Assembly: GCA_965240325.2 (NCBI GenBank)
Contig: OZ251222.1
Coordinates: forward strand, 2,976,001-3,040,000
Length of the DNA stretch: 64,000 bases
Reading direction: 5' to 3'
Origin: Rebecca billardiae RCC1528
Lineage: Eukaryota > Protista > Haptophyta
The position numbers were made by a program, and so were the translations under genes. A model generated the notes under the pieces. The model was given only the letters and a program-made list of their open reading frames with translations, was not told where the DNA came from and did not search any database. Of the stretch, positions 1 to 64,000 are shown piece by piece (position 1 is the stretch's first letter; the number at the start of each line of letters is the position of its first letter).

Positions 1-921
1 TCGCGCGTGCGCCTGGGCAAGGCCGCCGAGAGCGAGCACGCGCCACAGCCCAAGCCGCAGCGCACGCGCGTGATGCCCAAGCGCGGCGCCAGCGCTCAGG
101 GCCCGTCCTCGCGCGCGCCGGTGGCGCCTACGGCCTGCGGCGCGTGGGGCGTCGGCGGCGGGCTGAGCGTGCGCATCGTGCGCGGCCAGGGCGCGCACGT
201 CGCCGACTACTTTGTGATGGACGACGTGCTCGAAATCTACCGCGACCGGTTGCCGCGGTGCAACGTCGACTACCACGCGCGGGGCGGGGCGCACAACGTG
301 GACGCGGGCAGTCCAGAAGGCGCGGACGAGCACGACGAGGACGACTTTGCGTTCACGTCGGATGCGCGCTCGTCCAAGCGCCGCGCCCACCCGCGCGCGG
401 CCCCCGCCCCGAGCGGCGCTGCGAGCAAGCGCGCCAAGCGGCCGGTGGACTTCCTCGGCGACCTGATCGGCGGCGGCAGCGCGCCGTCGCCGCGGCCGGC
501 GCGTGGCTCCGGCGCGCACTCGGGCCGATTGACGCTGGCGCTCGTGCTCGACGATGGCGGTTTGCCTCTGGCGGCGCTCACGCTCCACGTGCACGCGCGG
601 CTGGGCGTGGGCGAGATCCTGCTCTGCGCCGTGCGCAAGCAGCGCTCCCGCCGTGGGCTGGGAGGCGCCCTGGTGGAGTGCACGCTCGAGGTGCTCCGCG
701 ACATCAGCGGGCTGCACACGGCCGTGTGCATCGCGAGCAAGGACTCGGTCGGGTTTTGGGAGAAGATGGGCTTCAGCGCGGATGTGAGCCTCGGGAGCGA
801 CGCGTGGGCGTCGCTGATCGACCCCTTCGACGATAGTGTCGTGATGCAGCTGCAGCTGCACAACGCGGAGCCTCATCGGCCTTTGGCCACGGGCACGGTC
901 CGCGCGTCAAGCGCCGGATAG
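1..921 (+). CDS. GNAT-family acetyltransferase (Gcn5/IDM1-like), 5' end probably outside the window
   Basis: Frame is open from position 1 to the stop at 921. GNAT motif A 'EILLCAVRKQRSRRGLGGALV' and motif B 'SVGFWEKMGF'. Confidence 0.75.
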   Translation, partial: SRVRLGKAAESEHAPQPKPQRTRVMPKRGASAQGPSSRAPVAPTACGAWGVGGGLSVRIVRGQGAHVADYFVMDDVLEIYRDRLPRCNVDYHARGGAHNVDAGSPEGADEHDEDDFAFTSDARSSKRRAHPRAAPAPSGAASKRAKRPVDFLGDLIGGGSAPSPRPARGSGAHSGRLTLALVLDDGGLPLAALTLHVHARLGVGEILLCAVRKQRSRRGLGGALVECTLEVLRDISGLHTAVCIASKDSVGFWEKMGFSADVSLGSDAWASLIDPFDDSVVMQLQLHNAEPHRPLATGTVRASSAG

Positions 922-1378
922 ACTATAGAGCGTCAGCCAGAGACTAGTGCTAGGACTGGGCCAGCTGGAGGCGTCACACCAGCAGCGCAAGCTGCCAATC
1001 CGTGTGAGTACTGTAGCTACTGCGCGTCGTCATTACAACTACCGGCGGCGGCTGTCAGTATTGTTACCAGCCAGCGAGAAGGCCGCGGTAGGCCGCCATT
1101 TGGCATTTGGCGGCCACCGCGGCCAGCATTATCGTCGCGGGAGCAGTTCTGTACGGTCAGTGAGTTCTGCCTGCATGCAGCCTGAGAAGTTGAAGTGCTC
1201 ATTTGGTGCCGCTTCACCGTCGGCTTTTGTCTTTTGAGCCATCTGGTAGCAGCAGCTAGCTACTCCGTAACTACTCGTCGGTGACTCATATTCATCATCA
1301 GACGACATTGTCATCACTAATAGTAATACTACTCATCATCAGCTGAGTGAATCAGCACCAGCCAAGCAGAGCTTGGAC

Positions 1379-2902
1379 CTAAGGTGGTGCAGCAGCGGGT
1401 GCGGCCGTTTCCATCGGCGGCGCCTCTTCTTCGGCGAGGCTGACGCCCGGAGGCACCACCGCGCGCATGCCCTCCTCGTCGTTGAGCACTTGGCGCCACA
1501 CAAACTCCTCGGCGTAGTGCGTGCCGACGGCCGCACCACGCGCATCGCCTCCTGCGCCGCCGGCCCCCGCACTCCCGGCCGCGCCGCCGTCCTGCGGCTG
1601 CGCGCGAGGCTCGCAGCTCGCCTGGCAAGTGTACACGGCCAGGGTGCCCCAATCCAGGGAGTCGGCGTCAAGCATATCGAGCTGCAGGTGGTTGAGCAGC
1701 TGCGGCATCACCTGGAACTCGAAGCAGCGCGGGGCGCCGCAGCGCGCGCACGGCGGCACGGCATCGCCAGGCTGGCCCTTGCGGCTGACCCACAGCGGCG
1801 ACGCGCGCGCGTGGCGGCAGTACCGGAGGCACTGCTCGGGCTCGACGGAGATGCGGCGCTGGAAGTCGAGAAACGCTTCGTCTTGCAGCTGCTCGAGGTC
1901 CTCGCCGTCGCCCAGGTCGTCGTCCTCCTCGGCGCCGCCCTCGGCGCCCATCGTGCCGCCCTCTGCCGACGAGCCCGCCTGCTCGCGCTGCTCCGCGCGG
2001 TACCGCTCGAGCATCCGCTGCTCGTGGCTGAGCTCCTGCGAGCCGAGCGCGGCCTCGACGTCGGGCTCCTCGTCAATCGCGAGCTCGAACTCGGGGAAGA
2101 CCCACCGCGCCTCCCGGCTGGGTGGCACCGGCGCGCCGTCCGTGCCGGCCTCGGCCTCGGCCGCGGGCGCGCCGACGGGCCGGCACGAGCGCTTGTGCCG
2201 CGCCCAGTCGAGCTGCTGGTGGCGTCGGCAGCAGTACGAGGCCACCTTGCACCGCCCGCACTTCGCGCTGCCGAGGAGCCCGCAGATCGCGCACTGCGAC
2301 GCGCCGGCGACCAGCTCCTTCGCCTCGGCGGCGCGCGCCTCCGTGTCAGTAGGCGGCCAGTAGGAGTAGAACAGGTTGTCGCGCGGGAGCTGCGCACGCA
2401 GCGCGCGCAGGCTGCCGTGCGCGCCGTGGCGGAGGCACGAGCCGCGGCGGCAGATGAAGAGGAGGAGCGAGCGGTGGAAGGCGTCCTCGCGCTCGTCGAG
2501 CGACGCGTACACCTGCAGCAGGAAGACGAGCGGGTCGTTGCACGTCGGGCACAGCAGCTCGTCCGCCGACGGGAGGTGCAGAGGGTCCAGCCATGCGGGC
2601 TTGCCGCCCACCTTGCTGGGGAAGAAGTAGGGCTGCAGGTGCTGCGGGAGCTCAGGCTCGTCCACAAAGCCGAGGAGCACCGCGGGTGGCTGGGCCGCCA
2701 AGGCTGCCGCGGCCGCGCGCGCCGCGGCGGACGGCGCCGCGGCCACCGGTGCCGCCGGGCGCTCCTCTGCGCCCACACGCGGCCCTTCCGCCTCGTGCCG
2801 CGCCACGAGGGCCTCAAGATCGGCGCTTACGGCAGGTACAGAGACCGCGTCGCCGGCGCCAACGTCCCACTCGCCGCCATCGACCTCCCACTCGTCCGCC
2901 AT
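1379..2902 (-). CDS. PDCD2: Programmed cell death protein 2 / TSR4-like (MYND finger + PDCD2_C)
   Basis: ATG at 2902 (MADEW). Motifs 'SKVGGKPAWL', 'C..C..PLVFLLQVYA', MYND 'CAICG..CGRCKVASYCCRRHQQLDWARHKRSC', and C-terminal 'FEFQVMPQLL..DWGTLAVYTC..SC..YAEEFVW'. Confidence 0.92.
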   Translation of the reverse strand: MADEWEVDGGEWDVGAGDAVSVPAVSADLEALVARHEAEGPRVGAEERPAAPVAAAPSAAARAAAAALAAQPPAVLLGFVDEPELPQHLQPYFFPSKVGGKPAWLDPLHLPSADELLCPTCNDPLVFLLQVYASLDEREDAFHRSLLLFICRRGSCLRHGAHGSLRALRAQLPRDNLFYSYWPPTDTEARAAEAKELVAGASQCAICGLLGSAKCGRCKVASYCCRRHQQLDWARHKRSCRPVGAPAAEAEAGTDGAPVPPSREARWVFPEFELAIDEEPDVEAALGSQELSHEQRMLERYRAEQREQAGSSAEGGTMGAEGGAEEDDDLGDGEDLEQLQDEAFLDFQRRISVEPEQCLRYCRHARASPLWVSRKGQPGDAVPPCARCGAPRCFEFQVMPQLLNHLQLDMLDADSLDWGTLAVYTCQASCEPRAQPQDGGAAGSAGAGGAGGDARGAAVGTHYAEEFVWRQVLNDEEGMRAVVPPGVSLAEEEAPPMETAAPAAAPP

Positions 2903-3054
2903 CGGGTTGCGACGACGAGTTTGACACGCGGTGCCGCCGTGCCGGACGTGGTCACGGTGTCGGCTGCGTGAGTGCGTGGCCGCATAACAGAAGTCGTCGT
3001 GCAGCGGCCAGCATGGCTGCCGCGACTGCTTCAATCGGCCGGTGAGTGCCAAAC

Positions 3055-3966
3055 ATGCACAAGCGCAGGGCCGAGTCGGGGCATAGATCCGCGGACAAGC
3101 GGCGCGCGCAGCCGAGTAACGAGCCCGTCCGTGGCGAGAGCATCGCGCTGGAGAAGTCGTACTTCCGCCTGACGTCCCTCCCTAACCCGGAGGATGTGCG
3201 CTCGGAGCGCGTGCTCGCCGAGGCGCTCCAAGTCGTGCGGTACCGCTGGCAGGAGGACGGCGACTACACGTACGCGAGGGAGCAGCTGCGCTCGATCCGG
3301 CAGGACCTGACCGTCCAGCACATACAGAACGAGCTCACCGCTGAGGTCTACGAGACGCACGCGCGGATCGCGATCGAGTCGGACGACCTCGACGAGTTCA
3401 ACGTGTGCCAGGCGCAGCTGCAGCCGCTGCACGCGGCCGGCGTGCGTGTGCAGCACGCGGCGGAGTTCTGCGCGTACCGGGTGCTATACAACGCCGTCGT
3501 GCCGCCGCGCGTGCACGCGGGCGCCGCGGTGCTCACGCAGCTCCAGCAGCTGAACGCGCGAGCGCTGCAGCACCCGGCGATCGCGCAGGCGCTCTCCGCG
3601 CACCTCGCCATCGCCGCGAACGACTTCGCGGCCTTCTTCCGGCTGCGGGGCCAGATGTACCACCTCGGCGCGCACTTCCTGGACAGGCTCGTCCCCGAGA
3701 TGCGCCGCCTCGGCCTGCGCGCCACGTGCCACGCGTACGAGCCGACGCTGCCCCTCGCGCGCCTGTCTGAGCTGCTCGGCTTTCCGACCGAGCGCGCGGC
3801 CGAGGAGTACCTCCGCCGGTACCACGGCGCGGAGGACGAACACTTCGTCCGGCGCGGCGCGGCGGGGGAGGAGGTGGCGGGCGAGGGTAGCGGGGTCGAG
3901 CTCGCGACGCGCCCGTTTCGACAGCGAGCCGCCGCGCACGCCGCAGCTCCGACGAGGAGGGCGTAG
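3055..3966 (+). CDS. SAC3/GANP/THP3 (LENG8-like) PCI-domain protein
   Basis: 'LEKSYFRLTS.P.PEDVR', 'EQLRSIRQDLTVQHIQNE..VYETHARIAIES.DL.EFN.CQAQL'. First ATG at 3055. Confidence 0.88.
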   Translation: MHKRRAESGHRSADKRRAQPSNEPVRGESIALEKSYFRLTSLPNPEDVRSERVLAEALQVVRYRWQEDGDYTYAREQLRSIRQDLTVQHIQNELTAEVYETHARIAIESDDLDEFNVCQAQLQPLHAAGVRVQHAAEFCAYRVLYNAVVPPRVHAGAAVLTQLQQLNARALQHPAIAQALSAHLAIAANDFAAFFRLRGQMYHLGAHFLDRLVPEMRRLGLRATCHAYEPTLPLARLSELLGFPTERAAEEYLRRYHGAEDEHFVRRGAAGEEVAGEGSGVELATRPFRQRAAAHAAAPTRRA

Positions 3967-4476
3967 CGCCGAGCACTAGTGCAGCCGGGCTCCTGTAAAT
4001 GTAGTGGACCGTGAAGCCCTGCGCCCGCTGCGGGCCCCTGCAGATGCTGACTTCTCGATCGTATCGCGCGTCATCAACTGACGAGTTTCACCTAATGCGC
4101 TGTTGCGCGAGCTTCTCGACTCTCGAGTCTACAGGCCAGCAGTGCCTTGCACACCAGTGCTACAGACCTGCCGCAGTGTTGTTCAGTGGCAGAATCAGTG
4201 CCGCTCCAGGCAGTGCGCTCCAGGGCGCGCGCCAGCACGACGAAAATAAAAAGCCACCAGCGCGCAGAGAAAACGAAACTCGACCGCCATCGTCGTGCTC
4301 GAGACGCGGCCTGCCGGCTAGGTGCGGGCGTGTGCGTGGCGCGGTGGTGCGGTCGATGCGCGCGGCCCGGCGCTCTCCTCCTCCTCTTCCTACGGGCCCG
4401 TGCCCCCCCTCTGATAACGGGTCGCCGCCCCCGCTCGATGCCCTCGCGCCCTGCCACGCGCGCAGGTGCGGCGCAC

Positions 4477-6838
<2,362 letters not shown>

Positions 6839-7046
6839 CGCGCCCGATGCCTGCTGCTCGTCATCGGATATCGGATGGTCGATTCGTCCGCCGCATCATT
6901 GATGGCCATCATCCGCCGATTCATCATCGGCCGTGTGCACTCGGTCTCGTCATGACGATGAGTGAGTAGACGGTCAGTGAGCGGTGACTCAGTGAGTCGA
7001 TCCGATATGCGATCAGCTTCGGATGCTGTAATGAATTATTCTGATA

Positions 7047-7050
<4 letters not shown>

Positions 7051-7082
<32 letters not shown>
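7051..7082. repeat. (TA)n microsatellite
   Basis: Seen directly. Confidence 0.95.
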
Positions 7083-7085
<3 letters not shown>

Positions 7086-7261
7086 CTATACGTGACTATT
7101 CGGCCGATTCCGGAGTCTCAGAGTCGCGCGACTCAGCTCTGAGCGTCAGCGGACTGATGACGGCGCTCGAGAGTCGAGTAGGCTCCTGGCACTGGCAGAC
7201 TCGGCCAGAGCCCAGAGCAGGCAGATCGAGGGCCACCGCGCTTGAATTTGAAATGACATCG

Positions 7262-7410
<149 letters not shown>

Positions 7411-8007
7411 TCATCATACTTTGCTATTGTCTACAGGTCTCATTGAGTCAGCAGAGCACTGATTCCGTTCACCGTTGAGTAGTCGTACTGCTAGTCGCAG
7501 GTCTCGCAGGCGGATGACACTCCGCAACGGCAAGGCGGTGTAAGCGAAGCTAGCTACAGTAGATAGAGTAGCGCATATAGTTACGGGCCGTCGTACGGTC
7601 TGGCACTAAGTGCCTTAGTCACTATTCACTAAGCAGCCTGCTGCTGCTGTTGTTAGCAGGCGGCGCAGCGCGGCTTATCTAGACTTATTTATAGCCGGCT
7701 TACGGCTACTGCCGACGCAGCTTAGACGTTACATATCTCAGCATCACATTCACGGGTCGTTTACGACAGACTGCTGAATACTATGTCGTGATGCTAATGT
7801 CAGTGTCATAGCGCGTACAGAGCATCACTGTCAACCGAGCTGACAATCGTTATCGAGTCGCAGAGCTCTATATACCGTCAGTAGTACTACGCCGCCGGTA
7901 CTTACTGTTAACGAGCACGGCTGCACACTACTCACTAGTCACTACTACTACTAACTACGACTGCGTGATTCGTGATGATGTCGTAAGTACTAAGTATGTC
8001 GTCAATA

Positions 8008-9352
8008 GACCGGCCTGACCTGGTCGCGTTCTTCATCAAACATATTAATGGCCCGCGGTGCAGGGCGGAACGCGCAGCGTGGAGCCCGCTCCGTGGGCCC
8101 TAACCACGTTTCAAAAAGATATTTGATCAAGAAAAAAGGGACGGGGGACGATTTTCAAGGCTGGAAGAGACCGAGTTTCGAATTTTGAGACCGCATCAAA
8201 GAGACATCGATTAGCGAGAAATGGACGCGCCCACGATATTCCCTAAGTAAAGTGCGATCTGGACGTGGGCCGGACGTGACTTTAGCGTAACGGTTCGTTA
8301 CGAGCGAATCGTATTCGTCGTCCCGGATCGCGTGACGTCCGGACTGGGCCACATCCGGATCGTCGGAGGTGACGTGCCCCGGCACGATGGCGGATGCTGC
8401 GAGCGCGCCTGCACGTGCCTCCGGACCCGCCTCCCGCTTGCTGCTCACGCAGTCAGCTGCGACCGTGGCGCATGATCGCAGAAGCAGTGCCGGCAGTACG
8501 GCCTGCATCAGCTAGTGCCGCGCCGTCGTGGCGCGCGCGGTAGTTGCGCGTTTGCAGCGCTCGCCGCTCGGCGACGGCACGCGCGTGCGGCTCAGGTGTG
8601 TCAAATGCGGTCTCGTCGGCGCGCTTTCGCCTGCCACCTCGTGCACCCGTGCCGCCAGCTTCATCGTCTTCATGAGGACTGCTGCTGCTGTCGCCATCCG
8701 CTCTCCATCACCCCGAGTCGCGCGGCGCGCGCGGTAGGCAGGGCGTACGGTCACTCACCCGTGCAACGGGTCAAGTGGCCAGAGTACGTCTGGTCGTTGG
8801 CTGGCACGGGCCGCAGCGCTAAAGCACCCTGCTGTCACACCCGACTCCTTCAGTACTCCGAGCTCCGCGGCACGACTCACTCGGCACGATCGCGGACGGG
8901 TCGGATCCGAGCTGATCAGCCAGAGTTGGACAGTTTGGCAGCTACTAGTGAGTAATAGTTGTCAGACGGACGTCCGATGCCGATGGCACGATCGCGGACG
9001 GGTCGGATCCGAGCTGATCAGCCAGTTGGACATTTGGCAGCTAGTTGTCAGACGGACGTCCGATTTGACGACCGGTGCCGGGTGCGGTCTCAGGTCCGCT
9101 GCTGTGATTGTGTGACTAGTGTGCCAATGAGTCTCGCGGTCGCGCAGGCAGCCGGCAGGGCGACGGTCGGACTAATAGCTTCATCAGAGTTCAGTCATCT
9201 CAGAACCGACTTCAACTGGCGAACTGCCACTACGGCGGAGAGCCGCGATTGCACGGCCACCGCGGGCCCCCAACTGCGTTGATTCTATGCAGAAAAGGAC
9301 CGCGGAACGCGGTCATATGTTTGATGAAGAACGCGACCAGGTCAGGCCGGTC
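8008..9352. repeat. 38-bp perfect inverted repeat pair (8008-8045 / 9315-9352) bracketing the hairpin-ended element
   Basis: GACCGGCCTGACCTGGTCGCGTTCTTCATCAAACATAT and its exact reverse complement. Confidence 0.92.
8046..9315 (+). mobile_element. Non-autonomous Helitron2/Helentron-like element, copy A
   Basis: 5' TAAT-GGCCCGCGGTG (8050-8060), subterminal inverse CACCGCGGGCC (9258-9268), terminal hairpin GACCGCG-GAA-CGCGGTC (9298-9314). About 200 bp of 5' end and about 60 bp of 3' end are shared with 49598-53996. Confidence 0.7.
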
Positions 9353-9460
9353 ATGGGGCCGTGAATCGTCGTGAGGATGCGTATCACGTGCCCTATGGCA
9401 TATCTGAATATATTACTATGCATGCTATTCGTTCTAATATTGATGCGACTCATAGTGTAT

Positions 9461-9462
<2 letters not shown>

Positions 9463-9511
<49 letters not shown>

Positions 9512-9519
9512 GTGTGTGT

Positions 9520-9563
<44 letters not shown>
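9463..9563. repeat. (CA)n / TA / (TG)n fold-back microsatellite
   Basis: A (CA)n tract is followed by a short TA spacer and then a (TG)n tract. Confidence 0.9.
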
Positions 9564-9566
<3 letters not shown>

Positions 9567-9576
9567 CATACATATA

Positions 9577-10423
<847 letters not shown>

Positions 10424-10521
10424 GCATTGACACTGCCGTACCCGCGAATAAGATCGGCGGCGTAGTATATATAGCCGATCATAGGCTAACTACGGCGATG
10501 TTCAGCAGTTGTCAGGCGGCG

Positions 10522-12750
10522 CTACGCTCGCCCACCGGCCAGATCCTCGATGACGGCAAGAGCGTCATCGAGGCTCGCGATCTGGTTTGTGCGCGCCTCG
10601 CGGAGACGCGCGTGCTCTCCATCCTCCTCGAGGACCACATCGCCGCCGTCTCCCGTCACCGTGGCGGTCTCGAAAAGCTCGCCACGATCATCCTGGAGCA
10701 CGGGTAGCAGGCAGTGCTGCATAGCCATGCGCCTGATGAGGCTCAGAATGCGGCCCTTCTGCCCCCCCCTCGACTCCAGGCTCGCTGCAGCCAAGTCGCT
10801 CACCATGTGGTGGGTCTCGATCAGGGAGTGCAGCCGGATGATCGAATCGGCGAGCGCCTGACTCGTCTCCACGCGCCGCATCAACGCCGCACGAAGGCGT
10901 GCAAATCGCGAGAGCTTGATGGGGAGCGCATGACGGCTCACTGCCGCCTCGCCAACGACTCGCTTGAGCGTGTCCACGATACCCGCGCGAAGATGCTCCT
11001 GCAGGAGGTTCGAGGTCGCGCGCGACAGCAGCACCACACACGCCCAGTCGTACTCGCGAGAGGACTCCGACTGCCCGAGCAGCTCGTCCATTCGCTGCGC
11101 AGCCGGTGTCGCCAGGGCCATGCACGCGTCGAGCTGCCGCGGCAGCCATTCAAAGCAGCCGTCCCATCGGATGTACGAGACGCCCTTGCCGCGGTCCCGA
11201 CGGTCACTCGCCATGAGATGCGACACCGACGCCGATTGCGCCTCGCGCAGCACAGCTCGCAGCTGCAGCCGACCGGGTGCTTCGCCAAGAGTGTGCCTCT
11301 CGCGTAGCTCCTTCTCGCGCATGCCTTGCAAGCGCTGCCGGTTAGCAGGCACCCAGCTCGTCTGGATGTGGAGGTTCGCGAGGTGAGAGAGGTGCTGCAG
11401 AAGGCCGTCGATGCCCATGTCATCCGCACGGAAGCCGAGAGTCGGATGCCCCGCGCACCACTGCCGCATCCACGCCCTCTCGGTGTCGAGCGCGGCCAGG
11501 AGATTCGGAGGCGCAGCGCCTGCGCCCGTGTCGCGATTCACCAACGGCACGATCCGGCGCACCGGGATGTCCTCGAGCTCATCCGCACCCGGCGTCAGAC
11601 GACCGCCGAGTCTGGCTCGCCAGTGCGCGGTGGCTCCGGAGCCGTGCTGCCCGTCCACCTTAGTCAGCACCAGAATCGTGCGCTCCCACAGGCGATTCTG
11701 CGGCGAGGCCTCCTCCTCCAGGATGCGCAGCATGCCGTTCCCGCGCAGCGTGTCCGGCCCCGCCGAGAGCACGCACAGGACGAGGCAGCTCGGGTCACGC
11801 AAATATCGGCGCGTGCACTCGAGCGACTCGCGGCGCGTCTGCTGCGGCACCTCGACGATGCCGGGCAAGTCGACAAGCTCCAGCTCGGGCACATTCGGAG
11901 CGCGGATCTCGATCTCGATCACCTCGTCGGTGATGATGTTGCGCCCCGTGTCGTTGGGGTGCTGGAGGAGCACGAACTCCTGAATCGCCCTGGCGATCAA
12001 GCCCGCATCCACGATATCCTGCGCCGCAGCCTGCTCGTTGAACTCAGGCGGCTGCATCTCCCGCTCCTGCAAGATCACGCGCGGAGTGCCGTCCTCGGCC
12101 ACCCGGACGTGCCGGAGGATGACGACGTTCTCGTGCGTGCGGTGGCGCAGCTTCATGCAAATGGGCATGCGCGTGGTGAACTGCTCGCCGCGCGGGAACG
12201 CCGACCGCATCGCCAATCGCTCGAGTGTGGAGCTCTTGCCCGAGGACTCCAGCCCGACGACGACAATCTTGGGCAGCTCGAGCTCAAGGTTGGCGCTCAC
12301 GCGGTCCAGTGCTCGGCGCACTCTGCCGTAGGCACCTTCCAGAAGCGCGTGGTTGATCCCGCCGTGCGCGCCATTTGAGGCGTCCCCGCCGAGACTCTGC
12401 GTGTCCAACCCGGCCGCGGCGTTGTATGTTTGCCGGCTTGCTGGCGTGGCGAGAGTTCGCCGCGCCTCGTTGACCAGGCTCGTGATCTGGTTGCACTTCT
12501 CGAGCAGATCGGCTCCGGCCTGGTTGTGCCGGTCAGGGTGGAAGCTAAGCCGCAGATTGTGGACTTGCTGCCGCACAAACACCTCCACGGTCTCGTGGAA
12601 CACCGTCACGCGGTCTTTGCGCAGGTTGAGGATCTCGTAAGCGGTGAGGCCGCCGCCGTCGTGAACGCCGTGGAGCCAGCCATGCCACTCATTGATCTCG
12701 TCGTGGGTGGCCGGCGACGCAGGGTTTGGAAAGCGTAGGTGCTCGTTCAT
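10522..12750 (-). CDS. J-domain (DnaJ) / Mx-like dynamin-family GTPase fusion, intronless, 742 aa
   Basis: J domain '[36 protein letters not shown]'. Dynamin G1 '[16 protein letters not shown]', G2 'TTRMP', G3 'LVDLPG', G4 'LTKVD'. GED-like C-terminus '[26 protein letters not shown]'. Confidence 0.88.
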
Positions 12751-12887
12751 CGCTCTTGAGACCTCGCGGCTTGGCGCTGCTGGTGGCCGTCGGAGGGACG
12801 CGGAGGTGACGACCGAGACTGGCGCTGCTCGTCGCCGATGGATGGCGGATTCCCCTTGATGATTTCTTTGGATGGACAGGACAAATT

Positions 12888-15800
12888 GGCAGGCCCCTTA
12901 TAACGGGGGTGGACTCCATTTTTAACTTTGCGACGGCGCGAAAAGGGAAAGAGAGAGGGAGGAAGAGGGAGGAAGAAGGGGGAGAAGAGGGAGGGAAAAA
13001 GAGGGAGAAAGGAAAGAGAGGGAGGAATCGGAGGATGTGAATATGCGGTTATCACTCTCACGCGGGCCGCACCGGCGGTCGGCGGAGGTGTCACTCACCG
13101 TCAGCCCACGCCACAACGGTGCTTACCGCGCGCCTCACCGCAGTCACCGCTGCTTACCGGTACCACTGCTACGCCAGCACAGTCCCTGCGGCCTGCCTGA
13201 TTGCGCGCGCGCCCACGCCCACGCGGCACACGGCCACGCACCCGGCCACACCTGCCACACGCACTGTCAGCAGTGGGGCGGTGCGCGCGGCCAGGCACAC
13301 GCGCCGGCCACGGCCGCAACCTCGCGCTACGGCCACTGCTGTGGCGCCACTGCTGCGGCGCCGCACGCGGGTGCTGCTCCGCGCGCGCGGCTCTCTCCTC
13401 CTCCGCCGCGATGATACACACCGCGCGCAGCACGCGTCGCTGCGCCCGTGCGCCGTGGGCACACATAATCCAGGTTGAGCGTCGCCGAGGTGTTGGCGAG
13501 GAGCGCCGCCGCCAGCGCAGTCATCGGCTGTAACACTCGACCCACCGCCACCAGCCGCATCGCTTGGACTGGCACCGTCATGGCGACAGACGGCGTGAGG
13601 GGGCGATGCAGGCGGGTTGCTGTAAGCGACAGCGTCCCGGCCGCGCTCCGCTCACGCAGTGCCATCCGCTGCGCCATTAGCACAGCGACTCACGCCGCAC
13701 TGCCAGCATGCACTGCCCTGTCCTGAGACTTAGAACTTGCATTGGCTGCTGTCATCGGCAGTGCCATCACTGTCACTGCCAAACTGTCGAGAGGTGCACA
13801 TGAATAAGCAGCGGCTCCGGCCGTGACGCGCGGCCCTCGATCTAATCTCTATCCGTACAGTTTCTGATGAGTAAATTTGACTGAATTGACTGAGTATGAT
13901 TCTGCTATCAGTGAGTCTGGAGCGTGCTCACTCGAGTCTCGATGCTGCCGGCGCTGCGGCGCAGTCGCCAGTCGGCGCCGTGCCATGTGGCACATGATGC
14001 CGATCAGCCGATCAGAAGCTGAAGCGTGATGACGACGATAACACGGCGCCGGCAAAGCAGGACTTGAGAGCACTGCAGCACTCTGCACTGCTACGTCGCG
14101 ACGACAATGAGATGGAGAACAACTACGCAGGTGAGCGCCAAATGGCAGCAGCAGCTGACGGTGCGCAGCAGCCGATTGCGTTTCGCCGTTATGCCCAGGC
14201 AGCATATCCCGGCGGGGCGTTGTGATGTTGAGATGATTGACCTCGTTGAAGCGCGCTCGGCCGCACCTCGACCACCGCACAACGATGCAGATTGGCGGCG
14301 TGAGCGTAGCAGTGGCCACAAGATCGCTCGCAGCTTCAGGCGACCCACACACGGCGAGCTCGATGCAAGACGTGAAATGTATGCGAGAGTGGCGAGCGCT
14401 CGCCTGACTCGCGAAGACGCCAGACGATGGGGGTGTCGGAACACCCGAATCATCGTCACCCGCCCGTGCGAGAGCGCGCGCTGCGACCCGGCCGCGTGGC
14501 CACTGCGAGGAGCGGATGGAGGAGACGATCCTGCCATCGGAAAGGGTTGAGCAGAGCTCCCTGCTCACGATGCATCGCATCGCATCGGGATGTCAAGCCG
14601 CTGGAACGCCCGCAGGCCGCGGAACCCGCACGAGCGTGGCTGACGAAAGACATGATGCGTTGACGCGTCGTGCCAAACCGGGCCGCGAGGGCCGGTGCGC
14701 TTCGCGAACCGTCGCAACTTTCGTCCATATCTGGAGACTGGTGTTTGGTATGAGCGAGCGGCTTCTCTATTGAACCCAGTGCCACCTCTATTCGAACCCA
14801 GTGCCACCTCTAAGTGACCCAGTGCCACCCTTCTATGAACCCAGTGCCACTTCTTCTATGATGACATATGGGGACCCAGTGCCACTGCTACCCGCCTGGC
14901 ACTGGGTTTGCTATTGATTTTCATATTGGTAACCCAGTGCCACCCACCCCCGGCACAGAAGGCCTGCCGACAAAGGCAGGCCCCTTATAACGGGGGTGGA
15001 CTCCATTTTTAACTTTGCGACGGCGCGAAAAGGGAAAGAGAGAGGGAGGAAGAGGGAGGAAGAAGGGGGAGAAGAGGGAGGGAAAAAGAGGGAGAAAGGA
15101 AAGAGAGGGAGGAATCGGAGGATGTGAATATGCGGTTATCACTCTCACGCGGGCCGCACCGGCGGTCGGCGGAGGTGTCACTCACCGTCAGCCCACGCCA
15201 CAACGGTGCTTACCGCGCGCCTCACCGCAGTCACCGCTGCTTACCGGTACCACTGCTACGCCAGCACAGTCCCTGCGGCCTGCCTGATTGCGCGCGCGCC
15301 CACGCCCACGCGGCACACGGCCACGCACCCGGCCACACCTGCCACACGCACTGTCAGCAGTGGGGCGGTGCGCGCGGCCAGGCACACGCGCCGGCCACGG
15401 CCGCAACCTCGCGCTACGGCCACTGCTGTGGCGCCACTGCTGCGGCGCCGCACGCGGGTGCTGCTCCGCGCGCGCGGCTCTCTCCTCCTCCGCCGCGATG
15501 ATACACACCGCGCGCAGCACGCGTCGCTGCGCCCGTGCGCCGTGGGCACACATAATCCAGGTTGAGCGTCGCCGAGGTGTTGGCGAGGAGCGCCGCCGCC
15601 AGCGCAGTCATCGGCTGTAACACTCGACCCACCGCCACCAGCCGCATCGCTTGGACTGGCACCGTCATGGCGACAGACGGCGTGAGGGGGCGATGCAGGC
15701 GGGTTGCTGTAAGCGACAGCGTCCCGGCCGCGCTCCGCTCACGCAGTGCCATCCGCTGCGCCATTAGCACAGCGACTCACGCCGCACTGCCAGCATGCAC

Positions 15801-17064
15801 TGCCCTGTCCTGAGACTTAGAACTTGCATTGGCTGCTGTCATCGGCAGTGCCATCACTGTCACTGCCAAACTGTCGAGAGGTGCACATGAATAAGCAGCG
15901 GCTCCGGCCGTGACGCGCGGCCCTCGATCTAATCTCTATCCGTACAGTTTCTGATGAGTAAATTTGACTGAATTGACTGAGTATGATTCTGCTATCAGTG
16001 AGTCTGGAGCGTGCTCACTCGAGTCTCGATGCTGCCGGCGCTGCGGCGCAGTCGCCAGTCGGCGCCGTGCCATGTGGCACATGATGCCGATCAGCCGATC
16101 AGAAGCTGAAGCGTGATGACGACGATAACACGGCGCCGGCAAAGCAGGACTTGAGAGCACTGCAGCACTCTGCACTGCTACGTCGCGACGACAATGAGAT
16201 GGAGAACAACTACGCAGGTGAGCGCCAAATGGCAGCAGCAGCTGACGGTGCGCAGCAGCCGATTGCGTTTCGCCGTTATGCCCAGGCAGCATATCCCGGC
16301 GGGGCGTTGTGATGTTGAGATGATTGACCTCGTTGAAGCGCGCTCGGCCGCACCTCGACCACCGCACAACGATGCAGATTGGCGGCGTGAGCGTAGCAGT
16401 GGCCACAAGATCGCTCGCAGCTTCAGGCGACCCACACACGGCGAGCTCGATGCAAGACGTGAAATGTATGCGAGAGTGGCGAGCGCTCGCCTGACTCGCG
16501 AAGACGCCAGACGATGGGGGTGTCGGAACACCCGAATCATCGTCACCCGCCCGTGCGAGAGCGCGCGCTGCGACCCGGCCGCGTGGCCACTGCGAGGAGC
16601 GGATGGAGGAGACGATCCTGCCATCGGAAAGGGTTGAGCAGAGCTCCCTGCTCACGATGCATCGCATCGCATCGGGATGTCAAGCCGCTGGAACGCCCGC
16701 AGGCCGCGGAACCCGCACGAGCGTGGCTGACGAAAGACATGATGCGTTGACGCGTCGTGCCAAACCGGGCCGCGAGGGCCGGTGCGCTTCGCGAACCGTC
16801 GCAACTTTCGTCCATATCTGGAGACGGGTGTTTGGTATGAGCGAGCGGCTTCTCTATTGAACCCAGTGCCACCTCTATTCGAACCCAGTGCCACCTCTAA
16901 GTGACCCAGTGCCACCCTTCTATGAACCCAGTGCCACTTCTTCTATGATGACATATGGGGACCCAGTGCCACTGCTACCCGCCTGGCACTGGGTTTGCTA
17001 TTGATTTTCATATTGGTAACCCAGTGCCACCCACCCCCGGCACAGAAGGCCTGCCGACAAAGGC
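12888..17064. repeat. 2087-bp head-to-tail tandem duplication (12888-14974 / 14975-17064)
   Basis: Identical ORF sets are offset by exactly 2087. One substitution was noticed (GAGACTGGT vs GAGACGGGT). GGC microhomology at the junction. Confidence 0.95.
14772..14943 (+). repeat. Array of the ACCCAGTGCCAC motif (6 direct + 1 inverted); duplicated at 16859-17030
   Basis: The first four copies are spaced 21-22 bp apart; an inverted GGCACTGGGTT lies at ~14898. Confidence 0.9.
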
Positions 17065-17379
17065 GGGGGACGACTAGGCTGTTCTGCCCCGCTCGTCCCG
17101 GGCGGGCGCGGCCGGCCCATCGGGCAAGGACCATGCGGGCGTCACCACCGCACTGACAAGGACACCTCGGAGCCCCGCTCGCCTGGCGGCAGTCGACGTC
17201 GTGCCGGGCTGCGCCGGCTGCGTTGACCGGCTGTGAGGCGGCTTGGAAGAGTGCTGCAAAGTGTTGTTCGGCCCCGCGCGACCGTGCGCTCGAGGTCGGC
17301 GCGTTGTCGTCATAGATAATGCAGCTGGCAAGGCCAACGCCGGTCATAGCACGCGGTTGGCAAGCCACCCGCGCGCCCT

Positions 17380-17676
17380 GCACGTGCTCGAGCTGCGGCG
17401 TCATCGTCATCTCATGCTGAGCTGCCATCGTCCCTGTCTTGCCGGCAGCCGAAGGGCGAGCTCGAGCGGCGGCGCGCGGCCGCATCCGAGGCGAACGTCA
17501 GCGGATGTGCAGCGAGACGGTTCGATGCCAGCACGTGCTCGAGCTGCGGCGTCGTCATCTCATGCAGCTGGCATCGTCCCTGTCTTGCCGACAGCCGAAG
17601 GGCGAGCACGACGGCGGCGCGCGGCCCGCATCCGAGGCGAACATCAGCCGATGTGCAGCGAGACGGTTCGATGCCA
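17380..17676. repeat. Diverged ~150-bp tandem duplication
   Basis: GCACGTGCTCGAGCTGCGGCGTC...GAGACGGTTCGATGCCA occurs twice in tandem. Confidence 0.8.
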
Positions 17677-18772
17677 GCTGGACGCTCATGGAGCAGTGCA
17701 TGTCCCTGCAGAGCTGGCCGTGCTCTGCGGCGGGCCGGCCGCTGCCGACGCCGACCGGGACGACGACACGCCGCAGCGCTGGGACGAGTGCTGGCCGGAC
17801 CATCCGAACGCCCGCGGCCGCGTCGCGCGAGCGAACGCTCGTCGACTTTGACGGCCTCCCTGTGCCCGCCGGCTCGACCGCCCCGACAACGCCGACGTCG
17901 CGAGCGCGCCGTCACCCAAAGGTTGAGCGCGCGGGGCGCAAGGCACGCCCGCCATCGCTTTTCGCTCGCCGCGCCCAGCCACAGTCCGGACACAGACAGT
18001 CCGGAGCGCGGCGGCAGATGTCGATCTGGCAGATGTCGATCTGGTGCTTAGTCCCGAAAAAGTCTGAAAGATGCAGATTGCGGCAGATTTTTGGCCGTCC
18101 CAGACTGCAGTCCGGACGTTCACTTTTGCCCGAGCGAGCGAGTCGCGCTTTAGTACACTGCAGACTGTCAAGATCCAACGTTACCGGACTCGCTCTCCTG
18201 TGCATACACACCCGGATCACCAACCGTCACTGGACACCACATACGCCGACTCTCATTATCAGGTCGGCATCACACTTACTCCCATCATGGTTCATTTCAC
18301 GACTTACCCGTTGATGGCTATCTGAGCCTTTCCCACGGTCCCAGGACTGTCGGGTGCGCACCTAGCGACTGGCTCGTCAGTTCATACCGCTTCGCATTGC
18401 ATCAGTCGAACCTCCGTCTCTCGGGGCATCCTCGCCCCCCTCGTCACGCTCTCGGGCCTCACGGCCCTGTCGCTCTCTTCACCCTTTGACAACGACAATC
18501 CGTCCACTCACACGCGCGCTTTCAGCTTTTTATTCCAATAACTTTCAACTTTAGCCTGCACCCGAAGCGCCTCGTCGTCGACTCGCCTGCCTGAGCTGTG
18601 TGCGTCTCTTATTCGGCGGTGTCTTTGTGCAGTGTTGGATCTATTCCTTTGGTTGGATGGCGTCAATCACGCCTTTATAATAACCAAGTGTGCGCGTTAA
18701 AACATAGTACAGTAAACTGTAGTACGCCTTAACCAAGGGCGTTCCCGGGATCCTGCCACACGCTCCTGAAAA

Positions 18773-18799
18773 GCAAAGCCCCCGCTGCGGGGGCTTTGC
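18773..18799. other. Perfect 13-bp-arm inverted repeat flanked by A and T tracts
   Basis: GCAAAGCCCCCGC-T-GCGGGGGCTTTGC, preceded by AAAA and followed by CTTTTT. Confidence 0.85.
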
Positions 18800-19482
18800 C
18801 TTTTTCCGTATTCAAATGTACCCGCTTCAAATGGAGGAAGCCCGTTTCGATAGGAAGGTGGTTCAATTTGGCGTATGACCAATGCGGGGAACGCCCCTGG
18901 AGAGGAGCACGTACTGTATCCCCTTGGAGAGCCCAAGAACGTTCCAACGTCGACCAAAGACCAAAACTGGGCGAGATAAAATCCCTTTTTTCGATGCTGA
19001 GTCGTCAGATTGGATTGAGGCGGCTCCAGCCTGAGCCGCGCGGCGCGCGGCAGCGCGCGCGCGATGGGCGCAGGGCGGCGTCCAGCGCGTCAAGATGTCA
19101 TGGCGCAGCTAGAGACGCATGTCGCTGCCGCGCCCACTGGCGCAGCTTGCTCAGTGCATCCTGTCAGGCCTGTAGGCAGCGTGTCTGGCGCTTCCCAGGG
19201 CCAGCATCACTCCACGCCAATCACGTGAGCCGCGCCCGCGGTCCGTGCCGCGAGCCCGGACTCGGCCGGAGCTGTTGCATGACTCACCTCGTCCAACATG
19301 CCGCAGGTTGGCGGTGCTGCTCGCTACGATCACCTCCCTGCTGACTCAGCTGCGACCGAGCCCATCCAGTTGGCTCCGATCAACCGGCTCGCCCATCAAC
19401 CGGCTGGGCCGACCGCAGGCATGCTGGCAACCGCACGGCGGCCCGCTCTGAGCTTGCAGGGTGAGTCAGCGGGTTTCGACGT

Positions 19483-19860
19483 TCTCTGATTCGTCTGTCA
19501 AAGCATTCCTTTGGCCGACGTAATGATTGGAGACGGATGACGATGTCGGACTCGGAGCGCGTTGGCCGCGGGTGAGGGAGTCGTCGCCGATGCCGGATCA
19601 CACGGAGGCCGAGCGGTTGTACTGTGTACAGGCGCCCAGGGATGCCGCTGTATTTGCAGTCGTCGCCGGCCTTTGGTCATCATGTAGTTGCCCGCGTCGT
19701 CGTCCGAGACTGTTCAAGTTGATGCCGTAGTGCAGATAGTGGATGTAACTAATTCTATGATTTAAAGACACAGGCACGAGGGCGAGGCTCTCATGATGAT
19801 TCGTCCGTGTGTGACTCCAATCAATGTCGAAGTACTGACTGATTGGATTTGGAGGAGGGA
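19483..19860 (-). mobile_element. Two tandem truncated copies of a putative retroelement 3'-end family
   Basis: 19483-19746 is homologous to 63713-63947. 19748-19805 carries the conserved terminus ACTAATTCTATGATTTAAAGACACAGGCACGAGGGCG, also seen at 50110 and 63671. Confidence 0.65.
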
Positions 19861-21435
19861 TCTCTGACTCAGCCACACAGTGATTTTTTTCTCGACTACG
19901 GCCATATTTTTCTTCGCGCGAAATTTGTTTCCTTCGCGCGCGAAAAAAATTCATTCCGATGCAAGAAGAACTTTTCCTTTCCCGACAAAGCCGCGGGCGG
20001 CACGATTTAATAAATCCGGGCGTGCCCCCGCGAAAACACTTTCTGTCGGAGAAAGAGTACTTTTTCTTTCGGACGAATTTTCGCGCGAAAAACTTTCTGC
20101 GAAGGAATTTTTGGCCGCCGAGCAGAAAATAAAAGGTCAGTTGAGATTAATGAGAAGCATTGCGGGCATGCAGCGCCCAGCGATGGCGAGCACCGAGCCC
20201 TCGTCCTGAGGACTGGTGCGAGTGGTGCCCCGGCAGGGGGTGGACTCAGGACGGTGTCACTGTCGGTGGACGTGCCACGTGGTGGCGGAGCGGACTATGT
20301 CTACGCCGGACTACGGGGCACGGGCCGTCGGGCGCCGACTCCCGCCGGCCGCCGACGGCGCGAAGTCCTCACTCAGACTCACAGACTGCCGGGCCCGCGG
20401 GGCATCTCGAGGGCGCTATATATATGTGTGTCCTTGGCCCTGCGCACGCAACCAACTGCCAGGATGCGGCAGGCGCATACTTACTTCATGCAGACACTCC
20501 TGCTTATTGGGATTTTCTCGGCGTCGAAGATATGTTGCAGCCCCCGGCGGGCTGCAGAGGGGCACAGCAGGCAGCGACCAGAAGCAGGCGGAGCGAGAGG
20601 AGGTTGTCGCGTCACGCCGTAAGATCGCGTCACGCCGCGTAAGATGCCGTAGTTAATAAGATAAAGGCGGAGATAGGGGAGGTGGAGGGAAGAGCACTTC
20701 GGCACGAGGGCAGCTGAGAAATGTCAGCACGCGGCCGAACAGCTTGCCAGAGGGCTGGGGATCCAGCTGGCAGCTGGCTCGCCGAAGCCGAGGGCAAGCG
20801 GCGTCGTGGCGCGCGAGTCGCCGAGATTGCATCTGCGGTAACTTCGATGACTGCCTCGTTGATGAGCAGGTATGCAGCGCTGGCATACTGGAGCCTCGTC
20901 ACCGCTTGATATGGAGATGAAGAAGGCGGCCAGCTGTTTGTACTCCGAACTTGAGTGCCCCCCAATGTATGATCGACCGGCTGTAGACGAGGGGCCAATA
21001 GATGAGCTGGAACATAGCTGGGCAACCGAGTTCGTATTCATTGATGCATCACAAAGGCATACATGTTACTTGTACCGGATGCTTGACGATGGCGGGAATG
21101 GTGAGCGCTCGGGGTGGTTGCTCCGGCCGCCAGAATGATGATGAATTATTTGTATCAGCCATGCTGTAGGCGAGCGCCGAACAGGTATACTGTAGCCCTT
21201 CATCAGCAGTGGCAGTGGGCTAGCTCAGCTTGGGAGGCAAAGGGTGCCTAGGCATCAAGCGGCTGCAGCAAGCGCGTGACTGTGCGTTGATGTCGAGAAT
21301 CGCCATCAATTGGTTCACCTTGAACGACGCAAGCGGACAGAGTCTATCGGCGGGTAGTATGGCCACGTACTTCTCGCCAGCGGACACAATCGATTATTGT
21401 GCCAATAACACCACACATATATATATATATTAATT

Positions 21436-22034
21436 AAAACGACGTGGTATGCAACGGGCAGGCGTCAGAGTCAGCAAGCTGTAGCAGCAGATCGAGCAGC
21501 AGAGACAAACACCAGGATCAGCGCTCCTCGCCGTCGTCCCCCCCCCTCGTAGTCGCCCATCACTCCATCGCCGAGCGGAAGCTCGACGCACCGTCTGGCG
21601 TCGACGCGCGCGCGCCACCGCGGTGGTCGCGGTGCCACGCGTCACGGGCGGCCCGGCCCGGCGGCCCGCCCGCCCGCCCGTGGCCGCCGGGCCGCCGGCG
21701 GGGCGGCGGGCCCCCGCCCCACGCGTCGTCAGCCGTCGTCTCGAAGTAGTCGTCGTAGTATGCAGCGCCCCGCGGGCGCGTGCCCCTGGCAGGCGCACGT
21801 GCACCATGCGCGCGCGGGCGATGAGCATCTTGGCCTGGCCACGCAGGCAGCGCATGCCCAGCTCGCGCCGCATCAGCATGGTGCCGAGCAGCGCGCGCTC
21901 GGCGGCGGGGCGCGAGGGCGCGCTGAGGCGCGCGCGCCACGTGTCCCGCCCCATCTTGGCGATCTTCTTGAGGGTGAGGTCGTCCATCTCCGCGCTCCAT
22001 CCACTCGCCGAACGCGGCGGAACGCCCCCACGAC
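21436..22034 (-). mobile_element. 5'-truncated non-LTR retrotransposon remnant (C-terminus of an RLE-type, CRE/NeSL-like ORF) between TA tracts
   Basis: Across small frameshifts it reads VVGAF-GEW-SAEMDDL..KKIAKMG...MRRELGMRCLRGQAKMLIAR, resembling the end of restriction-like endonuclease domains. Bounded by (TA)n at 21417-21435 and 22035-22072. Confidence 0.45.
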
Positions 22035-22426
22035 ATATATATAGGACTAATATATATATATATATATATATATTACCTGCGCTCACTCACTCACTATAAA
22101 ATTTTAGCTTTGTGACGCCAGGCTTCACAGCACGGTGACACTGACTGTCACTGACAGGCTGATCGCCCGGACTGCCCCGGACACTCAGCGGACACTCGCT
22201 GCCTAGCTTCAAGCTAAGTCTCACGGCGCTCCGCGCTGCGCACGCACGGCCGTGAGCCGTGATCTGAGCACCCAGATGATAGGACCCTCCATGGCACACC
22301 GGCCTTTTCGCGGTCCCGCACCGACCTTTCCGATACTGTGACACGTCGGACCATGACTCGCACCCTGATGAGTGAGGTTCCCTCTCCCCCGCCCTCCAGG
22401 CCTCCACGGCCGGCGCCGCCGCGCGG

Positions 22427-24368
22427 CTACAAGAGCTGCGAGTAGCTCGAGCCGTTCCCTGCTCGAGCGCCCACGGGGCCGCGCGAGCCCGGCGAGCGCG
22501 CGCCCTGCGGCGCGACGACGAGCTGCCCGCTCTCGTCGCGCAGCAGAGAGAAGGTGCGCTGCGGCTCGAAGTGGCCGCTGTCGTTGGCACGGATCGGCGT
22601 GCGCGCGCCCGACGGCGGCGCCGTGTTGGGCGCCGAGCTCCACGCCTCCGCCGCGTCCGCCGCGCAGATGGCGAGGAAGAGGAAGAGGCACGAGAAGAGC
22701 ACCCAGCTCACGACCAGGCGGAAGCCCCAGCGGATCCCAAAGTACTCGATCACCACGCCCGAGACCGCGGGCGCGAGGAAGTAGCCGAGCACGTTGTACG
22801 CCATCATCGAGATGGCGGAGGCAAACGTGCGCACGGCCGCGGGCACGGCCGTCAGCAGGACGCCCGTGGCGGGCGCGAGCACCGCGCCGCCCACGACGAG
22901 CAGGCACCAGATCAGCACGATCACCACGACCGCGCTCTCGCTCAGCGCGATCCCTGCCGCCAGGCCGATCCCCACCACCGTGTAGTTGGCCAGCACGCGC
23001 AGGCAGCGCGAGTGGCGCGTGTACCCGCCCGCGCGGTCCACAATCCAGCCGCCTGCGAGCACGCCGATCAGAGGGCCGGTGCTGGACACGAGCGAGAAGG
23101 AGAGGACCTGCGAGCGCCGGCGGGGCGCGTGCGCGGCGTGTGAGCGCGGCGTGAGCGCGGCGTGCTCGCGCGGGGGAGCAGCGCCGCCGCCGCCTCCCCG
23201 CTCGCGCAACGCCCGGCCCAGCACGCGCACGCGCACGCGCACGCCGCGGCGCGGCGGGTGCACGCACCACTGTCGCCGGCTCCATGTGAAAATAGTCGAG
23301 CAGGAAGATGGTCACCCAGTACTGGATGCCCGAGACGATGAAGAAGATGGAGGAGAGGCACAGGAGCACCCACACGAACACGCGCGAGCGCAGCAGAATC
23401 ATCAGCATCGCGCGCACGCCCAAGACCTCGGTGGGCGCGAGCCGAGGCGACGCGGCGGGCGACGGCAGTCGGCTGCCGCTGTTGCGCTTGCGCGGGCTGG
23501 TGAGCGCGAGCTGGTCGGAGCCGACCTCGAGCGTGCGCCGCGGCACCGAGGCGAAGAGCACGCCGAGCGGCACGAGCACCGCGCCCTGCGCGATGAAAGG
23601 CCAGCGCCACCCGCCGATCAGCGCGCCGTCCGTGTGCGCGTACGAGGTGACCAGCCCGCCCGACAGGTAGCCCAGCACGATGCCGAGCGGGACGCCCACC
23701 TGCATCATCGACATGTACGTGGTCTTGGCGTGCGCGGGCGCGTACGAGTCGACCCAGACGGGGAAGTAGATCACGGCGAACGCCTGCGACAGCCCCACGG
23801 CGAAGCGCGTCGCCATCAGCAGCCACACCGTCGGCGAGAGGCCAAAGAGGATGCACGCGATCCCATTCCAGAACACGGCCGTCACGAGCACGCCGCGGAT
23901 GTTTGCGCGCTGCAGGAAGGCGCCGACGAAGGGGGAGACGATCGAGAGCGCGATGTACGGGAGCGAGCCGAGCACGCCGCAAGCCACGTAGCTCAGCGAG
24001 AAGCCGTGGCAGTCCTTGATGCACTCTCGCCTCTCGGCGCCGCCCTCAGCCGCAGGCGCCTCCGCGGCGAGGCGGTGGTGGCGCCCGCGCCTCGAGCTCG
24101 ATGCATGCGCGTCAGTCTCCGCTGGGGCCTCAACGGTCTGCGGTGCCACACCCTCGTCGACTGCTCGCACCTCGTCGGCCGTCGCCGTGAGGTTTGCCGT
24201 GGACGATGGTTGCGCCGGTGGCTCGGCGGCGCCCGCGTCGGGTTGCGCGTACTGCGGCGTGGCGCGCAGCTGGTTGAGCACGCCGGGCAGGGCGCCCGAG
24301 TCGAAGTTGGTCAGGAGGTTTGTCGTGAACACCAGAGCGAACGTCCGGCCCGGCGTCCAGAACGGCAT
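22427..24368 (-). CDS. Spinster-like MFS transporter; exons 24368-23268 and 23107-22427
   Basis: 'TNLLTNFDSGALPG', 'RFAVGLSQAFAVIYFPVWVD..AP', 'GWRWPF', 'YNVLGYFLAP'. About 12 hydrophobic segments. GT-AG intron 23108-23267 keeps the frame. Confidence 0.88.
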
Positions 24369-24605
24369 CCCGCCCGATCCCGCGCCAGGGCTCGTGCCCG
24401 ACGAATGCGGCGCTCTTGAACTTCCGCCGTCTCTGCGCGGGACCCAGTCCGGTTTCGAGCAGAGCTTCCGGACGCCCACACAGATCGGCAGGATGGCGGC
24501 GGCGGCGCCCGCCGCCCGGGGACCAAGGCCAAAAGTTGGCCAAGACTCTTGGCCAACGGACTCGCTCGTGCTGCACTGCGGGTGGGTGCGCGGCGTGGGT
24601 GCGCG

Positions 24606-27600
24606 ATGAAGCGCCCGCGCACGGACGCCGCCGACGCGGCGTCTGACTCGTCTGACTGGGCGGAGGGGGAGCGCGTGGATCTGGTCCTCCTCCAGGAGCT
24701 CGCCGCGCCAGTCGAGGAGGGCGGATGCGCCTGGCAGCCTGCGGCGGAGGCGTTGCGCGTGGCCGAGCACACAGCTGCAGCTCTCGCCGAGGGCTCGTCG
24801 CCGAGCGACGGCGAGCGCGCGCGCAAACGCGGGCGCGCGCCCGCCGTGGTGGCGAGCGAGAGCATCGACGGTTCCGTCTCGACCGGCGAGCCCACGCCGC
24901 TCGCGCTCCGGGCGGATGGCTCGGCGCGCAAACTCTCAGAGCGCATGCGAGCAGACACCACGCCCGAGGCTCGAGATCTGCCGCCAGCCGGCGCAGAGGC
25001 GAGGCTTGCGCGCGGCAGGCGCGATCCGGCGTCCCGCGTGCTGGGTGCAGACGGCAGCGACTCGTCTTCCGACGAGCACGCCCCGCCGCGGCCCCATCCC
25101 GCCCCGGGCAAGCGGCGCATCCTCTCGCTGGGCAGCGGCAGCCGCAGCGGCAGCGACGCGGATGAGCCGGCCGCCAACCGGGGCGAGCCGCCCCCGGACT
25201 CGGAGTCCGAGTCCGAGTCCGAGGTTGCGGGCGGTGGTCAGCGCGGGCTATCGCAAGAGGAGGACGACGAGGACGAGGAGGAGGACGACGAGGAGGACGA
25301 GACGGACGAGCAGCCGCACGGGAAGCGCAGGGCGGTGATCCGCGACTCGAGCGACGACTCGGACGGCGGCTCGAGCGAATTCGACGCGCGCGCCGCGCCA
25401 CGGCGGCACAAGCCGCCCGCCCCGGCCGCGGCGCGGCCGCCCGCGCCGCGGCGGGTGCGCGAGGTGGGCGTGCGCGAGCGCGCGCCGCAGCCGCGCGAGC
25501 CGCTCGCCACGTCGCGCGCGGCGGCGCCCTGGCGCGGGCGCGCGGCGGGCGAGGCCGCGGTGATGGCGGTGGAGCTGGGGCGCGGCCAGTACTCGATCGG
25601 GCACATCGCGCACATCCAGCCGGGCGCGGTGTTCCCCGACCGGCGGCAGCTGCACGACGCGGGTGTGCACCGCGGGCTGGTGCAGGGCATCTCGGGCAAC
25701 GAGGCGGAGGGCGCGCGCTCCATCGTCATCTCGGGCGGGTACGACATCGCGGACGAGGGCGACCGCTTCGAGTACACGGGCGCGGGCGGGCGCGACCTTT
25801 CCGGGAACAAGCGCACCAACTCGGTGCAGGCGTTCGACCAGAAGCTGGAGCGCGGGAACTACTGGCTCGCGGTGTCGCACGAGCAGCGCCGCCCGGTCCG
25901 CGTCGTGCGCGGCTTCCGCCTCGCGCGCGTCTCCCGCTTCGCGCCGCAGTCGGGGTACCGGTACGATGGCGTGTACTATGTGTCACGCTACTGGCGCGAG
26001 CGGGACGGCTCGGGCAACGCCATCTACAAGTTCGAGTTCGTGCGGGACACGCTGCTGTCGGACACGTGGCGCCCGCCGTGGGAGACGGCGCACGAGGTGC
26101 GCGTGCGGGACTCGCACGCGCAGACCAACTGGGGCGCGCGTGCGCGCGGCGGCGCGGCGCGCGGCGCGCGCGGCGCGGCGCGCGCCGACCAGCCTGCCGA
26201 GGGCCGAGCTCGGCGCACGCCGCCACCGCCCAGGCCGCCGCTGCCTGGCACCGCGGCCGAGCGAGCGCGATGGCCGCGCTTCATGCGGCGCGCGCTCGCG
26301 CGGCTCCGTGTGGGCGCGCCGCGCTCCGCCGGCCGCCCGTACCGCGCCTTCTTCTTCTTCGACCGCTGGTCGGAGCTGCACAGCGGGGCGGCGGCGCGCG
26401 CGCGCTCGGCGGCGGGGCGCGCGCGCTCGGCGTGGCGGCACGCGGAGGAGGACGGCAGCAGTCAGCCCGGCTCGGACGCCGACACCGCCGCCGAGTCTGA
26501 GGGGGAGGGCGGCGTGGGGAGCGGCGGCGCGCGGCGCCGCGCCGCCGGTGCTGCTCCCGCGGCTGCGCGCGCACGGCACCGCGCGCGGCTCGGCTGCACA
26601 GACTCTTCCGACTCCGCCGGCGAGGACGACGACGACGGCGACGACGGCGGCCGCGGCGACGACGGCGCGGCCGCGCGCGGCGCGTGCGCGGCCCGCGGTG
26701 GCGCGCGGAGGGGCGCGGAGGAGGAGGAGGCGCAGCTCGACGTCGTGGCGCGCGGGCTGGACGAGGACGACTCTGGCGACGACGCGTGCGCGGCGCGGGC
26801 GCGCGCGACCGCCGACGCGCGCCCGCCCCGAGCGGGGTGCGACGGCAAGGAGAACAATGCGCGGGCCAACAGCCAGGGCCGCTCCGTGCCGGCCGGCGCC
26901 GCCGCGGCAGAGCGCGCTCTGCCGGCGGAGGCGGAGGACCTCGCAGCGTCCCCGCCGGGCTCGCCCGCGCTCACGGCCGAGCGGGTTGTCGCGCGCGTCT
27001 GTGCCGAGAGCCCGCGCCGACCGACCACGACGCCGACGGCGCCATGCTCGCCGCCAGCGACGCCGCCGGCAGCGCTGGGCGCGGACGGGCCCCCGCTCGC
27101 GCGCGCGGCCGCGTCGGCGCCTCGGCCTGAGACGAGGGGCGCGCTGGAGACGAGGGGCGCGCTGGAGGCCGCGCCGCCGCCGCCGCTGCCGCGCCTGCGG
27201 CTCTCGCTCGACGCGGCCCTGGCGACGCTCGAGCGCGCGCGCTCGGAGGGCGGCGCGCGCGCCCCGCCACCGCCTCGGCACAACCTCCTCTGCCACGTCT
27301 GCGAGGACGATGCAGACGACGACGACGACGATGGTGGCGGTGGCGGTGGCGATGGCGGTGGCGATGGCGGTGGCGATGGCGGTGGCGATGGCGGTGGCGA
27401 TGGCGACAACGGCAGAGGGGGCGGCTGTGTGGAGGCGGAGGCGGCGGGCGGCGGTGGCGGCGGGCGCGGCGGCGCGCTGCCCGGCGCGTGCGGCGGCGGC
27501 GAGTGCACCACCGTGCGCACGCTGCGGTGCGCCTTCTGCCCGCGCGTCTTCCACGCGCGCTGCCTCGCCGCAGCGTACGCGGAGGAGCGCCCGGCGCGCG

Positions 27601-30600
27601 TGCAGCGGCTGTGCGCCGCGGCTGCCGCGTGCGGCGGCTGGCGCTGCCTCGTGTGCGCGGCCGAGTGCGCGTGCAGGCAGCCGCCGTGGGGCGTGGCGGA
27701 CGCGCCCGCCGCGGCGGGGGGCGCGGGCGGCGGCGCACAGGCCGTGGCGGCCGACCTTCTCCTGGCGCACGAGCGCGCAGGCTGGCTGCGCCGCGCGGCC
27801 GCTGGAGGGGCGCGCGCCCGGGCGGACGGCAGCGCTGCGGCGCGCACGGCCGCGCACGGCTCACCGCGCGCGCGCTCGCTGCGCACGCCCGAAAGCGCGC
27901 CGGGCGCGGGCGCTGGGCAGCCGCGGGGCCGGCCAGCTGGCACGCGCGCGGGCGCGGGTGCCACCGACCCAGGCCTCGCGTCTGCCACGCCGCCGCCGCA
28001 CGCCGCCGCCGAGGACGCGCGAGCGCTCGCGCGCCGCGCGCGTGCGCGGCACGACACTCAGTTTGGGCTGAGGGGCGTGCGCTGGCCTCGGCCGCCGGGC
28101 GGAGGCGGCGCGGCGCACGCGGTGGCGGGGCGCAGACGGGCGCGCGCGGCGGCGCATCCTCGGCGGGGCATCGAGGCGAGCGTGGCCGCGCTCGCCGCGC
28201 GCGCGGGCGCGGCGCGCGGCGCGGGCGGCGCGAGCGGCGCAAGACGCGGCACCGATGAGAGCGCCGCGCGCGCGCTCGCTCACGGCGACGAGGACAGCGA
28301 CGACGACGACTTCGTGCGAGCGCGCCCTGGCGGCGCTGGGCGCGCGGGCGCAGGCGGCGGCGGCGGCGAAGGTGCACAGCTCGGCGCTGTCGACTCGCCG
28401 CTCGCCAGCCCGGCGGCCGAGAGGCACGCCGCGCACGGCGGCGGCGGCGGCTGTGGCGGCGGCGCGCACGGCGCGCACGCACACAGCCCAAGCGTCGGCA
28501 GCGGGGCGGATAGTCCGCGCGCGCGCGCTGCCGCTGCCATTGGCTCGCGCCGTGCGCGCAGCAAGGCGCTGAGCGCGCCGCGCTGCGCGCCCGGCGCCGC
28601 GCGCGGCGCAGCGTCGCGCGCGCTCGACGCGCCACTCGGCGCTGCGGACGAGTCCGAGCCGGAGGCTGGCAAAGAGATCGGCGCCGCCGGCGTCGGCTCG
28701 GCCGCGTGTGCCGCCGAGGGCGACGGCGGCGCGGCCGGGCCGGAGCCGCCGCCCTCGCTGCCTCGCCGCCCGTTCCCGCGGCTGCTGCCGCCGCCGCCGC
28801 GGCTGCCGCTGCCGCCCGGGCTCCGGCTGCTCAGCCTGGGCAGCGCGTGCGCGCTCGTGCCCCCGAGCGTCGGCGGCGAGCCCCTTGTGCGCGCGCTGGG
28901 CGTGCCGGTGCGCGCCTCGGTCGAAGGGCTGACGGCCGCACTGCCGGCGCTGTTTGGGCGCGTGTGCGCGCGGCTGCAGTGGGCGCGGCAGTGGAGCGCG
29001 ATGGCTGCGGAGGCGGACGCGGGCGGGTGGGCGCGGGCGGCCGCGCCGCCGCCCTCGCCGCGTCACGCCGCCCCCGCGCACGCCGCCGCGGCGGACGACG
29101 AGCCGGAAGTGCCGCGCGCGCCGAGCGCGCGCGCGTGCGCCGAGCGCGCGCGCGAGCTCGAGCGGCAGTGCAGGCTGGCTTGGTCGGTCGTCTCGCACGT
29201 GCTGGAGCGGCGGCTGCCGCACGCGCGCGCGGAGCAGGGCGCCGCGCTCGTGGCCGCGCTGCGCGCGCAGCTGAGCGCCACCCTCGACGAGCAGCCGCCG
29301 CTTGCAGACGTAGCGCGCGCCGAGATGCAGCGTGCGCGCGGCGCGGCGCACGCGCGGCACGCGCGCGCCGGCGCGCGGCCGGCGGGCGGCGGTGGCGCGG
29401 AGGAGGGCGGCGCAGGGCCGTGGGAAGCGCAGCGGGGCGGCGCGGCGCAGCACGGCGGTGCCGCCGGCGCGTCGGCGTGCGGGCTCGAGGTGCCCGCCCT
29501 TGCGCGCAGCGCGGGCGCGCGGCTGCAGTTTGCCCTGCGCTGGCAGTGCGCGCGCTGGGTGGCGGCCATGGATGCGCACGCCGCCGCCGCCGGGCATGGG
29601 GCGCGGCCGGAGCCGAGCGCGGCGCCGCGCGCCGACGAGGGCGGCGGCGGCGGCGAGGCGGCGGCGGCGGCGGGCAGCTGCGGCGCGCTGCTCACGCCGC
29701 TCGTCGGCGCGCCGCCGTGCGACGCGCGCGCCCTCGGCGCGCGGCTGATCGCCGAGCTGCTCAGCGTGCACGCGCTCTGCCCGGGCTGGTGCGCGCCGCT
29801 GCCCGACACAACAGGCGGCGGCCGAGGCGGCGCGGGCGCGCGGCCGGCTGGGTCGGCGCCGCTGCACGAGTCCCCGACGCTCTCGGTGTGGCACGCGGCG
29901 ATGGGGCTGCTGGAGGGCAGCGCGGAGGGCGGCGGTGGCGGGGCGGATGGCGGCGCCGCCGCCGACTCGGTCGAGGGCCCCTTCTGGCGCGCGTTCGCAA
30001 AGGGCGCCGCTGCGGACGCAGACGCGTTCCGGCTGCTGCTGCGGCGGTGCGGCGGTGCGGCCGAGCGCGCGCGCGCGCCCGAGGACATGGCGGAGGCGGT
30101 GTGGGAGGCGGTGCTGTGCGTGGCGCCGCTCGGCGCGCTCGACGCGAGCGCGCGCGCGCACGCGCGCGCGTGCACGGCGCGCTCACACTGGGCGCTCGTG
30201 CGCTCGCTGCTCGAGGCCTCGCCGCTGGGCGGCTCCGCGCCCGGGCCGCGCGCGCGGGCGCTGCCTCTCACGCTGTGCGGCCGCGCGCTCGCCGCCGCGG
30301 ACGGGGAGCTGCAGGGCGCGCGCGCGCGCGCGTACACCGCGCTGCTGTGCGCGCGGTGCGAGCAGCTAGGCACCGTGTGGCCGCCATCGCTCGAGGTCGC
30401 CCTCGTCCTCTGGCGCGGCGCGCAGCGCCAGCCGCCGCCGCGTGCGGGCTCCGGCCGGCCGTGCGCGCCGTTTGCGAGCGCGCTCGGTCCGCTGGTGCGC
30501 TGGGCGCTGGGCGAGGCGCGCGCGCGCGAGGCGGCCGCGGACGCCGCGGACGCGGCGGCGGCGCGCGCGGAGGGCGGCGAGGCGGGCGCGGCGCTCGGCG

Positions 30601-33600
30601 ACGGCGCGGGCGCTCTGCTGCACACCGCGCCCCCGTCCTCGCGCGCGCTCGCGCCGCCCCCCGCGGACCCCTGGCCGCCAGACGGCGGCGCCGCCCCTGA
30701 TCTGAGCGCGCTCACAATCATGCGGCTGCTCGCGTGTCAGCTGCTGGCCATGCCGGCGCGCGCGCGGCCCCGCGCCTTCTCCGCCGTGCTGGCGACGGTG
30801 GGGCGGCCCGCGGCGGTGGTCGACTGCGCGCGCACGCACGCGCGCTCGGCGGGCTGTCTCGGCGCGCACGGCCGGCAGCTCGGCTGCGTGGCTGAGCTCT
30901 GGCTGAGCGCGGGCGCGCTCGCGCTGCTGGGAGCAGCCTGGCCCGCGCAGGCGCGCGCGGGCGCGCGCCAGCTCGCGCGCGTGTGCGCCTCGCTGCTCGA
31001 GCCCGCGGCGTCGAGCGCCGCGGCGGTGCGCGCGGTGATGGACGGTCTGCTGTGGCTTGCTGGCAGCGCGCGCGCGCACGGCGCCGACCTCGGCCCCGCC
31101 CTCGCGCGCACGCACGACCTCCTCGGCGCGGCCCTCGACGCGCACGGCGCCGCGCGCGCGCACACGGTCACCGCCGCGCTCGGCGTGCCCGGCGAGCGCT
31201 CGCGCGCGCTCGCGCTGGAGTGGGCGGAGCTGTGCGCGCACGCGCTGGGCGGGCTGCGCGAGCTCGTCGCCTCGCCGCCGCCCGCGCCGCGCGCGCGCCA
31301 GCCCGCCGAGGCCGACGTGCTCAGCGGCGCGCTCGGCCGCATCGTGTGCGCGTGCGCCGCGGCCGGCAGCGGGACAGCCGCGCTGCTGCCGCTGGCGCAC
31401 GCCGCGCTCGGGCTGATCGAGGCGGCGGTGGGCGCGGCGGCGCGGCGGCCTGCGGACGGCGCGTGCGCGCGCGCGAGCGCAGAGGACGCGGAGGCCGAGC
31501 TCGACCGGCTGATCGAGGCGCTCGACCCGGCGGTACTCGCGGACGACTCGGTCGAGGCCGCGCCGCCGCCGCCGCCGCCGCAGCCGCAGCAGCAGTCCGG
31601 CGCGCGCGCGCCCGCGTGGACCGCGGGCGAAGGCGAGCCACCGCCCGCGCAGCACGCGCGTGCGGGCGCGGCCGAGTGCGCGTACACGCAGCGGCTGCTC
31701 GTGCTGCTCGCCGAGCTCGACGCGCAGGACGCGCCCGGCCGCCCCACGCTGCGCCGCGCGCTCATGGCCCGCTGGAGCGCCACAGCCGCCGCGGCCGCGT
31801 CCGCCGCCGCGGCCAATGTCGGCGCGGCCGGCACCGCCTCGGCCGCCGCCGCCGCGTCCGACCGCCCGGCGGATGAGCTCACGTTCGCTATCGTGCGGTG
31901 CTGGGCGCGCGTCGCGGCGCTGCTCGTCGAGCACGGCGCCCGGCCGTGGGACGCGTACACCCGCTTCCTCCTCGAGCAGTCCCTCTTCGACGTGGGCGTG
32001 GGCGCGGGCTACGGAGCGGCGGGCGCGCACCCGCAGCAGCAGCACGCGGCGGGCGGCGGCGGTTGCGGCGCCGCCGGCGTCGGCGGCGCGCGCGGAGCGG
32101 GCGCGGCCGTGCCCGCGGGGTCTCGGCTGAACGCCGCGCTGCGCGCGCGGCGAGCGGTGCCCTGCGCCTTCTTCGCCGAGGCCCTCGCCTTCTCCCCGCG
32201 CGCCGCGTCGCTGCTCCTCGCGCACCCCAGCTCCCGGCCGCACGCGGTGAGTGTGTGCCTGGCGGCGCTGTGCGCGCAGCCGCCCGCGCGGGGCGCGTGC
32301 AGCCTGCTCGGCACGCTGCGGCGCGCGCCGCCGACGCGCGCCGTCTTCGGCGCGGCGGTGGGCGAGGAGGTGGAGCGCGCGGGCGACGACGGCCTCGCGC
32401 CGCGCCGCGCGAGCGTGCTGTGCGCGGTGCTCTGCCAAATGCGCAGCGAGTGGGAGGCGGCGGCCAGCGGCGCGCGCGCCCCTGCGGCGGCGGGCAGCGG
32501 CGGCGCGGGGCCGCGCGCCGCGGCCGCACCCTCCGCCAGTGCGCTCGAGGCGGAGCACGCGCGGTGGCTGCAGCGCATGCCGGCGGCGCTGATCCACGGC
32601 GTGGCCGAGGCGGACGCGCGCGCCGCCCACGGCGGCGCACCCGAGCACAGCGCCTACGTCGGCCAGTGCTTCCAGGTACGCGCACAGCACAGCGCGCGCA
32701 CAGCGCTCGCCCGCGCGCGCGGCCCGCGTGTGTGGCCGCGCCGGGCCCGCGGCGCGTGCGAGCCGTGAGCGGCCGCGAGGGTGCCCGTCGTGGCAGCAGC
32801 GCGGAGCCAGGCCGCCGCGCGAGCCCGGGCGCATCGCGCACGCCAGCCCGGCGCGCGTGGTACCCGGCTGCACGGCAGCGCAGGGGGGCCGCCAGGCGCG
32901 TCCGCTCGCGCCTCCACGCGTGTGGCTGGCTGCGGCCGCGTGACAGCTTGCCGCGTGCGCGCGCGCGCCGCCCCTTGCCGCGCGCGCGCGCGCCGCGCAG
33001 GTTGCGGCGCACACGCTGCTCGTCCTGCCGCACGCCGCGAGGGAGCACGCCCTCGAGCGGCTGCTCGGCCGCTTCTTCTCGCACGGTGAGCTGAGCTGAG
33101 CGCGCGCGGCCGACACAACGCGCCGCGCACGCGCCGCCCGCGCCGTGTGCACCCGCCAGCCTCCTCGCATGCCCCGGGGACAGCCGCCCGCCCGCCCGCC
33201 GCGACGCGCTGACCGCCCCCCGCGCGCGTGCGCCGGCGCCGCCGCCCTCGCCGCCCCCCTCGCCGCCGCCCCGCCCTGCGCGCGCGCCCTCCGCACAGCC
33301 GCGTTCGCAGGCGCGCACCAGCGCCACGCGCGCGCGCACGTCGGCAGCGCGCTCGCCGGCCTTGCCCAGCTCAGCTTCGACTCCGACCGCTACCTGGCGC
33401 GGCAGCTGGGGCAGCTGCTCGAGCTGCCGCACACGCTGGCGGCGCAGGGCGCGCACGCGGGCGCGTGCGACGCCGCCGCGCTCGACGCGCTCGTCGGCGC
33501 GCTCTGCCGCCCGGCGCCGCCGTTCGCTGCAATCGTGGGTCGGCTGCGCACCTACTGCCTGCTGGGCTCGGTCCTGCCCGCCGCTCGCGAGGCGCTGCTG

Positions 33601-34479
33601 GCGTTTTCGCCGCCGCCCGTCGGCGGCGCGGCGGCACACGGCGGCGCGGCCGGCGCGCCGGCCGCGCGCACCGCGGCGCGCGCGAGCCGGTGCGCTCACT
33701 TTGCCGCCCGGCTGCTCAAGTCGAGTCCTGCGCTTCGCCCGGCCGAGGGCGCGGCGTGGCCGCGCGTGTGCGCCGTCCTGTGCCAGCTCCTGTCCGTCCG
33801 GCCGGTGCACGCGCTGCTCGTGCCTGCGCGCAGCTGGCTGTATGCTGCGCTGCGGGCGCTGCTCGGCGCGCGCGCGGAGCAGGTGGGGGCGGCCGGCGCT
33901 GCCGCCGGCGCCGCCCTCGTCGTCGAGCAGATCGTCAGCAGCGCCGCGCGCGCGAGCGGCGCCGCCCCCGCCGCCGGGCCGGACGACGTGGCGGGCTCGC
34001 TGCTGATCACGCTCGCGTCGCACTGCCTGCACGACCTGTGGTGCTTGCTCGCCTCCTCGCTGAGCGCGTCGCAGCACGCGCCGACGCTGCGCCAGCTGTG
34101 GGACGGGAAGCGCGCCGCGCTGCCCGCCGCGCCGCAGCTCCAGCAGCATGCGCTCACGCTGTCGGGCTCGCTCGGCGGCGCGTGGCAGCCGGCTGACGCG
34201 AGCTCGGCGCGCGCGCACGTCGAGCAGGGCAGCGCCACGCGCACGCTCGTGCAGGGCATCTGTGCCGCGCTCGACGCAGTGTGCGCCGTGGAGCAGCGGC
34301 TGCCGAGCGCGCACGCGCGCGCTGTGATCGCGCGCGCCGTGGTCGCGCTGCACGAGGGCGTGCAGGTGCAGCGCGGGCTGGTCTCTCGGCAGCTGGACAC
34401 GCATACGTGCTTCGAGCATGCGCAGGTCTCCGCCGTCGTCGCTCTCATCCAGCGCGAGAAGCAGCTCGACAGCGCCTGA
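24606..34479 (+). CDS. ~3100-aa protein with SRA/YDG domain, PHD-like finger and Mus7/MMS22-like helical region; exons 24606-32675, 33001-33085, 33299-34479
   Basis: SRA 'GVHRGLVQGISG..SIVISGGY..YTGAGGRDLSGNKRT..DQKL..PVRVVRG..GYRYDGVY'. Finger 'CHVC...CAFCPRVFHARC...WRCLVC'. Mus7-like 'EAVWEAVLCVAPLGALD..HWALVRSLL..YTALLCARC..L..VW'. The two introns keep the frame; further in-frame introns cannot be excluded. Confidence 0.75.
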
Positions 34480-35014
34480 TGCGGAAGAGTGCTACGCGAC
34501 GACTACTACGAATATACATGAGGGCGCACTTTCCCTATATAATTCATAAATGGCCGTTATTAAAGACGGCGGCTGTGCGTAATAACGGCTATATATACCG
34601 CGCCACAATTATTTGATGCATGCTGCATCATCGATGATTCATCGATCGAATCGTGATGATGACGATCGATTCGTCGTCACTCTGTACTACTCTGAGATCG
34701 GAGAGCATATAGCCTATTATAGCAGCAGTACTGTTAATATAGCAGCGTACTGTTACAAGCCGGCGCCGCCGCCATTCTCAGCATGCCAGCAGTAGCTTAT
34801 TAGCTCAACTTGCGATGACTATTGACTACACGGCACACGCGCTGCTGATTTGCACGTGCCGGCGGCCGCCCGCCGCATACATATGCTGCATGTGTATAGT
34901 TATATATAGTGCTGTGCGCAGTCATCTCATTCCGACTCCGAGAGTCGCACGCGCCACGCATTGACGACTGCTCCGGGGCGCGTACGAGTACGGTACTAGT
35001 TATATATATATATA

Positions 35015-35530
35015 TGTCAAAAGCCCAAGGCAGCCATTGGCGCCATTCCCCAGCTCGAGGTTTCAATCTCAAGGCGCTGAGCAATTCTAAGCGCCACCAT
35101 GCTGAGGCTTCATTCCAATTCAAAACCTTATCATCGACCTCAACTGTCGGTTTTATTCACGTCCAGTGCACAAATTCATTCATCATCATTCATCGTGCAT
35201 TTCATAATGGCCAACAAGCCCAACAAGCGTCGCGGAACAATCCAGGAATCAAAGCTCCTGAGATGTTCTCAAGCCTTCGCAGGGCAATGCACTATCAGAT
35301 CATTCCGAGAACGTGCCTTCGCAATCAGAAGCCGAGAAGCATCTCCAAACTTTCTAATCACGAAAGTTCTGGGATGAGTCCTTCGTGAGAACCGCCTACA
35401 AAAGTTTTTCTCAGCGATCTGGAGCTACACCAGCCACACAACAAAACCGAACTGATCAGCAAGCAGGGCCAGACCCCTGCGCCACCATCGCCAAAGAGCG
35501 AACCTCCGCCAGCGCACGAAGTGCCAATCA
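35015..35530 (+). repeat. 5' LTR
   Basis: TGTCAAAAGCC...GTGCCAATCA, repeated at 41423-41938. Confidence 0.97.
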
Positions 35531-38500
35531 TGAGCTCATGGGAGCTTCGCGGCGGACAACGTGGGAACACACCGCGCGGACGCGCGCGGTTTCACCCGAA
35601 CTCGAAGGTCGACATCCGCGAGGATTTGACCGACGACACCACCAGACCGGCGGCGCAGCAGCCAAAGCGCGCGTCACGCGACCGACCGGAACGCAACCAC
35701 TCTCGACCTTCGCAGCAGCCGCGAGGCGAGAGGACGCGTACTTCGAACGAGCAGCTGCGCTCGTTCAAGAACCTCGACTACCGCTTCGGACATCCCCCGC
35801 GGAGCGAGCAAGACCACAACCTCAGCGGCCGCGACGGCAAAGCCCAGCGACAACGCGTACTACAGGTCAAGCGCCGCAAGTGGCGCTTCAAGGTCAACAA
35901 GGACTCCAACCACGCACCCGACGACGGGGCGTGGAGAGCGGAGCGCACAGAGCCACCCAGCGCCGCGTCTGCGCTGCGGGACCCGCTCCAGCCGCGGGGT
36001 CACAACCACCAAACCTCGCAACGCGAGGCCAAACGCGGCGCGCGCACGCGCACCGCGCACGCGCAAAGTATCCCCACGCTGATTCCCAGCGCGCGTCAGA
36101 CACAGGGACGACAGTCGGCGACCGACTCGATCCCATATGTCCCCTCCTTCACGTTCCAGATTCTCCCTTCCGTCTATGCGGGCGGCTGGGACTCTACGCC
36201 CGCCTACAAGGGCGCGGCGACAACGCCTAACCAGTGGAGTGAGATTGATGACGATGATCCAGCGTCGTGCCAGCCGTGCGACAATCAGTCGTGCACATCG
36301 AGGCATTGCCTTCTTGAGTGCAACATCTGTGGGATGGGCAGAGTCTGCAGCTACCGATGCGCAGACGCCATCCAGGTTCAGCATCAGCTCGAATGTGAGC
36401 AGATCATCCAGTTTGCAGCGATGAACGATGGGATTGACATCGATGATGATGGCATTCACGTCCACCAACAGGACGGACCCGTCGCAGCGGCTGATCGCCG
36501 CAGCCTGAGCGTCGTGAATGACGCAGGCGCCAGCCTCGATGATATTTGCCCTTGGCGGCCATCTAAACGATGCACTATCTACTCGGGAGGCTTCATCGCA
36601 GCAGCCGCAGAGCGGCATCAAGGTCACAACTACACAGTTGGAGACTATGTGCGGGAAAGGGACGAGCTTCACCAAAGCAAGTTTGATCTCATGTTCCATT
36701 GTAACGACGCACTCCTACAGCCAGGTGTCGCATGCTTACTGCACGACGAGTTCTATGGGCTGACTTCTGAAGCAGGCGAGGGACACTCGCCAGCTGACGA
36801 CGGTCCACCTGGACATGGCACAAACTACCCGCCTGCCGCGACTGGCGCCGACAACAGCGCACAGCAGAGCAGCGATGGGGACGAGTCCTCTACGTCGGAC
36901 ATTGACAGCTATGCCACAGCAGAGGACCACATTGAGACAAGCTCGCCCCACGCGTCACCGCGAACGCGCAGAAATGGAAGCGAAGCTTGCACCTACTTGC
37001 CCGACGCACATGCAATGATGGCTGTGCAGACAAGCCAGCCCGGCGTCGGAAGCTACAAGCTGACGAATTTCTTCACAATCAAATCGAAAATGGCTATCCA
37101 CGGAGCGATCAAGGACGCAGTCACCGAGGTCAAGGCTTCCTACAAGGGAAGAGCGACCGACACTACGTCGTCCATGGTCACCCTCGTCGAGGCCAGGCTC
37201 TCCGGATACGCGCTGGCCGAGGCAGCCGTGTGGACAGCCGAAAATGCTATTCGGGAACCTTACGCAACCGCATTCGCAAACATGGACGCGGACACCACCA
37301 TCATGCAGATGACGATCGTCTACGAGCGATCGGTGGAAGTACTTTTCAAGCGTATCAAGGACATGATGCTGCCAAGTCTCTTTTCGTACCTCGAGTCGAA
37401 AAGGCACATCGTGAACCCGAATGAGAATTTCCTGAATTTACATACTCTGCTCGAAATCTTCGAGCACGAGCTGAACGTATCGACCATGTCGGAGCTCCGG
37501 GCTGAGTTCAAGAAGCTCTACCCGGACCGACCGACCCCGGTGAGCGGCCCTGAGATGATCAAGCAAACGGTGGAGATGGTACGCGCATCACGCTATCGAG
37601 AGCTAGACGACGCCACACTCCTCGTGTTCAAGCTGTACAATGGGATGCACGAGCACCCAGAGGTCTACTCGACCGTCATCTCTATTTACGGTTCAATGTC
37701 GCCCCAGCAATGCGTGGCGCAGACCGAACAGCTCACCGCCCAGATCGAGGACGCATACAGGCGTTGGACTCAGTCGCCCAAGGGACGACAGGCAACGCAA
37801 CGTGACCCCAAGCGGGGCGGTCCCGCGCACGCTCTCAATACTGAGGAGGCGGACCGCCGACAACCAGCAGTCACGTGCTCGCATTGCGGACTACGCAATC
37901 ACACCGCAGAACGGTGCTGGAAGCTACATCCAGACTTGCGGCCACCCAGGCCGCCCGGTGCACCAAAACAGGGCAACTTCAAGCCGCCCGCCGAGCCCGG
38001 CAGGTATGACGGCAAGTTCATCAAGGTACCTCCGCCCCCCAAGTGGGCGGGGAGGCCGCGAGCCCAGATGGTGCAAGACGAGGACATCGACCCGGAACCC
38101 GATGACGCAGATCTCGAGCCGACGCAATACGCGTATCTGGACTCGGGCGCGTCCCAATCATTTGTCGATATCAACCTCGGCCTGCTACACAATGCTCATC
38201 CGATCAGCATGTCTGTCAAGGTCGCCAAGCGCGACATTGAGCTACACGCATCCAAGGCAGGCGACATGTACGTATACTTACTCGACGCCGACTCAGACAC
38301 AACCGTGCCGGTGTGCCTGGAAAACGTCGTCGGAGTCGAAGATCTCGATACTACTCTCTTTTCAGTCAACGCGTTCGCCGCGGCCGGAATGGCTGTGGTG
38401 TTCGACGAACGACCATACATCCGCATCGGCCCCAAGAGGGTTCATTTGCGCCCCGACAACACTGTCGGATTCAAGGCAGTCGTACCCAAGGCAGAGACAG

Positions 38501-41415
38501 CCATGCCGGCCACCGCGGACGACATGCCACCAGACGTCGACCCGATCAAGAACGGTCGAAAGATCACGCTCTGGCAATCCAGACTAGGATACGCCGATAT
38601 CAAGCGTGTACGCGCAACCTACCGCGCGAACGACAAGATGTCGGAGGCATCGCCCTGCACGTACCAGCCCTCCGACATTGCCAAGTTCAAAGCTAAGCCG
38701 TTCCCGGGCACACGTGAGAGGACAACTCGACCGCTCGAGATGCTCCACAACGATGTCATCGGGCCCATCAACGGGCTGCCCGCCAAGACTCCAAGGTGGG
38801 GAACTCTATTCATCGATGATTTTTCCGGATACATGCGAGTCCTTCGCAGGTACGACATGCTATGCAACTACATGTCGCCCCCCCACACGCAGCAGCTGAA
38901 CGGCGTCGCCGAACGTGGCCTCGGAGTCATCATGAATGACGCCAGGACAATGCTGTACCTCTCAGGCGTACACCACAAATGGTGGCATTGGGCAGCCAAG
39001 TGCGCTGCCGCGCAACGCAACCTGATGAGCAAGCATCCTACCAGCGATGGCAAGCTGGTTTCGCCGCACGAGTTGATGTTTGGCACCTCGCCCGGGCCCT
39101 TCCTGCAAAAGCTGAGAGTCTGGGGCTCGCCCTGCATCTACCTCGTACAGTCGATCAACAAGCAGAACAAGCTACTCCCGCGCGCGCGGGAGGGCATCTT
39201 ATTGGGATACGGATTTGACGGTATCTTCGAGCGAGGCGCGATCAAGCGATCGCACGGATACATCGTTTTGAGTGCCGACGACGGGAAAATCGTCATCACT
39301 CGGCATTTCAAGTTCAACGAGCAAGTCATTTTGGATCGAATCTCTACGCATTTCAAGGAGATCCGCGAAATTCGGGACCCCCTGCTGGCGTGGAGCGCTC
39401 GGCGACCCCCTCAAGGTGCAGATGCTGGTAAGACCCATGACAGCAACACCAACGAGGAGGGCGGCGAAGAGTTTGCCAGCAGCAGCAGCGACGCCGACAG
39501 CGGCTCCGAGCGCGGAGGAGACGATCCACCATCGCCGGACGAGAAATCAGACGACGATGACGACGAGGATGACGGGGACGGCCCCGACGACGACGAGAAG
39601 GGAGATGACGGCGACGACGACGGTGATGAAGACGGCCCCGGAGCTGGAGGCGGACCATCGCCCAGCAACGCGCCGCCGCAGCCGAAGCAGCCTCCTCCCT
39701 CCGCCGATCGCCGCCCACAGCGGACCCGCAACATGACTGGCAAGTCATACTTCCCGTCGACGCGGCGCGCGCGCGCGCGCGCGCAGCTCGCGCAGCTCGC
39801 ATCAGATATCCCGGTACCTACATCGTTCAAGGAAGCGATGGAGAGCAAGCAAGCATCCGATTGGACAAGGGCTATCATGGAAGAATACGAGGCCCACGAC
39901 AGACTGGGCACATTCACGCCCGTCGTTGTTCCCAAAGGGAAAGCAATTATCCCATCGAAGCTGGTCTTCAAGGTCAAAGCCAATCCAGATGGTACCATCG
40001 AACGGTACAAGGCAAGATTGGTTGGTCAAGGCTTCCGCCAGATTCAAGGAGTCAATTACGACGAGGTATTCTCGCCTACTATCCGGTACGAGAATGTACG
40101 CCTCCTATTGGCACTGACGACAGAGCTACGAACACCAGAAAGACCTTGGATCATCCACTCCGCGGACGTGAGTACGGCGTACCTCCAAGCCCCTTTGGAG
40201 GACGGCCTGAAGATCTACACTACGCTACCCCCGCTGTACCCGTGTACTCTCAAGCCACCTGAGGGGCATGTGGTCGCGGCCGACTGGGATATGGCCCTTC
40301 CAGGATTTAAGCAGAGCGGCAGACGATGGCACCTCCGCCTCAGCCAGAAACTGCGAGAGAAAGGATTCAAGAAACTCGCACAGTCGGAGTGCATCTTCGT
40401 CCGCATCTCCGGAGACATCATCGACGTCATCGCAGTGTACGTGGACGATCTGCTTATTCTGAGCAGCTCCCCCGACAGCGCAAGGCCCAGCTCGATTATT
40501 GAGGAAATTCGAAAAGAATTTACCCTCCGGGATTTGGGACCAGCAACGACGTTCCTGGGCATGAATATCACCCAGGGGCCCAAGTCGACGACTATCTCCA
40601 TGTCACAGTACATCACTGATCTCCTCAAGAGGCACGACATGAGCGACATTACGCCCGTCGACAACCCGTGCAGATCGGCAGCAGAGCATCCGACAGCAGT
40701 CGAGACAGACGATTCATCATCGTGCTCGTCGGAGGAATCAAAGACCTACCGAGCAATTGTCGGAGCGCTACTATTCATCATGAACACCTGCCGACCCGAC
40801 ATCAGCTACGCAGTCAACATGTTGGCAAGGTACATGGCAAGCCCAAGTTCGAACGACCTTAAAGGTGCCAAGCGAGTGCTCAGGTACTTGGCCGGGACAA
40901 AGAATTCCGGCATCACTTTCAAATCAACACCTACTCAGCCACGGACGGAGATGTTTGTGGACTCGGATTGGGCCAACGATACAAAGGATCGCCGCTCGAC
41001 AGGAAGCTATATCTACTTCCACGCAGGCGGCCCAGTATCGTGGCGCACCTTCAAGCAGTCAATCACAACCCTCTCATCATGTGAGGCCGAATATGTCGCT
41101 CTCGCGGAAGGAGCCAAAGAGGCAGTTTACCTACGCGACATCATCAGCGATATTCTCAATATTCCCAAGACGCCCATTGTGATCCATGAGGACAACAAGG
41201 GGGCGATTGATCTCTCGAAGAACAGCATTCATCATAAGCGCACCAAGCACATCGACGTACGACACCATTTTATTCGAGATTGTGTCGACCTCGGTGCAGT
41301 CAACATTATCAAGGTACACACATCGGAAAACATCGCCGATTGTCTTACCAAGGCGCTACCCAAGGACAAGTTTGCAAAATTCCGAGACATCATGGTTGCA
41401 CCAGTTTCGAATTGA
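35530..41415 (+). CDS. Copia Gag-Pol polyprotein with long N-terminal extension
   Basis: Zinc knuckle CSHCGLRNHTAERC, protease YLDSGAS, integrase HNDVIGP..NGVAER, RT 'YKARLV..YVDDLL', RNase H 'FVDSDWA..EAEY..EDNKGAI..ADCLTK'. Confidence 0.93.
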   Translation: MSSWELRGGQRGNTPRGRARFHPNSKVDIREDLTDDTTRPAAQQPKRASRDRPERNHSRPSQQPRGERTRTSNEQLRSFKNLDYRFGHPPRSEQDHNLSGRDGKAQRQRVLQVKRRKWRFKVNKDSNHAPDDGAWRAERTEPPSAASALRDPLQPRGHNHQTSQREAKRGARTRTAHAQSIPTLIPSARQTQGRQSATDSIPYVPSFTFQILPSVYAGGWDSTPAYKGAATTPNQWSEIDDDDPASCQPCDNQSCTSRHCLLECNICGMGRVCSYRCADAIQVQHQLECEQIIQFAAMNDGIDIDDDGIHVHQQDGPVAAADRRSLSVVNDAGASLDDICPWRPSKRCTIYSGGFIAAAAERHQGHNYTVGDYVRERDELHQSKFDLMFHCNDALLQPGVACLLHDEFYGLTSEAGEGHSPADDGPPGHGTNYPPAATGADNSAQQSSDGDESSTSDIDSYATAEDHIETSSPHASPRTRRNGSEACTYLPDAHAMMAVQTSQPGVGSYKLTNFFTIKSKMAIHGAIKDAVTEVKASYKGRATDTTSSMVTLVEARLSGYALAEAAVWTAENAIREPYATAFANMDADTTIMQMTIVYERSVEVLFKRIKDMMLPSLFSYLESKRHIVNPNENFLNLHTLLEIFEHELNVSTMSELRAEFKKLYPDRPTPVSGPEMIKQTVEMVRASRYRELDDATLLVFKLYNGMHEHPEVYSTVISIYGSMSPQQCVAQTEQLTAQIEDAYRRWTQSPKGRQATQRDPKRGGPAHALNTEEADRRQPAVTCSHCGLRNHTAERCWKLHPDLRPPRPPGAPKQGNFKPPAEPGRYDGKFIKVPPPPKWAGRPRAQMVQDEDIDPEPDDADLEPTQYAYLDSGASQSFVDINLGLLHNAHPISMSVKVAKRDIELHASKAGDMYVYLLDADSDTTVPVCLENVVGVEDLDTTLFSVNAFAAAGMAVVFDERPYIRIGPKRVHLRPDNTVGFKAVVPKAETAMPATADDMPPDVDPIKNGRKITLWQSRLGYADIKRVRATYRANDKMSEASPCTYQPSDIAKFKAKPFPGTRERTTRPLEMLHNDVIGPINGLPAKTPRWGTLFIDDFSGYMRVLRRYDMLCNYMSPPHTQQLNGVAERGLGVIMNDARTMLYLSGVHHKWWHWAAKCAAAQRNLMSKHPTSDGKLVSPHELMFGTSPGPFLQKLRVWGSPCIYLVQSINKQNKLLPRAREGILLGYGFDGIFERGAIKRSHGYIVLSADDGKIVITRHFKFNEQVILDRISTHFKEIREIRDPLLAWSARRPPQGADAGKTHDSNTNEEGGEEFASSSSDADSGSERGGDDPPSPDEKSDDDDDEDDGDGPDDDEKGDDGDDDGDEDGPGAGGGPSPSNAPPQPKQPPPSADRRPQRTRNMTGKSYFPSTRRARARAQLAQLASDIPVPTSFKEAMESKQASDWTRAIMEEYEAHDRLGTFTPVVVPKGKAIIPSKLVFKVKANPDGTIERYKARLVGQGFRQIQGVNYDEVFSPTIRYENVRLLLALTTELRTPERPWIIHSADVSTAYLQAPLEDGLKIYTTLPPLYPCTLKPPEGHVVAADWDMALPGFKQSGRRWHLRLSQKLREKGFKKLAQSECIFVRISGDIIDVIAVYVDDLLILSSSPDSARPSSIIEEIRKEFTLRDLGPATTFLGMNITQGPKSTTISMSQYITDLLKRHDMSDITPVDNPCRSAAEHPTAVETDDSSSCSSEESKTYRAIVGALLFIMNTCRPDISYAVNMLARYMASPSSNDLKGAKRVLRYLAGTKNSGITFKSTPTQPRTEMFVDSDWANDTKDRRSTGSYIYFHAGGPVSWRTFKQSITTLSSCEAEYVALAEGAKEAVYLRDIISDILNIPKTPIVIHEDNKGAIDLSKNSIHHKRTKHIDVRHHFIRDCVDLGAVNIIKVHTSENIADCLTKALPKDKFAKFRDIMVAPVSN

Positions 41416-41422
41416 GGGGGCG

Positions 41423-41938
41423 TGTCAAAAGCCCAAGGCAGCCATTGGCGCCATTCCCCAGCTCGAGGTTTCAATCTCAAGGCGCTGAGCAATTCTAAGC
41501 GCCACCATGCTGAGGCTTCATTCCAATTCAAAACCTTATCATCGACCTCAACTGTCGGTTTTATTCACGTCCAGTGCACAAATTCATTCATCATCATTCA
41601 TCGTGCATTTCATAATGGCCAACAAGCCCAACAAGCGTCGCGGAACAATCCAGGAATCAAAGCTCCTGAGATGTTCTCAAGCCTTCGCAGGGCAATGCAC
41701 TATCAGATCATTCCGAGAACGTGCCTTCGCAATCAGAAGCCGAGAAGCATCTCCAAACTTTCTAATCACGAAAGTTCTGGGATGAGTCCTTCGTGAGAAC
41801 CGCCTACAAAAGTTTTTCTCAGCGATCTGGAGCTACACCAGCCACACAACAAAACCGAACTGATCAGCAAGCAGGGCCAGACCCCTGCGCCACCATCGCC
41901 AAAGAGCGAACCTCCGCCAGCGCACGAAGTGCCAATCA
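41423..41938 (+). repeat. 3' LTR
   Basis: Copy of 35015-35530. Confidence 0.97.
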
Positions 41939-41947
41939 ATATATATA

Positions 41948-42533
41948 TGTGGCGTTATAGCGCAGCTATAACCGAGTGTGTCCGGAGGCTAGAAGGAGGC
42001 GATGCAGGCGTGCCGCTTGCGACCAAGGGCTTAATCCATCATCTGCCACGAGTGCGTGATCCTGCAGGTGGTGACTGCTGGTACCCAATGGTGCCGGCTG
42101 CTCACGTTTCCGAGAAATTGCTGCTCCACCATCTCGACCGACCCTTCAACAGACAACACCAGGGAGTATGTTTGACAAGATCTTTACTATCATCATGATG
42201 TGCTATTATTACGTTCTTCATCACCACTCATGGCAGCACCTCCTTTATGGCCTCATGTCCAACTCTTCTAAACGGCTCGGTCGTGTCTATTTATTTGGCG
42301 GCTCTCGAGATAGCATGTGCTGAGATCGATCTCTTGGGAGCTTCTCCATCAGCATCCAGGCAGCTTCTCATTCGTCAAGCAAGCGGCCAGCCCCAAGCTC
42401 ATTATCGTTGTGGCCGCTTCTAGTAACTACGACCTGCTATCGAGCAGAGCCACTTGGGCATCCTCAGGCCCCCTGCTCATCCGCGCAGCAAAGCACAAAG
42501 AGGATCCATCGCCTCCCGTCGTGCTTCTTTGCG

Positions 42534-42535
<2 letters not shown>
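41948..42535 (+). mobile_element. Dispersed repeat between TA tracts (copy 2, 3'-shortened)
   Basis: Near-identical to 9577-10156 and followed by (TA)n. Confidence 0.75.

Positions 42536-42628
<93 letters not shown>
42536..42628. repeat. (TA)n microsatellite
   Basis: Seen directly. Confidence 0.95.
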
Positions 42629-42630
<2 letters not shown>

Positions 42631-42808
42631 CACTACTAGTATACTACGTATTAATATATAAGTGCCCAGTGAGTAGTAGTGGGACAGATCGGCCGCCCGA
42701 AGCGTGAATGTCGCTGCACCAGGCGCGGGTTTAACAATGTTCATGCGGTAGCGCCGCCCATCGATATCTGCAGCAAAGAGTCTTAAAAGAGAACGTGGGC
42801 AGGAGAGA

Positions 42809-44881
42809 TCAGCCAAACTTTCGTTGGTTGAAGCCGCCCATCATGCCGCCATTCGCTTGCTGCATGGGAGGCATGGCACCGCCAAAGCCGCCTCCCATCA
42901 TGCCACCGCCCATTTGCGGCATGCCGCCGCCCATCTGCGGCATGCCGCTGCCGCCCATGCCGCCGCCCATCTGCGGCATGCCGCCGCCGCCCATGCCGCC
43001 GCCCATCTGCGGCATGCCGCCGCCGCCCATGCCGCCGCCCATCTGCGGCATGCCGCCGCCGCCCATGCCGCCGCCCATCTGCGGCATGCCGCCGCCGCCC
43101 ATGCCGCCGCCCATCTGCGGCATGCCGCCCATCTGCGGCATGCCGCCGCCGCCCATGCCGCCGCCCATCTGCGGCATGCCGCCGCCGCCCATGCCGCCGC
43201 CCATCTGCGGCATGCCGCCGCCGCCCATGCCGCCGCCCATCTGCGGCATGCCGCCGCCGCCCATGCCGCCGCCCATCTGCGGCATGCCGCCGCCGCCCAT
43301 GCCGCCGCCCATCTGCGGCATGCCGCCGCCGCCCATGCCGCCCATGCCGTTGGCCATCATGCCGGGGCCCATCCCGCCCGGAGCCATCGGCGGGCGGCCG
43401 CCCATCATCGGCGAGCCCCCGCCCATCATGGGCGCACCGGGGCCCATGCCGCCTGGAGGCAACGGCGGGCGGCCGCCCATCATCGGCGAGCCCCCGCCCA
43501 TCTGCGGTGCGCCGGGGCCCATCCCGCCCGGTCCCATCGGCGGCCGGCCGCCCATCATCGGCGGCGCCGCGGTGCCACCAGCGCCGGGCAGGCCACCAGG
43601 GCCGCGGTTGCCGCCGAAGTCGGCCGGGTCGAGTGGGCCTGCGCCAGCCGGCTTGTTCGCGGGCGCGCCGCCGCTGTTGTACGCCGCCATGACGTCCATG
43701 ATGTTCGCCTTGGAGGCGGCCGGGGGTGGCGGCGCGGCCGGCGCGGGCGTGAGCAGGGAGTCCATCGCACTCATCGACTGAGGCGGCGGCGGCACGTTGA
43801 TGGCGAATGCGCTCCCGTTGCCTGTCGCGGCGCTCGACGCGGCGGGCTGCAAGGTCGAAGACGGCGCCATCGCCGCGAAGAGGTCGTCGCCGAACCCGCC
43901 GCTGGTGCCGGACTGGCCGCCGCCCCCACCAAAGGAGGTGGCGAATGGCGACGCGGCGGCCGCGCTGCTCGCGCCGTTCTGCTGCCCGCCCTGGGGAGGT
44001 GCGGGCGCGGCGGCGAAGCTGCCGAAGGCGGAGTCAGCGAATCCGCCCGCGCTGCTGGCCGCCGGTTTGGCAGCCGCGCTGCTGCCGAAGTTGGCGAAGT
44101 CGGAGCCGCCCAGGAGGTCGGGAGGCGCGCTGCGCATCATGGCCACCTGGGGCGTTCCAGAGGGCGCGCCGCCAAACGACGATGGCGGAGGGCCGGTGGT
44201 GGCGGCGGCGGACTGCTGCCGCGCGGGAGGGAGAGCCTGCCGAGGAGGTGCACCTGCAGACGAGCACGGTGGCGGAGCGGCGACGAGCGCGCGGGCGCGA
44301 GCAGCGCTTAGGGCGCTGATGCAAGGTCGCAAGTGCGCGCGCGCACATCGCCGCGCCACGTCGCGTTGTGCAGTGGCGCAGCGCCGTACCGCCCTCTCTG
44401 TAGTACATGCGATGGTTGTACGCCGCGTCGACGAACTGCTTGATGACCTTGTCCTCGTCCCCAGGCCTGGGCCTCCGCCCGCCCTGCGCCTCGAGGTTGC
44501 CAAGCCACGTGGCCGCACATGCCGCGTTGCCTGCTGGCGAGGACCGCCGTGCGCAGTCGTGACGTGTCAGCGACTGGGAGCATTCGGTGTGCACGCCCCG
44601 CGCGCGGCGCGGGGGGGCGGGGAAGCGTATTAGGCGCGAGACTCACCTCCGCCGTTCGCCGTCTTGAGCTTGTCAACCTCCTCGCGGCTCCAGTTGGACA
44701 TGCGCACGCTCTTGCATCGGTGGCTAAAGGCCTGGTGCGCGCTCTTGCACGACGAGCACACAAAGGTCTTGAACGGCACGCAGACCGCGTCGAAGCCCAG
44801 CTTGTCCTCTTTCTGGCAGTTCGGGCAGATCTTGTTCGCGGGCTCGCGCCGGATCTCGCTCAGCTCCTTCTCGACGCTCAT
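42809..44881 (-). CDS. ArfGAP-domain protein (AGFG1/SMAP-like) with Gly/Met/Pro/Gln low-complexity tail; exons 44881-44647, 44530-44390, 44253-42809
   Basis: 'NKICPNC..VCVPFKTFVCSSCKSAHQAFSHRCKSVRMSNWSREEV..GN..A.W..IKQFVDAAY'. Two phase-1 GT-AG introns join the frames. Confidence 0.85.
42895..43345 (-). repeat. Coding minisatellite, 33-bp unit (GGMGGGGMPQM)
   Basis: About 11 tandem units. Confidence 0.9.
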
Positions 44882-45182
44882 CGCTCGGCACGCCGATGAG
44901 TCCACCGAGCAGTTGCGTGGGTATCTGGGGTCGCGGCCGCAGAGATCCGCCGATCTGCTGGGCCAAAGTGTCTGGCTGGAGAAAAGCGCGGCGGTGTCGG
45001 TGCGAACTCACGAGGGCGTGCCGGTGGCGCATCCGGACAGTTGGACCGTTGTGCTTCGTCCGGACGCACGGGTGCAGCCGCGCGGCAAGCCAGTGGCTGT
45101 CGCGCTGTGGCGGGCGCGCACAACCCCAGTGCTCTGTCTTTCTTGGGTGCCTCCACGCGGAGCGCGGCCCCAGAGCCGCTCC

Positions 45183-47587
45183 ATGGCGGAGGAGGAGCTC
45201 GTGGCGCGCGTGCGCGCGACGACGAACACATCATGCGGGATGGAAGAGGTGCGCACCCTCCTGCAGAACGTCGACTTCGACGAGCGCAAGATCGAGCACA
45301 TGATCGACCAGTACTTTGAGGGGATGGGCGACCTGAAGGCTCTCGAGCAGAAGAGCGCGCTGTGGGCGGAAGTTGACAGCAAGGGGCGCAGCAAGAAGAA
45401 GGTGCGCGCTGGCGGGCGGTGGCGGCGACGTGCGGCTCCACCTGCGGGACCCCTCCCTCGCCTCTCGTGCCCACTCCGGAGCCGAGGGCGCGATTGACCG
45501 CATGCACCGGCTCGCGCCACGCGCGCTCACAATGCCCATCCGCCCGTGCGCACGCCCGACCCACGCTCGTGCGGCAGGCGCAAGAAGGCGTCGCGGGCGA
45601 GGTGAAAGCTGGGCAAGACAGCTCCGACGCGCGAGAGCAGGCCGGGGGGCGCGGTCGCGGCGGATCGGCGCGCACGCGCGAGCGCGCCGAGCGCGGCACT
45701 GGCGACAAGCGCGAGGCCCGCGACGTGCGCGAGCCGCGCGAGCCCCGAGAGCCCCGCGAGCCTCGCGAGCCTCGTGACCCCCGCGAGGGCCGCGAGGTGC
45801 GTGAGGGTCGCGAGGGTCGCGAGATGCGTGAGGGCCGCGAGGGCCGCGATGGACGGTCGCGCGGCTCGCGTGGCGGCCGTGGCCGCGAAGGTACGCGTGA
45901 CGGACGGGAGCGCTCGGGCACGGAGTCGCCCGTGCATGCCGTGGACAGCACGGGCAGCGCGCAAGTGCCGCCCATGTCAAACGGCGCCTCCCCGGCTCTG
46001 CCTGCCGTGGCGAACGGCGTGCCGGCCCCGGCGCTCGGCCCGGCAGTCGGTGCCGCGCCCAAGCCCGCCGCAGGGTCGTGCTGGAACGCCAACGCGCCCC
46101 TGGCCAAGGAGCTGCAGCAGCAGCAGCAGCAGCAGCAGGCGGCGCCGCCGCAGCCGCAGCCGGCGGCGGCAGTGGCGCAGCCGCAGCAGCCGCCGCCGCA
46201 GCCCCCGCAGCCGACGGCGCCATCGATGGCGTCGCAGCTGGCGCAGCCGGCGGTGGCGGCGCAGCCAGCTGTCGTGCCGCAGCAGCCGCAGGCCGCTGCC
46301 ACGAGCGCAGCGCAGGTTGCTGCTGCCGCGGCCTCGCGGCCGGGCTGGGACGCGCCGCCAACGACGGTGGACGCCGGCACCATCGCCGACGCCGGCCCCA
46401 AGGACGCTGGCGACTCGTCTGGCGGCCGCGGCGGCCGCGGCAGCCGCGGGCGTTCGCAGCAGGGCAAGCGCCAAGGTCCGACCGGTGCAGACGGGGCCCA
46501 GTCGCCCGCGCAGCCAGCGGCTGCACCCCACGAGGCTCCGAGCGCGCCGGCGGCGCCGCTCGCAACCATGGCCAACACCGCGCCGCCCGCTGCAGGCGCG
46601 CAGGCCGCGCCAGCACCTCCGCCGCAGTCGGTGCCGACCACCTCACAGCCCGCACGCGCCCCCGGCCTTCCGTCGATGCCCATGCCGATGCCGGCGTCCA
46701 ACAGCTCGCTCTTCAGCGTCGCAGGCGGCGGGCAGAGGGCGGCGGCCGTCAGCAGGCCGGCGGCGCCCAACGGCGAGGCGCCTCTCGGAGGCGCGCCGTG
46801 GGCGATGCTGCACTCGACGGTGGCGCAGCCAGCAGGCGCGGCAGACCTCACGACTGGCAGCGCGCAGCCAGCCATGCAGCCCTCTGCCGCGCCGGGCGGC
46901 GCCGGGCTGCGTGGGCCCATCTCGTTTGGGGCGTTTGGGCCTGCGTGCACCGCGGACGCGCCCACCTCTCGGCCGCAGGATGTCGCCGCCCCGGCGCAGC
47001 CCGCGGCCGCATACGCCACCGGCCCAGGCGGCGTGGCAGATGCCTCCAGCCGCCAGCCGGCGCCCATGCCCGCCATGTCGGGCGCGGGCGGGGGCCAGCA
47101 GAACGTCCTGGCCCAGCTGCAGATGGTGATGGGCCAGGGCAAGCCAAGCGGCGGCGGCGCGGAGAAGGACGGCTGGGGCAGCGCGCCGTCTGGCGTGCCG
47201 GCATGGGGTGCGGCGGACGGCGCGGTCTCGGCCTCTCAGCCACCAAGTGCTGCCGCACCTCCCGCGCCGCACCAGTCCGCACCGCCGCCACCAAACTCCC
47301 AGCCCGCGCCGAACGCCTCGCAGGCGCCGCTCGCGCAGGCCGGGGCGTACAAGCAACAGGCGCAGCAGCACGTGCGCGGCCCGCAGCCGCCGTCGCAGCC
47401 GCAGCTCCCGCAGCCCGGCCTCTACGGCGATGGCTCGCAGCCTCAGGGACACCAGGGCTATGCACAGCATCCGCCGCAGCCGCCGCAACCGCCGCAGCCG
47501 CAGCACGATGCACACGGGCCTGAGCAGCCGCCACCGCCGCCACAGCCGATGCAGCCGCCACCGCCGCAGCATCAGCAGCAGCAGCAT

Positions 47588-47677
<90 letters not shown>

Positions 47678-48680
47678 TCCTCACAACAGCAGCGTGGGAA
47701 CAAGGGCCAGGGCCGAGGCAGGGAGGGCAAGGCTCCGGCATCGTCGCGCCCACCCATGGACGGAGGTGCGCGCCTGCTCTTCGCGCCTCCCGCGATCAGC
47801 GCTGCAGCGAGCGCGCGCACAGCGCGCGCTGCGAAGTCGAGCTGCTTGACTGCGCGTGGTGCACCGCGTGCTTGACTTCGTGTGTGCTCCAACTGACACC
47901 TCCGCGCCGGCCGCCCCATCACCGCGGTGACCGCGCGCAGGCGCAGCTGCATTCGGAGCGCCGAACGGTGCATCGCTGCAAGTAGCAGCACAGCAGCAGC
48001 AGGTGAGTTGCAGCGGCCGCTTGCCGCGCGCACCGCGCACCGCGTGTACCGTGCACGCCCCCCGATGAGTGCGCCGCCTGGCTGCGAGCTGCCGTGGCCG
48101 ATCCGGCTGCTTGCGTGCTGACACCAGGGCCGTGCTCTTGCGCGTCCCCCGCCTGCTCCGCGCGCAGGCCGCCTACTACAACATGCCCAACAGCCCGGCT
48201 GGCCAGCCCATGTACTACGCGGGCAGCCCCGGGTACCTGCCGGCCGCGTACGCGCCGGGGCCGCAGATGGGACAGTACCCTCCGGGCGGGATGGCGCCGC
48301 CGTCGATGTACCCCGGGGGGCACCAGTACCACCAGCCGCAGCACCCGGGCGCGCCGCGCATGCCGGGGTACCCGCCCGCAGCCAAGCTGTACGGGCAGAA
48401 GGGCTACGGGGACTTTCAGATGCCGGCGGGCACGTACCCGTTCGGGGCCGCGCCATACGGCGCGCAGGGCGCGCCGGGTGCAAGCATGCACCAGCCTCCC
48501 ATGGCGGGGATGCAGCCGCCCTTCCCGGGCGGCGGCTACGACACAAGCGGGTTCAACGGGGGGCGCAGCTCGTACGGAGGCGGATACGAGGGTATCGGGG
48601 CGGAGTACCACAACGCGCAGCAGCAGATGTACATGCAAGGACCGCCATCGGGCATCTTCCCACCCAACACCGGCCTCTGA
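45183..48680 (+). CDS. UBAP2L/Def1/GIP1-like protein (N-terminal UBA/CUE-like domain, RG repeats, polyQ, Tyr/Gly/Pro-rich tail); exons 45183-45401, 45578-47765, 47941-48002, 48168-48680
   Basis: Helical N-terminus ending 'WAEVDSKGRSKK', RGRGG motifs and a prion-like C-terminus. Three GT-AG introns give a continuous frame. Confidence 0.7.
47570..47677 (+). repeat. (CAG)n coding polyglutamine tract
   Basis: Seen directly. Confidence 0.95.
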
Positions 48681-50455
48681 GCCGTGGGCCGCTGCTCCCA
48701 CTCTGCGGGCCTTTGAGGCAGCCCAGGCGAGCTCGGTGCCCGAGGGCGACAGCGCGGCCCACGATGACGACGTCACGCGCGCGAGGGCGTCTGCAGCAGT
48801 CGCGACGCTGCTGCGAGTGATGCGTCCATTCAGTGGGCGTGGTGGTCCAGCTGGGTCCGGTGGTGAAGCTCTTGTCTGTCACTCGTCAGTCCCGAATGCG
48901 GGGTCGCTGCTCCGGGCGGTGCGGCCGGTGCCGCGATTCGGCGCTCGCACATCCGCCTCAATCGTCATCGACGGTCAAACGCTTTGACGACAGGCGGCCG
49001 ACTTGTGCGAACATCAACGGTCTGAGACTGAGCTGCCATTGAGCGACCGCCCAATGGTGCCAGTCGTATTAATATTCCTCATCATCAATATTTGCCGTAC
49101 CGCCGTATAATTAATGATATATATAAGCAATAATAAGCAGATAAATTCATCCGATGACGAATTATTAATCAGACTACTAAGGGTAAGGCATTCAGGTACT
49201 AGTACGGGCCACTAGTTAGGCAGCACGCTGGCCGGCATTAGGCGCATCAGCAGCAGCCGCCGGCGGTGGGCATCGTCCCTCATCAATAACAATATTATTC
49301 ATATCGATCTGCTGCCTCTGCAGAGTCTGCTGATTATTTGACAGCGCGCTGCTCCGACGTCTGCGAGCAGTGGCAGCGGGCGACTGGCGGTGGCATTTAT
49401 CGGGGCATTATTCTGTCATCGCTGTATAGGACCGGAATGTAGGTAGTAGACTCAGTAGATTCCGACGTCTCCGAGTAGTGGCAGCAGGCGACTAGTGATG
49501 GCATTATATTCTGTCGCTGTAGGACCGGAATGTAGGTAGACACAATAATGCCATCAATTGATGCAGGCAATATGGTTAACTAACGTACTAGCTGCTATAA
49601 TGGCCCGCGGTGCAGGGCGGAGCGCGCAGCGTGGAGCCCGCACCAGCGGGCCCGAACCACGTTTCAAAAAGATCTTTGATCAAGAAAAAGGGACGCGGGG
49701 GCCGATTTTTAGGGCTGGCGGAGACCGAGTTTCGAATTTTGAGACCCTCTCTACAGATGCATCACGGAGAAAAAAACCGCGCCCACGACATTCCCCTAAT
49801 CAATCGTGGACGGCCGGGCGTGAGAGTTCACTTCTGTGTGAAGTAGGACGGTTACAAGTCCAATACAAGCGTCAGCTTCTTTATTGAGGCTATTTTTGCA
49901 CGTCCTTACGGGATCAGCGAAGTAACCAACCGATATATATTGGCTTCGTCGGGGTCGTATTCACTACTGGAGAACATTTGCACCGCGCTTCGTATTCATA
50001 TGTATGGTTCACGCAGGCATAAAATCGCTTCGTCGGGGTCGTATCCACTATACTGGAGAACATCATTTGCACCGCTTCGTTTTCATACATTGTAATGTAT
50101 ATGGTTCGTGGACTAATTCTATGATTTAAAGACACAGGCACGAGGGCGCAGCTCTCCTGATTCGTCTGTAGTGGTACTGGTCGAAGCTTGCAGCAGTGGC
50201 AGTGGTGTGAGCGCGTTGATGTTGGTCCCCATGGCGGATGTCGTTGTTGTCGTCGTCCGGACGTCGTCAGGCCCACCAGGAAGTGCATGGGTACGAAATC
50301 AAAGGCGAGTGAGCATGTTGGCGTCGGCCAGGCCGTCCCCTACTTGGTCAGCAGCTGGTGCGGATGATGTCGTCGCCTACTTGGTCAGTGGCAGGTCATG
50401 GTGGACGATGGTGTAGCCTGTTCTTGGTCAGCAGCTGGTGGGTGATGTTGTGGCC

Positions 50456-50911
50456 GAAGTTAATAGTAGTTGGACTCGCCTGAGTTAGTAGTAGTTGGAC
50501 TCGCCGAAGTTGGTAGTAGTTGGACTCGCCGAAGTTAGTAGTAGTTGGACTCGCCTGAGTTAGTAGTAGTTGGACTCGCCGAAGTTAGTAGTAGTTGGAC
50601 TCGCCGAAGTTAGTAGTAGTTGGACTCGCCGAAGTTAGTAGTCGTAGTTGGACTCGCCGAAGTTAGTAGTAGTTGGACTCGCCGAAGTTAGTAGTAGTTG
50701 GACTCGCCGAAGTTAGTAGTAGTTGGACTCGCCGAAGTTAGTAGTAGTAGTTGGACTCACCGAGGTTAGTAGTAGTTGGACTCGCCGAAGTTAGTAGTGG
50801 TTGGACTCGCCGAAGTTAGTAGTAGTTGGACTCGCCGAAGTTAGTAGTAGTTGGACTCGCCGAAGTTTGTAGTAGTTGGACTCGCCGAAGTTAGTAGTAG
50901 TTGGACTCGCC
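50456..50911. repeat. Tandem array, 18 copies of GAAGTTAGTAGTAGTTGGACTCGCC (25 bp)
   Basis: Counted by eye. Two units are 28 bp. No unique spacers. Confidence 0.95.
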
Positions 50912-51091
50912 GTCGAGGACTGGTTCCGGTACTTGTGGGGGATGGTCGTGTCTCTGCTGGGCCTGGTGGTTCTGGTTGAGCTCGTCCTCCTCCTCCCCCC
51001 CCCCCCCCCCCCCCCGGCGCTTGGGCAGTTCCCCCACCCTCCCCAGCAGGGGCCTCTGGCCAGCCTGAGTTCTGCCTGCGGGCCCGTGGCC

Positions 51092-52612
51092 TCAGTGGGC
51101 CTGACCTGGCAGTGCCCTTGGGACTGTGGTCCTGTAATGGCCTCTCCAGTGAGAGATGACCCTGGTCTGTCCAAGTGCGCCCGCTGCCAGCCTGGTGGCC
51201 ACTTGGGGCCAGGGTAGCACCTCAATGTGCAGCGGGTCGTGCCGGTTGTACTGGGGGGAGCCTGGGCTGTGGAAGACCTGGACCATACGAAGAGGGGCGC
51301 CTGTGTGAGGGTCTCTGGTGACCAGGACGACTGTGGTGTTCGCCCCTGCTGCCACACAGGGGAGGAGTGCATCTGCCAACGGGGTGCCAGCCTCTCGAAC
51401 CGTGCCCAGGGTGGCAGCCGCTGCTGCTGCCCTCTGTGCGCTCCCATCGGGCTCGAGGTGGGCCGGCTGGAGGGCCACTGCGGCCGCCAGGACCCCCTGG
51501 TGCTGCGCACTCAGGGACAGGGCGTGCTGTACGGTGGCTTGCCTCAGTGCCTGGGCGCTCCTGGTTGCCCCTGCTGGGTCTTCGCGGGCCCCTGCGCGGG
51601 TGACGCCCAGTACCGCAAGGAACCCGCAGTTGGCACCAGTGCCATCGACGTCAGCATCCTGCAGTTCAGCTGCTGCATAGTAGGCATTGAGGGCCTGTTG
51701 GCCAGGTTCCTGCTGGGCCAGTGGGCCAGGGGGTGGAGGGGCCCTGCTGCCGGCCGGGGGCTGGCGCCCCCCTGCTGGGCCCTCCTGGCTGCTTGATGGG
51801 GGTCGGGGGCCCTGTGTTCGGTCAGGGGAGGGTGTGAGTCTTGGGCCGCTGGCGGACGATCCCTGGGTCTGCCCATCTCTGGGGCTCGCTCCCCCTGTGA
51901 GGCGGCAGCGGCGGAGAGCGGTGAGGAAGTGCGCGAGGTCGTACCGGCGCTGGCGGCCCTCCGTCCCAGCTGTAGCTAGCTCGAGGCGCTTGTGGTGGAT
52001 GTGGGTGGTGACGCTGACGATGGTAGAGTGTAAGCTTCCCACCTTGTAGCTGCCGTCCCGCCCGGCTGGCTGGCCATCCTGCTCGTCTGACTGGTCTGCA
52101 TCGGCAGAGGCGCTGTTACTGTCTCCCCCGTCCCGCGCGGTCCGCCAGGGGTACTGTTTTGCGCTCTCCTGGGCGGCTGCCACTACTGCCTTGGGGATCT
52201 GGCCCGCATAGTAGTGCCGGTGGGCTGTAGCCTGCTCTGCCAGGTCTTGCCTGTCTTGCATCGGCATCCTGCCGCCAGTGCGCTTGTCAAGCATCCGGAT
52301 GATGCTATGCTGTGCCATGCTCCTGGCGTCGGCGTGGGGGCAGTCACAGAAGACGTGCGTGGCAGAGTCCGGCCCAGGGGCGTCCGATCCTGCCTCGAGG
52401 CAGAACAGACAGTCGGTGCCCAGCGTGCAGTCCGGCCATTGCTGGCTATATGGGACTGCATCCAATCCTGGGTTGGCCCCTGCAGCATCTTGATTATACT
52501 CCAGCGCCCCGACGCAGCACCTGAGGACGAACTTGGTGAGGCGCTCTGGCTTGGTGAACTGGTTCCGCAGCGAGAGGGTGGATTCCTGGGTGTGTAGGGA
52601 GTCGTCCCCCAT
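51092..52612 (-). CDS. Truncated retroelement ORF: zf-RVT-like finger plus C-terminal OTU-like cysteine protease
   Basis: 'CLFC...DSATHVFCDCP', OTU Cys loop 'VDGTGANCGFLAV..ALRQ', His loop 'WRGHYRT'. Confidence 0.6.
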   Translation of the reverse strand: MGDDSLHTQESTLSLRNQFTKPERLTKFVLRCCVGALEYNQDAAGANPGLDAVPYSQQWPDCTLGTDCLFCLEAGSDAPGPDSATHVFCDCPHADARSMAQHSIIRMLDKRTGGRMPMQDRQDLAEQATAHRHYYAGQIPKAVVAAAQESAKQYPWRTARDGGDSNSASADADQSDEQDGQPAGRDGSYKVGSLHSTIVSVTTHIHHKRLELATAGTEGRQRRYDLAHFLTALRRCRLTGGASPRDGQTQGSSASGPRLTPSPDRTQGPRPPSSSQEGPAGGRQPPAGSRAPPPPGPLAQQEPGQQALNAYYAAAELQDADVDGTGANCGFLAVLGVTRAGAREDPAGATRSAQALRQATVQHALSLSAQHQGVLAAAVALQPAHLEPDGSAQRAAAAAATLGTVREAGTPLADALLPCVAAGANTTVVLVTRDPHTGAPLRMVQVFHSPGSPQYNRHDPLHIEVLPWPQVATRLAAGALGQTRVISHWRGHYRTTVPRALPGQAH

Positions 52613-52887
52613 CTTGATGGCGTACTTGGCGCTCCTGCGCTGCCTCTCTGCCGCCTGTTCGGGGGACTCGTCGTTGCCAGGGGTGGGATCCAGGCGCGCC
52701 TCCAGGGCGCTACGGGATCGAGCAGAATATCATCGATATTCATCAGGCGCACGTGTGCGTATTCATCATCAGCCTTCGGGAATTGGGAGTAGCTATTGGC
52801 CTTTTGCCCTCTGGCGAGCCAGTTGTGCGCACGCTTGAGCAGGCCTTGAGCAGGCTCGAGGCCACTTTTTGCGCTCACGTGGACATC

Positions 52888-53790
52888 ATGATGCCGAGCA
52901 CGTCAGCTGGCGACGCCGACGAGGACCGCGCTCGCCGCGTATTGAACGTGCTGCTCGAATCCGGGGCAGTGAAGAAGGTGGCTAAGAGCACGCTCCAGAG
53001 CATCGCTGCTGCCATCTCAGTCGTGAGGCACAAGCAGGACGTGCCCTCTGCGGCGGTGAAGTACAACGTGCCCAAATGGTCGATCTACAACTTCGTTCGC
53101 AAGGTCCGCACCGTGCTGGAGGACGAAGGCGCAATCGGCAGGGGGAGCGCGACGCGACTGATCACCGACTTCACCACGCGCCCCGCAGGCCAGCTCCCTC
53201 CCTCCTCCTCACCCGGCCCAACAGCTGGCAGCCGCTTTGCGGCACTCGCCGCGCTCGACGGGGAAATGCCCGCTGCAGAGAAAGCACAGCCGCAGCGGGG
53301 GCGCCCGGCCGGCTCGCTCAGCCTGCTGGGCACGCTCAACCTAGGCGTCACGTGCTACCTCGGCTCGCTGCTGGCGGCGCTGCTCGCGTGCCCTTCCATC
53401 GTCTCGCTCGCCACATCTGCCGCGGCTGAGCAGTCCACCAACCCCATCGTGTCCCGAGCATGCGCTCGCTGGCGCTCGCGCATGTCAACTGCGAGTGGCC
53501 CAGCGAGGTGGGGCCGACGCGTATTGCTCGAGCCGCTCCACGACGCGATCGCGGAGGTCTGTCGGTGGACAACGGCGTTTGGGCAGCAGCAGCAGGACGC
53601 GTGCGAGGTGCTGTACAAAATCATGGAGGCCCTGGCTGGCTGCGACGAGGCGTGCTCATACCTTGGCTTGCTCGAGTGCCTCGGTCAGCTGGCGAGCGAG
53701 CAGCCCTCGCAGCAGCAGCGCGTGCCGACGCCGACGATCTCGCAGCAGCAGCGCGTGCCGACGATCTCAGTCGGCCATGACTTCGACTGT
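52888..53790 (+). pseudogene. Pipsqueak-type HTH plus N-terminal half of a USP (peptidase C19) domain, truncated
   Basis: 'IAAAISVVRHKQDVPSAAVKYNVPKWSIYNFV', Cys box 'GTLNLGVTCYLGSLLAALLACP', 'QQQDACEVLYKIMEAL'. No His box, and the frame runs off the end of the element. Confidence 0.55.
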
Positions 53791-54009
53791 ACACAATCGG
53801 CGCCTCGCCGGCGGCTGCGATGGGCCCGCCCGGCCGCGCGGCGGGCGGCGGCGCGCCGCTGGAGTCTACTCGCTGCCGGGCTCGCGGCCGGGCGGGCCCA
53901 CTCTCGATCGCGACGGAGGGTGCGACGGAGGGTGCACCGCCACCGCGGGCCCCGAACTACGTTCGTTCTACGGAAAAGGACCGCGGAACGCGGTCATATA
54001 TCTGATGAT

Positions 54010-54415
<406 letters not shown>

Positions 54416-54968
54416 ACTGCACTGCGGGCCATGCAGATTATCATCCTTGAGCAATGAGCTACGCGTACTCAGGCAACAGCCATATGTATTTTTAAATGGT
54501 CCGTCGTTATTATTGTTATTTCTTATTCGCGTCACTGACGACATCATATCGGACATTACTCTTCAGCATTACTTCAGCAGCAGCGCCACATCACATCAGA
54601 CATCTCAGAATCAGGCGGTATCATTGGTAAGCTAATAACTCGCTACTCAGTAGCACTTTTTGAAAACTCAGTTCGTCATCAGATAATCCGCGACTCGCCG
54701 ACTCGGGAGTCGGGCCCCGGACCGCGCGTGGCCGTGCCTGAGACTCAGCCTGAGATGACTCAGAACCGCCGCTGATCAGTTAGTACCACTTCACAGCCGA
54801 GTCAGGCATCTAATCTCATCGTGGCATCATCAGCATCGAAACCATATGCATCATATCGCGTCGTCATCACGTGCACGATTCGTGCTGGCTGCATCCTTCG
54901 CTCCGATGTCGATGATGAGATCGATCTCATGACCCGGAACCTTGCAGTATCAGACTCGTCGTTTGACC

Positions 54969-55943
54969 TCACTCAGTCTGCGGCGGGGTCACCGGCAGCA
55001 CGTGAGAAAGCTTGTCATATGGTCGCCAGTGTTGGTTGTGCTCGGCGTGCTGATCGGCGATGGCACCAGCGACTAGACCAGCGGCAGCGAACCCAAAAGC
55101 ACCAGTCACGTGCACCGCCGTGCCCAACGTGTCTCCTCGGAAGCTCTCAGCCGGGTCGAGCGGAGCACCTGGCGCGGGTGGCTCAATGGATGTGATGGCG
55201 GTGACCCCGTACTCGCCCGTAGCCTCGTCGAGATCCATAGAACCGTCCAGGGCTCCGTGGGGACTGTCGACGGGCGGGGAAAGCGCCGGCCAGCCGTACT
55301 CGCTGCGCAGCAGCTCGACCACCTCGGCGAGGGTTGGGTCGACGACGGGCTGGGCTGCCGCTGCGCGAGAGAGGTCGCACGCGCGGATGGCAGTCGCATC
55401 GGACTTCGCACCCGGCGCTCCAGCTGTCACGACCAGGACACGCTCACGAACGCACGCATCAATCATGCCGGCCTTGTCTGCGACGAGGCCAACGGCGTCG
55501 ATGAGCGCGTCGAGGGGCGGCTCACATGCGGTGATGAAGCTGCGCGCTGACTCGGGCGTGACCCAGTCCATCACCTGGTGCACGTCGACGTCTGGGTTGA
55601 TGTCCTTGAGTCGGGCGGCGATGACCTCCGTCTTTGGCTGGCCGACAAGCGAAGCAAGCCCGTGCACCTGCCGGTTTGCGTTCGAGACGCACACATCGTC
55701 CAGGTCGGCGAGCGTGATCGTGCCCACGCCAGTGCGCGCGAGGGCCTCCGCTGCCCACGAGCCGATGCCGCCGAGGCCGACCACAGCGACGTGCGAGGCG
55801 CGCAGGCGCTCGAGGCCGCGCTCTCCATACAAGAGACGCGTACCGCGGAAGCGTAGAGCGGACTCACTCTCCGGAGTCACGCTGAACGACCCCGCGGACG
55901 CGAGGTGAAGCGCGACGGTGATTGCCAGGCAGGCGGCGGCCAT
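54969..55943 (-). CDS. ThiF-family tRNA threonylcarbamoyladenosine dehydratase (TcdA/TCD1-like)
   Basis: 'RFRGTRLLYG..GLERL..SHVAVVGLGGIGSWAAEALARTGVG.ITL.DLDDVCVSNANRQ', 'GTAVHVTGAFGF'. Start placed at MAAACL; an upstream ATG at ~56171 is possible. Confidence 0.85.
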   Translation of the reverse strand: MAAACLAITVALHLASAGSFSVTPESESALRFRGTRLLYGERGLERLRASHVAVVGLGGIGSWAAEALARTGVGTITLADLDDVCVSNANRQVHGLASLVGQPKTEVIAARLKDINPDVDVHQVMDWVTPESARSFITACEPPLDALIDAVGLVADKAGMIDACVRERVLVVTAGAPGAKSDATAIRACDLSRAAAAQPVVDPTLAEVVELLRSEYGWPALSPPVDSPHGALDGSMDLDEATGEYGVTAITSIEPPAPGAPLDPAESFRGDTLGTAVHVTGAFGFAAAGLVAGAIADQHAEHNQHWRPYDKLSHVLPVTPPQTE

Positions 55944-56221
55944 CACGATCTCTACGCAGGCGAGTTGGGGGTGGGCAGCCAGCCGTAAGGCCGTCCGGGT
56001 CGGGCGTCGGTGTGTCTCGACGAAATGCGACACGGTTGGCCACCCAAGCGTCCGGGCAAGGGGACTCCCCTTGGTCCGGGCGTGCGCAGAAGCAAGGAGT
56101 GTCCGGATCAGAAAAGACCGCTCATCGATAGATGAAAAAAAGCAAGCAGCATCCGCCGCCGCCGCCGCCATCGTAGTTTTCACGTCCTCGATACGATTCC
56201 GCTGCCACCGTTCGTGTCGCC

Positions 56222-57518
56222 ATGAAGGTGCACGCCTTGCGTTGGCCGGCCGCGCCGCGCTGCGTAGTCTCGCGGGTGCGGTGTCACTCAAGCAGCGCTC
56301 CTGCCCTGGCCCCTTCACTACGCACCCCTTCCCCCCGTACTAGGCGCTCATCCTCGTCGGAGGCTTCGGCACGCGGCTGCGGCCGCTGACGCTCTCAAAG
56401 CCAAAGCCGCTCGTTGAGTTTGCGAACAAGGCGCAGCTGCTGCACCAGATTGAGGCGCTGGCGAAGGTCGGTGTGACGGAGGTGGTACTCGCCATATCAT
56501 TCCCCCCGAGTGTCATGGAGGAGTTCATCATCGCGTGCCAGAAGCAGCACAACATCAAGATTGTGTGCTCGCACGAACCAGAGCCACTCGGGACCGCGGG
56601 CCCGATCGCCTTCGCGAAGGACTTCCTGCAGACAGCCGAGCCCTTCTTCGTCTTCAACGCTGACGTGGCGTGCGCGTTCCCGCTCGAGGACCTGATAGCC
56701 TTCCACAAGCGCCACGGGCGCGAGGGCTCGCTGTTCGTGACCAAAGTGGAGGAGCCCTCGCGGTACGGCGTCGTCGTGTGCGACCCGTCGGGCAAGGTGC
56801 AGCGCTTCGTGCACCGCCCAAAGGCGTACACGGGCAACAGCATCAACGCGGGCGTGTACCTCTTCAACCCGAGCGTCATGAGCCGCATCCCGGCCCAGCC
56901 CACCTCGATGGAGAAGGAGATCTTCCCGCTGATGGCGCAGGACGAGCAACTGTACTGCATGCCGCTCAACGGCTTCTGGATGGACGTGGGATCGCCAAAG
57001 AACCACTTGCTGTGCATCGGCCCGTACCTTAAGCACCTGCGCTTGGTGGACGCGGACGCGCTCTCGAAGCACCCAGCTGTGCACGGCGACGTGCTGATGC
57101 ACGAGTCGGCCAAGATTGGCCAGGGCTGCGTCATCGGCCCCAACGTGGTGATCGGGCCTGACTGCGAGATCGAGGATGGTGCGCGCGACGCGCGGCGACT
57201 GCCCGGGGCGGCCGCAGCACGGCGCCGACCACACGCGCGCACGCCCGTCCTCCCTCCCGCCTTCGGCTTCGTCGTCGCGCAGGTGTCAAGCTGGAGGGCG
57301 CGACGCTTATGCAGGGCGCACGCGTGCGCAAGCACAGCTTCGTGCTCAACTCGATCATCGGCTGGCACTCGACTGTAGGCCAGTGGGTGCGCGTAGAGAA
57401 CGTGACTGTGCTCGGCGATCACGTCGAGCTCGGTGATGAGATCTACGTGAACGGCGGGCTGGTGCTGCCGCACAAGAAGATCACGACCAGTGTCGCTGAG
57501 CCAAGAATCATCATGTGA
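56222..57518 (+). CDS. GMPPB: Mannose-1-phosphate guanylyltransferase (GMPPB/PSA1/VTC1-like); exons 56222-56227, 56344-57178, 57283-57518
   Basis: Spliced N-terminus MK|ALILVGGFGTRLRPLTLSKPKPLVEFANK, 'EPLGTAGP', 'INAGVY', hexapeptide beta-helix, C-terminus 'NGGLVLPHK.I..SV.EP.IIM'. Confidence 0.92.
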
Positions 57519-59871
57519 GCTCGCAAATCGCGGCGGTCACTATACTGATCCCGCGGTCAAACGGCCGCCCGTCAGATAACCACCAGGGCGGGCACCTGGA
57601 CCCTGGTGGCTGGTAGCCTGGTTAGCCAGACGGCGGAGACAGTTTCTGATCGAGTGTTGGTATAATGCCTATATAAACATGCCTGCTATATATATATATA
57701 TATATTTAAATAATAATAGAGTGCGTCATAAGCAGCTAGTGAGAGCGCGTACCGCCCCATCTGAGTGATCGCGGAGTTGTGACTGACAAGTGACATGCAG
57801 CAGCACGGCGGCATCGGTCCGCGCCGGCGGGATTCGGGAACGAGTCCGCGAATCATCTTGCTGATGCATCATTGTCACATTGAGCATTATTCCGCTGCAG
57901 CCTGCATGCGCAGCAGCAGCGCCGCGCGCTATCACTTCTCATGCATATATATACGACTGCGCTATATATCAATAATGGTACAGTTTACTAAGAATAAGAG
58001 ACGCACACAGCTCAGGCAGGCGAGATTGACGCCCGCCAACTGTCACCGCCCATGAAGCCGTCGCCGATGGTAGCGCCGCCGGAAAAATTCGTTCAGCCGT
58101 CCGCCTGCGAGGCCTGGATGAGGGCTGCGGCCGCCTCGCGGCGCGCCAGCGCCCGTCGTCCTCGCCCCACCGTCGTCCACAAAACGTCGTCGTCCGAAAC
58201 AGTAGTAATCAGATACTACGACGCCGCGCGGGCGCCATACTTGACGGGCTGACCGTAGTATTAGCGCTCTGAGTTACTGATGATATTAGAAAACTGATGT
58301 AAACTGATGATTCACTCGCGCAGTCTCATTCCGATTAAGACGGATGCACAGCACGTAGCTTAATAGTGAGTATTGGGTCGGTCGTAACTACGTCTACTAG
58401 TAACTAGAAGTACAGTAGATGACTGCGAGCTGCACTAATTCTACTTCAGTCCTGCCGCCAGTTCGCGACGTCTGATTAATCACACTTCCGTTCAGAGTCT
58501 TAGCACAGGCACAGCAGTGCGTAGCTATTGTAAGACGATGTTCAATTTCGTCAATAATTCATCATTATTTTATCCGATCGACCGAGACCTCGGAGTATAA
58601 ATCGCCGAGGACTCGGAATCGGGCCGTCGGAATACTCATTACTCGGAACCCAGTCGCCGAGTCGCGCGCGCACTGAGTTGAGACGTCAGCGAGTGACTGA
58701 CTGTACTCTGTAGCTAGCCTAATCATCGGTGCCGATATATCTCCGAGTACAGACTGAGGCTGAGATACGGAGACCGCGTCCGTCGACGAGTGTCATACTC
58801 TCAACTCCGTGTATAGTGTCAGGCCCGTCTGTCTGCGACATATTCGACGATATAAGAGTGCCGGCGCCGCCCTGGGTATCGCACGCTCCCTCTTCGGAGA
58901 GCGTGCGATGAAGGATGGCGCGGCAACCTGCCACCGTGAGCCTTACGCACGTTAAAACAAGTAAACTGTAAGCGTAACCCGCCTGACCGGAGCCGCTCCC
59001 GAACGACCAACGGTGTCAGTCATCGGTTGATACGGTCGTGACGAGTGGCAGTATAGTCTCAATAATATACCGAGCTAGTACGACGGTCTAGATTAATATC
59101 AAAGGCAGTAGTAAGTGCTGAGCAGTAATAGTATCCGGTCCGGGCCAGCTGGCATGCAATCCCGAATCCGGATTTATATCCGGAGGGCGACGGAGGCGCA
59201 GGAGGCCTGGAGGGAGCGGCTTCGGCCGGCACCGCGCCACGGTAACTCGGACACGGCGCACCTCGTCGGCGGTTGTTCCGTCCGCTGTTGTATCGTAATC
59301 GTTGACCGAAGACGACGACGCGAAAGTTGCGGCAGGACCGCATCAGTCGGCGAGTGCCGCCCGCGCCCGCGGAGACTCACACTCACAGCCACAGGCCACA
59401 GGGGCACCGGGACAGCGACTCACCGCCGACCTTGTCCTTGGCGGTGGAATGGTGCCCACAGCGCTGACAGCGGTATCCCGACGGCGACGCTTGTGCACGT
59501 TAAATCATAGTAAGCTGTATAGACTGTAGTCCGACTTTTGTCTGTAGAGTGTAGTCCGATTATAACGGGCCCGGACCCGAGTAAACCGATTCATCGCGAG
59601 CCGTGTGAGCCCGAGTCGCGGGCACTGCCACTGCCGCCATATCTGCGCCCGTCGGGCCGTGCGGCGTGACCCGTGATGACGGCCGTGGCGTGCCCCCAAT
59701 CACCTAGTGATACCTACGGGCGGCGTATGGCAGCGCGGGAGCCGGGTGCGGGGTGGCGGTGGCGGTTCTCTCCACCGGTGTGATCGGCCACTGTGGGATA
59801 TCGCCTCGCAGGGTAGGGTAGAAACAGGGCGACCGCAGCTCACCAGCAGCGATGGGGTCGGCGAGTGCGCT

Positions 59872-60882
59872 TCACACATCCTCGTCATCCGTATCTGTGC
59901 TGACCAGCGCTTTCTTCGACTCTTTGGGCTCGCTCGGGTACTGCGACGCAGTCGACGACGGTGGCGGGGCGGGTGGGGCCGTGGCGATGCCCATGTAGAT
60001 GTATGTCGTGACGATCACAATGATCACAGCCAGTGCTGCGTGCACGTTCATCTCCAGGCCGAAGAAGTACGCCGAGATCACCACGAGCACGGCCATCACC
60101 GATGAGTTTGCAAAGTTCTTCACGATCGCGTCGGCGTGCTTGTACACAAACGAGACGGCAAGGCCATGAAGCGCCTGGAAGAAGATCAGCCCCATGGCGA
60201 GCCAGCCGTACCCCTCGAAGAAGCCCTTCTCCTCCTCCTTCGTCGGCTTCCAGATGAAGATGGCAATGCTGAGCAAAGCGCCAAACGAGTACAGGATCGC
60301 GTTCTGCAGGTTGAGCGGCACGCTGAAGCCCTTGATCACCAATTGGTTCCACACGCTCGAGGCCGCCGTGATGGAAGTTGCGATGACGAGCAGCGCGTAC
60401 GCGGTCAGCGACACGAGGGGCATGCCCTTCTTGATGTCGTACTGGATGATGGCGATCGCGCAGCACTGAATGACAACGCAGCACCATTGCAGCCGGTTCA
60501 GCACCTGCCCGGACAGCCGGAGCAGCAGTGCGCACAAGTATGGCGCCATCGACTTGAAGAGCGAGAGCGTGCCCGGGTCGGCGAGCTCGAGCACGTAAAA
60601 GGTGAGGATGTTGTTGACTGTGTACAGGCACGCGAGGCCGAAGTAGTGCATTATGATCGCTGCGCTCACCGAGCTCGGGAAGAAATCGGCCCCCGTCGCG
60701 CGCACCTCCACAGCATGTGAGCCGAGCGCGAGCGCGAGCTTCATCAATTCGGTGAGCGCGACCGACGAAGCGGGTGAGAAGCGGTACGCGCCATTGTGCT
60801 GGGCGAGTTTGAAGAGGAGGATTGCCGTCGACTGCACGGCAACGAGAGTGAAAAAGCTGATCACCTGCATCCCGACCCCCAT
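59872..60882 (-). CDS. SLC35A-type nucleotide-sugar transporter
   Basis: About 10 TM segments. 'SVALTELMKL', 'LYTVNN.L..DPGT', 'LQNAILYSFG', 'GLAVSFVYKHADAIVKNF'. Confidence 0.88.
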   Translation of the reverse strand: MGVGMQVISFFTLVAVQSTAILLFKLAQHNGAYRFSPASSVALTELMKLALALGSHAVEVRATGADFFPSSVSAAIIMHYFGLACLYTVNNILTFYVLELADPGTLSLFKSMAPYLCALLLRLSGQVLNRLQWCCVVIQCCAIAIIQYDIKKGMPLVSLTAYALLVIATSITAASSVWNQLVIKGFSVPLNLQNAILYSFGALLSIAIFIWKPTKEEEKGFFEGYGWLAMGLIFFQALHGLAVSFVYKHADAIVKNFANSSVMAVLVVISAYFFGLEMNVHAALAVIIVIVTTYIYMGIATAPPAPPPSSTASQYPSEPKESKKALVSTDTDDEDV

Positions 60883-61438
60883 GATGCCTAGTCGCGATTA
60901 CGGGGACGGCGTATGGACGGGGCACGCCACGAGGCTGGCAGAATGGCTGCTGTGTGTGTGTCGCTGTGACCAAAGTCGTGGCGGCAGCGGAGGGATCTGA
61001 TACTTTCTGCGCACTCGAAACGGGCGCGGGGTGGAGTCTGCCTCCGGGCTGACGCTCAGCGTCTGCACGTGGCGGGGTGCCGCTCGCGCGCGTCAGGCTT
61101 TCAATGCTGTCACACCAACCCCCGGGGCCACCTTGGGGCAACTAAACACTTGGCTGGACGACTTTTGAGCGCTGGAGGATTCGCTCGAGCCGAGCCTGTG
61201 ACGAGCCGAGCCGCGCCAGTCGCCGCCGCGCCGCCAACTCTTACTCGGTGAACGGGCAACGGCAGCCCCTCCCGCTGAGCCCGTGGCCAATTCCGCCATG
61301 CCGTCATCCTCGCAGCTCCGCGTCGTGGTCACTCATGCGATGGTGCGTCCTAGTGACGCACCTGTGAAGTGTGTTGGTCAGAGAAACTTGGCGCCACCGG
61401 ACGCTGCACGCCGCTGCGCATCGCCACGCACAGCGCGC

Positions 61439-62398
61439 TCACGCAGCTTGCTGGGCGGCCTCGGCGCGCGCCGCGGCCGCGGCCGCCGCCTCGGCGCGCC
61501 GCTGGAGCATCTCCTTGCGGCGGCGGGTGCGCGTGTTGGAGTCGACGACGCGCTCGATCTCCCAGAAACCGACCCTCCCCTTGCGCTTCTGCACCCACCT
61601 CGCGTCGACTGCGTCCTCTGGCGGCGGTCGCGGCGGTGGTGGTGGCGTGTAGCCGATGGACGCGAACGCATCTGCAGCGCCCGTGCTGTTCACGGCCTCG
61701 AGCCTGTACATAGCTGCCATGCCGAAGGCGGTGGCCGCCTTGAAGGTGTCTCGAACGGCGCTGCTGACGCGCTTCGTGACCTCTGGCTTGAGGAAGATGT
61801 CCTTCACCACGATGTTCGCCGCGAGAAGCGAGCCCGCCACGACGGTGAGCGCACAGTCGTTGATGATCGCAGTCACGTTCGCGGCCGTGCTGTTTGCACT
61901 GTCTGTCGCGTCCGTCGAGTTCGTGGTGGTCGCGTTCTCGCCTGAGACGAAGGAGGTTGCGACGGTCTGCGCGATCTTAGCGAGCGTGCCGGCGGCGTCT
62001 TTGGCCAGTTCCATGTGCGCGGCTGCCTGCAGCGCTCTGTCCGTCGTGGGGAACTCAGCGATGTTCTTGCCGATCGCGCCAAAAGCCAGTGACATGTCGG
62101 TCACAGCGTCACTCATCGCGGTGGAGGCGATGGCGGACAGACCCTCGACGTCGGCCTTAGTGATTTGTCGCGTCTGCACGTCCGTGTGCACGCGTGGCGC
62201 CGCGCCGACCAGCTCGACGGGTACAAGGACGCCTTCCTCTGGCCTTGGTGTGCGCGCGCGTCGGCCTGCCTGAGACCTTGCGGAGGAGCGCTTCGGCTGG
62301 GAGCCACGCTTGGATTTGGAAGAGCCTGTGCGCCAGCATTCCCCGACACCGGCGAGGCCGCAGCCGAGTAGGACGAGGAGCGCTAGCCGCAGCCGCAT
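61439..62398 (-). CDS. Hypothetical protein with N-terminal signal peptide
   Basis: MRLRLALLVLLGCGLAG leader and protein-like composition. Head-to-head with the ankyrin gene. Confidence 0.55.
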   Translation of the reverse strand: MRLRLALLVLLGCGLAGVGECWRTGSSKSKRGSQPKRSSARSQAGRRARTPRPEEGVLVPVELVGAAPRVHTDVQTRQITKADVEGLSAIASTAMSDAVTDMSLAFGAIGKNIAEFPTTDRALQAAAHMELAKDAAGTLAKIAQTVATSFVSGENATTTNSTDATDSANSTAANVTAIINDCALTVVAGSLLAANIVVKDIFLKPEVTKRVSSAVRDTFKAATAFGMAAMYRLEAVNSTGAADAFASIGYTPPPPPRPPPEDAVDARWVQKRKGRVGFWEIERVVDSNTRTRRRKEMLQRRAEAAAAAAARAEAAQQAA

Positions 62399-62653
62399 CG
62401 TTCGACCCGCACTCACGCGTGCCCGTACGCGGCGGTCCCAGGAGCGCTCGCTCGGCTGCCGTCGCGAGCCAAATCAAATCTCAAATCTGTGACTAAACCT
62501 CGCCCGTTTTAATTTTCGCGCGCGGAATTTCATCGCGCCCGCCATCACTTTCAATTGGCAGCGGCAGCCGTCCGTGGCGTCCCCGGAATCGGTTGGCTCG
62601 CGGTTGGCTCGGGCGCGGCCTGGCGCCGCTCCCGGGCGCGGGTAGACGGCACG

Positions 62654-63583
62654 ATGGAGGACGCAACCGCGACGGTCCAAGGAGGTGTGCCGATGGAGGT
62701 GGTGGCGCCTGAGGCACTCGCAGCCGCTGCCCGCACTGCGGCTGAGCTCGACGCCGAGGCGCTGCGGCGCCACCTCAGCGGCGACGGCCTGCCTTCGGAG
62801 GCAGGACACGTGTGCGCGCGCGCGTGCGACACACACGGGTTCACGCTGCTGCACCATCTCGCCATCTTCGGACGCGCAGAGCTGGTGCGCATCCTGGCAA
62901 GGGAGTTCGGCGTTCTGGTGGACGCGCCAAACCAGCAGGGCGTGACGCCGCTCCTCGCTGCCGTGACCGCGGGCAACCTCGACACGGCGAGCGCGCTCCT
63001 CGATGAGGGCGCGTCGGCCACGCAGGGCGGTGCACTTGGTGGGCCATCTGACAGCCCCGTGGCGCTCGCTGTCGAGCGTGGCCACGCCCCACTGGTGCGC
63101 CTTCTCGTGCGCGCGCTGGCCGACGTGAACGCGCGCAGCGGCGAGCACCGCGAGCCCCCGCTCTCCTTCGCAGCACGCAGCGGGCAAGTGGAGGTCCTCG
63201 ACGCGCTGCTCGAGGCTGGCGCTGACGCACTCGCAGAGGACGAGCGGGGCTTTACGCCGCTGATGCAGGCCGCGGCGGCAGGCCACGCGCACGTCGTCAC
63301 GCGACTCATTGCTGCGCGTGCCGACGCCAGCGCCGCGCCTGACGCATATCTCAAGGCAGCGTCGCTCGCCGCGGACACGCGGCACGCGGATGTCGCTCAG
63401 CTGCTCCTCGCCGCGGGGCCTGAGGGCATGACGTCGGCGCCGCCGGGCACTGCGACGGGTGGGGCGGGCGCAGGCCCAGCAGGCGTTCAGTCTGAGTCCG
63501 AGGAGCCCGAAGGTGGGCCCTCTCGCGACGAGCTCGCCAAGTTCGCCGCGGAACGTATGGGTCATGGGCGCGGCGGGCGCTAG
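62654..63583 (+). CDS. Ankyrin-repeat protein
   Basis: Repeats 'GFTLLHHLA', 'GVTPLLAAV', 'PPLSFAARSG', 'GFTPLMQAAAAGH'. Confidence 0.88.
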   Translation: MEDATATVQGGVPMEVVAPEALAAAARTAAELDAEALRRHLSGDGLPSEAGHVCARACDTHGFTLLHHLAIFGRAELVRILAREFGVLVDAPNQQGVTPLLAAVTAGNLDTASALLDEGASATQGGALGGPSDSPVALAVERGHAPLVRLLVRALADVNARSGEHREPPLSFAARSGQVEVLDALLEAGADALAEDERGFTPLMQAAAAGHAHVVTRLIAARADASAAPDAYLKAASLAADTRHADVAQLLLAAGPEGMTSAPPGTATGGAGAGPAGVQSESEEPEGGPSRDELAKFAAERMGHGRGGR

Positions 63584-63670
63584 GTCTGTCCGGCGCTGCC
63601 GGGGCTTGGCCCTCGGGCGGCCCCGACGCGGCCGCTGCTCACCAGCCCGCCCGCCACTGGCAGCAGCACC

Positions 63671-64000
63671 GGACTAATTCTATGATTTAAAGACACAGGC
63701 ACGAGGGCGCAGCTCTCCTGATTCGTCTGTCGAAGTACTGAATGGAGTTAATGGAGGATGTCGGAGCGCGTTGGCCGCGGGTGAGGGAGTCGTCGTAACC
63801 GATGCTGATCACACGGTCACTGAGGTAGTAGGCGCCCGGGGATGCCGCTGTTTTGCAGTCGTCGTCGGCCTTGGTCATCATGTAGTTGCCCGTGTCGTCG
63901 TCGTCCGAGGCTGTTCAAGTTGATGCCGTAGTGCAGGTAGTGGATGTGGTCGCCCGGGCCGGTGTGCGCGGCCTAGTGGCCTTGCCGAGTTGAGGGAGTA
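63671..64000 (-). mobile_element. 3' end of the putative retroelement family (continues beyond the window)
   Basis: The terminal ~59 bp are identical to 50110-50168, and the next ~230 bp are homologous to 19483-19746. Confidence 0.65.

Follow-up and report, generated by a model that had tools for sequence, protein, structure and literature searches.

A native haptophyte gene for a dynamin-superfamily protein with an N-terminal J domain, a candidate for Hsp70 recruitment in cis

From the nuclear genome of a haptophyte alga, probably a relative of Pavlovales, we describe a native and intact gene with a single exon. It encodes a dynamin-superfamily protein (DSP) that carries a J domain at its N-terminus. 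The gene was found in a 64-kb stretch of DNA, referred to below as the window, and its product (the window protein) belongs to a small, fast-diverging and distinct clade of marine protist proteins, the J-DSPs. Taken as a whole, our proposal is that this native gene encodes a cytosolic, self-assembling dynamin which recruits Hsp70 in cis; we give it somewhat better than even odds, with a probability of about 0.55.

Results

The complete coding sequence of the fusion extends over positions 10522..12750 of the minus strand. It is a single uninterrupted, ATG-initiated reading frame of 742 aa plus the stop codon, with no intron, as established from the ORF list and colinear alignment. Four relatives (P0001-P0004, 681-715 aa) align colinearly with the window protein from end to end, with identities of 37-43% and E values from 1e-117 to 1e-125; because of this alignment, a chance reading frame in GC-rich DNA is excluded, and the gene is real and intronless, as the original prediction had it. 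The fusion of a J domain to a dynamin GTPase, which was its central claim, also proved to be a true in-frame fusion, contained in one ORF and including a complete GTPase. The GC3 of the gene is 0.83, against 0.74-0.90 in neighbouring host genes, and the best named match of a transporter gene nearby is in Pavlovales sp. CCMP2436 (68% identity), with Isochrysis, Emiliania and Prymnesium next. A thraustochytrid host, suggested at first by the intron-poor, GC-rich DNA and by the match to Hondaea, was rejected because this transporter is most similar to haptophyte sequences. By the Kyte-Doolittle 19-residue mean (maximum 1.02), the window protein contains neither a hydrophobic N-terminal segment nor a transmembrane helix, which suggests that it is soluble and located in the cytosol. 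No poly-A tails, sought as evidence of single transcripts, were found on the contigs of the relatives. Scanning the window for Rfam families and tRNAs returned nothing, and the only PADLOC result was a negligible match to the P-loop of LeoA.

The layout of the protein is J domain, Gly-rich linker, BSE1, G domain, BSE2, four-helix stalk and BSE3; the coordinates of these parts, given below in brackets, are all on the minus strand. The AF2 model used in their description was built on a 60-sequence alignment and has a pLDDT of 86.7. An N-terminal extension (aa 1-34; 12649..12750), defined by the alignment and AF2, bears a conserved NPxSPAS..EI..W motif and a helix at residues 16-27 modelled with high pLDDT; its P10 and W22 are shared by all five members of the subfamily to which the window protein belongs. 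The J domain follows (aa 35-113; 12412..12648), as indicated by a sub-threshold Pfam DnaJ match, the family profile and AF2. The model displays the canonical J topology, with helix I (37-40), long helix II (52-70), the HPD loop, long helix III (80-99) and helix IV (103-113), and the block-mean pLDDT is about 86-97 over aa 11-110. Residues 41-51 form a subfamily-specific insert of 9-11 residues between helices I and II, and helix II of this subfamily has few basic residues. The HPD tripeptide, the Hsp70-ATPase-stimulating motif of J domains, was located by motif scan at aa 71-73 (12532..12540), and H71 and P72 do not vary within the subfamily.

The identity of this domain does not depend on the window protein alone, which reaches only 18.6 bits with the Pfam DnaJ model against a cut-off of 27.8 (E 0.002, aa 37-110). 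All five subfamily members match DnaJ (best 6.3e-09), and the cut-off is exceeded in more distant members of the clade: P0012 (56.2 bits), P0016 (53.2), P0010 (48.1), P0014 (35.7) and P0009 (28.0), in each of which Dynamin_N is above its cut-off as well. When the PDB was searched with a profile of aa 1-125, all 28 matches were J-domain proteins, the best being HscB (4it5, 1.1e-06); the NCBIfam HscB model also matches the window protein weakly. Thus, the J domain of the window protein, although itself divergent as judged from its sequence, is confirmed at the family level, by the PDB profile search and by the confident AF2 model. The predicted presence of an intact, HPD-containing J domain therefore stands, the tripeptide being in place and the fold being supported by family profiles and AF2. 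A Gly/Asp-rich linker (aa 114-131; 12358..12411), delimited by conservation, connects the J domain to BSE helix 1, and its residues G114, D116, G122, D123, G127 and G130 are the same in all subfamily members.

The BSE helix alpha-1 (aa 132-149; 12304..12357) was assigned from conservation, the Vps1 alignment and AF2, which models helices at 132-137 and 140-149; the region aligns to the N-terminal BSE of the Vps1 GTPase-BSE construct, and Y141 is invariant throughout the clade, with I132 and G142 nearly so. The dynamin-type G domain (aa 157-416; 11503..12282) rests on Pfam, PDB matches and a motif scan. It reaches 79.9 bits with Dynamin_N, for which the cut-off is 27 (E 2.9e-22, aa 162-365), and its matches in the PDB are Vps1, dynamin and Drp1. 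The motifs G1 (GLESSGKS, 166-173), G2 (T193), G3 (DLPG, 294-297) and G4 (TKVD, 363-366) are intact, and a G5-like NR is present at 405-406, where both residues are subfamily-invariant and R406 is also invariant in the whole clade. With this score and five G motifs, the dynamin G domain that had been predicted was recovered. It is followed by BSE helix alpha-2 (aa 417-433; 11452..11502), an AF2 helix aligned to GTPase-BSE constructs.

A helical region of stalk length had been predicted downstream of the G domain, and a helical stalk was indeed found there (aa 446-686; 10693..11415) with AF2, alignment to the Drp1 profile and fold matches. Its long helices in the AF2 model span 446-486, 497-522, 530-558, 562-603 and 617-686; a segment of about aa 521-580, modelled with lower confidence as loop or helix, is probably the stalk-tip loop, at the place of the dynamin PH, the Drp1 B-insert and Mx L4. 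The family profile spans full-length Drp1 (4bej) across positions 144-678, three of the five subfamily members match Pfam Dynamin_M, and the AF2 model aligns over about 640-770 columns with the folds of full-length dynamin-1, dynamin-3, Drp1, MxB and MxA. The suggestion of a GED-like tail held in part. A C-terminal helix (aa 711-738; 10537..10620), recognised by AF2 and fold matches as a structural equivalent of GED / BSE alpha-3, is modelled with a pLDDT of about 93-95 and resembles GTPase-GED/BSE fusions, and a GED-like helix is to this extent supported by the model, but Pfam GED (PF02212) gave no match either in the window protein (E<=1) or in the five subfamily members (E<=0.1). Pfam detected no PH domain or PRD in the window protein.

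The description of the GTPase as Mx-like turned out to be true only generically. With the family profile, PDB scores were 100 bits for Vps1 and 86 for Drp1, above 82 for Mx1, followed by dynamin (76) and OPA1 (about 60); in the fold search, dynamin and Drp1 ranked above MxB and MxA, both of which were significant. The lack of PH and PRD is common to Drp1 and Vps1 as much as to Mx. Mx-like DSP lineages have been reported in stramenopiles and haptophytes (PMC11326297). In the readable part of the alignment files published with the Mx survey, signature peptides of our clade are absent, and the Hondaea entry seen in its supplements is a different paralogue from the J-DSP member, so far as these files could be read; from these parts, the J-DSP clade appears to be unsampled in the published Mx phylogeny.

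The flanks of the gene are repetitive, as had been noted originally. Some 100 bp past the stop codon lies an (AT)59 microsatellite (10303..10420; TRF, repeat finder), followed by a 589-bp dispersed repeat (9568..10156; self-BLAST, junction sequences) and by back-to-back (AC)n and (GT)n microsatellites (9463..9563; TRF, sequence). The second copy of the 589-bp repeat, at 41939-42527, is 99% identical and is placed directly after the 3' LTR of a copia element, before an (AT)n tract. Upstream, an offset-identity scan and self-BLAST revealed a 2,087-bp unit present twice, head-to-tail (12880..17067, 99.8% identical), which begins 130 bp before the start codon and leaves the CDS outside; it is either a recent duplication or an assembly artefact. 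These repeats are real, yet they are not of transposon-end character. The copia element (35015-41938) is young, with LTRs that are 100% identical and with ATATA as its target-site duplication; it is the transposon nearest to the fusion gene, which is outside it, its start being 22 kb away. No LTR, TIR or TSD enclosing the gene was found in the window, and self-BLAST detected one copy of the gene in these 64 kb. The notion of a mobile island was not upheld by this check of copy number and transposon association, by the host-like GC3 or by the age of the fusion, discussed below.

An exhaustive profile search gave 4,742 matches with E<=1e-3, of which 95 had E<=1e-30, and those ranked highest reach into the J region. 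Together with the trees, it defines a J-DSP clade with no fewer than 17 cluster representatives, derived from marine protists: the haptophyte of the window, the thraustochytrid Hondaea, and MMETSP, TARA and JGI samples. At least six metagenome loci encode the fusion in a single ORF, and both HPD and P-loop are present in the marine L015, L016, L017, L020, L022 and L029. A metagenome scan with subfamily-specific patterns returned nothing, and one with clade-wide patterns returned 227 relatives. In the tree, 13 J-bearing proteins form one clade with a support of 92; when the J columns were left out, all 17 proteins with a J domain or its remnant still formed one clade (94/87), in which the window protein and P0001-P0004 grouped together (100/100). 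P0005, the sole classical dynamin included, was the outgroup, and the J-DSP clade is separate from it; neighbouring clades include Phytophthora and Tetraselmis proteins. The fusion is therefore old, common to at least haptophytes and stramenopiles, and a single ancestral event would fit the clade. No synteny with the window was detected at the Hondaea locus or on the relatives' contigs L001 and L003. The remark that the fusion was not known as a characterised family agrees with the literature searched, in which we found no account of it; the surveys of the dynamin superfamily (PMC10280142, PMC11326297) contain no mention of a J domain.

The HPD motif is unstable within the clade. In a census of 22 N-termini it was substituted in six and deleted in four, the Hondaea ortholog being among those altered, and the window protein and 11 other representatives spread over the clade retain it unchanged. 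The surrounding helices are kept in the altered relatives, and HPD status differs even between close sisters (P0002/P0004, P0012/P0015 and P0010/P0009). This frequency of loss (10/22) implies that many lineages can do without activation of Hsp70, and the J fold could have a different role. C-terminal additions also vary among members, with a WD40 propeller detected by Pfam in P0016.

Discussion

A dynamin polymer equipped with its own Hsp70 recruitment is the most economical reading of the window protein, in which the catalytic signatures, the HPD as well as all G motifs, are intact. The G domain, BSE and stalk would provide for a GTP-driven, self-assembling polymer, as in Drp1, Vps1 or Mx. 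Since the J domain is attached to BSE helix 1, it would lie on the G-domain/BSE face of this polymer, at a distance from the stalk tip that contacts the target. J domains stimulate Hsp70 via HPD, and the HPD loop could here dock Hsp70-ATP and trigger ATP hydrolysis. Clathrin is uncoated by auxilin or GAK with Hsc70; by the same logic, but in cis, Hsp70 loaded onto the polymer could drive its disassembly and recycling, or alternatively the chaperone might be loaded onto the structure that the polymer encloses. Oligomerisation and membrane binding of the window protein, like its location, are predicted features. Auxilin binds dynamin. J proteins and Hsc70 are known to be functionally linked to dynamin-dependent endocytosis (PMC2172058, PMC2173062), and the J protein Rme-8 is reported to have been identified via a genetic interaction with dynamin (PMC2172058).

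One could also imagine an Mx-type antiviral effector, a DSP polymer assembled on viral capsids or factories, such as those of giant viruses infecting haptophytes, with the J domain bringing Hsp70 to dismantle these structures or to recycle the effector. Turnover of the HPD between sisters and variable C-terminal additions are typical of immunity genes, and divergence seems to be fast, the window protein and P0002 sharing 39% identity where the neighbouring transporter and its counterpart from SRR24908212, the sample of P0002, share 69%, although this comparison presupposes orthology and one source organism for SRR24908212. A G domain, BSE and stalk without PH/PRD fit Mx, with MxB and MxA among the significant fold matches, the Hondaea family member is auto-annotated as 'Mx1', and both host groups have Mx-like DSPs in the survey cited above. 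On the other hand, a specific affinity to Mx is missing, since Vps1 and Drp1 equal or exceed Mx1 by profile, and dynamin and Drp1 exceed Mx by fold; the signature peptides are absent from the readable Mx-survey alignments, and the window holds one gene copy only. We regard the antiviral role as unlikely, and consider equally speculative its extension to the entire family, in which J-DSPs would be an unrecognised DSP class with its own Hsp70 recruiter, acting in marine algae and heterotrophic protists as fast-evolving, Mx-like immune effectors against giant viruses, and the HPD-less proteins would be decoy or regulatory paralogues. That the gene is carried by a mobile element, or was recently acquired from a foreign (viral) source, is very improbable and largely refuted. 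The repeat-rich surroundings, including a repeat whose other copy abuts the young copia, might have pointed to it, as might the good fold matches to giant-virus DSPs (e.g. Hokovirus, E 5e-19); against it are the lack of enclosing terminal repeats or TSD, the single copy in the window, the host-like GC3, the distance to copia, and the sharing of the fusion by haptophyte and stramenopile lineages. Viral origin as such was rejected: only one relative came from IMG/VR, with 23% identity and on a 1.15-Mb contig, and BFVD fold matches have at most 17% identity.

A separate problem is whether the J domain serves an organelle or Hsp70 at all. A DSP of organelle dynamics, engaged in mitochondrial or plastid division or fusion and coupled by its J domain to Hsp70 in the organelle or on its surface, would have a precedent in plastid division, where J-like ARC6 is paired with the dynamin DRP5B in trans. 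Besides HscB, with its weak NCBIfam match, the closest solved J domains include a mitoribosomal DnaJ-like protein (7am2), and the Hondaea ortholog adjoins an HscB-like gene and an Hsp70 gene. Yet this adjacency looks coincidental, because the family J profile gives only 12.4 bits on the HscB neighbour; for the same reason, and in view of the missing synteny to the window, derivation of the J domain from that gene was rejected. The similarity to HscB is modest and comes mainly from the long spacing of helices II-III, neither a hydrophobic segment at the N-terminus nor a transmembrane helix was detected in the window protein, and a patchy distribution with HPD decay is unlike a housekeeping division gene, so that an organellar role seems quite unlikely to us. 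Alternatively, the J domain could have lost the ability to activate Hsp70 and persist as a J-like module with a structural or regulatory task, such as capping the BSE for autoinhibition or dimerisation; the protein would then be no more than a divergent DRP. HPD-less J-like domains exist, ARC6 and Tim16/Pam16 being examples, and the decay of the motif within retained helices in 10 of the 22 relatives, the sub-threshold DnaJ score of the window protein and the scarcity of basic residues in helix II would all agree with such a module. The intact HPD of the window protein and 11 representatives across the clade, the invariance of H71 and P72 in its subfamily, and the canonical DnaJ scores of several members (48-56 bits) argue against it, and we find it improbable for the window protein.

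Both the polymers of the dynamin family and the Hsp70/J-protein system have been well studied as remodelling machines. To our knowledge, they have so far been known to cooperate only in trans, as auxilin, GAK and Rme-8 do with Hsc70 around endocytosis that depends on dynamin, or ARC6 with DRP5B. A natural covalent fusion, conserved over a protist clade, points to direct coupling of GTP-dependent assembly to an ATP-dependent chaperone. J-DSPs could therefore serve as a compact test system for distinguishing whether Hsp70 acts to disassemble a dynamin-type polymer or acts on the polymer's target, and the repeated loss of HPD constitutes a natural mutagenesis series. They also extend the known diversity of the dynamin superfamily in under-sampled marine eukaryotes by a new domain architecture, and their assignment corrects the database labels 'EngB' and 'Mx1' on family members.

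Among known systems, Drp1/Dnm1/Vps1 are closest in sequence (100 bits for the Vps1 GTPase-BSE and 86 for Drp1) and are top fold matches over the G domain, BSE and stalk; they have the same G motifs and likewise no PH or PRD, but they carry no J domain, their identity to the window protein is about 19-26%, and the Pfam GED model fails on the latter. The Mx proteins MxA and MxB and the protist Mx-like DSPs resemble it in having a G domain, BSE and stalk without PH/PRD, and in significant sequence (82 bits) and fold matches, but they are no closer than Drp1 or Vps1, and we know of no Mx protein described with a J domain. The MADS, PADS, MidX and giant-virus DSPs are short proteins of haptophytes, oomycetes, green algae and Nucleocytoviricota (PMC10280142, PMC11326297). 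Viral DSPs match the fold, and Phytophthora and Tetraselmis proteins neighbour J-DSPs in the tree, but identity is at most 17%, and a J domain is mentioned in neither of the two surveys. With HscB/Jac1-type proteins of class C (type III), of which HscB (4it5) is the closest solved J domain, the window protein shares a long helix II-III hairpin and a J domain that lacks the zinc finger and the Gly/Phe region seen in classes A and B; it has no HSCB_C, and its J domain is joined to a GTPase where theirs is joined to an Fe-S-scaffold-binding domain. The likeness to auxilin/GAK-Hsc70 and Rme-8 is one of mechanism only, homology being limited to the J fold. There, clathrin is the substrate and the J domain sits on a different polypeptide from the GTPase, whereas in the window protein J domain and GTPase are covalently fused; the proposed logic, by analogy, would be the same, a J domain placed on a scaffold and recruiting Hsp70 for its remodelling or disassembly.

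Gene and domain organization

The stretch at 10522-12750 (-) is a real gene without introns, since its single ATG-initiated ORF of 742 amino acids can be aligned end to end with four proteins of 681-715 amino acids (37-43% identity, E from 1e-117 to 1e-125). In its product, Pfam Dynamin_N covers residues 162-365 (E = 2.9e-22), a motif scan found all GTPase motifs intact (G1 GLESSGKS, T193, DLPG and TKVD), and an alignment of the subfamily formed by the window protein and these four relatives (P0001-P0004) shows no variation at N405 and R406 of the dynamin-type G5. No Pfam match to GED was found in the C-terminal half of the window protein or its subfamily; Dynamin_M was matched by three of the five members, and with the family profile an alignment to full-length Drp1 spans positions 144-678. 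In a fold search, an AF2 model built from 60 sequences (mean pLDDT 86.7, pTM 0.82) gave alignments 640-770 columns long with full-length dynamin-1, dynamin-3, Drp1, MxB and MxA. The protein is thus shown, as far as sequence and model can indicate, to be an active-looking dynamin-type GTPase with a predicted bundle signalling element (BSE) and stalk.

Taken alone, the J domain of the window protein is marginal (18.6 bits versus the Pfam cut-off of 27.8), because an insert separates helices I and II in the window subfamily, whose helix II is also poor in basic residues. However, DnaJ is matched by all five subfamily members (best E = 6.3e-09), scores of 28-56 bits are reached in more distant clade members, and the 28 PDB chains retrieved by a profile of residues 1-125 are all J-domain proteins, HscB being the best match (1.1e-06). 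The AF2 model displays with high confidence a canonical helix I, a long helix II, the HPD loop, a long helix III and helix IV. These comparisons and the predicted structure confirm the J domain beyond the marginal score of the single protein. Sequence and model also place a conserved Gly-rich linker between the HPD-bearing J domain and BSE helix 1. The original prediction of an intronless gene encoding a J domain, G domain, stalk and GED-like terminal helix was therefore correct, and it is near certain that the gene is a conserved J-dynamin fusion.

A family of J-domain dynamins

A clade of dynamin-superfamily proteins (DSPs) defined by an N-terminal J domain (J-DSPs) appears to be new. The fusion is not described in two broad DSP surveys (PMC11326297, PMC10280142), and a full-text literature search found no description of it, which agrees with the earlier view that it is uncharacterised as a family. 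The J domain is mentioned neither in the Mx-origin survey (PMC11326297) nor in the MidX paper (PMC10280142), and the family signature peptides were not found in the alignment files of the former. Family members are found under the misleading automatic database names 'EngB' and 'Mx1'. As the claim of novelty depends on the absence of relatives, an exhaustive profile search was chosen; the word-based search had yielded only four relatives, and the profile gave 4,742 matches at E≤1e-3 and 95 at E≤1e-30, the top ones reaching into the J region. The family members come from marine sources (TARA, MMETSP, and JGI, ENA and Logan assemblies).

Among representatives of the wider clade, DnaJ and Dynamin_N are both above cut-off in P0009, P0010, P0012, P0014 and P0016, and a second metagenome scan detected HPD and a P-loop within one ORF at loci L015, L016, L017, L020, L022 and L029. 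One clade in a tree of 127 sequences holds 13 J-bearing proteins (support 92). With the J columns removed, IQ-TREE placed all 17 proteins with a J domain or its remnant in one clade (94/87), which also contains two long-branch J-less pairs, and united the window protein with P0001-P0004 (100/100). At least three changes of the J character are needed on this tree, which fits one gain and two losses. The apparently J-less P0017, P0007 (MMETSP) and P0018 have kept helices I, III and IV and lost the HPD loop; P0017 is Hondaea fermentalgiana GBG25638.1, automatically annotated 'Mx1', and the J region of P0016 aligns with the Hondaea N-terminus (E = 1e-18). The family occurs, at a minimum, in haptophytes and in a labyrinthulomycete stramenopile.

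The HPD motif itself is kept in 12 of 22 aligned N-termini, that of the window protein included, substituted in six (HPAD, QPD, HPN, HAD, HTD and SR-Q) and deleted in four, and its status differs within three close sister pairs (P0002/P0004, P0012/P0015 and P0010/P0009).

Some members have additional parts. A C-terminal seven-blade WD40 propeller follows the J domain, dynamin G domain and stalk in P0016 and its cluster (about 1,031 amino acids, from JGI metagenomes), suggesting an exchange of target-recognition modules at this end of the protein; P0007 (1,088 amino acids) has, towards its C-terminus, a second region resembling a GTPase. The P0002 gene shares one 2.5-kb contig (SRR24908212) with a convergent gene fragment at 2281-2571, whose GGM-rich C-terminal tail resembles chaperonin Hsp60/GroEL by eye; hence the contig probably represents genomic DNA, and there too the J-dynamin gene is likely to lack introns.

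Genomic setting

The window is eukaryotic DNA other than human. GC content varies between 52 and 83% across it in 2-kb steps, dinucleotide microsatellites are abundant and most genes are uninterrupted ORFs. The window encodes a Ty1/copia polyprotein, an MFS transporter, a Sel1-repeat protein, a ThiF-type enzyme, a PDCD2-like protein and a nucleotide-sugar transporter. For the complete transporter gene at 59872-60882 (-), the best named relative is from Pavlovales sp. CCMP2436 (68% identity), followed by Isochrysis (59%), Emiliania (58%) and Prymnesium (54%); this makes the host a haptophyte, probably with ties to Pavlovophyceae.

The repeats reported around the J-DSP gene are real. Downstream lie (AT)59, a 589-bp repeat and back-to-back (AC)n/(GT)n; upstream, a 2,087-bp unit present twice in tandem (12880-17067) starts 130 bp from the ATG. 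Its copies are 99.8% identical (about four mismatches over some 2,100 aligned bases) and may stem from recent duplication or from a fault of the assembly (collapse or expansion); each carries a 243-amino-acid ORF (13849-14580 and 15936-16667) with no Pfam match, and a 22-bp mini-repeat. The 589-bp repeat (9568-10156 and 41939-42527, 99% identical) is possibly a non-autonomous element or small segmental duplication. Each copy starts at a TA-rich tract and has an (AT)n microsatellite after it, and one of them directly adjoins the copia 3' LTR. The 'mobile island' that had been proposed did not hold, as the J-DSP gene is single-copy within the window, its GC3 of 0.83 is host-like (0.74-0.90 in host genes) and the only clear transposon, a full-length Ty1/copia element (35015-41938), starts 22 kb away. 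This element is apparently very young: its 516-bp LTRs (35015-35530 and 41423-41938; TG...CA ends) are 100% identical, it is inserted into a (TA)n tract with a 5-bp target-site duplication, ATATA, and its polyprotein is an uninterrupted 1,964-amino-acid ORF (35521-41415) with RVT_2 and a retroviral SH3-like domain.

Elsewhere, a 2,739-amino-acid ORF (24549-32768, +) in the 26-34 kb block of about 82% GC matches only the methyl-cytosine-binding SAD/SRA domain in Pfam (residues 350-500, E = 2.3e-40); it is a putative gene model, overlapped by long ORFs on both strands, as expected at such GC. A 36-bp coding-type repeat (Gly/Met/Pro-rich) has grown to about 680 bp at 42879-43563, a 25-bp tandem repeat occurs in 18 copies at 50453-50912, and a 100-N assembly gap between (AG)n and (CT)n microsatellites (54101-54200) breaks a UCH-domain ORF region.

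Possible function and relation to known dynamins

The most likely mechanism, to which as a whole we assign a probability of 0.55, is that of a self-assembling polymer recruiting Hsp70 in cis. J-DSP would assemble like Drp1, Vps1 or Mx, and its J domains, presented on the G-domain/BSE face, would recruit Hsp70-ATP and trigger hydrolysis; Hsp70 might then strip and recycle the polymer, following the auxilin/Hsc70 logic, or act on an enclosed target.

An Mx-type antiviral effector would be compatible with turnover of the HPD motif and with fast divergence (39% identity of the window protein to P0002 versus 69% for a transporter from the same sample, orthology assumed), but we consider it unlikely; equally unlikely is that the J domain serves as a non-catalytic J-like module. 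A role in organelle dynamics appears slightly less probable still. The resemblance of the J domain to HscB speaks for it, as do the neighbours of the Hondaea member, where after the J-remnant dynamin gene come an HscB-like gene (MIF, with weak matches to DnaJ and HSCB_C) and then an Hsp70 gene (BEYU01000014.1, 10001-17186). HscB and Hsp70 are, however, a functional couple in their own right, and the adjacency looks coincidental, judging from the family J profile, which scores only 12.4 bits on the HscB gene; moreover, the window protein has no hydrophobic segment, N-terminal or other. That the gene is mobile or viral cargo seems very improbable: its viral links are weak, the one relative in IMG/VR showing 23% identity and giant-virus DSPs sharing the fold at no more than 17%.

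The 'Mx-like' character originally suggested stands only generically. Family-profile scores were 100 bits for Vps1, 86 for Drp1, 82 for Mx1, 76 for dynamin-1 and about 60 for OPA1, and the fold search ranked dynamin and Drp1 first, MxB 15th and MxA 19th, so no preference for Mx is seen. Mx-like lineages of both stramenopiles and haptophytes are described in the Mx-origin survey (PMC11326297), together with the virus-associated clades MADS, PADS and MidX; its Hondaea entry is a different paralogue from the J-DSP member. In our tree the neighbouring clades include a Phytophthora 'Dynamin-A' and Tetraselmis proteins, a mix of taxa that resembles the one described for PADS.

Follow-up and report, generated by a model that had tools for sequence, protein, structure and literature searches.

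A very GC-rich predicted algal gene on the forward strand of the 64,000-nucleotide window (the whole stretch of DNA analysed here) probably joins an acidic N-terminal region, a UHRF1-type SRA domain, a PHD-like zinc finger and a diverged MMS22L/Mus7 scaffold in one protein of approximately 3,111 aa, in which the SRA domain would tether a fork-repair factor. From N to C terminus, the order SRA domain, PHD-like finger and MMS22-family helical region within one coding frame is supported by the predicted coding sequence. Neither an orthologue nor a second case of the fusion was found in an exhaustive phmmer search of 1.84e9 proteins, a word-index search and a metagenome scan, so far as these reach placing the fusion in this genome only. 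The sequence-only reading that drew attention to the gene had considered such an architecture undescribed, and we likewise found no earlier description of the SRA-finger-MMS22 combination in the databases and literature searched.

Predicted gene structure and N-terminal reader domains

The proposed nuclear, protein-coding gene occupies 24606-32675, 33001-33085 and 33299-34479 on the forward strand. Exon 1 (24606..32675; 2,690 codons) extends from an ATG at 24606 to the donor CAG|GTACGC, and all three domains lie within this single stop-free 8.07-kb exon. Its frame (frame 0) is free of stops from 24417 to 32766, with none in 8.2 kb where the other two forward frames carry 18 and 10, and the codon-usage model favours it almost everywhere along the exon, including both sides of the linker that separates the finger from the MMS22-like region. 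The claim of one uninterrupted frame therefore holds for the SRA domain, the finger and the MMS22 region, but not for the whole span 24606-34479: with frame 0 closing at 32766, the final 1.2 kb belong to another frame, reached through two predicted GT-AG introns. Within intron 1 (32676..33000; 325 nt; donor ttccag|GTACGCGC, acceptor GCGCAG|gttgcg) the coding signal disappears, and frame 0 gives way to frame 1 with matching phases. The short exon 2 (33001..33085; 85 nt) has frame-1 stops on either side of it, at 32941 and 33097, and is followed by intron 2 (33086..33298; 213 nt; donor cgcacg|GTGAGCTG, acceptor CCGCACAG|ccgcgt), which is consistent in phase and for which a second acceptor at 33310|33311 is also frame-compatible. 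Exon 3 (33299..34479), where codon model and periodicity both point to frame 1, ends with a stop codon at 34477-34479. Once spliced, the predicted coding sequence is 9,336 nt long, a multiple of three, and its sole stop is terminal.

Two kinds of alternative gene structure were considered. Antisense and alternative-frame open reading frames (624-976 aa) were rejected as genes, having no Pfam match and the wrong codon periodicity. Hidden introns in exon 1 were considered where the coding signal dips (26125-26270 and 27775-28075); because strong donors are missing from both dips and the same frame continues through each, low-complexity coding sequence is preferred as the explanation over an in-frame intron.

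The N-terminal region (24606..25595) is acidic, rich in Ser, Ala and Arg and, judging by its translation and composition, probably disordered; it carries NLS-like basic motifs (KRPR at 24609-24620; GKRR at 25107 and 25320) and returned only low-complexity noise matches against Pfam. It is followed by a UHRF1-type SRA/YDG (SAD_SRA) domain at 25596..26048 (aa 331-481 of the protein counted from 24606), exactly where the sequence-only reading had placed one (approximately 25596-26045). The match to Pfam SAD_SRA (PF02182) has an E-value of 2.3e-40, scores 138.2 bits (cut-off 30.7) and spans positions 2-145 of the 148-position profile, and the best solved relatives in the PDB are UHRF1 SRA domains (E 6e-31). 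The characteristic motifs are a thumb, GLVQGISG (25674-25697), a finger, GNKRT (25803-25817), and RYDGV (25959-25973). Alignment with a mouse UHRF1 SRA chain showed conservation of the YTGaGGRDLSGNKRT finger, the V-x-G-I thumb and RYDG, which correspond to the base-flipping thumb, NKR finger and YDG motif of UHRF1 SRA structures. Past GGY, the loop is one residue shorter than in mouse UHRF1 and has Ile where UHRF1 has Asp, so binding specificity is not readable from the sequence. A word-index protein search with the full-length query linked the SRA region to only three streptophyte RING/SRA proteins. Six metagenome contigs recovered by a scan with the SRA domain were set aside as unrelated, being short, 32% GC, approximately 40% identical and free of MMS22-like sequence.

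These features of the SRA domain bear on a reading in which the fusion is real and the domain, instead of recognizing nascent hemimethylated DNA, steers a repair scaffold to DNA lesions or to fully methylated repeats and transposons. Such a role would fit the density of mobile elements in the window, where a Ty1/copia element lies directly downstream of the gene, as well as the loop past GGY that is unlike UHRF1's and the fact that sequence gives no indication whether hemimethylated or fully methylated DNA is preferred; the UHRF1 SRA domain has also reportedly been described as a sensor of interstrand crosslinks. Nevertheless, the NKR finger, which in UHRF1 structures discriminates hemimethylated sites, is completely conserved in the algal domain, and we regard targeting to repeats or lesions as very unlikely.

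Downstream of the SRA domain, a PHD-like Cys4-His-Cys3 zinc finger (27291..27656) can be recognized by its motif pattern, at scores below every family threshold. The ligand motifs, CHVC (27291-27302), CAFCPRVFHARC (27528-27563) and WRCLVC (27639-27656), give the pattern CxxC, CxxCPxxFHxxC and GxWxCxxC, with a Trp two residues ahead of the sixth Cys, as in PHD. The loop separating the first Cys pair from the second is approximately 75 aa, versus about 8-25 in PHD fingers, and its Gly/Asp insert is encoded by an in-frame microsatellite, (GGTGGCGATGGC)x6.1, at 27333..27405 (Tandem Repeats Finder: period 12, 98% matches); a Cx4C pair that could take the place of the first, CGGGEC, is found closer, at 27489-27506. 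The Pfam PHD profile (PF00628) gave 9.8 bits (cut-off 24; E 1.1), with PHDvar_NSD at E 0.13 and C1 at E 0.09, and an AlphaFold2 single-sequence model was poor (pLDDT 45). Matches in the PDB were to PHF24, KIAA1045, ZMYND and FYVE proteins at E 0.1-2, the best PHD/FYVE matches having E-values of 0.1-0.4 and PHD fingers as such 0.2-2; given these values and the Pfam result, the finger is assigned at motif level only. What had been proposed here, a PHD-like finger split by a Gly/Asp insert (approximately 27280-27675), thus stands as to the Cys/His pattern and the insert but not as to the PHD profile, which is sub-threshold.

The MMS22L/Mus7-like module

The C-terminal region (28831..34476; approximately 1,700 aa when spliced) is predicted to be an all-helical module, and its assignment to a strongly diverged branch of the Mus7/MMS22/MMS22L family is supported through a Pfam-verified intermediate. 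The phmmer (HMMER) search of 1.84e9 proteins returned a sole match, Gefionella okellyi EP00698_P001637 (E 1.8e-7), which is itself above Pfam thresholds for both Mus7 (E 3e-15) and MMS22L_N (E 4e-8). The best-conserved block of the algal module (29964..30446), corresponding to approximately positions 287-368 of the MMS22L_N profile, aligns to residues 975-1128 of the Gefionella protein (BLASTP E 9e-16, 29% identity over about 160 aa), and the MMS22L_N match of that protein (975-1052) is in the same segment. In a shuffle control, the block scored 45.1 bits versus a maximum of 1.4 across 60 local shuffles. The Mus7/MMS22-like motifs that had been noticed by eye at approximately 30087-30385 fall inside this block, so that the C-terminal MMS22 similarity on which the proposed fusion depended is present by way of the Gefionella protein.

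A second conserved motif (31863..31979) agrees in three comparisons: it matches positions 421-458 of the Pfam Mus7 profile, it aligns to residues 1514-1545 of the Gefionella protein by BLASTP (1514-1548 in the three-way comparison), and those residues lie within that protein's own Mus7 match (1226-1690), where the Gefionella-to-Mus7 alignment concurs. The direct score against Mus7 (PF09462) is 14 bits (E 0.017-0.024), under the 23-bit cut-off. The two motifs share their order and have similar spacing in the two proteins, and exon 3 weakly matches Gefionella residues 1736-1817, again in the expected order, in the MMS22L_C region of that protein. Searched directly against the predicted protein, MMS22L_N (PF14910) and MMS22L_C (PF14911) were not reported at E-values up to 10; protist MMS22 homologues may therefore diverge beyond the reach of Pfam.

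Structure-based and word-based searches were less informative. AlphaFold2 modelling of the MMS22L_N-like part from a two-sequence alignment gave a low-confidence model (pLDDT 37) that was all helix by DSSP. No MMS22L structure was found in the PDB by sequence, whether the query was the C-terminal region or the Gefionella protein, and for this reason a fold search of the PDB could not have named the MMS22 family. The ESM Atlas feature search was discarded, as its hits (MEI1, LINES, Tra1 and HEATR5A) represent generic helical-repeat families at low recognition. The word-index search found nothing with the C-terminal piece, for which candidates were swamped by low-complexity words, and only the query itself with the Gefionella protein.

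The linker and the single-gene model

The finger and the MMS22-like module are separated by an Ala/Gly/Arg/Pro-rich linker (27676..28830). We consider a single gene likely, a prediction favoured by codon periodicity, the lack of usable ATGs and a flat GC profile. Three-base periodicity in the exon frame is significant for the whole linker (p 6.6e-9) and for 28076-28830 (p 1e-6), from where the coding signal is clear; both introns lack such periodicity. No stop occurs in frame across the linker and two occur in each of the other frames. On the forward strand, the only ATGs in 27400-29400 are at 27400, 28255, 29001 and 29325; frame 0 has none between 26283 and 29001, and the interval from the finger to 29001 holds one ATG over all three frames. 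The GC profile shows no dip within the gene and falls directly past the stop codon from approximately 0.76 to 0.42.

The competing reading is that two adjacent genes lie on the same strand, one for an SRA-PHD reader and the other for a stand-alone MMS22L-like protein starting at the ATG at 29001, with the joining frame open merely because stops are rare in 84% GC DNA. By chance, the frame would be open across the linker alone with a probability of approximately 0.12, and chance open reading frames of 600-976 aa do exist in non-coding frames of the region. The 300 nt from 27775 to 28075 show no significant coding periodicity, the ATG at 29001 is placed approximately 35 codons before the projected start of the MMS22L_N homology, and the Gefionella homologue has no SRA domain. 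These points are countered by the fact that an upstream gene would be left without an in-frame stop codon, that both parts share the same frame, and that significant frame-0 periodicity at 28076-28830 precedes the only usable ATG, besides which just one ATG is present in any frame past the finger. A GC dip like that beyond the real 3′ end is also absent. Overall, two separate genes appear improbable, and the single-gene model is retained below.

Proposed function and comparison with known systems

In animals and yeasts, MMS22-type scaffolds help stalled or broken replication forks to recover in a RAD51-dependent manner. In the predicted fusion protein, the SRA domain would bind methylated or hemimethylated CpG DNA, possibly assisted by the finger through contact with a histone tail, and would thereby tether the scaffold to methylated chromatin at or behind the fork, a role that in animals is filled by a separate partner, TONSL, via histone reading. 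Heavy CpG methylation has been reported in haptophytes, as have DNMT1-like and DNMT5 enzymes (PMC9998398). That hemimethylated DNA may target MMS22 to post-replicative chromatin is reasonable given the domain functions; at least two other readings of the fusion fit equally well. The most specific form of the proposal, in which hemimethylated CpG behind the fork rather than a TONSL-read histone mark positions the MMS22 recombination scaffold, so that one polypeptide would couple methylation reading to RAD51-dependent fork recovery, is offered tentatively and is, in our estimate, somewhat unlikely.

Animals use a separate histone reader to bring MMS22L to post-replicative chromatin, and plants are reported to be without a clear MMS22L (PMC9409234). 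Outside animals and fungi, natural fusion of the scaffold to a reader of UHRF1 type would point to DNA methylation as a possible targeting cue. If one polypeptide does couple methylation reading to fork recovery, it would join, as a natural "Rosetta stone" fusion, two pathways that are studied separately in animals. Such a fusion would predict that hemimethylated DNA is functionally tied to fork repair or, alternatively, that methylation maintenance is tied to an MMS22-type ligase adaptor, a link relevant to any system that has both pathways.

The second of these possibilities corresponds to a reading in which the fusion, like UHRF1, serves methylation maintenance instead of fork repair, with an MMS22-type adaptor bringing a cullin ligase to hemimethylated DNA in place of the UHRF1 RING, which marks H3 for DNMT1 recruitment. 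The algal protein has an SRA domain and a PHD-like finger and no Pfam match to RING, UBL or tandem Tudor domains at E-values up to 10, and would therefore be a UHRF1-like reader without its own ligase. By Pfam family names, Mus7/MMS22 includes the yeast adaptor as well as animal MMS22L, and the haptophyte methyltransferases named above (PMC9998398) would also suit such a function. Against this, any cullin or DDB1 contact is hypothetical, homology to yeast Mms22 is at family level only, and animal MMS22L operates through TONSL and RAD51 (PMC9409234). We judge a maintenance function to be improbable and SRA-tethered fork repair the better account.

Compared with UHRF1 and plant VIM/ORTH proteins, the algal protein keeps the NKR finger, thumb and YDG motif of an SRA domain closest to UHRF1, together with a PHD-type finger. 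The order of the two is reversed, the finger being C-terminal to the SRA domain; owing to this and to the missing UBL, tandem Tudor and RING domains, the protein is not a UHRF1 orthologue. Likeness to yeast Mms22 and Schizosaccharomyces pombe Mus7 lies in Pfam PF09462, through the motif at 31875-31979, which matches profile positions 421-458 with a score under the gathering cut-off; to our knowledge, no SRA or PHD is known in the yeast proteins. In budding yeast, Mms22 serves as a substrate adaptor for a cullin-DDB1-like ubiquitin ligase, Rtt101-Mms1, whose targets include histone H3. With animal MMS22L, the algal module shares the Mus7/MMS22 family (through the intermediate), an all-helical character and a comparable length, but it is very diverged, with no direct Pfam match above threshold, and it is preceded by approximately 1,400 additional N-terminal residues with predicted DNA/chromatin reader domains of its own, whereas animal MMS22L relies on TONSL, which reads H4K20me0 and H3.1 (PMC9409234). 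The Gefionella protein, the only detectable homologue, comes from an unrelated lineage (a malawimonad) and has no SRA or PHD, but its MMS22 module is preceded by an N-terminal extension of its own, approximately 950 aa long, for which a Myb/SANT-like match is weak (E 0.004). There are thus hints that N-terminal chromatin- or DNA-binding additions recur among protist MMS22 proteins, which may bear lineage-specific reader domains.

Coding evidence and gene model

The 2-kb windows between 24.6 and 34.5 kb ranged from 74 to 83% GC; over the whole window, the median of 100-nt windows was ~67%. Because long open frames are common in such GC-rich DNA, and ORFs of 600-976 aa also occurred here in non-coding and antisense frames, an open frame alone was weak proof and codon-position statistics were used. 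From ~25.0 to 32.7 kb, frame 0 (the plus-strand frame with its first codon base at coordinates divisible by 3) had a GC3 of 0.90-1.00 with the second position lowest, and beyond 33.0 kb the signal shifted to another plus-strand frame; a log-odds model of codon usage, trained where the signal was clearest, gave the same picture. Frame 0 was stop-free over 24417-32766, and the other two plus-strand frames carried 18 and 10 stops within 24606-32675. The antisense and alternative-frame ORFs, none with any Pfam match, were rejected as genes.

The sequence-only reading had described one uninterrupted frame over the whole of 24606-34479, which fails at the frame-0 stop at 32766, with introns leading to the last exons. 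For the three features that it named (an SRA domain, a PHD-like finger and MMS22-like motifs) the uninterrupted frame stands, all lying within the plus-strand first exon (24606-32675; 8,070 nt), whose donor, ttccag/GTACGC at 32675/32676, was graded good. Intron 1 (32676-33000) closes with the acceptor GCGCAG/G at 33000/33001, exon 2 (33001-33085; 85 nt) ends at the donor cgcacg/GTGAGC at 33085/33086, and intron 2 (33086-33298) leads through the acceptor GCACAG/C at 33298/33299 into exon 3 (33299-34479). The spliced CDS of these three exons (9,336 nt; 3,111 aa) has compatible phases and a single terminal stop, and both the codon signal and three-base periodicity are lost in the two introns; acceptors at 32947 and 33311 are also compatible with the frame.

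GC fell from ~0.76 to 0.42 within 200 nt after the stop codon, marking a sharp, gene-sized GC island, and the gene (26000-34400) stood at 82% GC compared with 52-72% for neighbouring genes and elements in the window. Upstream lies a divergent MFS-type transporter gene (minus strand, 22221-24770; Pfam MFS_1 E 5e-23, also Sugar_tr and OATP), which places a divergent promoter region at ~24.1-24.6 kb; a change of codon-periodicity frame near 23.2 kb suggests an intron in this gene, and the upstream ~250 codons of its ORF are probably non-coding. Directly downstream, in surroundings of ~59% GC, is a Ty1/copia-type retrotransposon with a long plus-strand ORF (35521-41415; Pfam RVT_2 E 5e-49 and a retroviral SH3-like integrase domain), whose translation shows a gag-like zinc knuckle.

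SRA domain and zinc finger

The SRA domain had been placed exactly: Pfam SAD_SRA matched aa 331-481 (nt 25596-26048) with E 2.3e-40. The closest solved structures were UHRF1 SRA domains (E 6e-31), followed by UHRF2, the bacterial TagI endonuclease and plant SUVH5/6. Alignment to UHRF1 showed that YTGaGGRDLSGNKRT, the GLVQGISG thumb and RYDGVY are kept; in UHRF1-DNA structures these elements are responsible for flipping out and holding 5-methylcytosine and for sensing hemimethylation. Relative to UHRF1, the loop that follows GGY is shorter by one residue and has Ile in place of an Asp, so that methyl-DNA specificity cannot be asserted from sequence. Since a Pfam search found no RING, UBL or Tudor domain in the protein, it is not a UHRF1/VIM orthologue. 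Six short marine JGI metagenome contigs (31-36% GC) encode SRA domains ~40% identical to that of the gene.

For the proposed PHD-like finger, the Cys4-His-Cys3 signature was borne out, with ligands in CHVC (27291-27302), CAFCPRVFHARC (27528-27563) and GGWRCLVC (27639-27656), the typical core CPxxFHxxC and, two residues ahead of Cys6, a Trp, but statistical confirmation was not obtained: Pfam gave PHD at E 1.1, PHDvar_NSD at E 0.13 and C1 at E 0.09, the best PDB matches were FYVE and PHD fingers (E 0.1-2), and the AF2 model was poor. As far as these data go, the identification reaches at most a putative PHD-like treble-clef zinc finger. Its first loop spans ~75 residues and holds an in-frame (GGTGGCGATGGC)x6 microsatellite (12-nt unit, 27333-27405), which encodes the Gly/Asp insert previously seen to split the finger; with repeats 98% identical, the insert looks like a recent expansion, and it is likely to be length-polymorphic between strains. 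A closer CGGGEC pair (27489-27506) could serve as an alternative first ligand pair.

MMS22-like region and its probable linkage to the SRA domain

The direct Pfam Mus7 match (nt 31875-31979, profile 421-458) was sub-threshold, scoring 14 bits where 23 are required (E ~0.02). An exhaustive HMMER search with nt 29166-32765 against 1.84 billion cluster representatives returned one protein (E 1.8e-7), EP00698_P001637 (2,101 aa), from the transcriptome of the malawimonad Gefionella okellyi. Its own matches to Mus7 (E 3e-15, residues 1226-1690) and MMS22L_N (E 4e-8, 975-1052) lie above the Pfam thresholds, and it matches MMS22L_C weakly. Nucleotides 29964-30446 align to its residues 975-1128 (BLASTP E 9e-16, 29% identity) with a conserved aromatic/hydrophobic pattern (PFW..F, E.VW, VAPL, W.LV..LL..SPL, VW.P, LW..QR..PP.A); the MMS22-like motifs noticed at 30087-30385 fall inside this block, which corresponds to the segment recognised by MMS22L_N. 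A second HSP (nt 31863-31958 to residues 1514-1545) preserves the order and coincides with the window's own Mus7 match, at the corresponding place in the Gefionella Mus7 match, and the spacing between motifs and from motif to C-terminus is alike in both proteins. The real sequence scored 45.1 bits; none of 60 local shuffles exceeded 1.4 bits, and reversing the sequence gave a score below 0. The AF2 model (pLDDT 37, all helices) was unusable for extent or fold. We conclude from these alignments that the Mus7/MMS22L family has a putative, strongly diverged member in the C-terminal ~1,700 aa. The Gefionella protein also has a ~950-aa N-terminal extension, with a below-threshold Myb/SANT-like match at residues 274-325 (E 0.004).

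A single coding unit is probable, and an internal-start isoform may exist in addition. The decision turns on the linker at 27676-28830 (plus strand), rich in Ala, Gly, Arg and Pro, around which two separate genes might instead be split: its coding signal is not significant over 27775-28075, an open frame across it would arise by chance about 0.12 of the time, and an ATG at 29001 lies shortly before the point at which MMS22L_N homology should, by projection, begin. Against such a split, which we consider unlikely, both flanks are coding in the same frame and no stop interrupts it within the linker; three-base periodicity in frame 0, absent from the two introns, is significant both across the linker (p 6.6e-9) and for 28076-28830 taken by itself (p 1e-6). 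Frame 0 lacks an ATG between 26283 and 29001, and the only ATG in any plus-strand frame from the finger to 29001, at 28255, is in a frame closed by a stop at 28570. At 100-nt resolution, GC stays at 0.62 or above throughout the gene and is 0.84 in the linker, then plunges to 0.42 immediately beyond the true stop codon. Protein, exhaustive HMMER, metagenome and exact-product searches found no orthologue or annotated record of the gene.

Architecture and comparison with known systems

One reading frame joins an SRA domain of UHRF1 type to a PHD-like finger and an MMS22-family scaffold. No protein with both SRA and MMS22 domains appeared in our searches, and no description of one protein combining MMS22 with SRA/YDG was found in the literature searched. 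That relatives are lacking is partly due to the searches, which were limited by length windows and by low-complexity words and covered collections without the source genome. As both domain families are already known, the novelty is a new architecture in a single instance. N-terminal DNA- or chromatin-binding additions to MMS22 proteins may be recurrent in protists.

The reader domains would tether the MMS22 scaffold to methylated or hemimethylated DNA. A UHRF1-like maintenance role, with the MMS22 part recruiting a cullin ligase on the model of yeast Rtt101-Mms1-Mms22, would fit equally well, as would targeting of the scaffold by the SRA domain with fully methylated repeats, or lesions, as the destination. 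DNMT1-like and DNMT5 enzymes, together with dense methylation of CpG, are reported from haptophytes (PMC9998398), so that a methyl-DNA reader would have a plausible substrate. Plants possess TONSOKU and reportedly have no clear MMS22L (PMC9409234). In animals, TONSL reads H4K20me0 and H3.1 and brings MMS22L, which touches RPA-ssDNA and RAD51, to newly replicated chromatin (PMC9409234); a reader within the protein itself could stand in for such a TONSL-like partner or add to its action.
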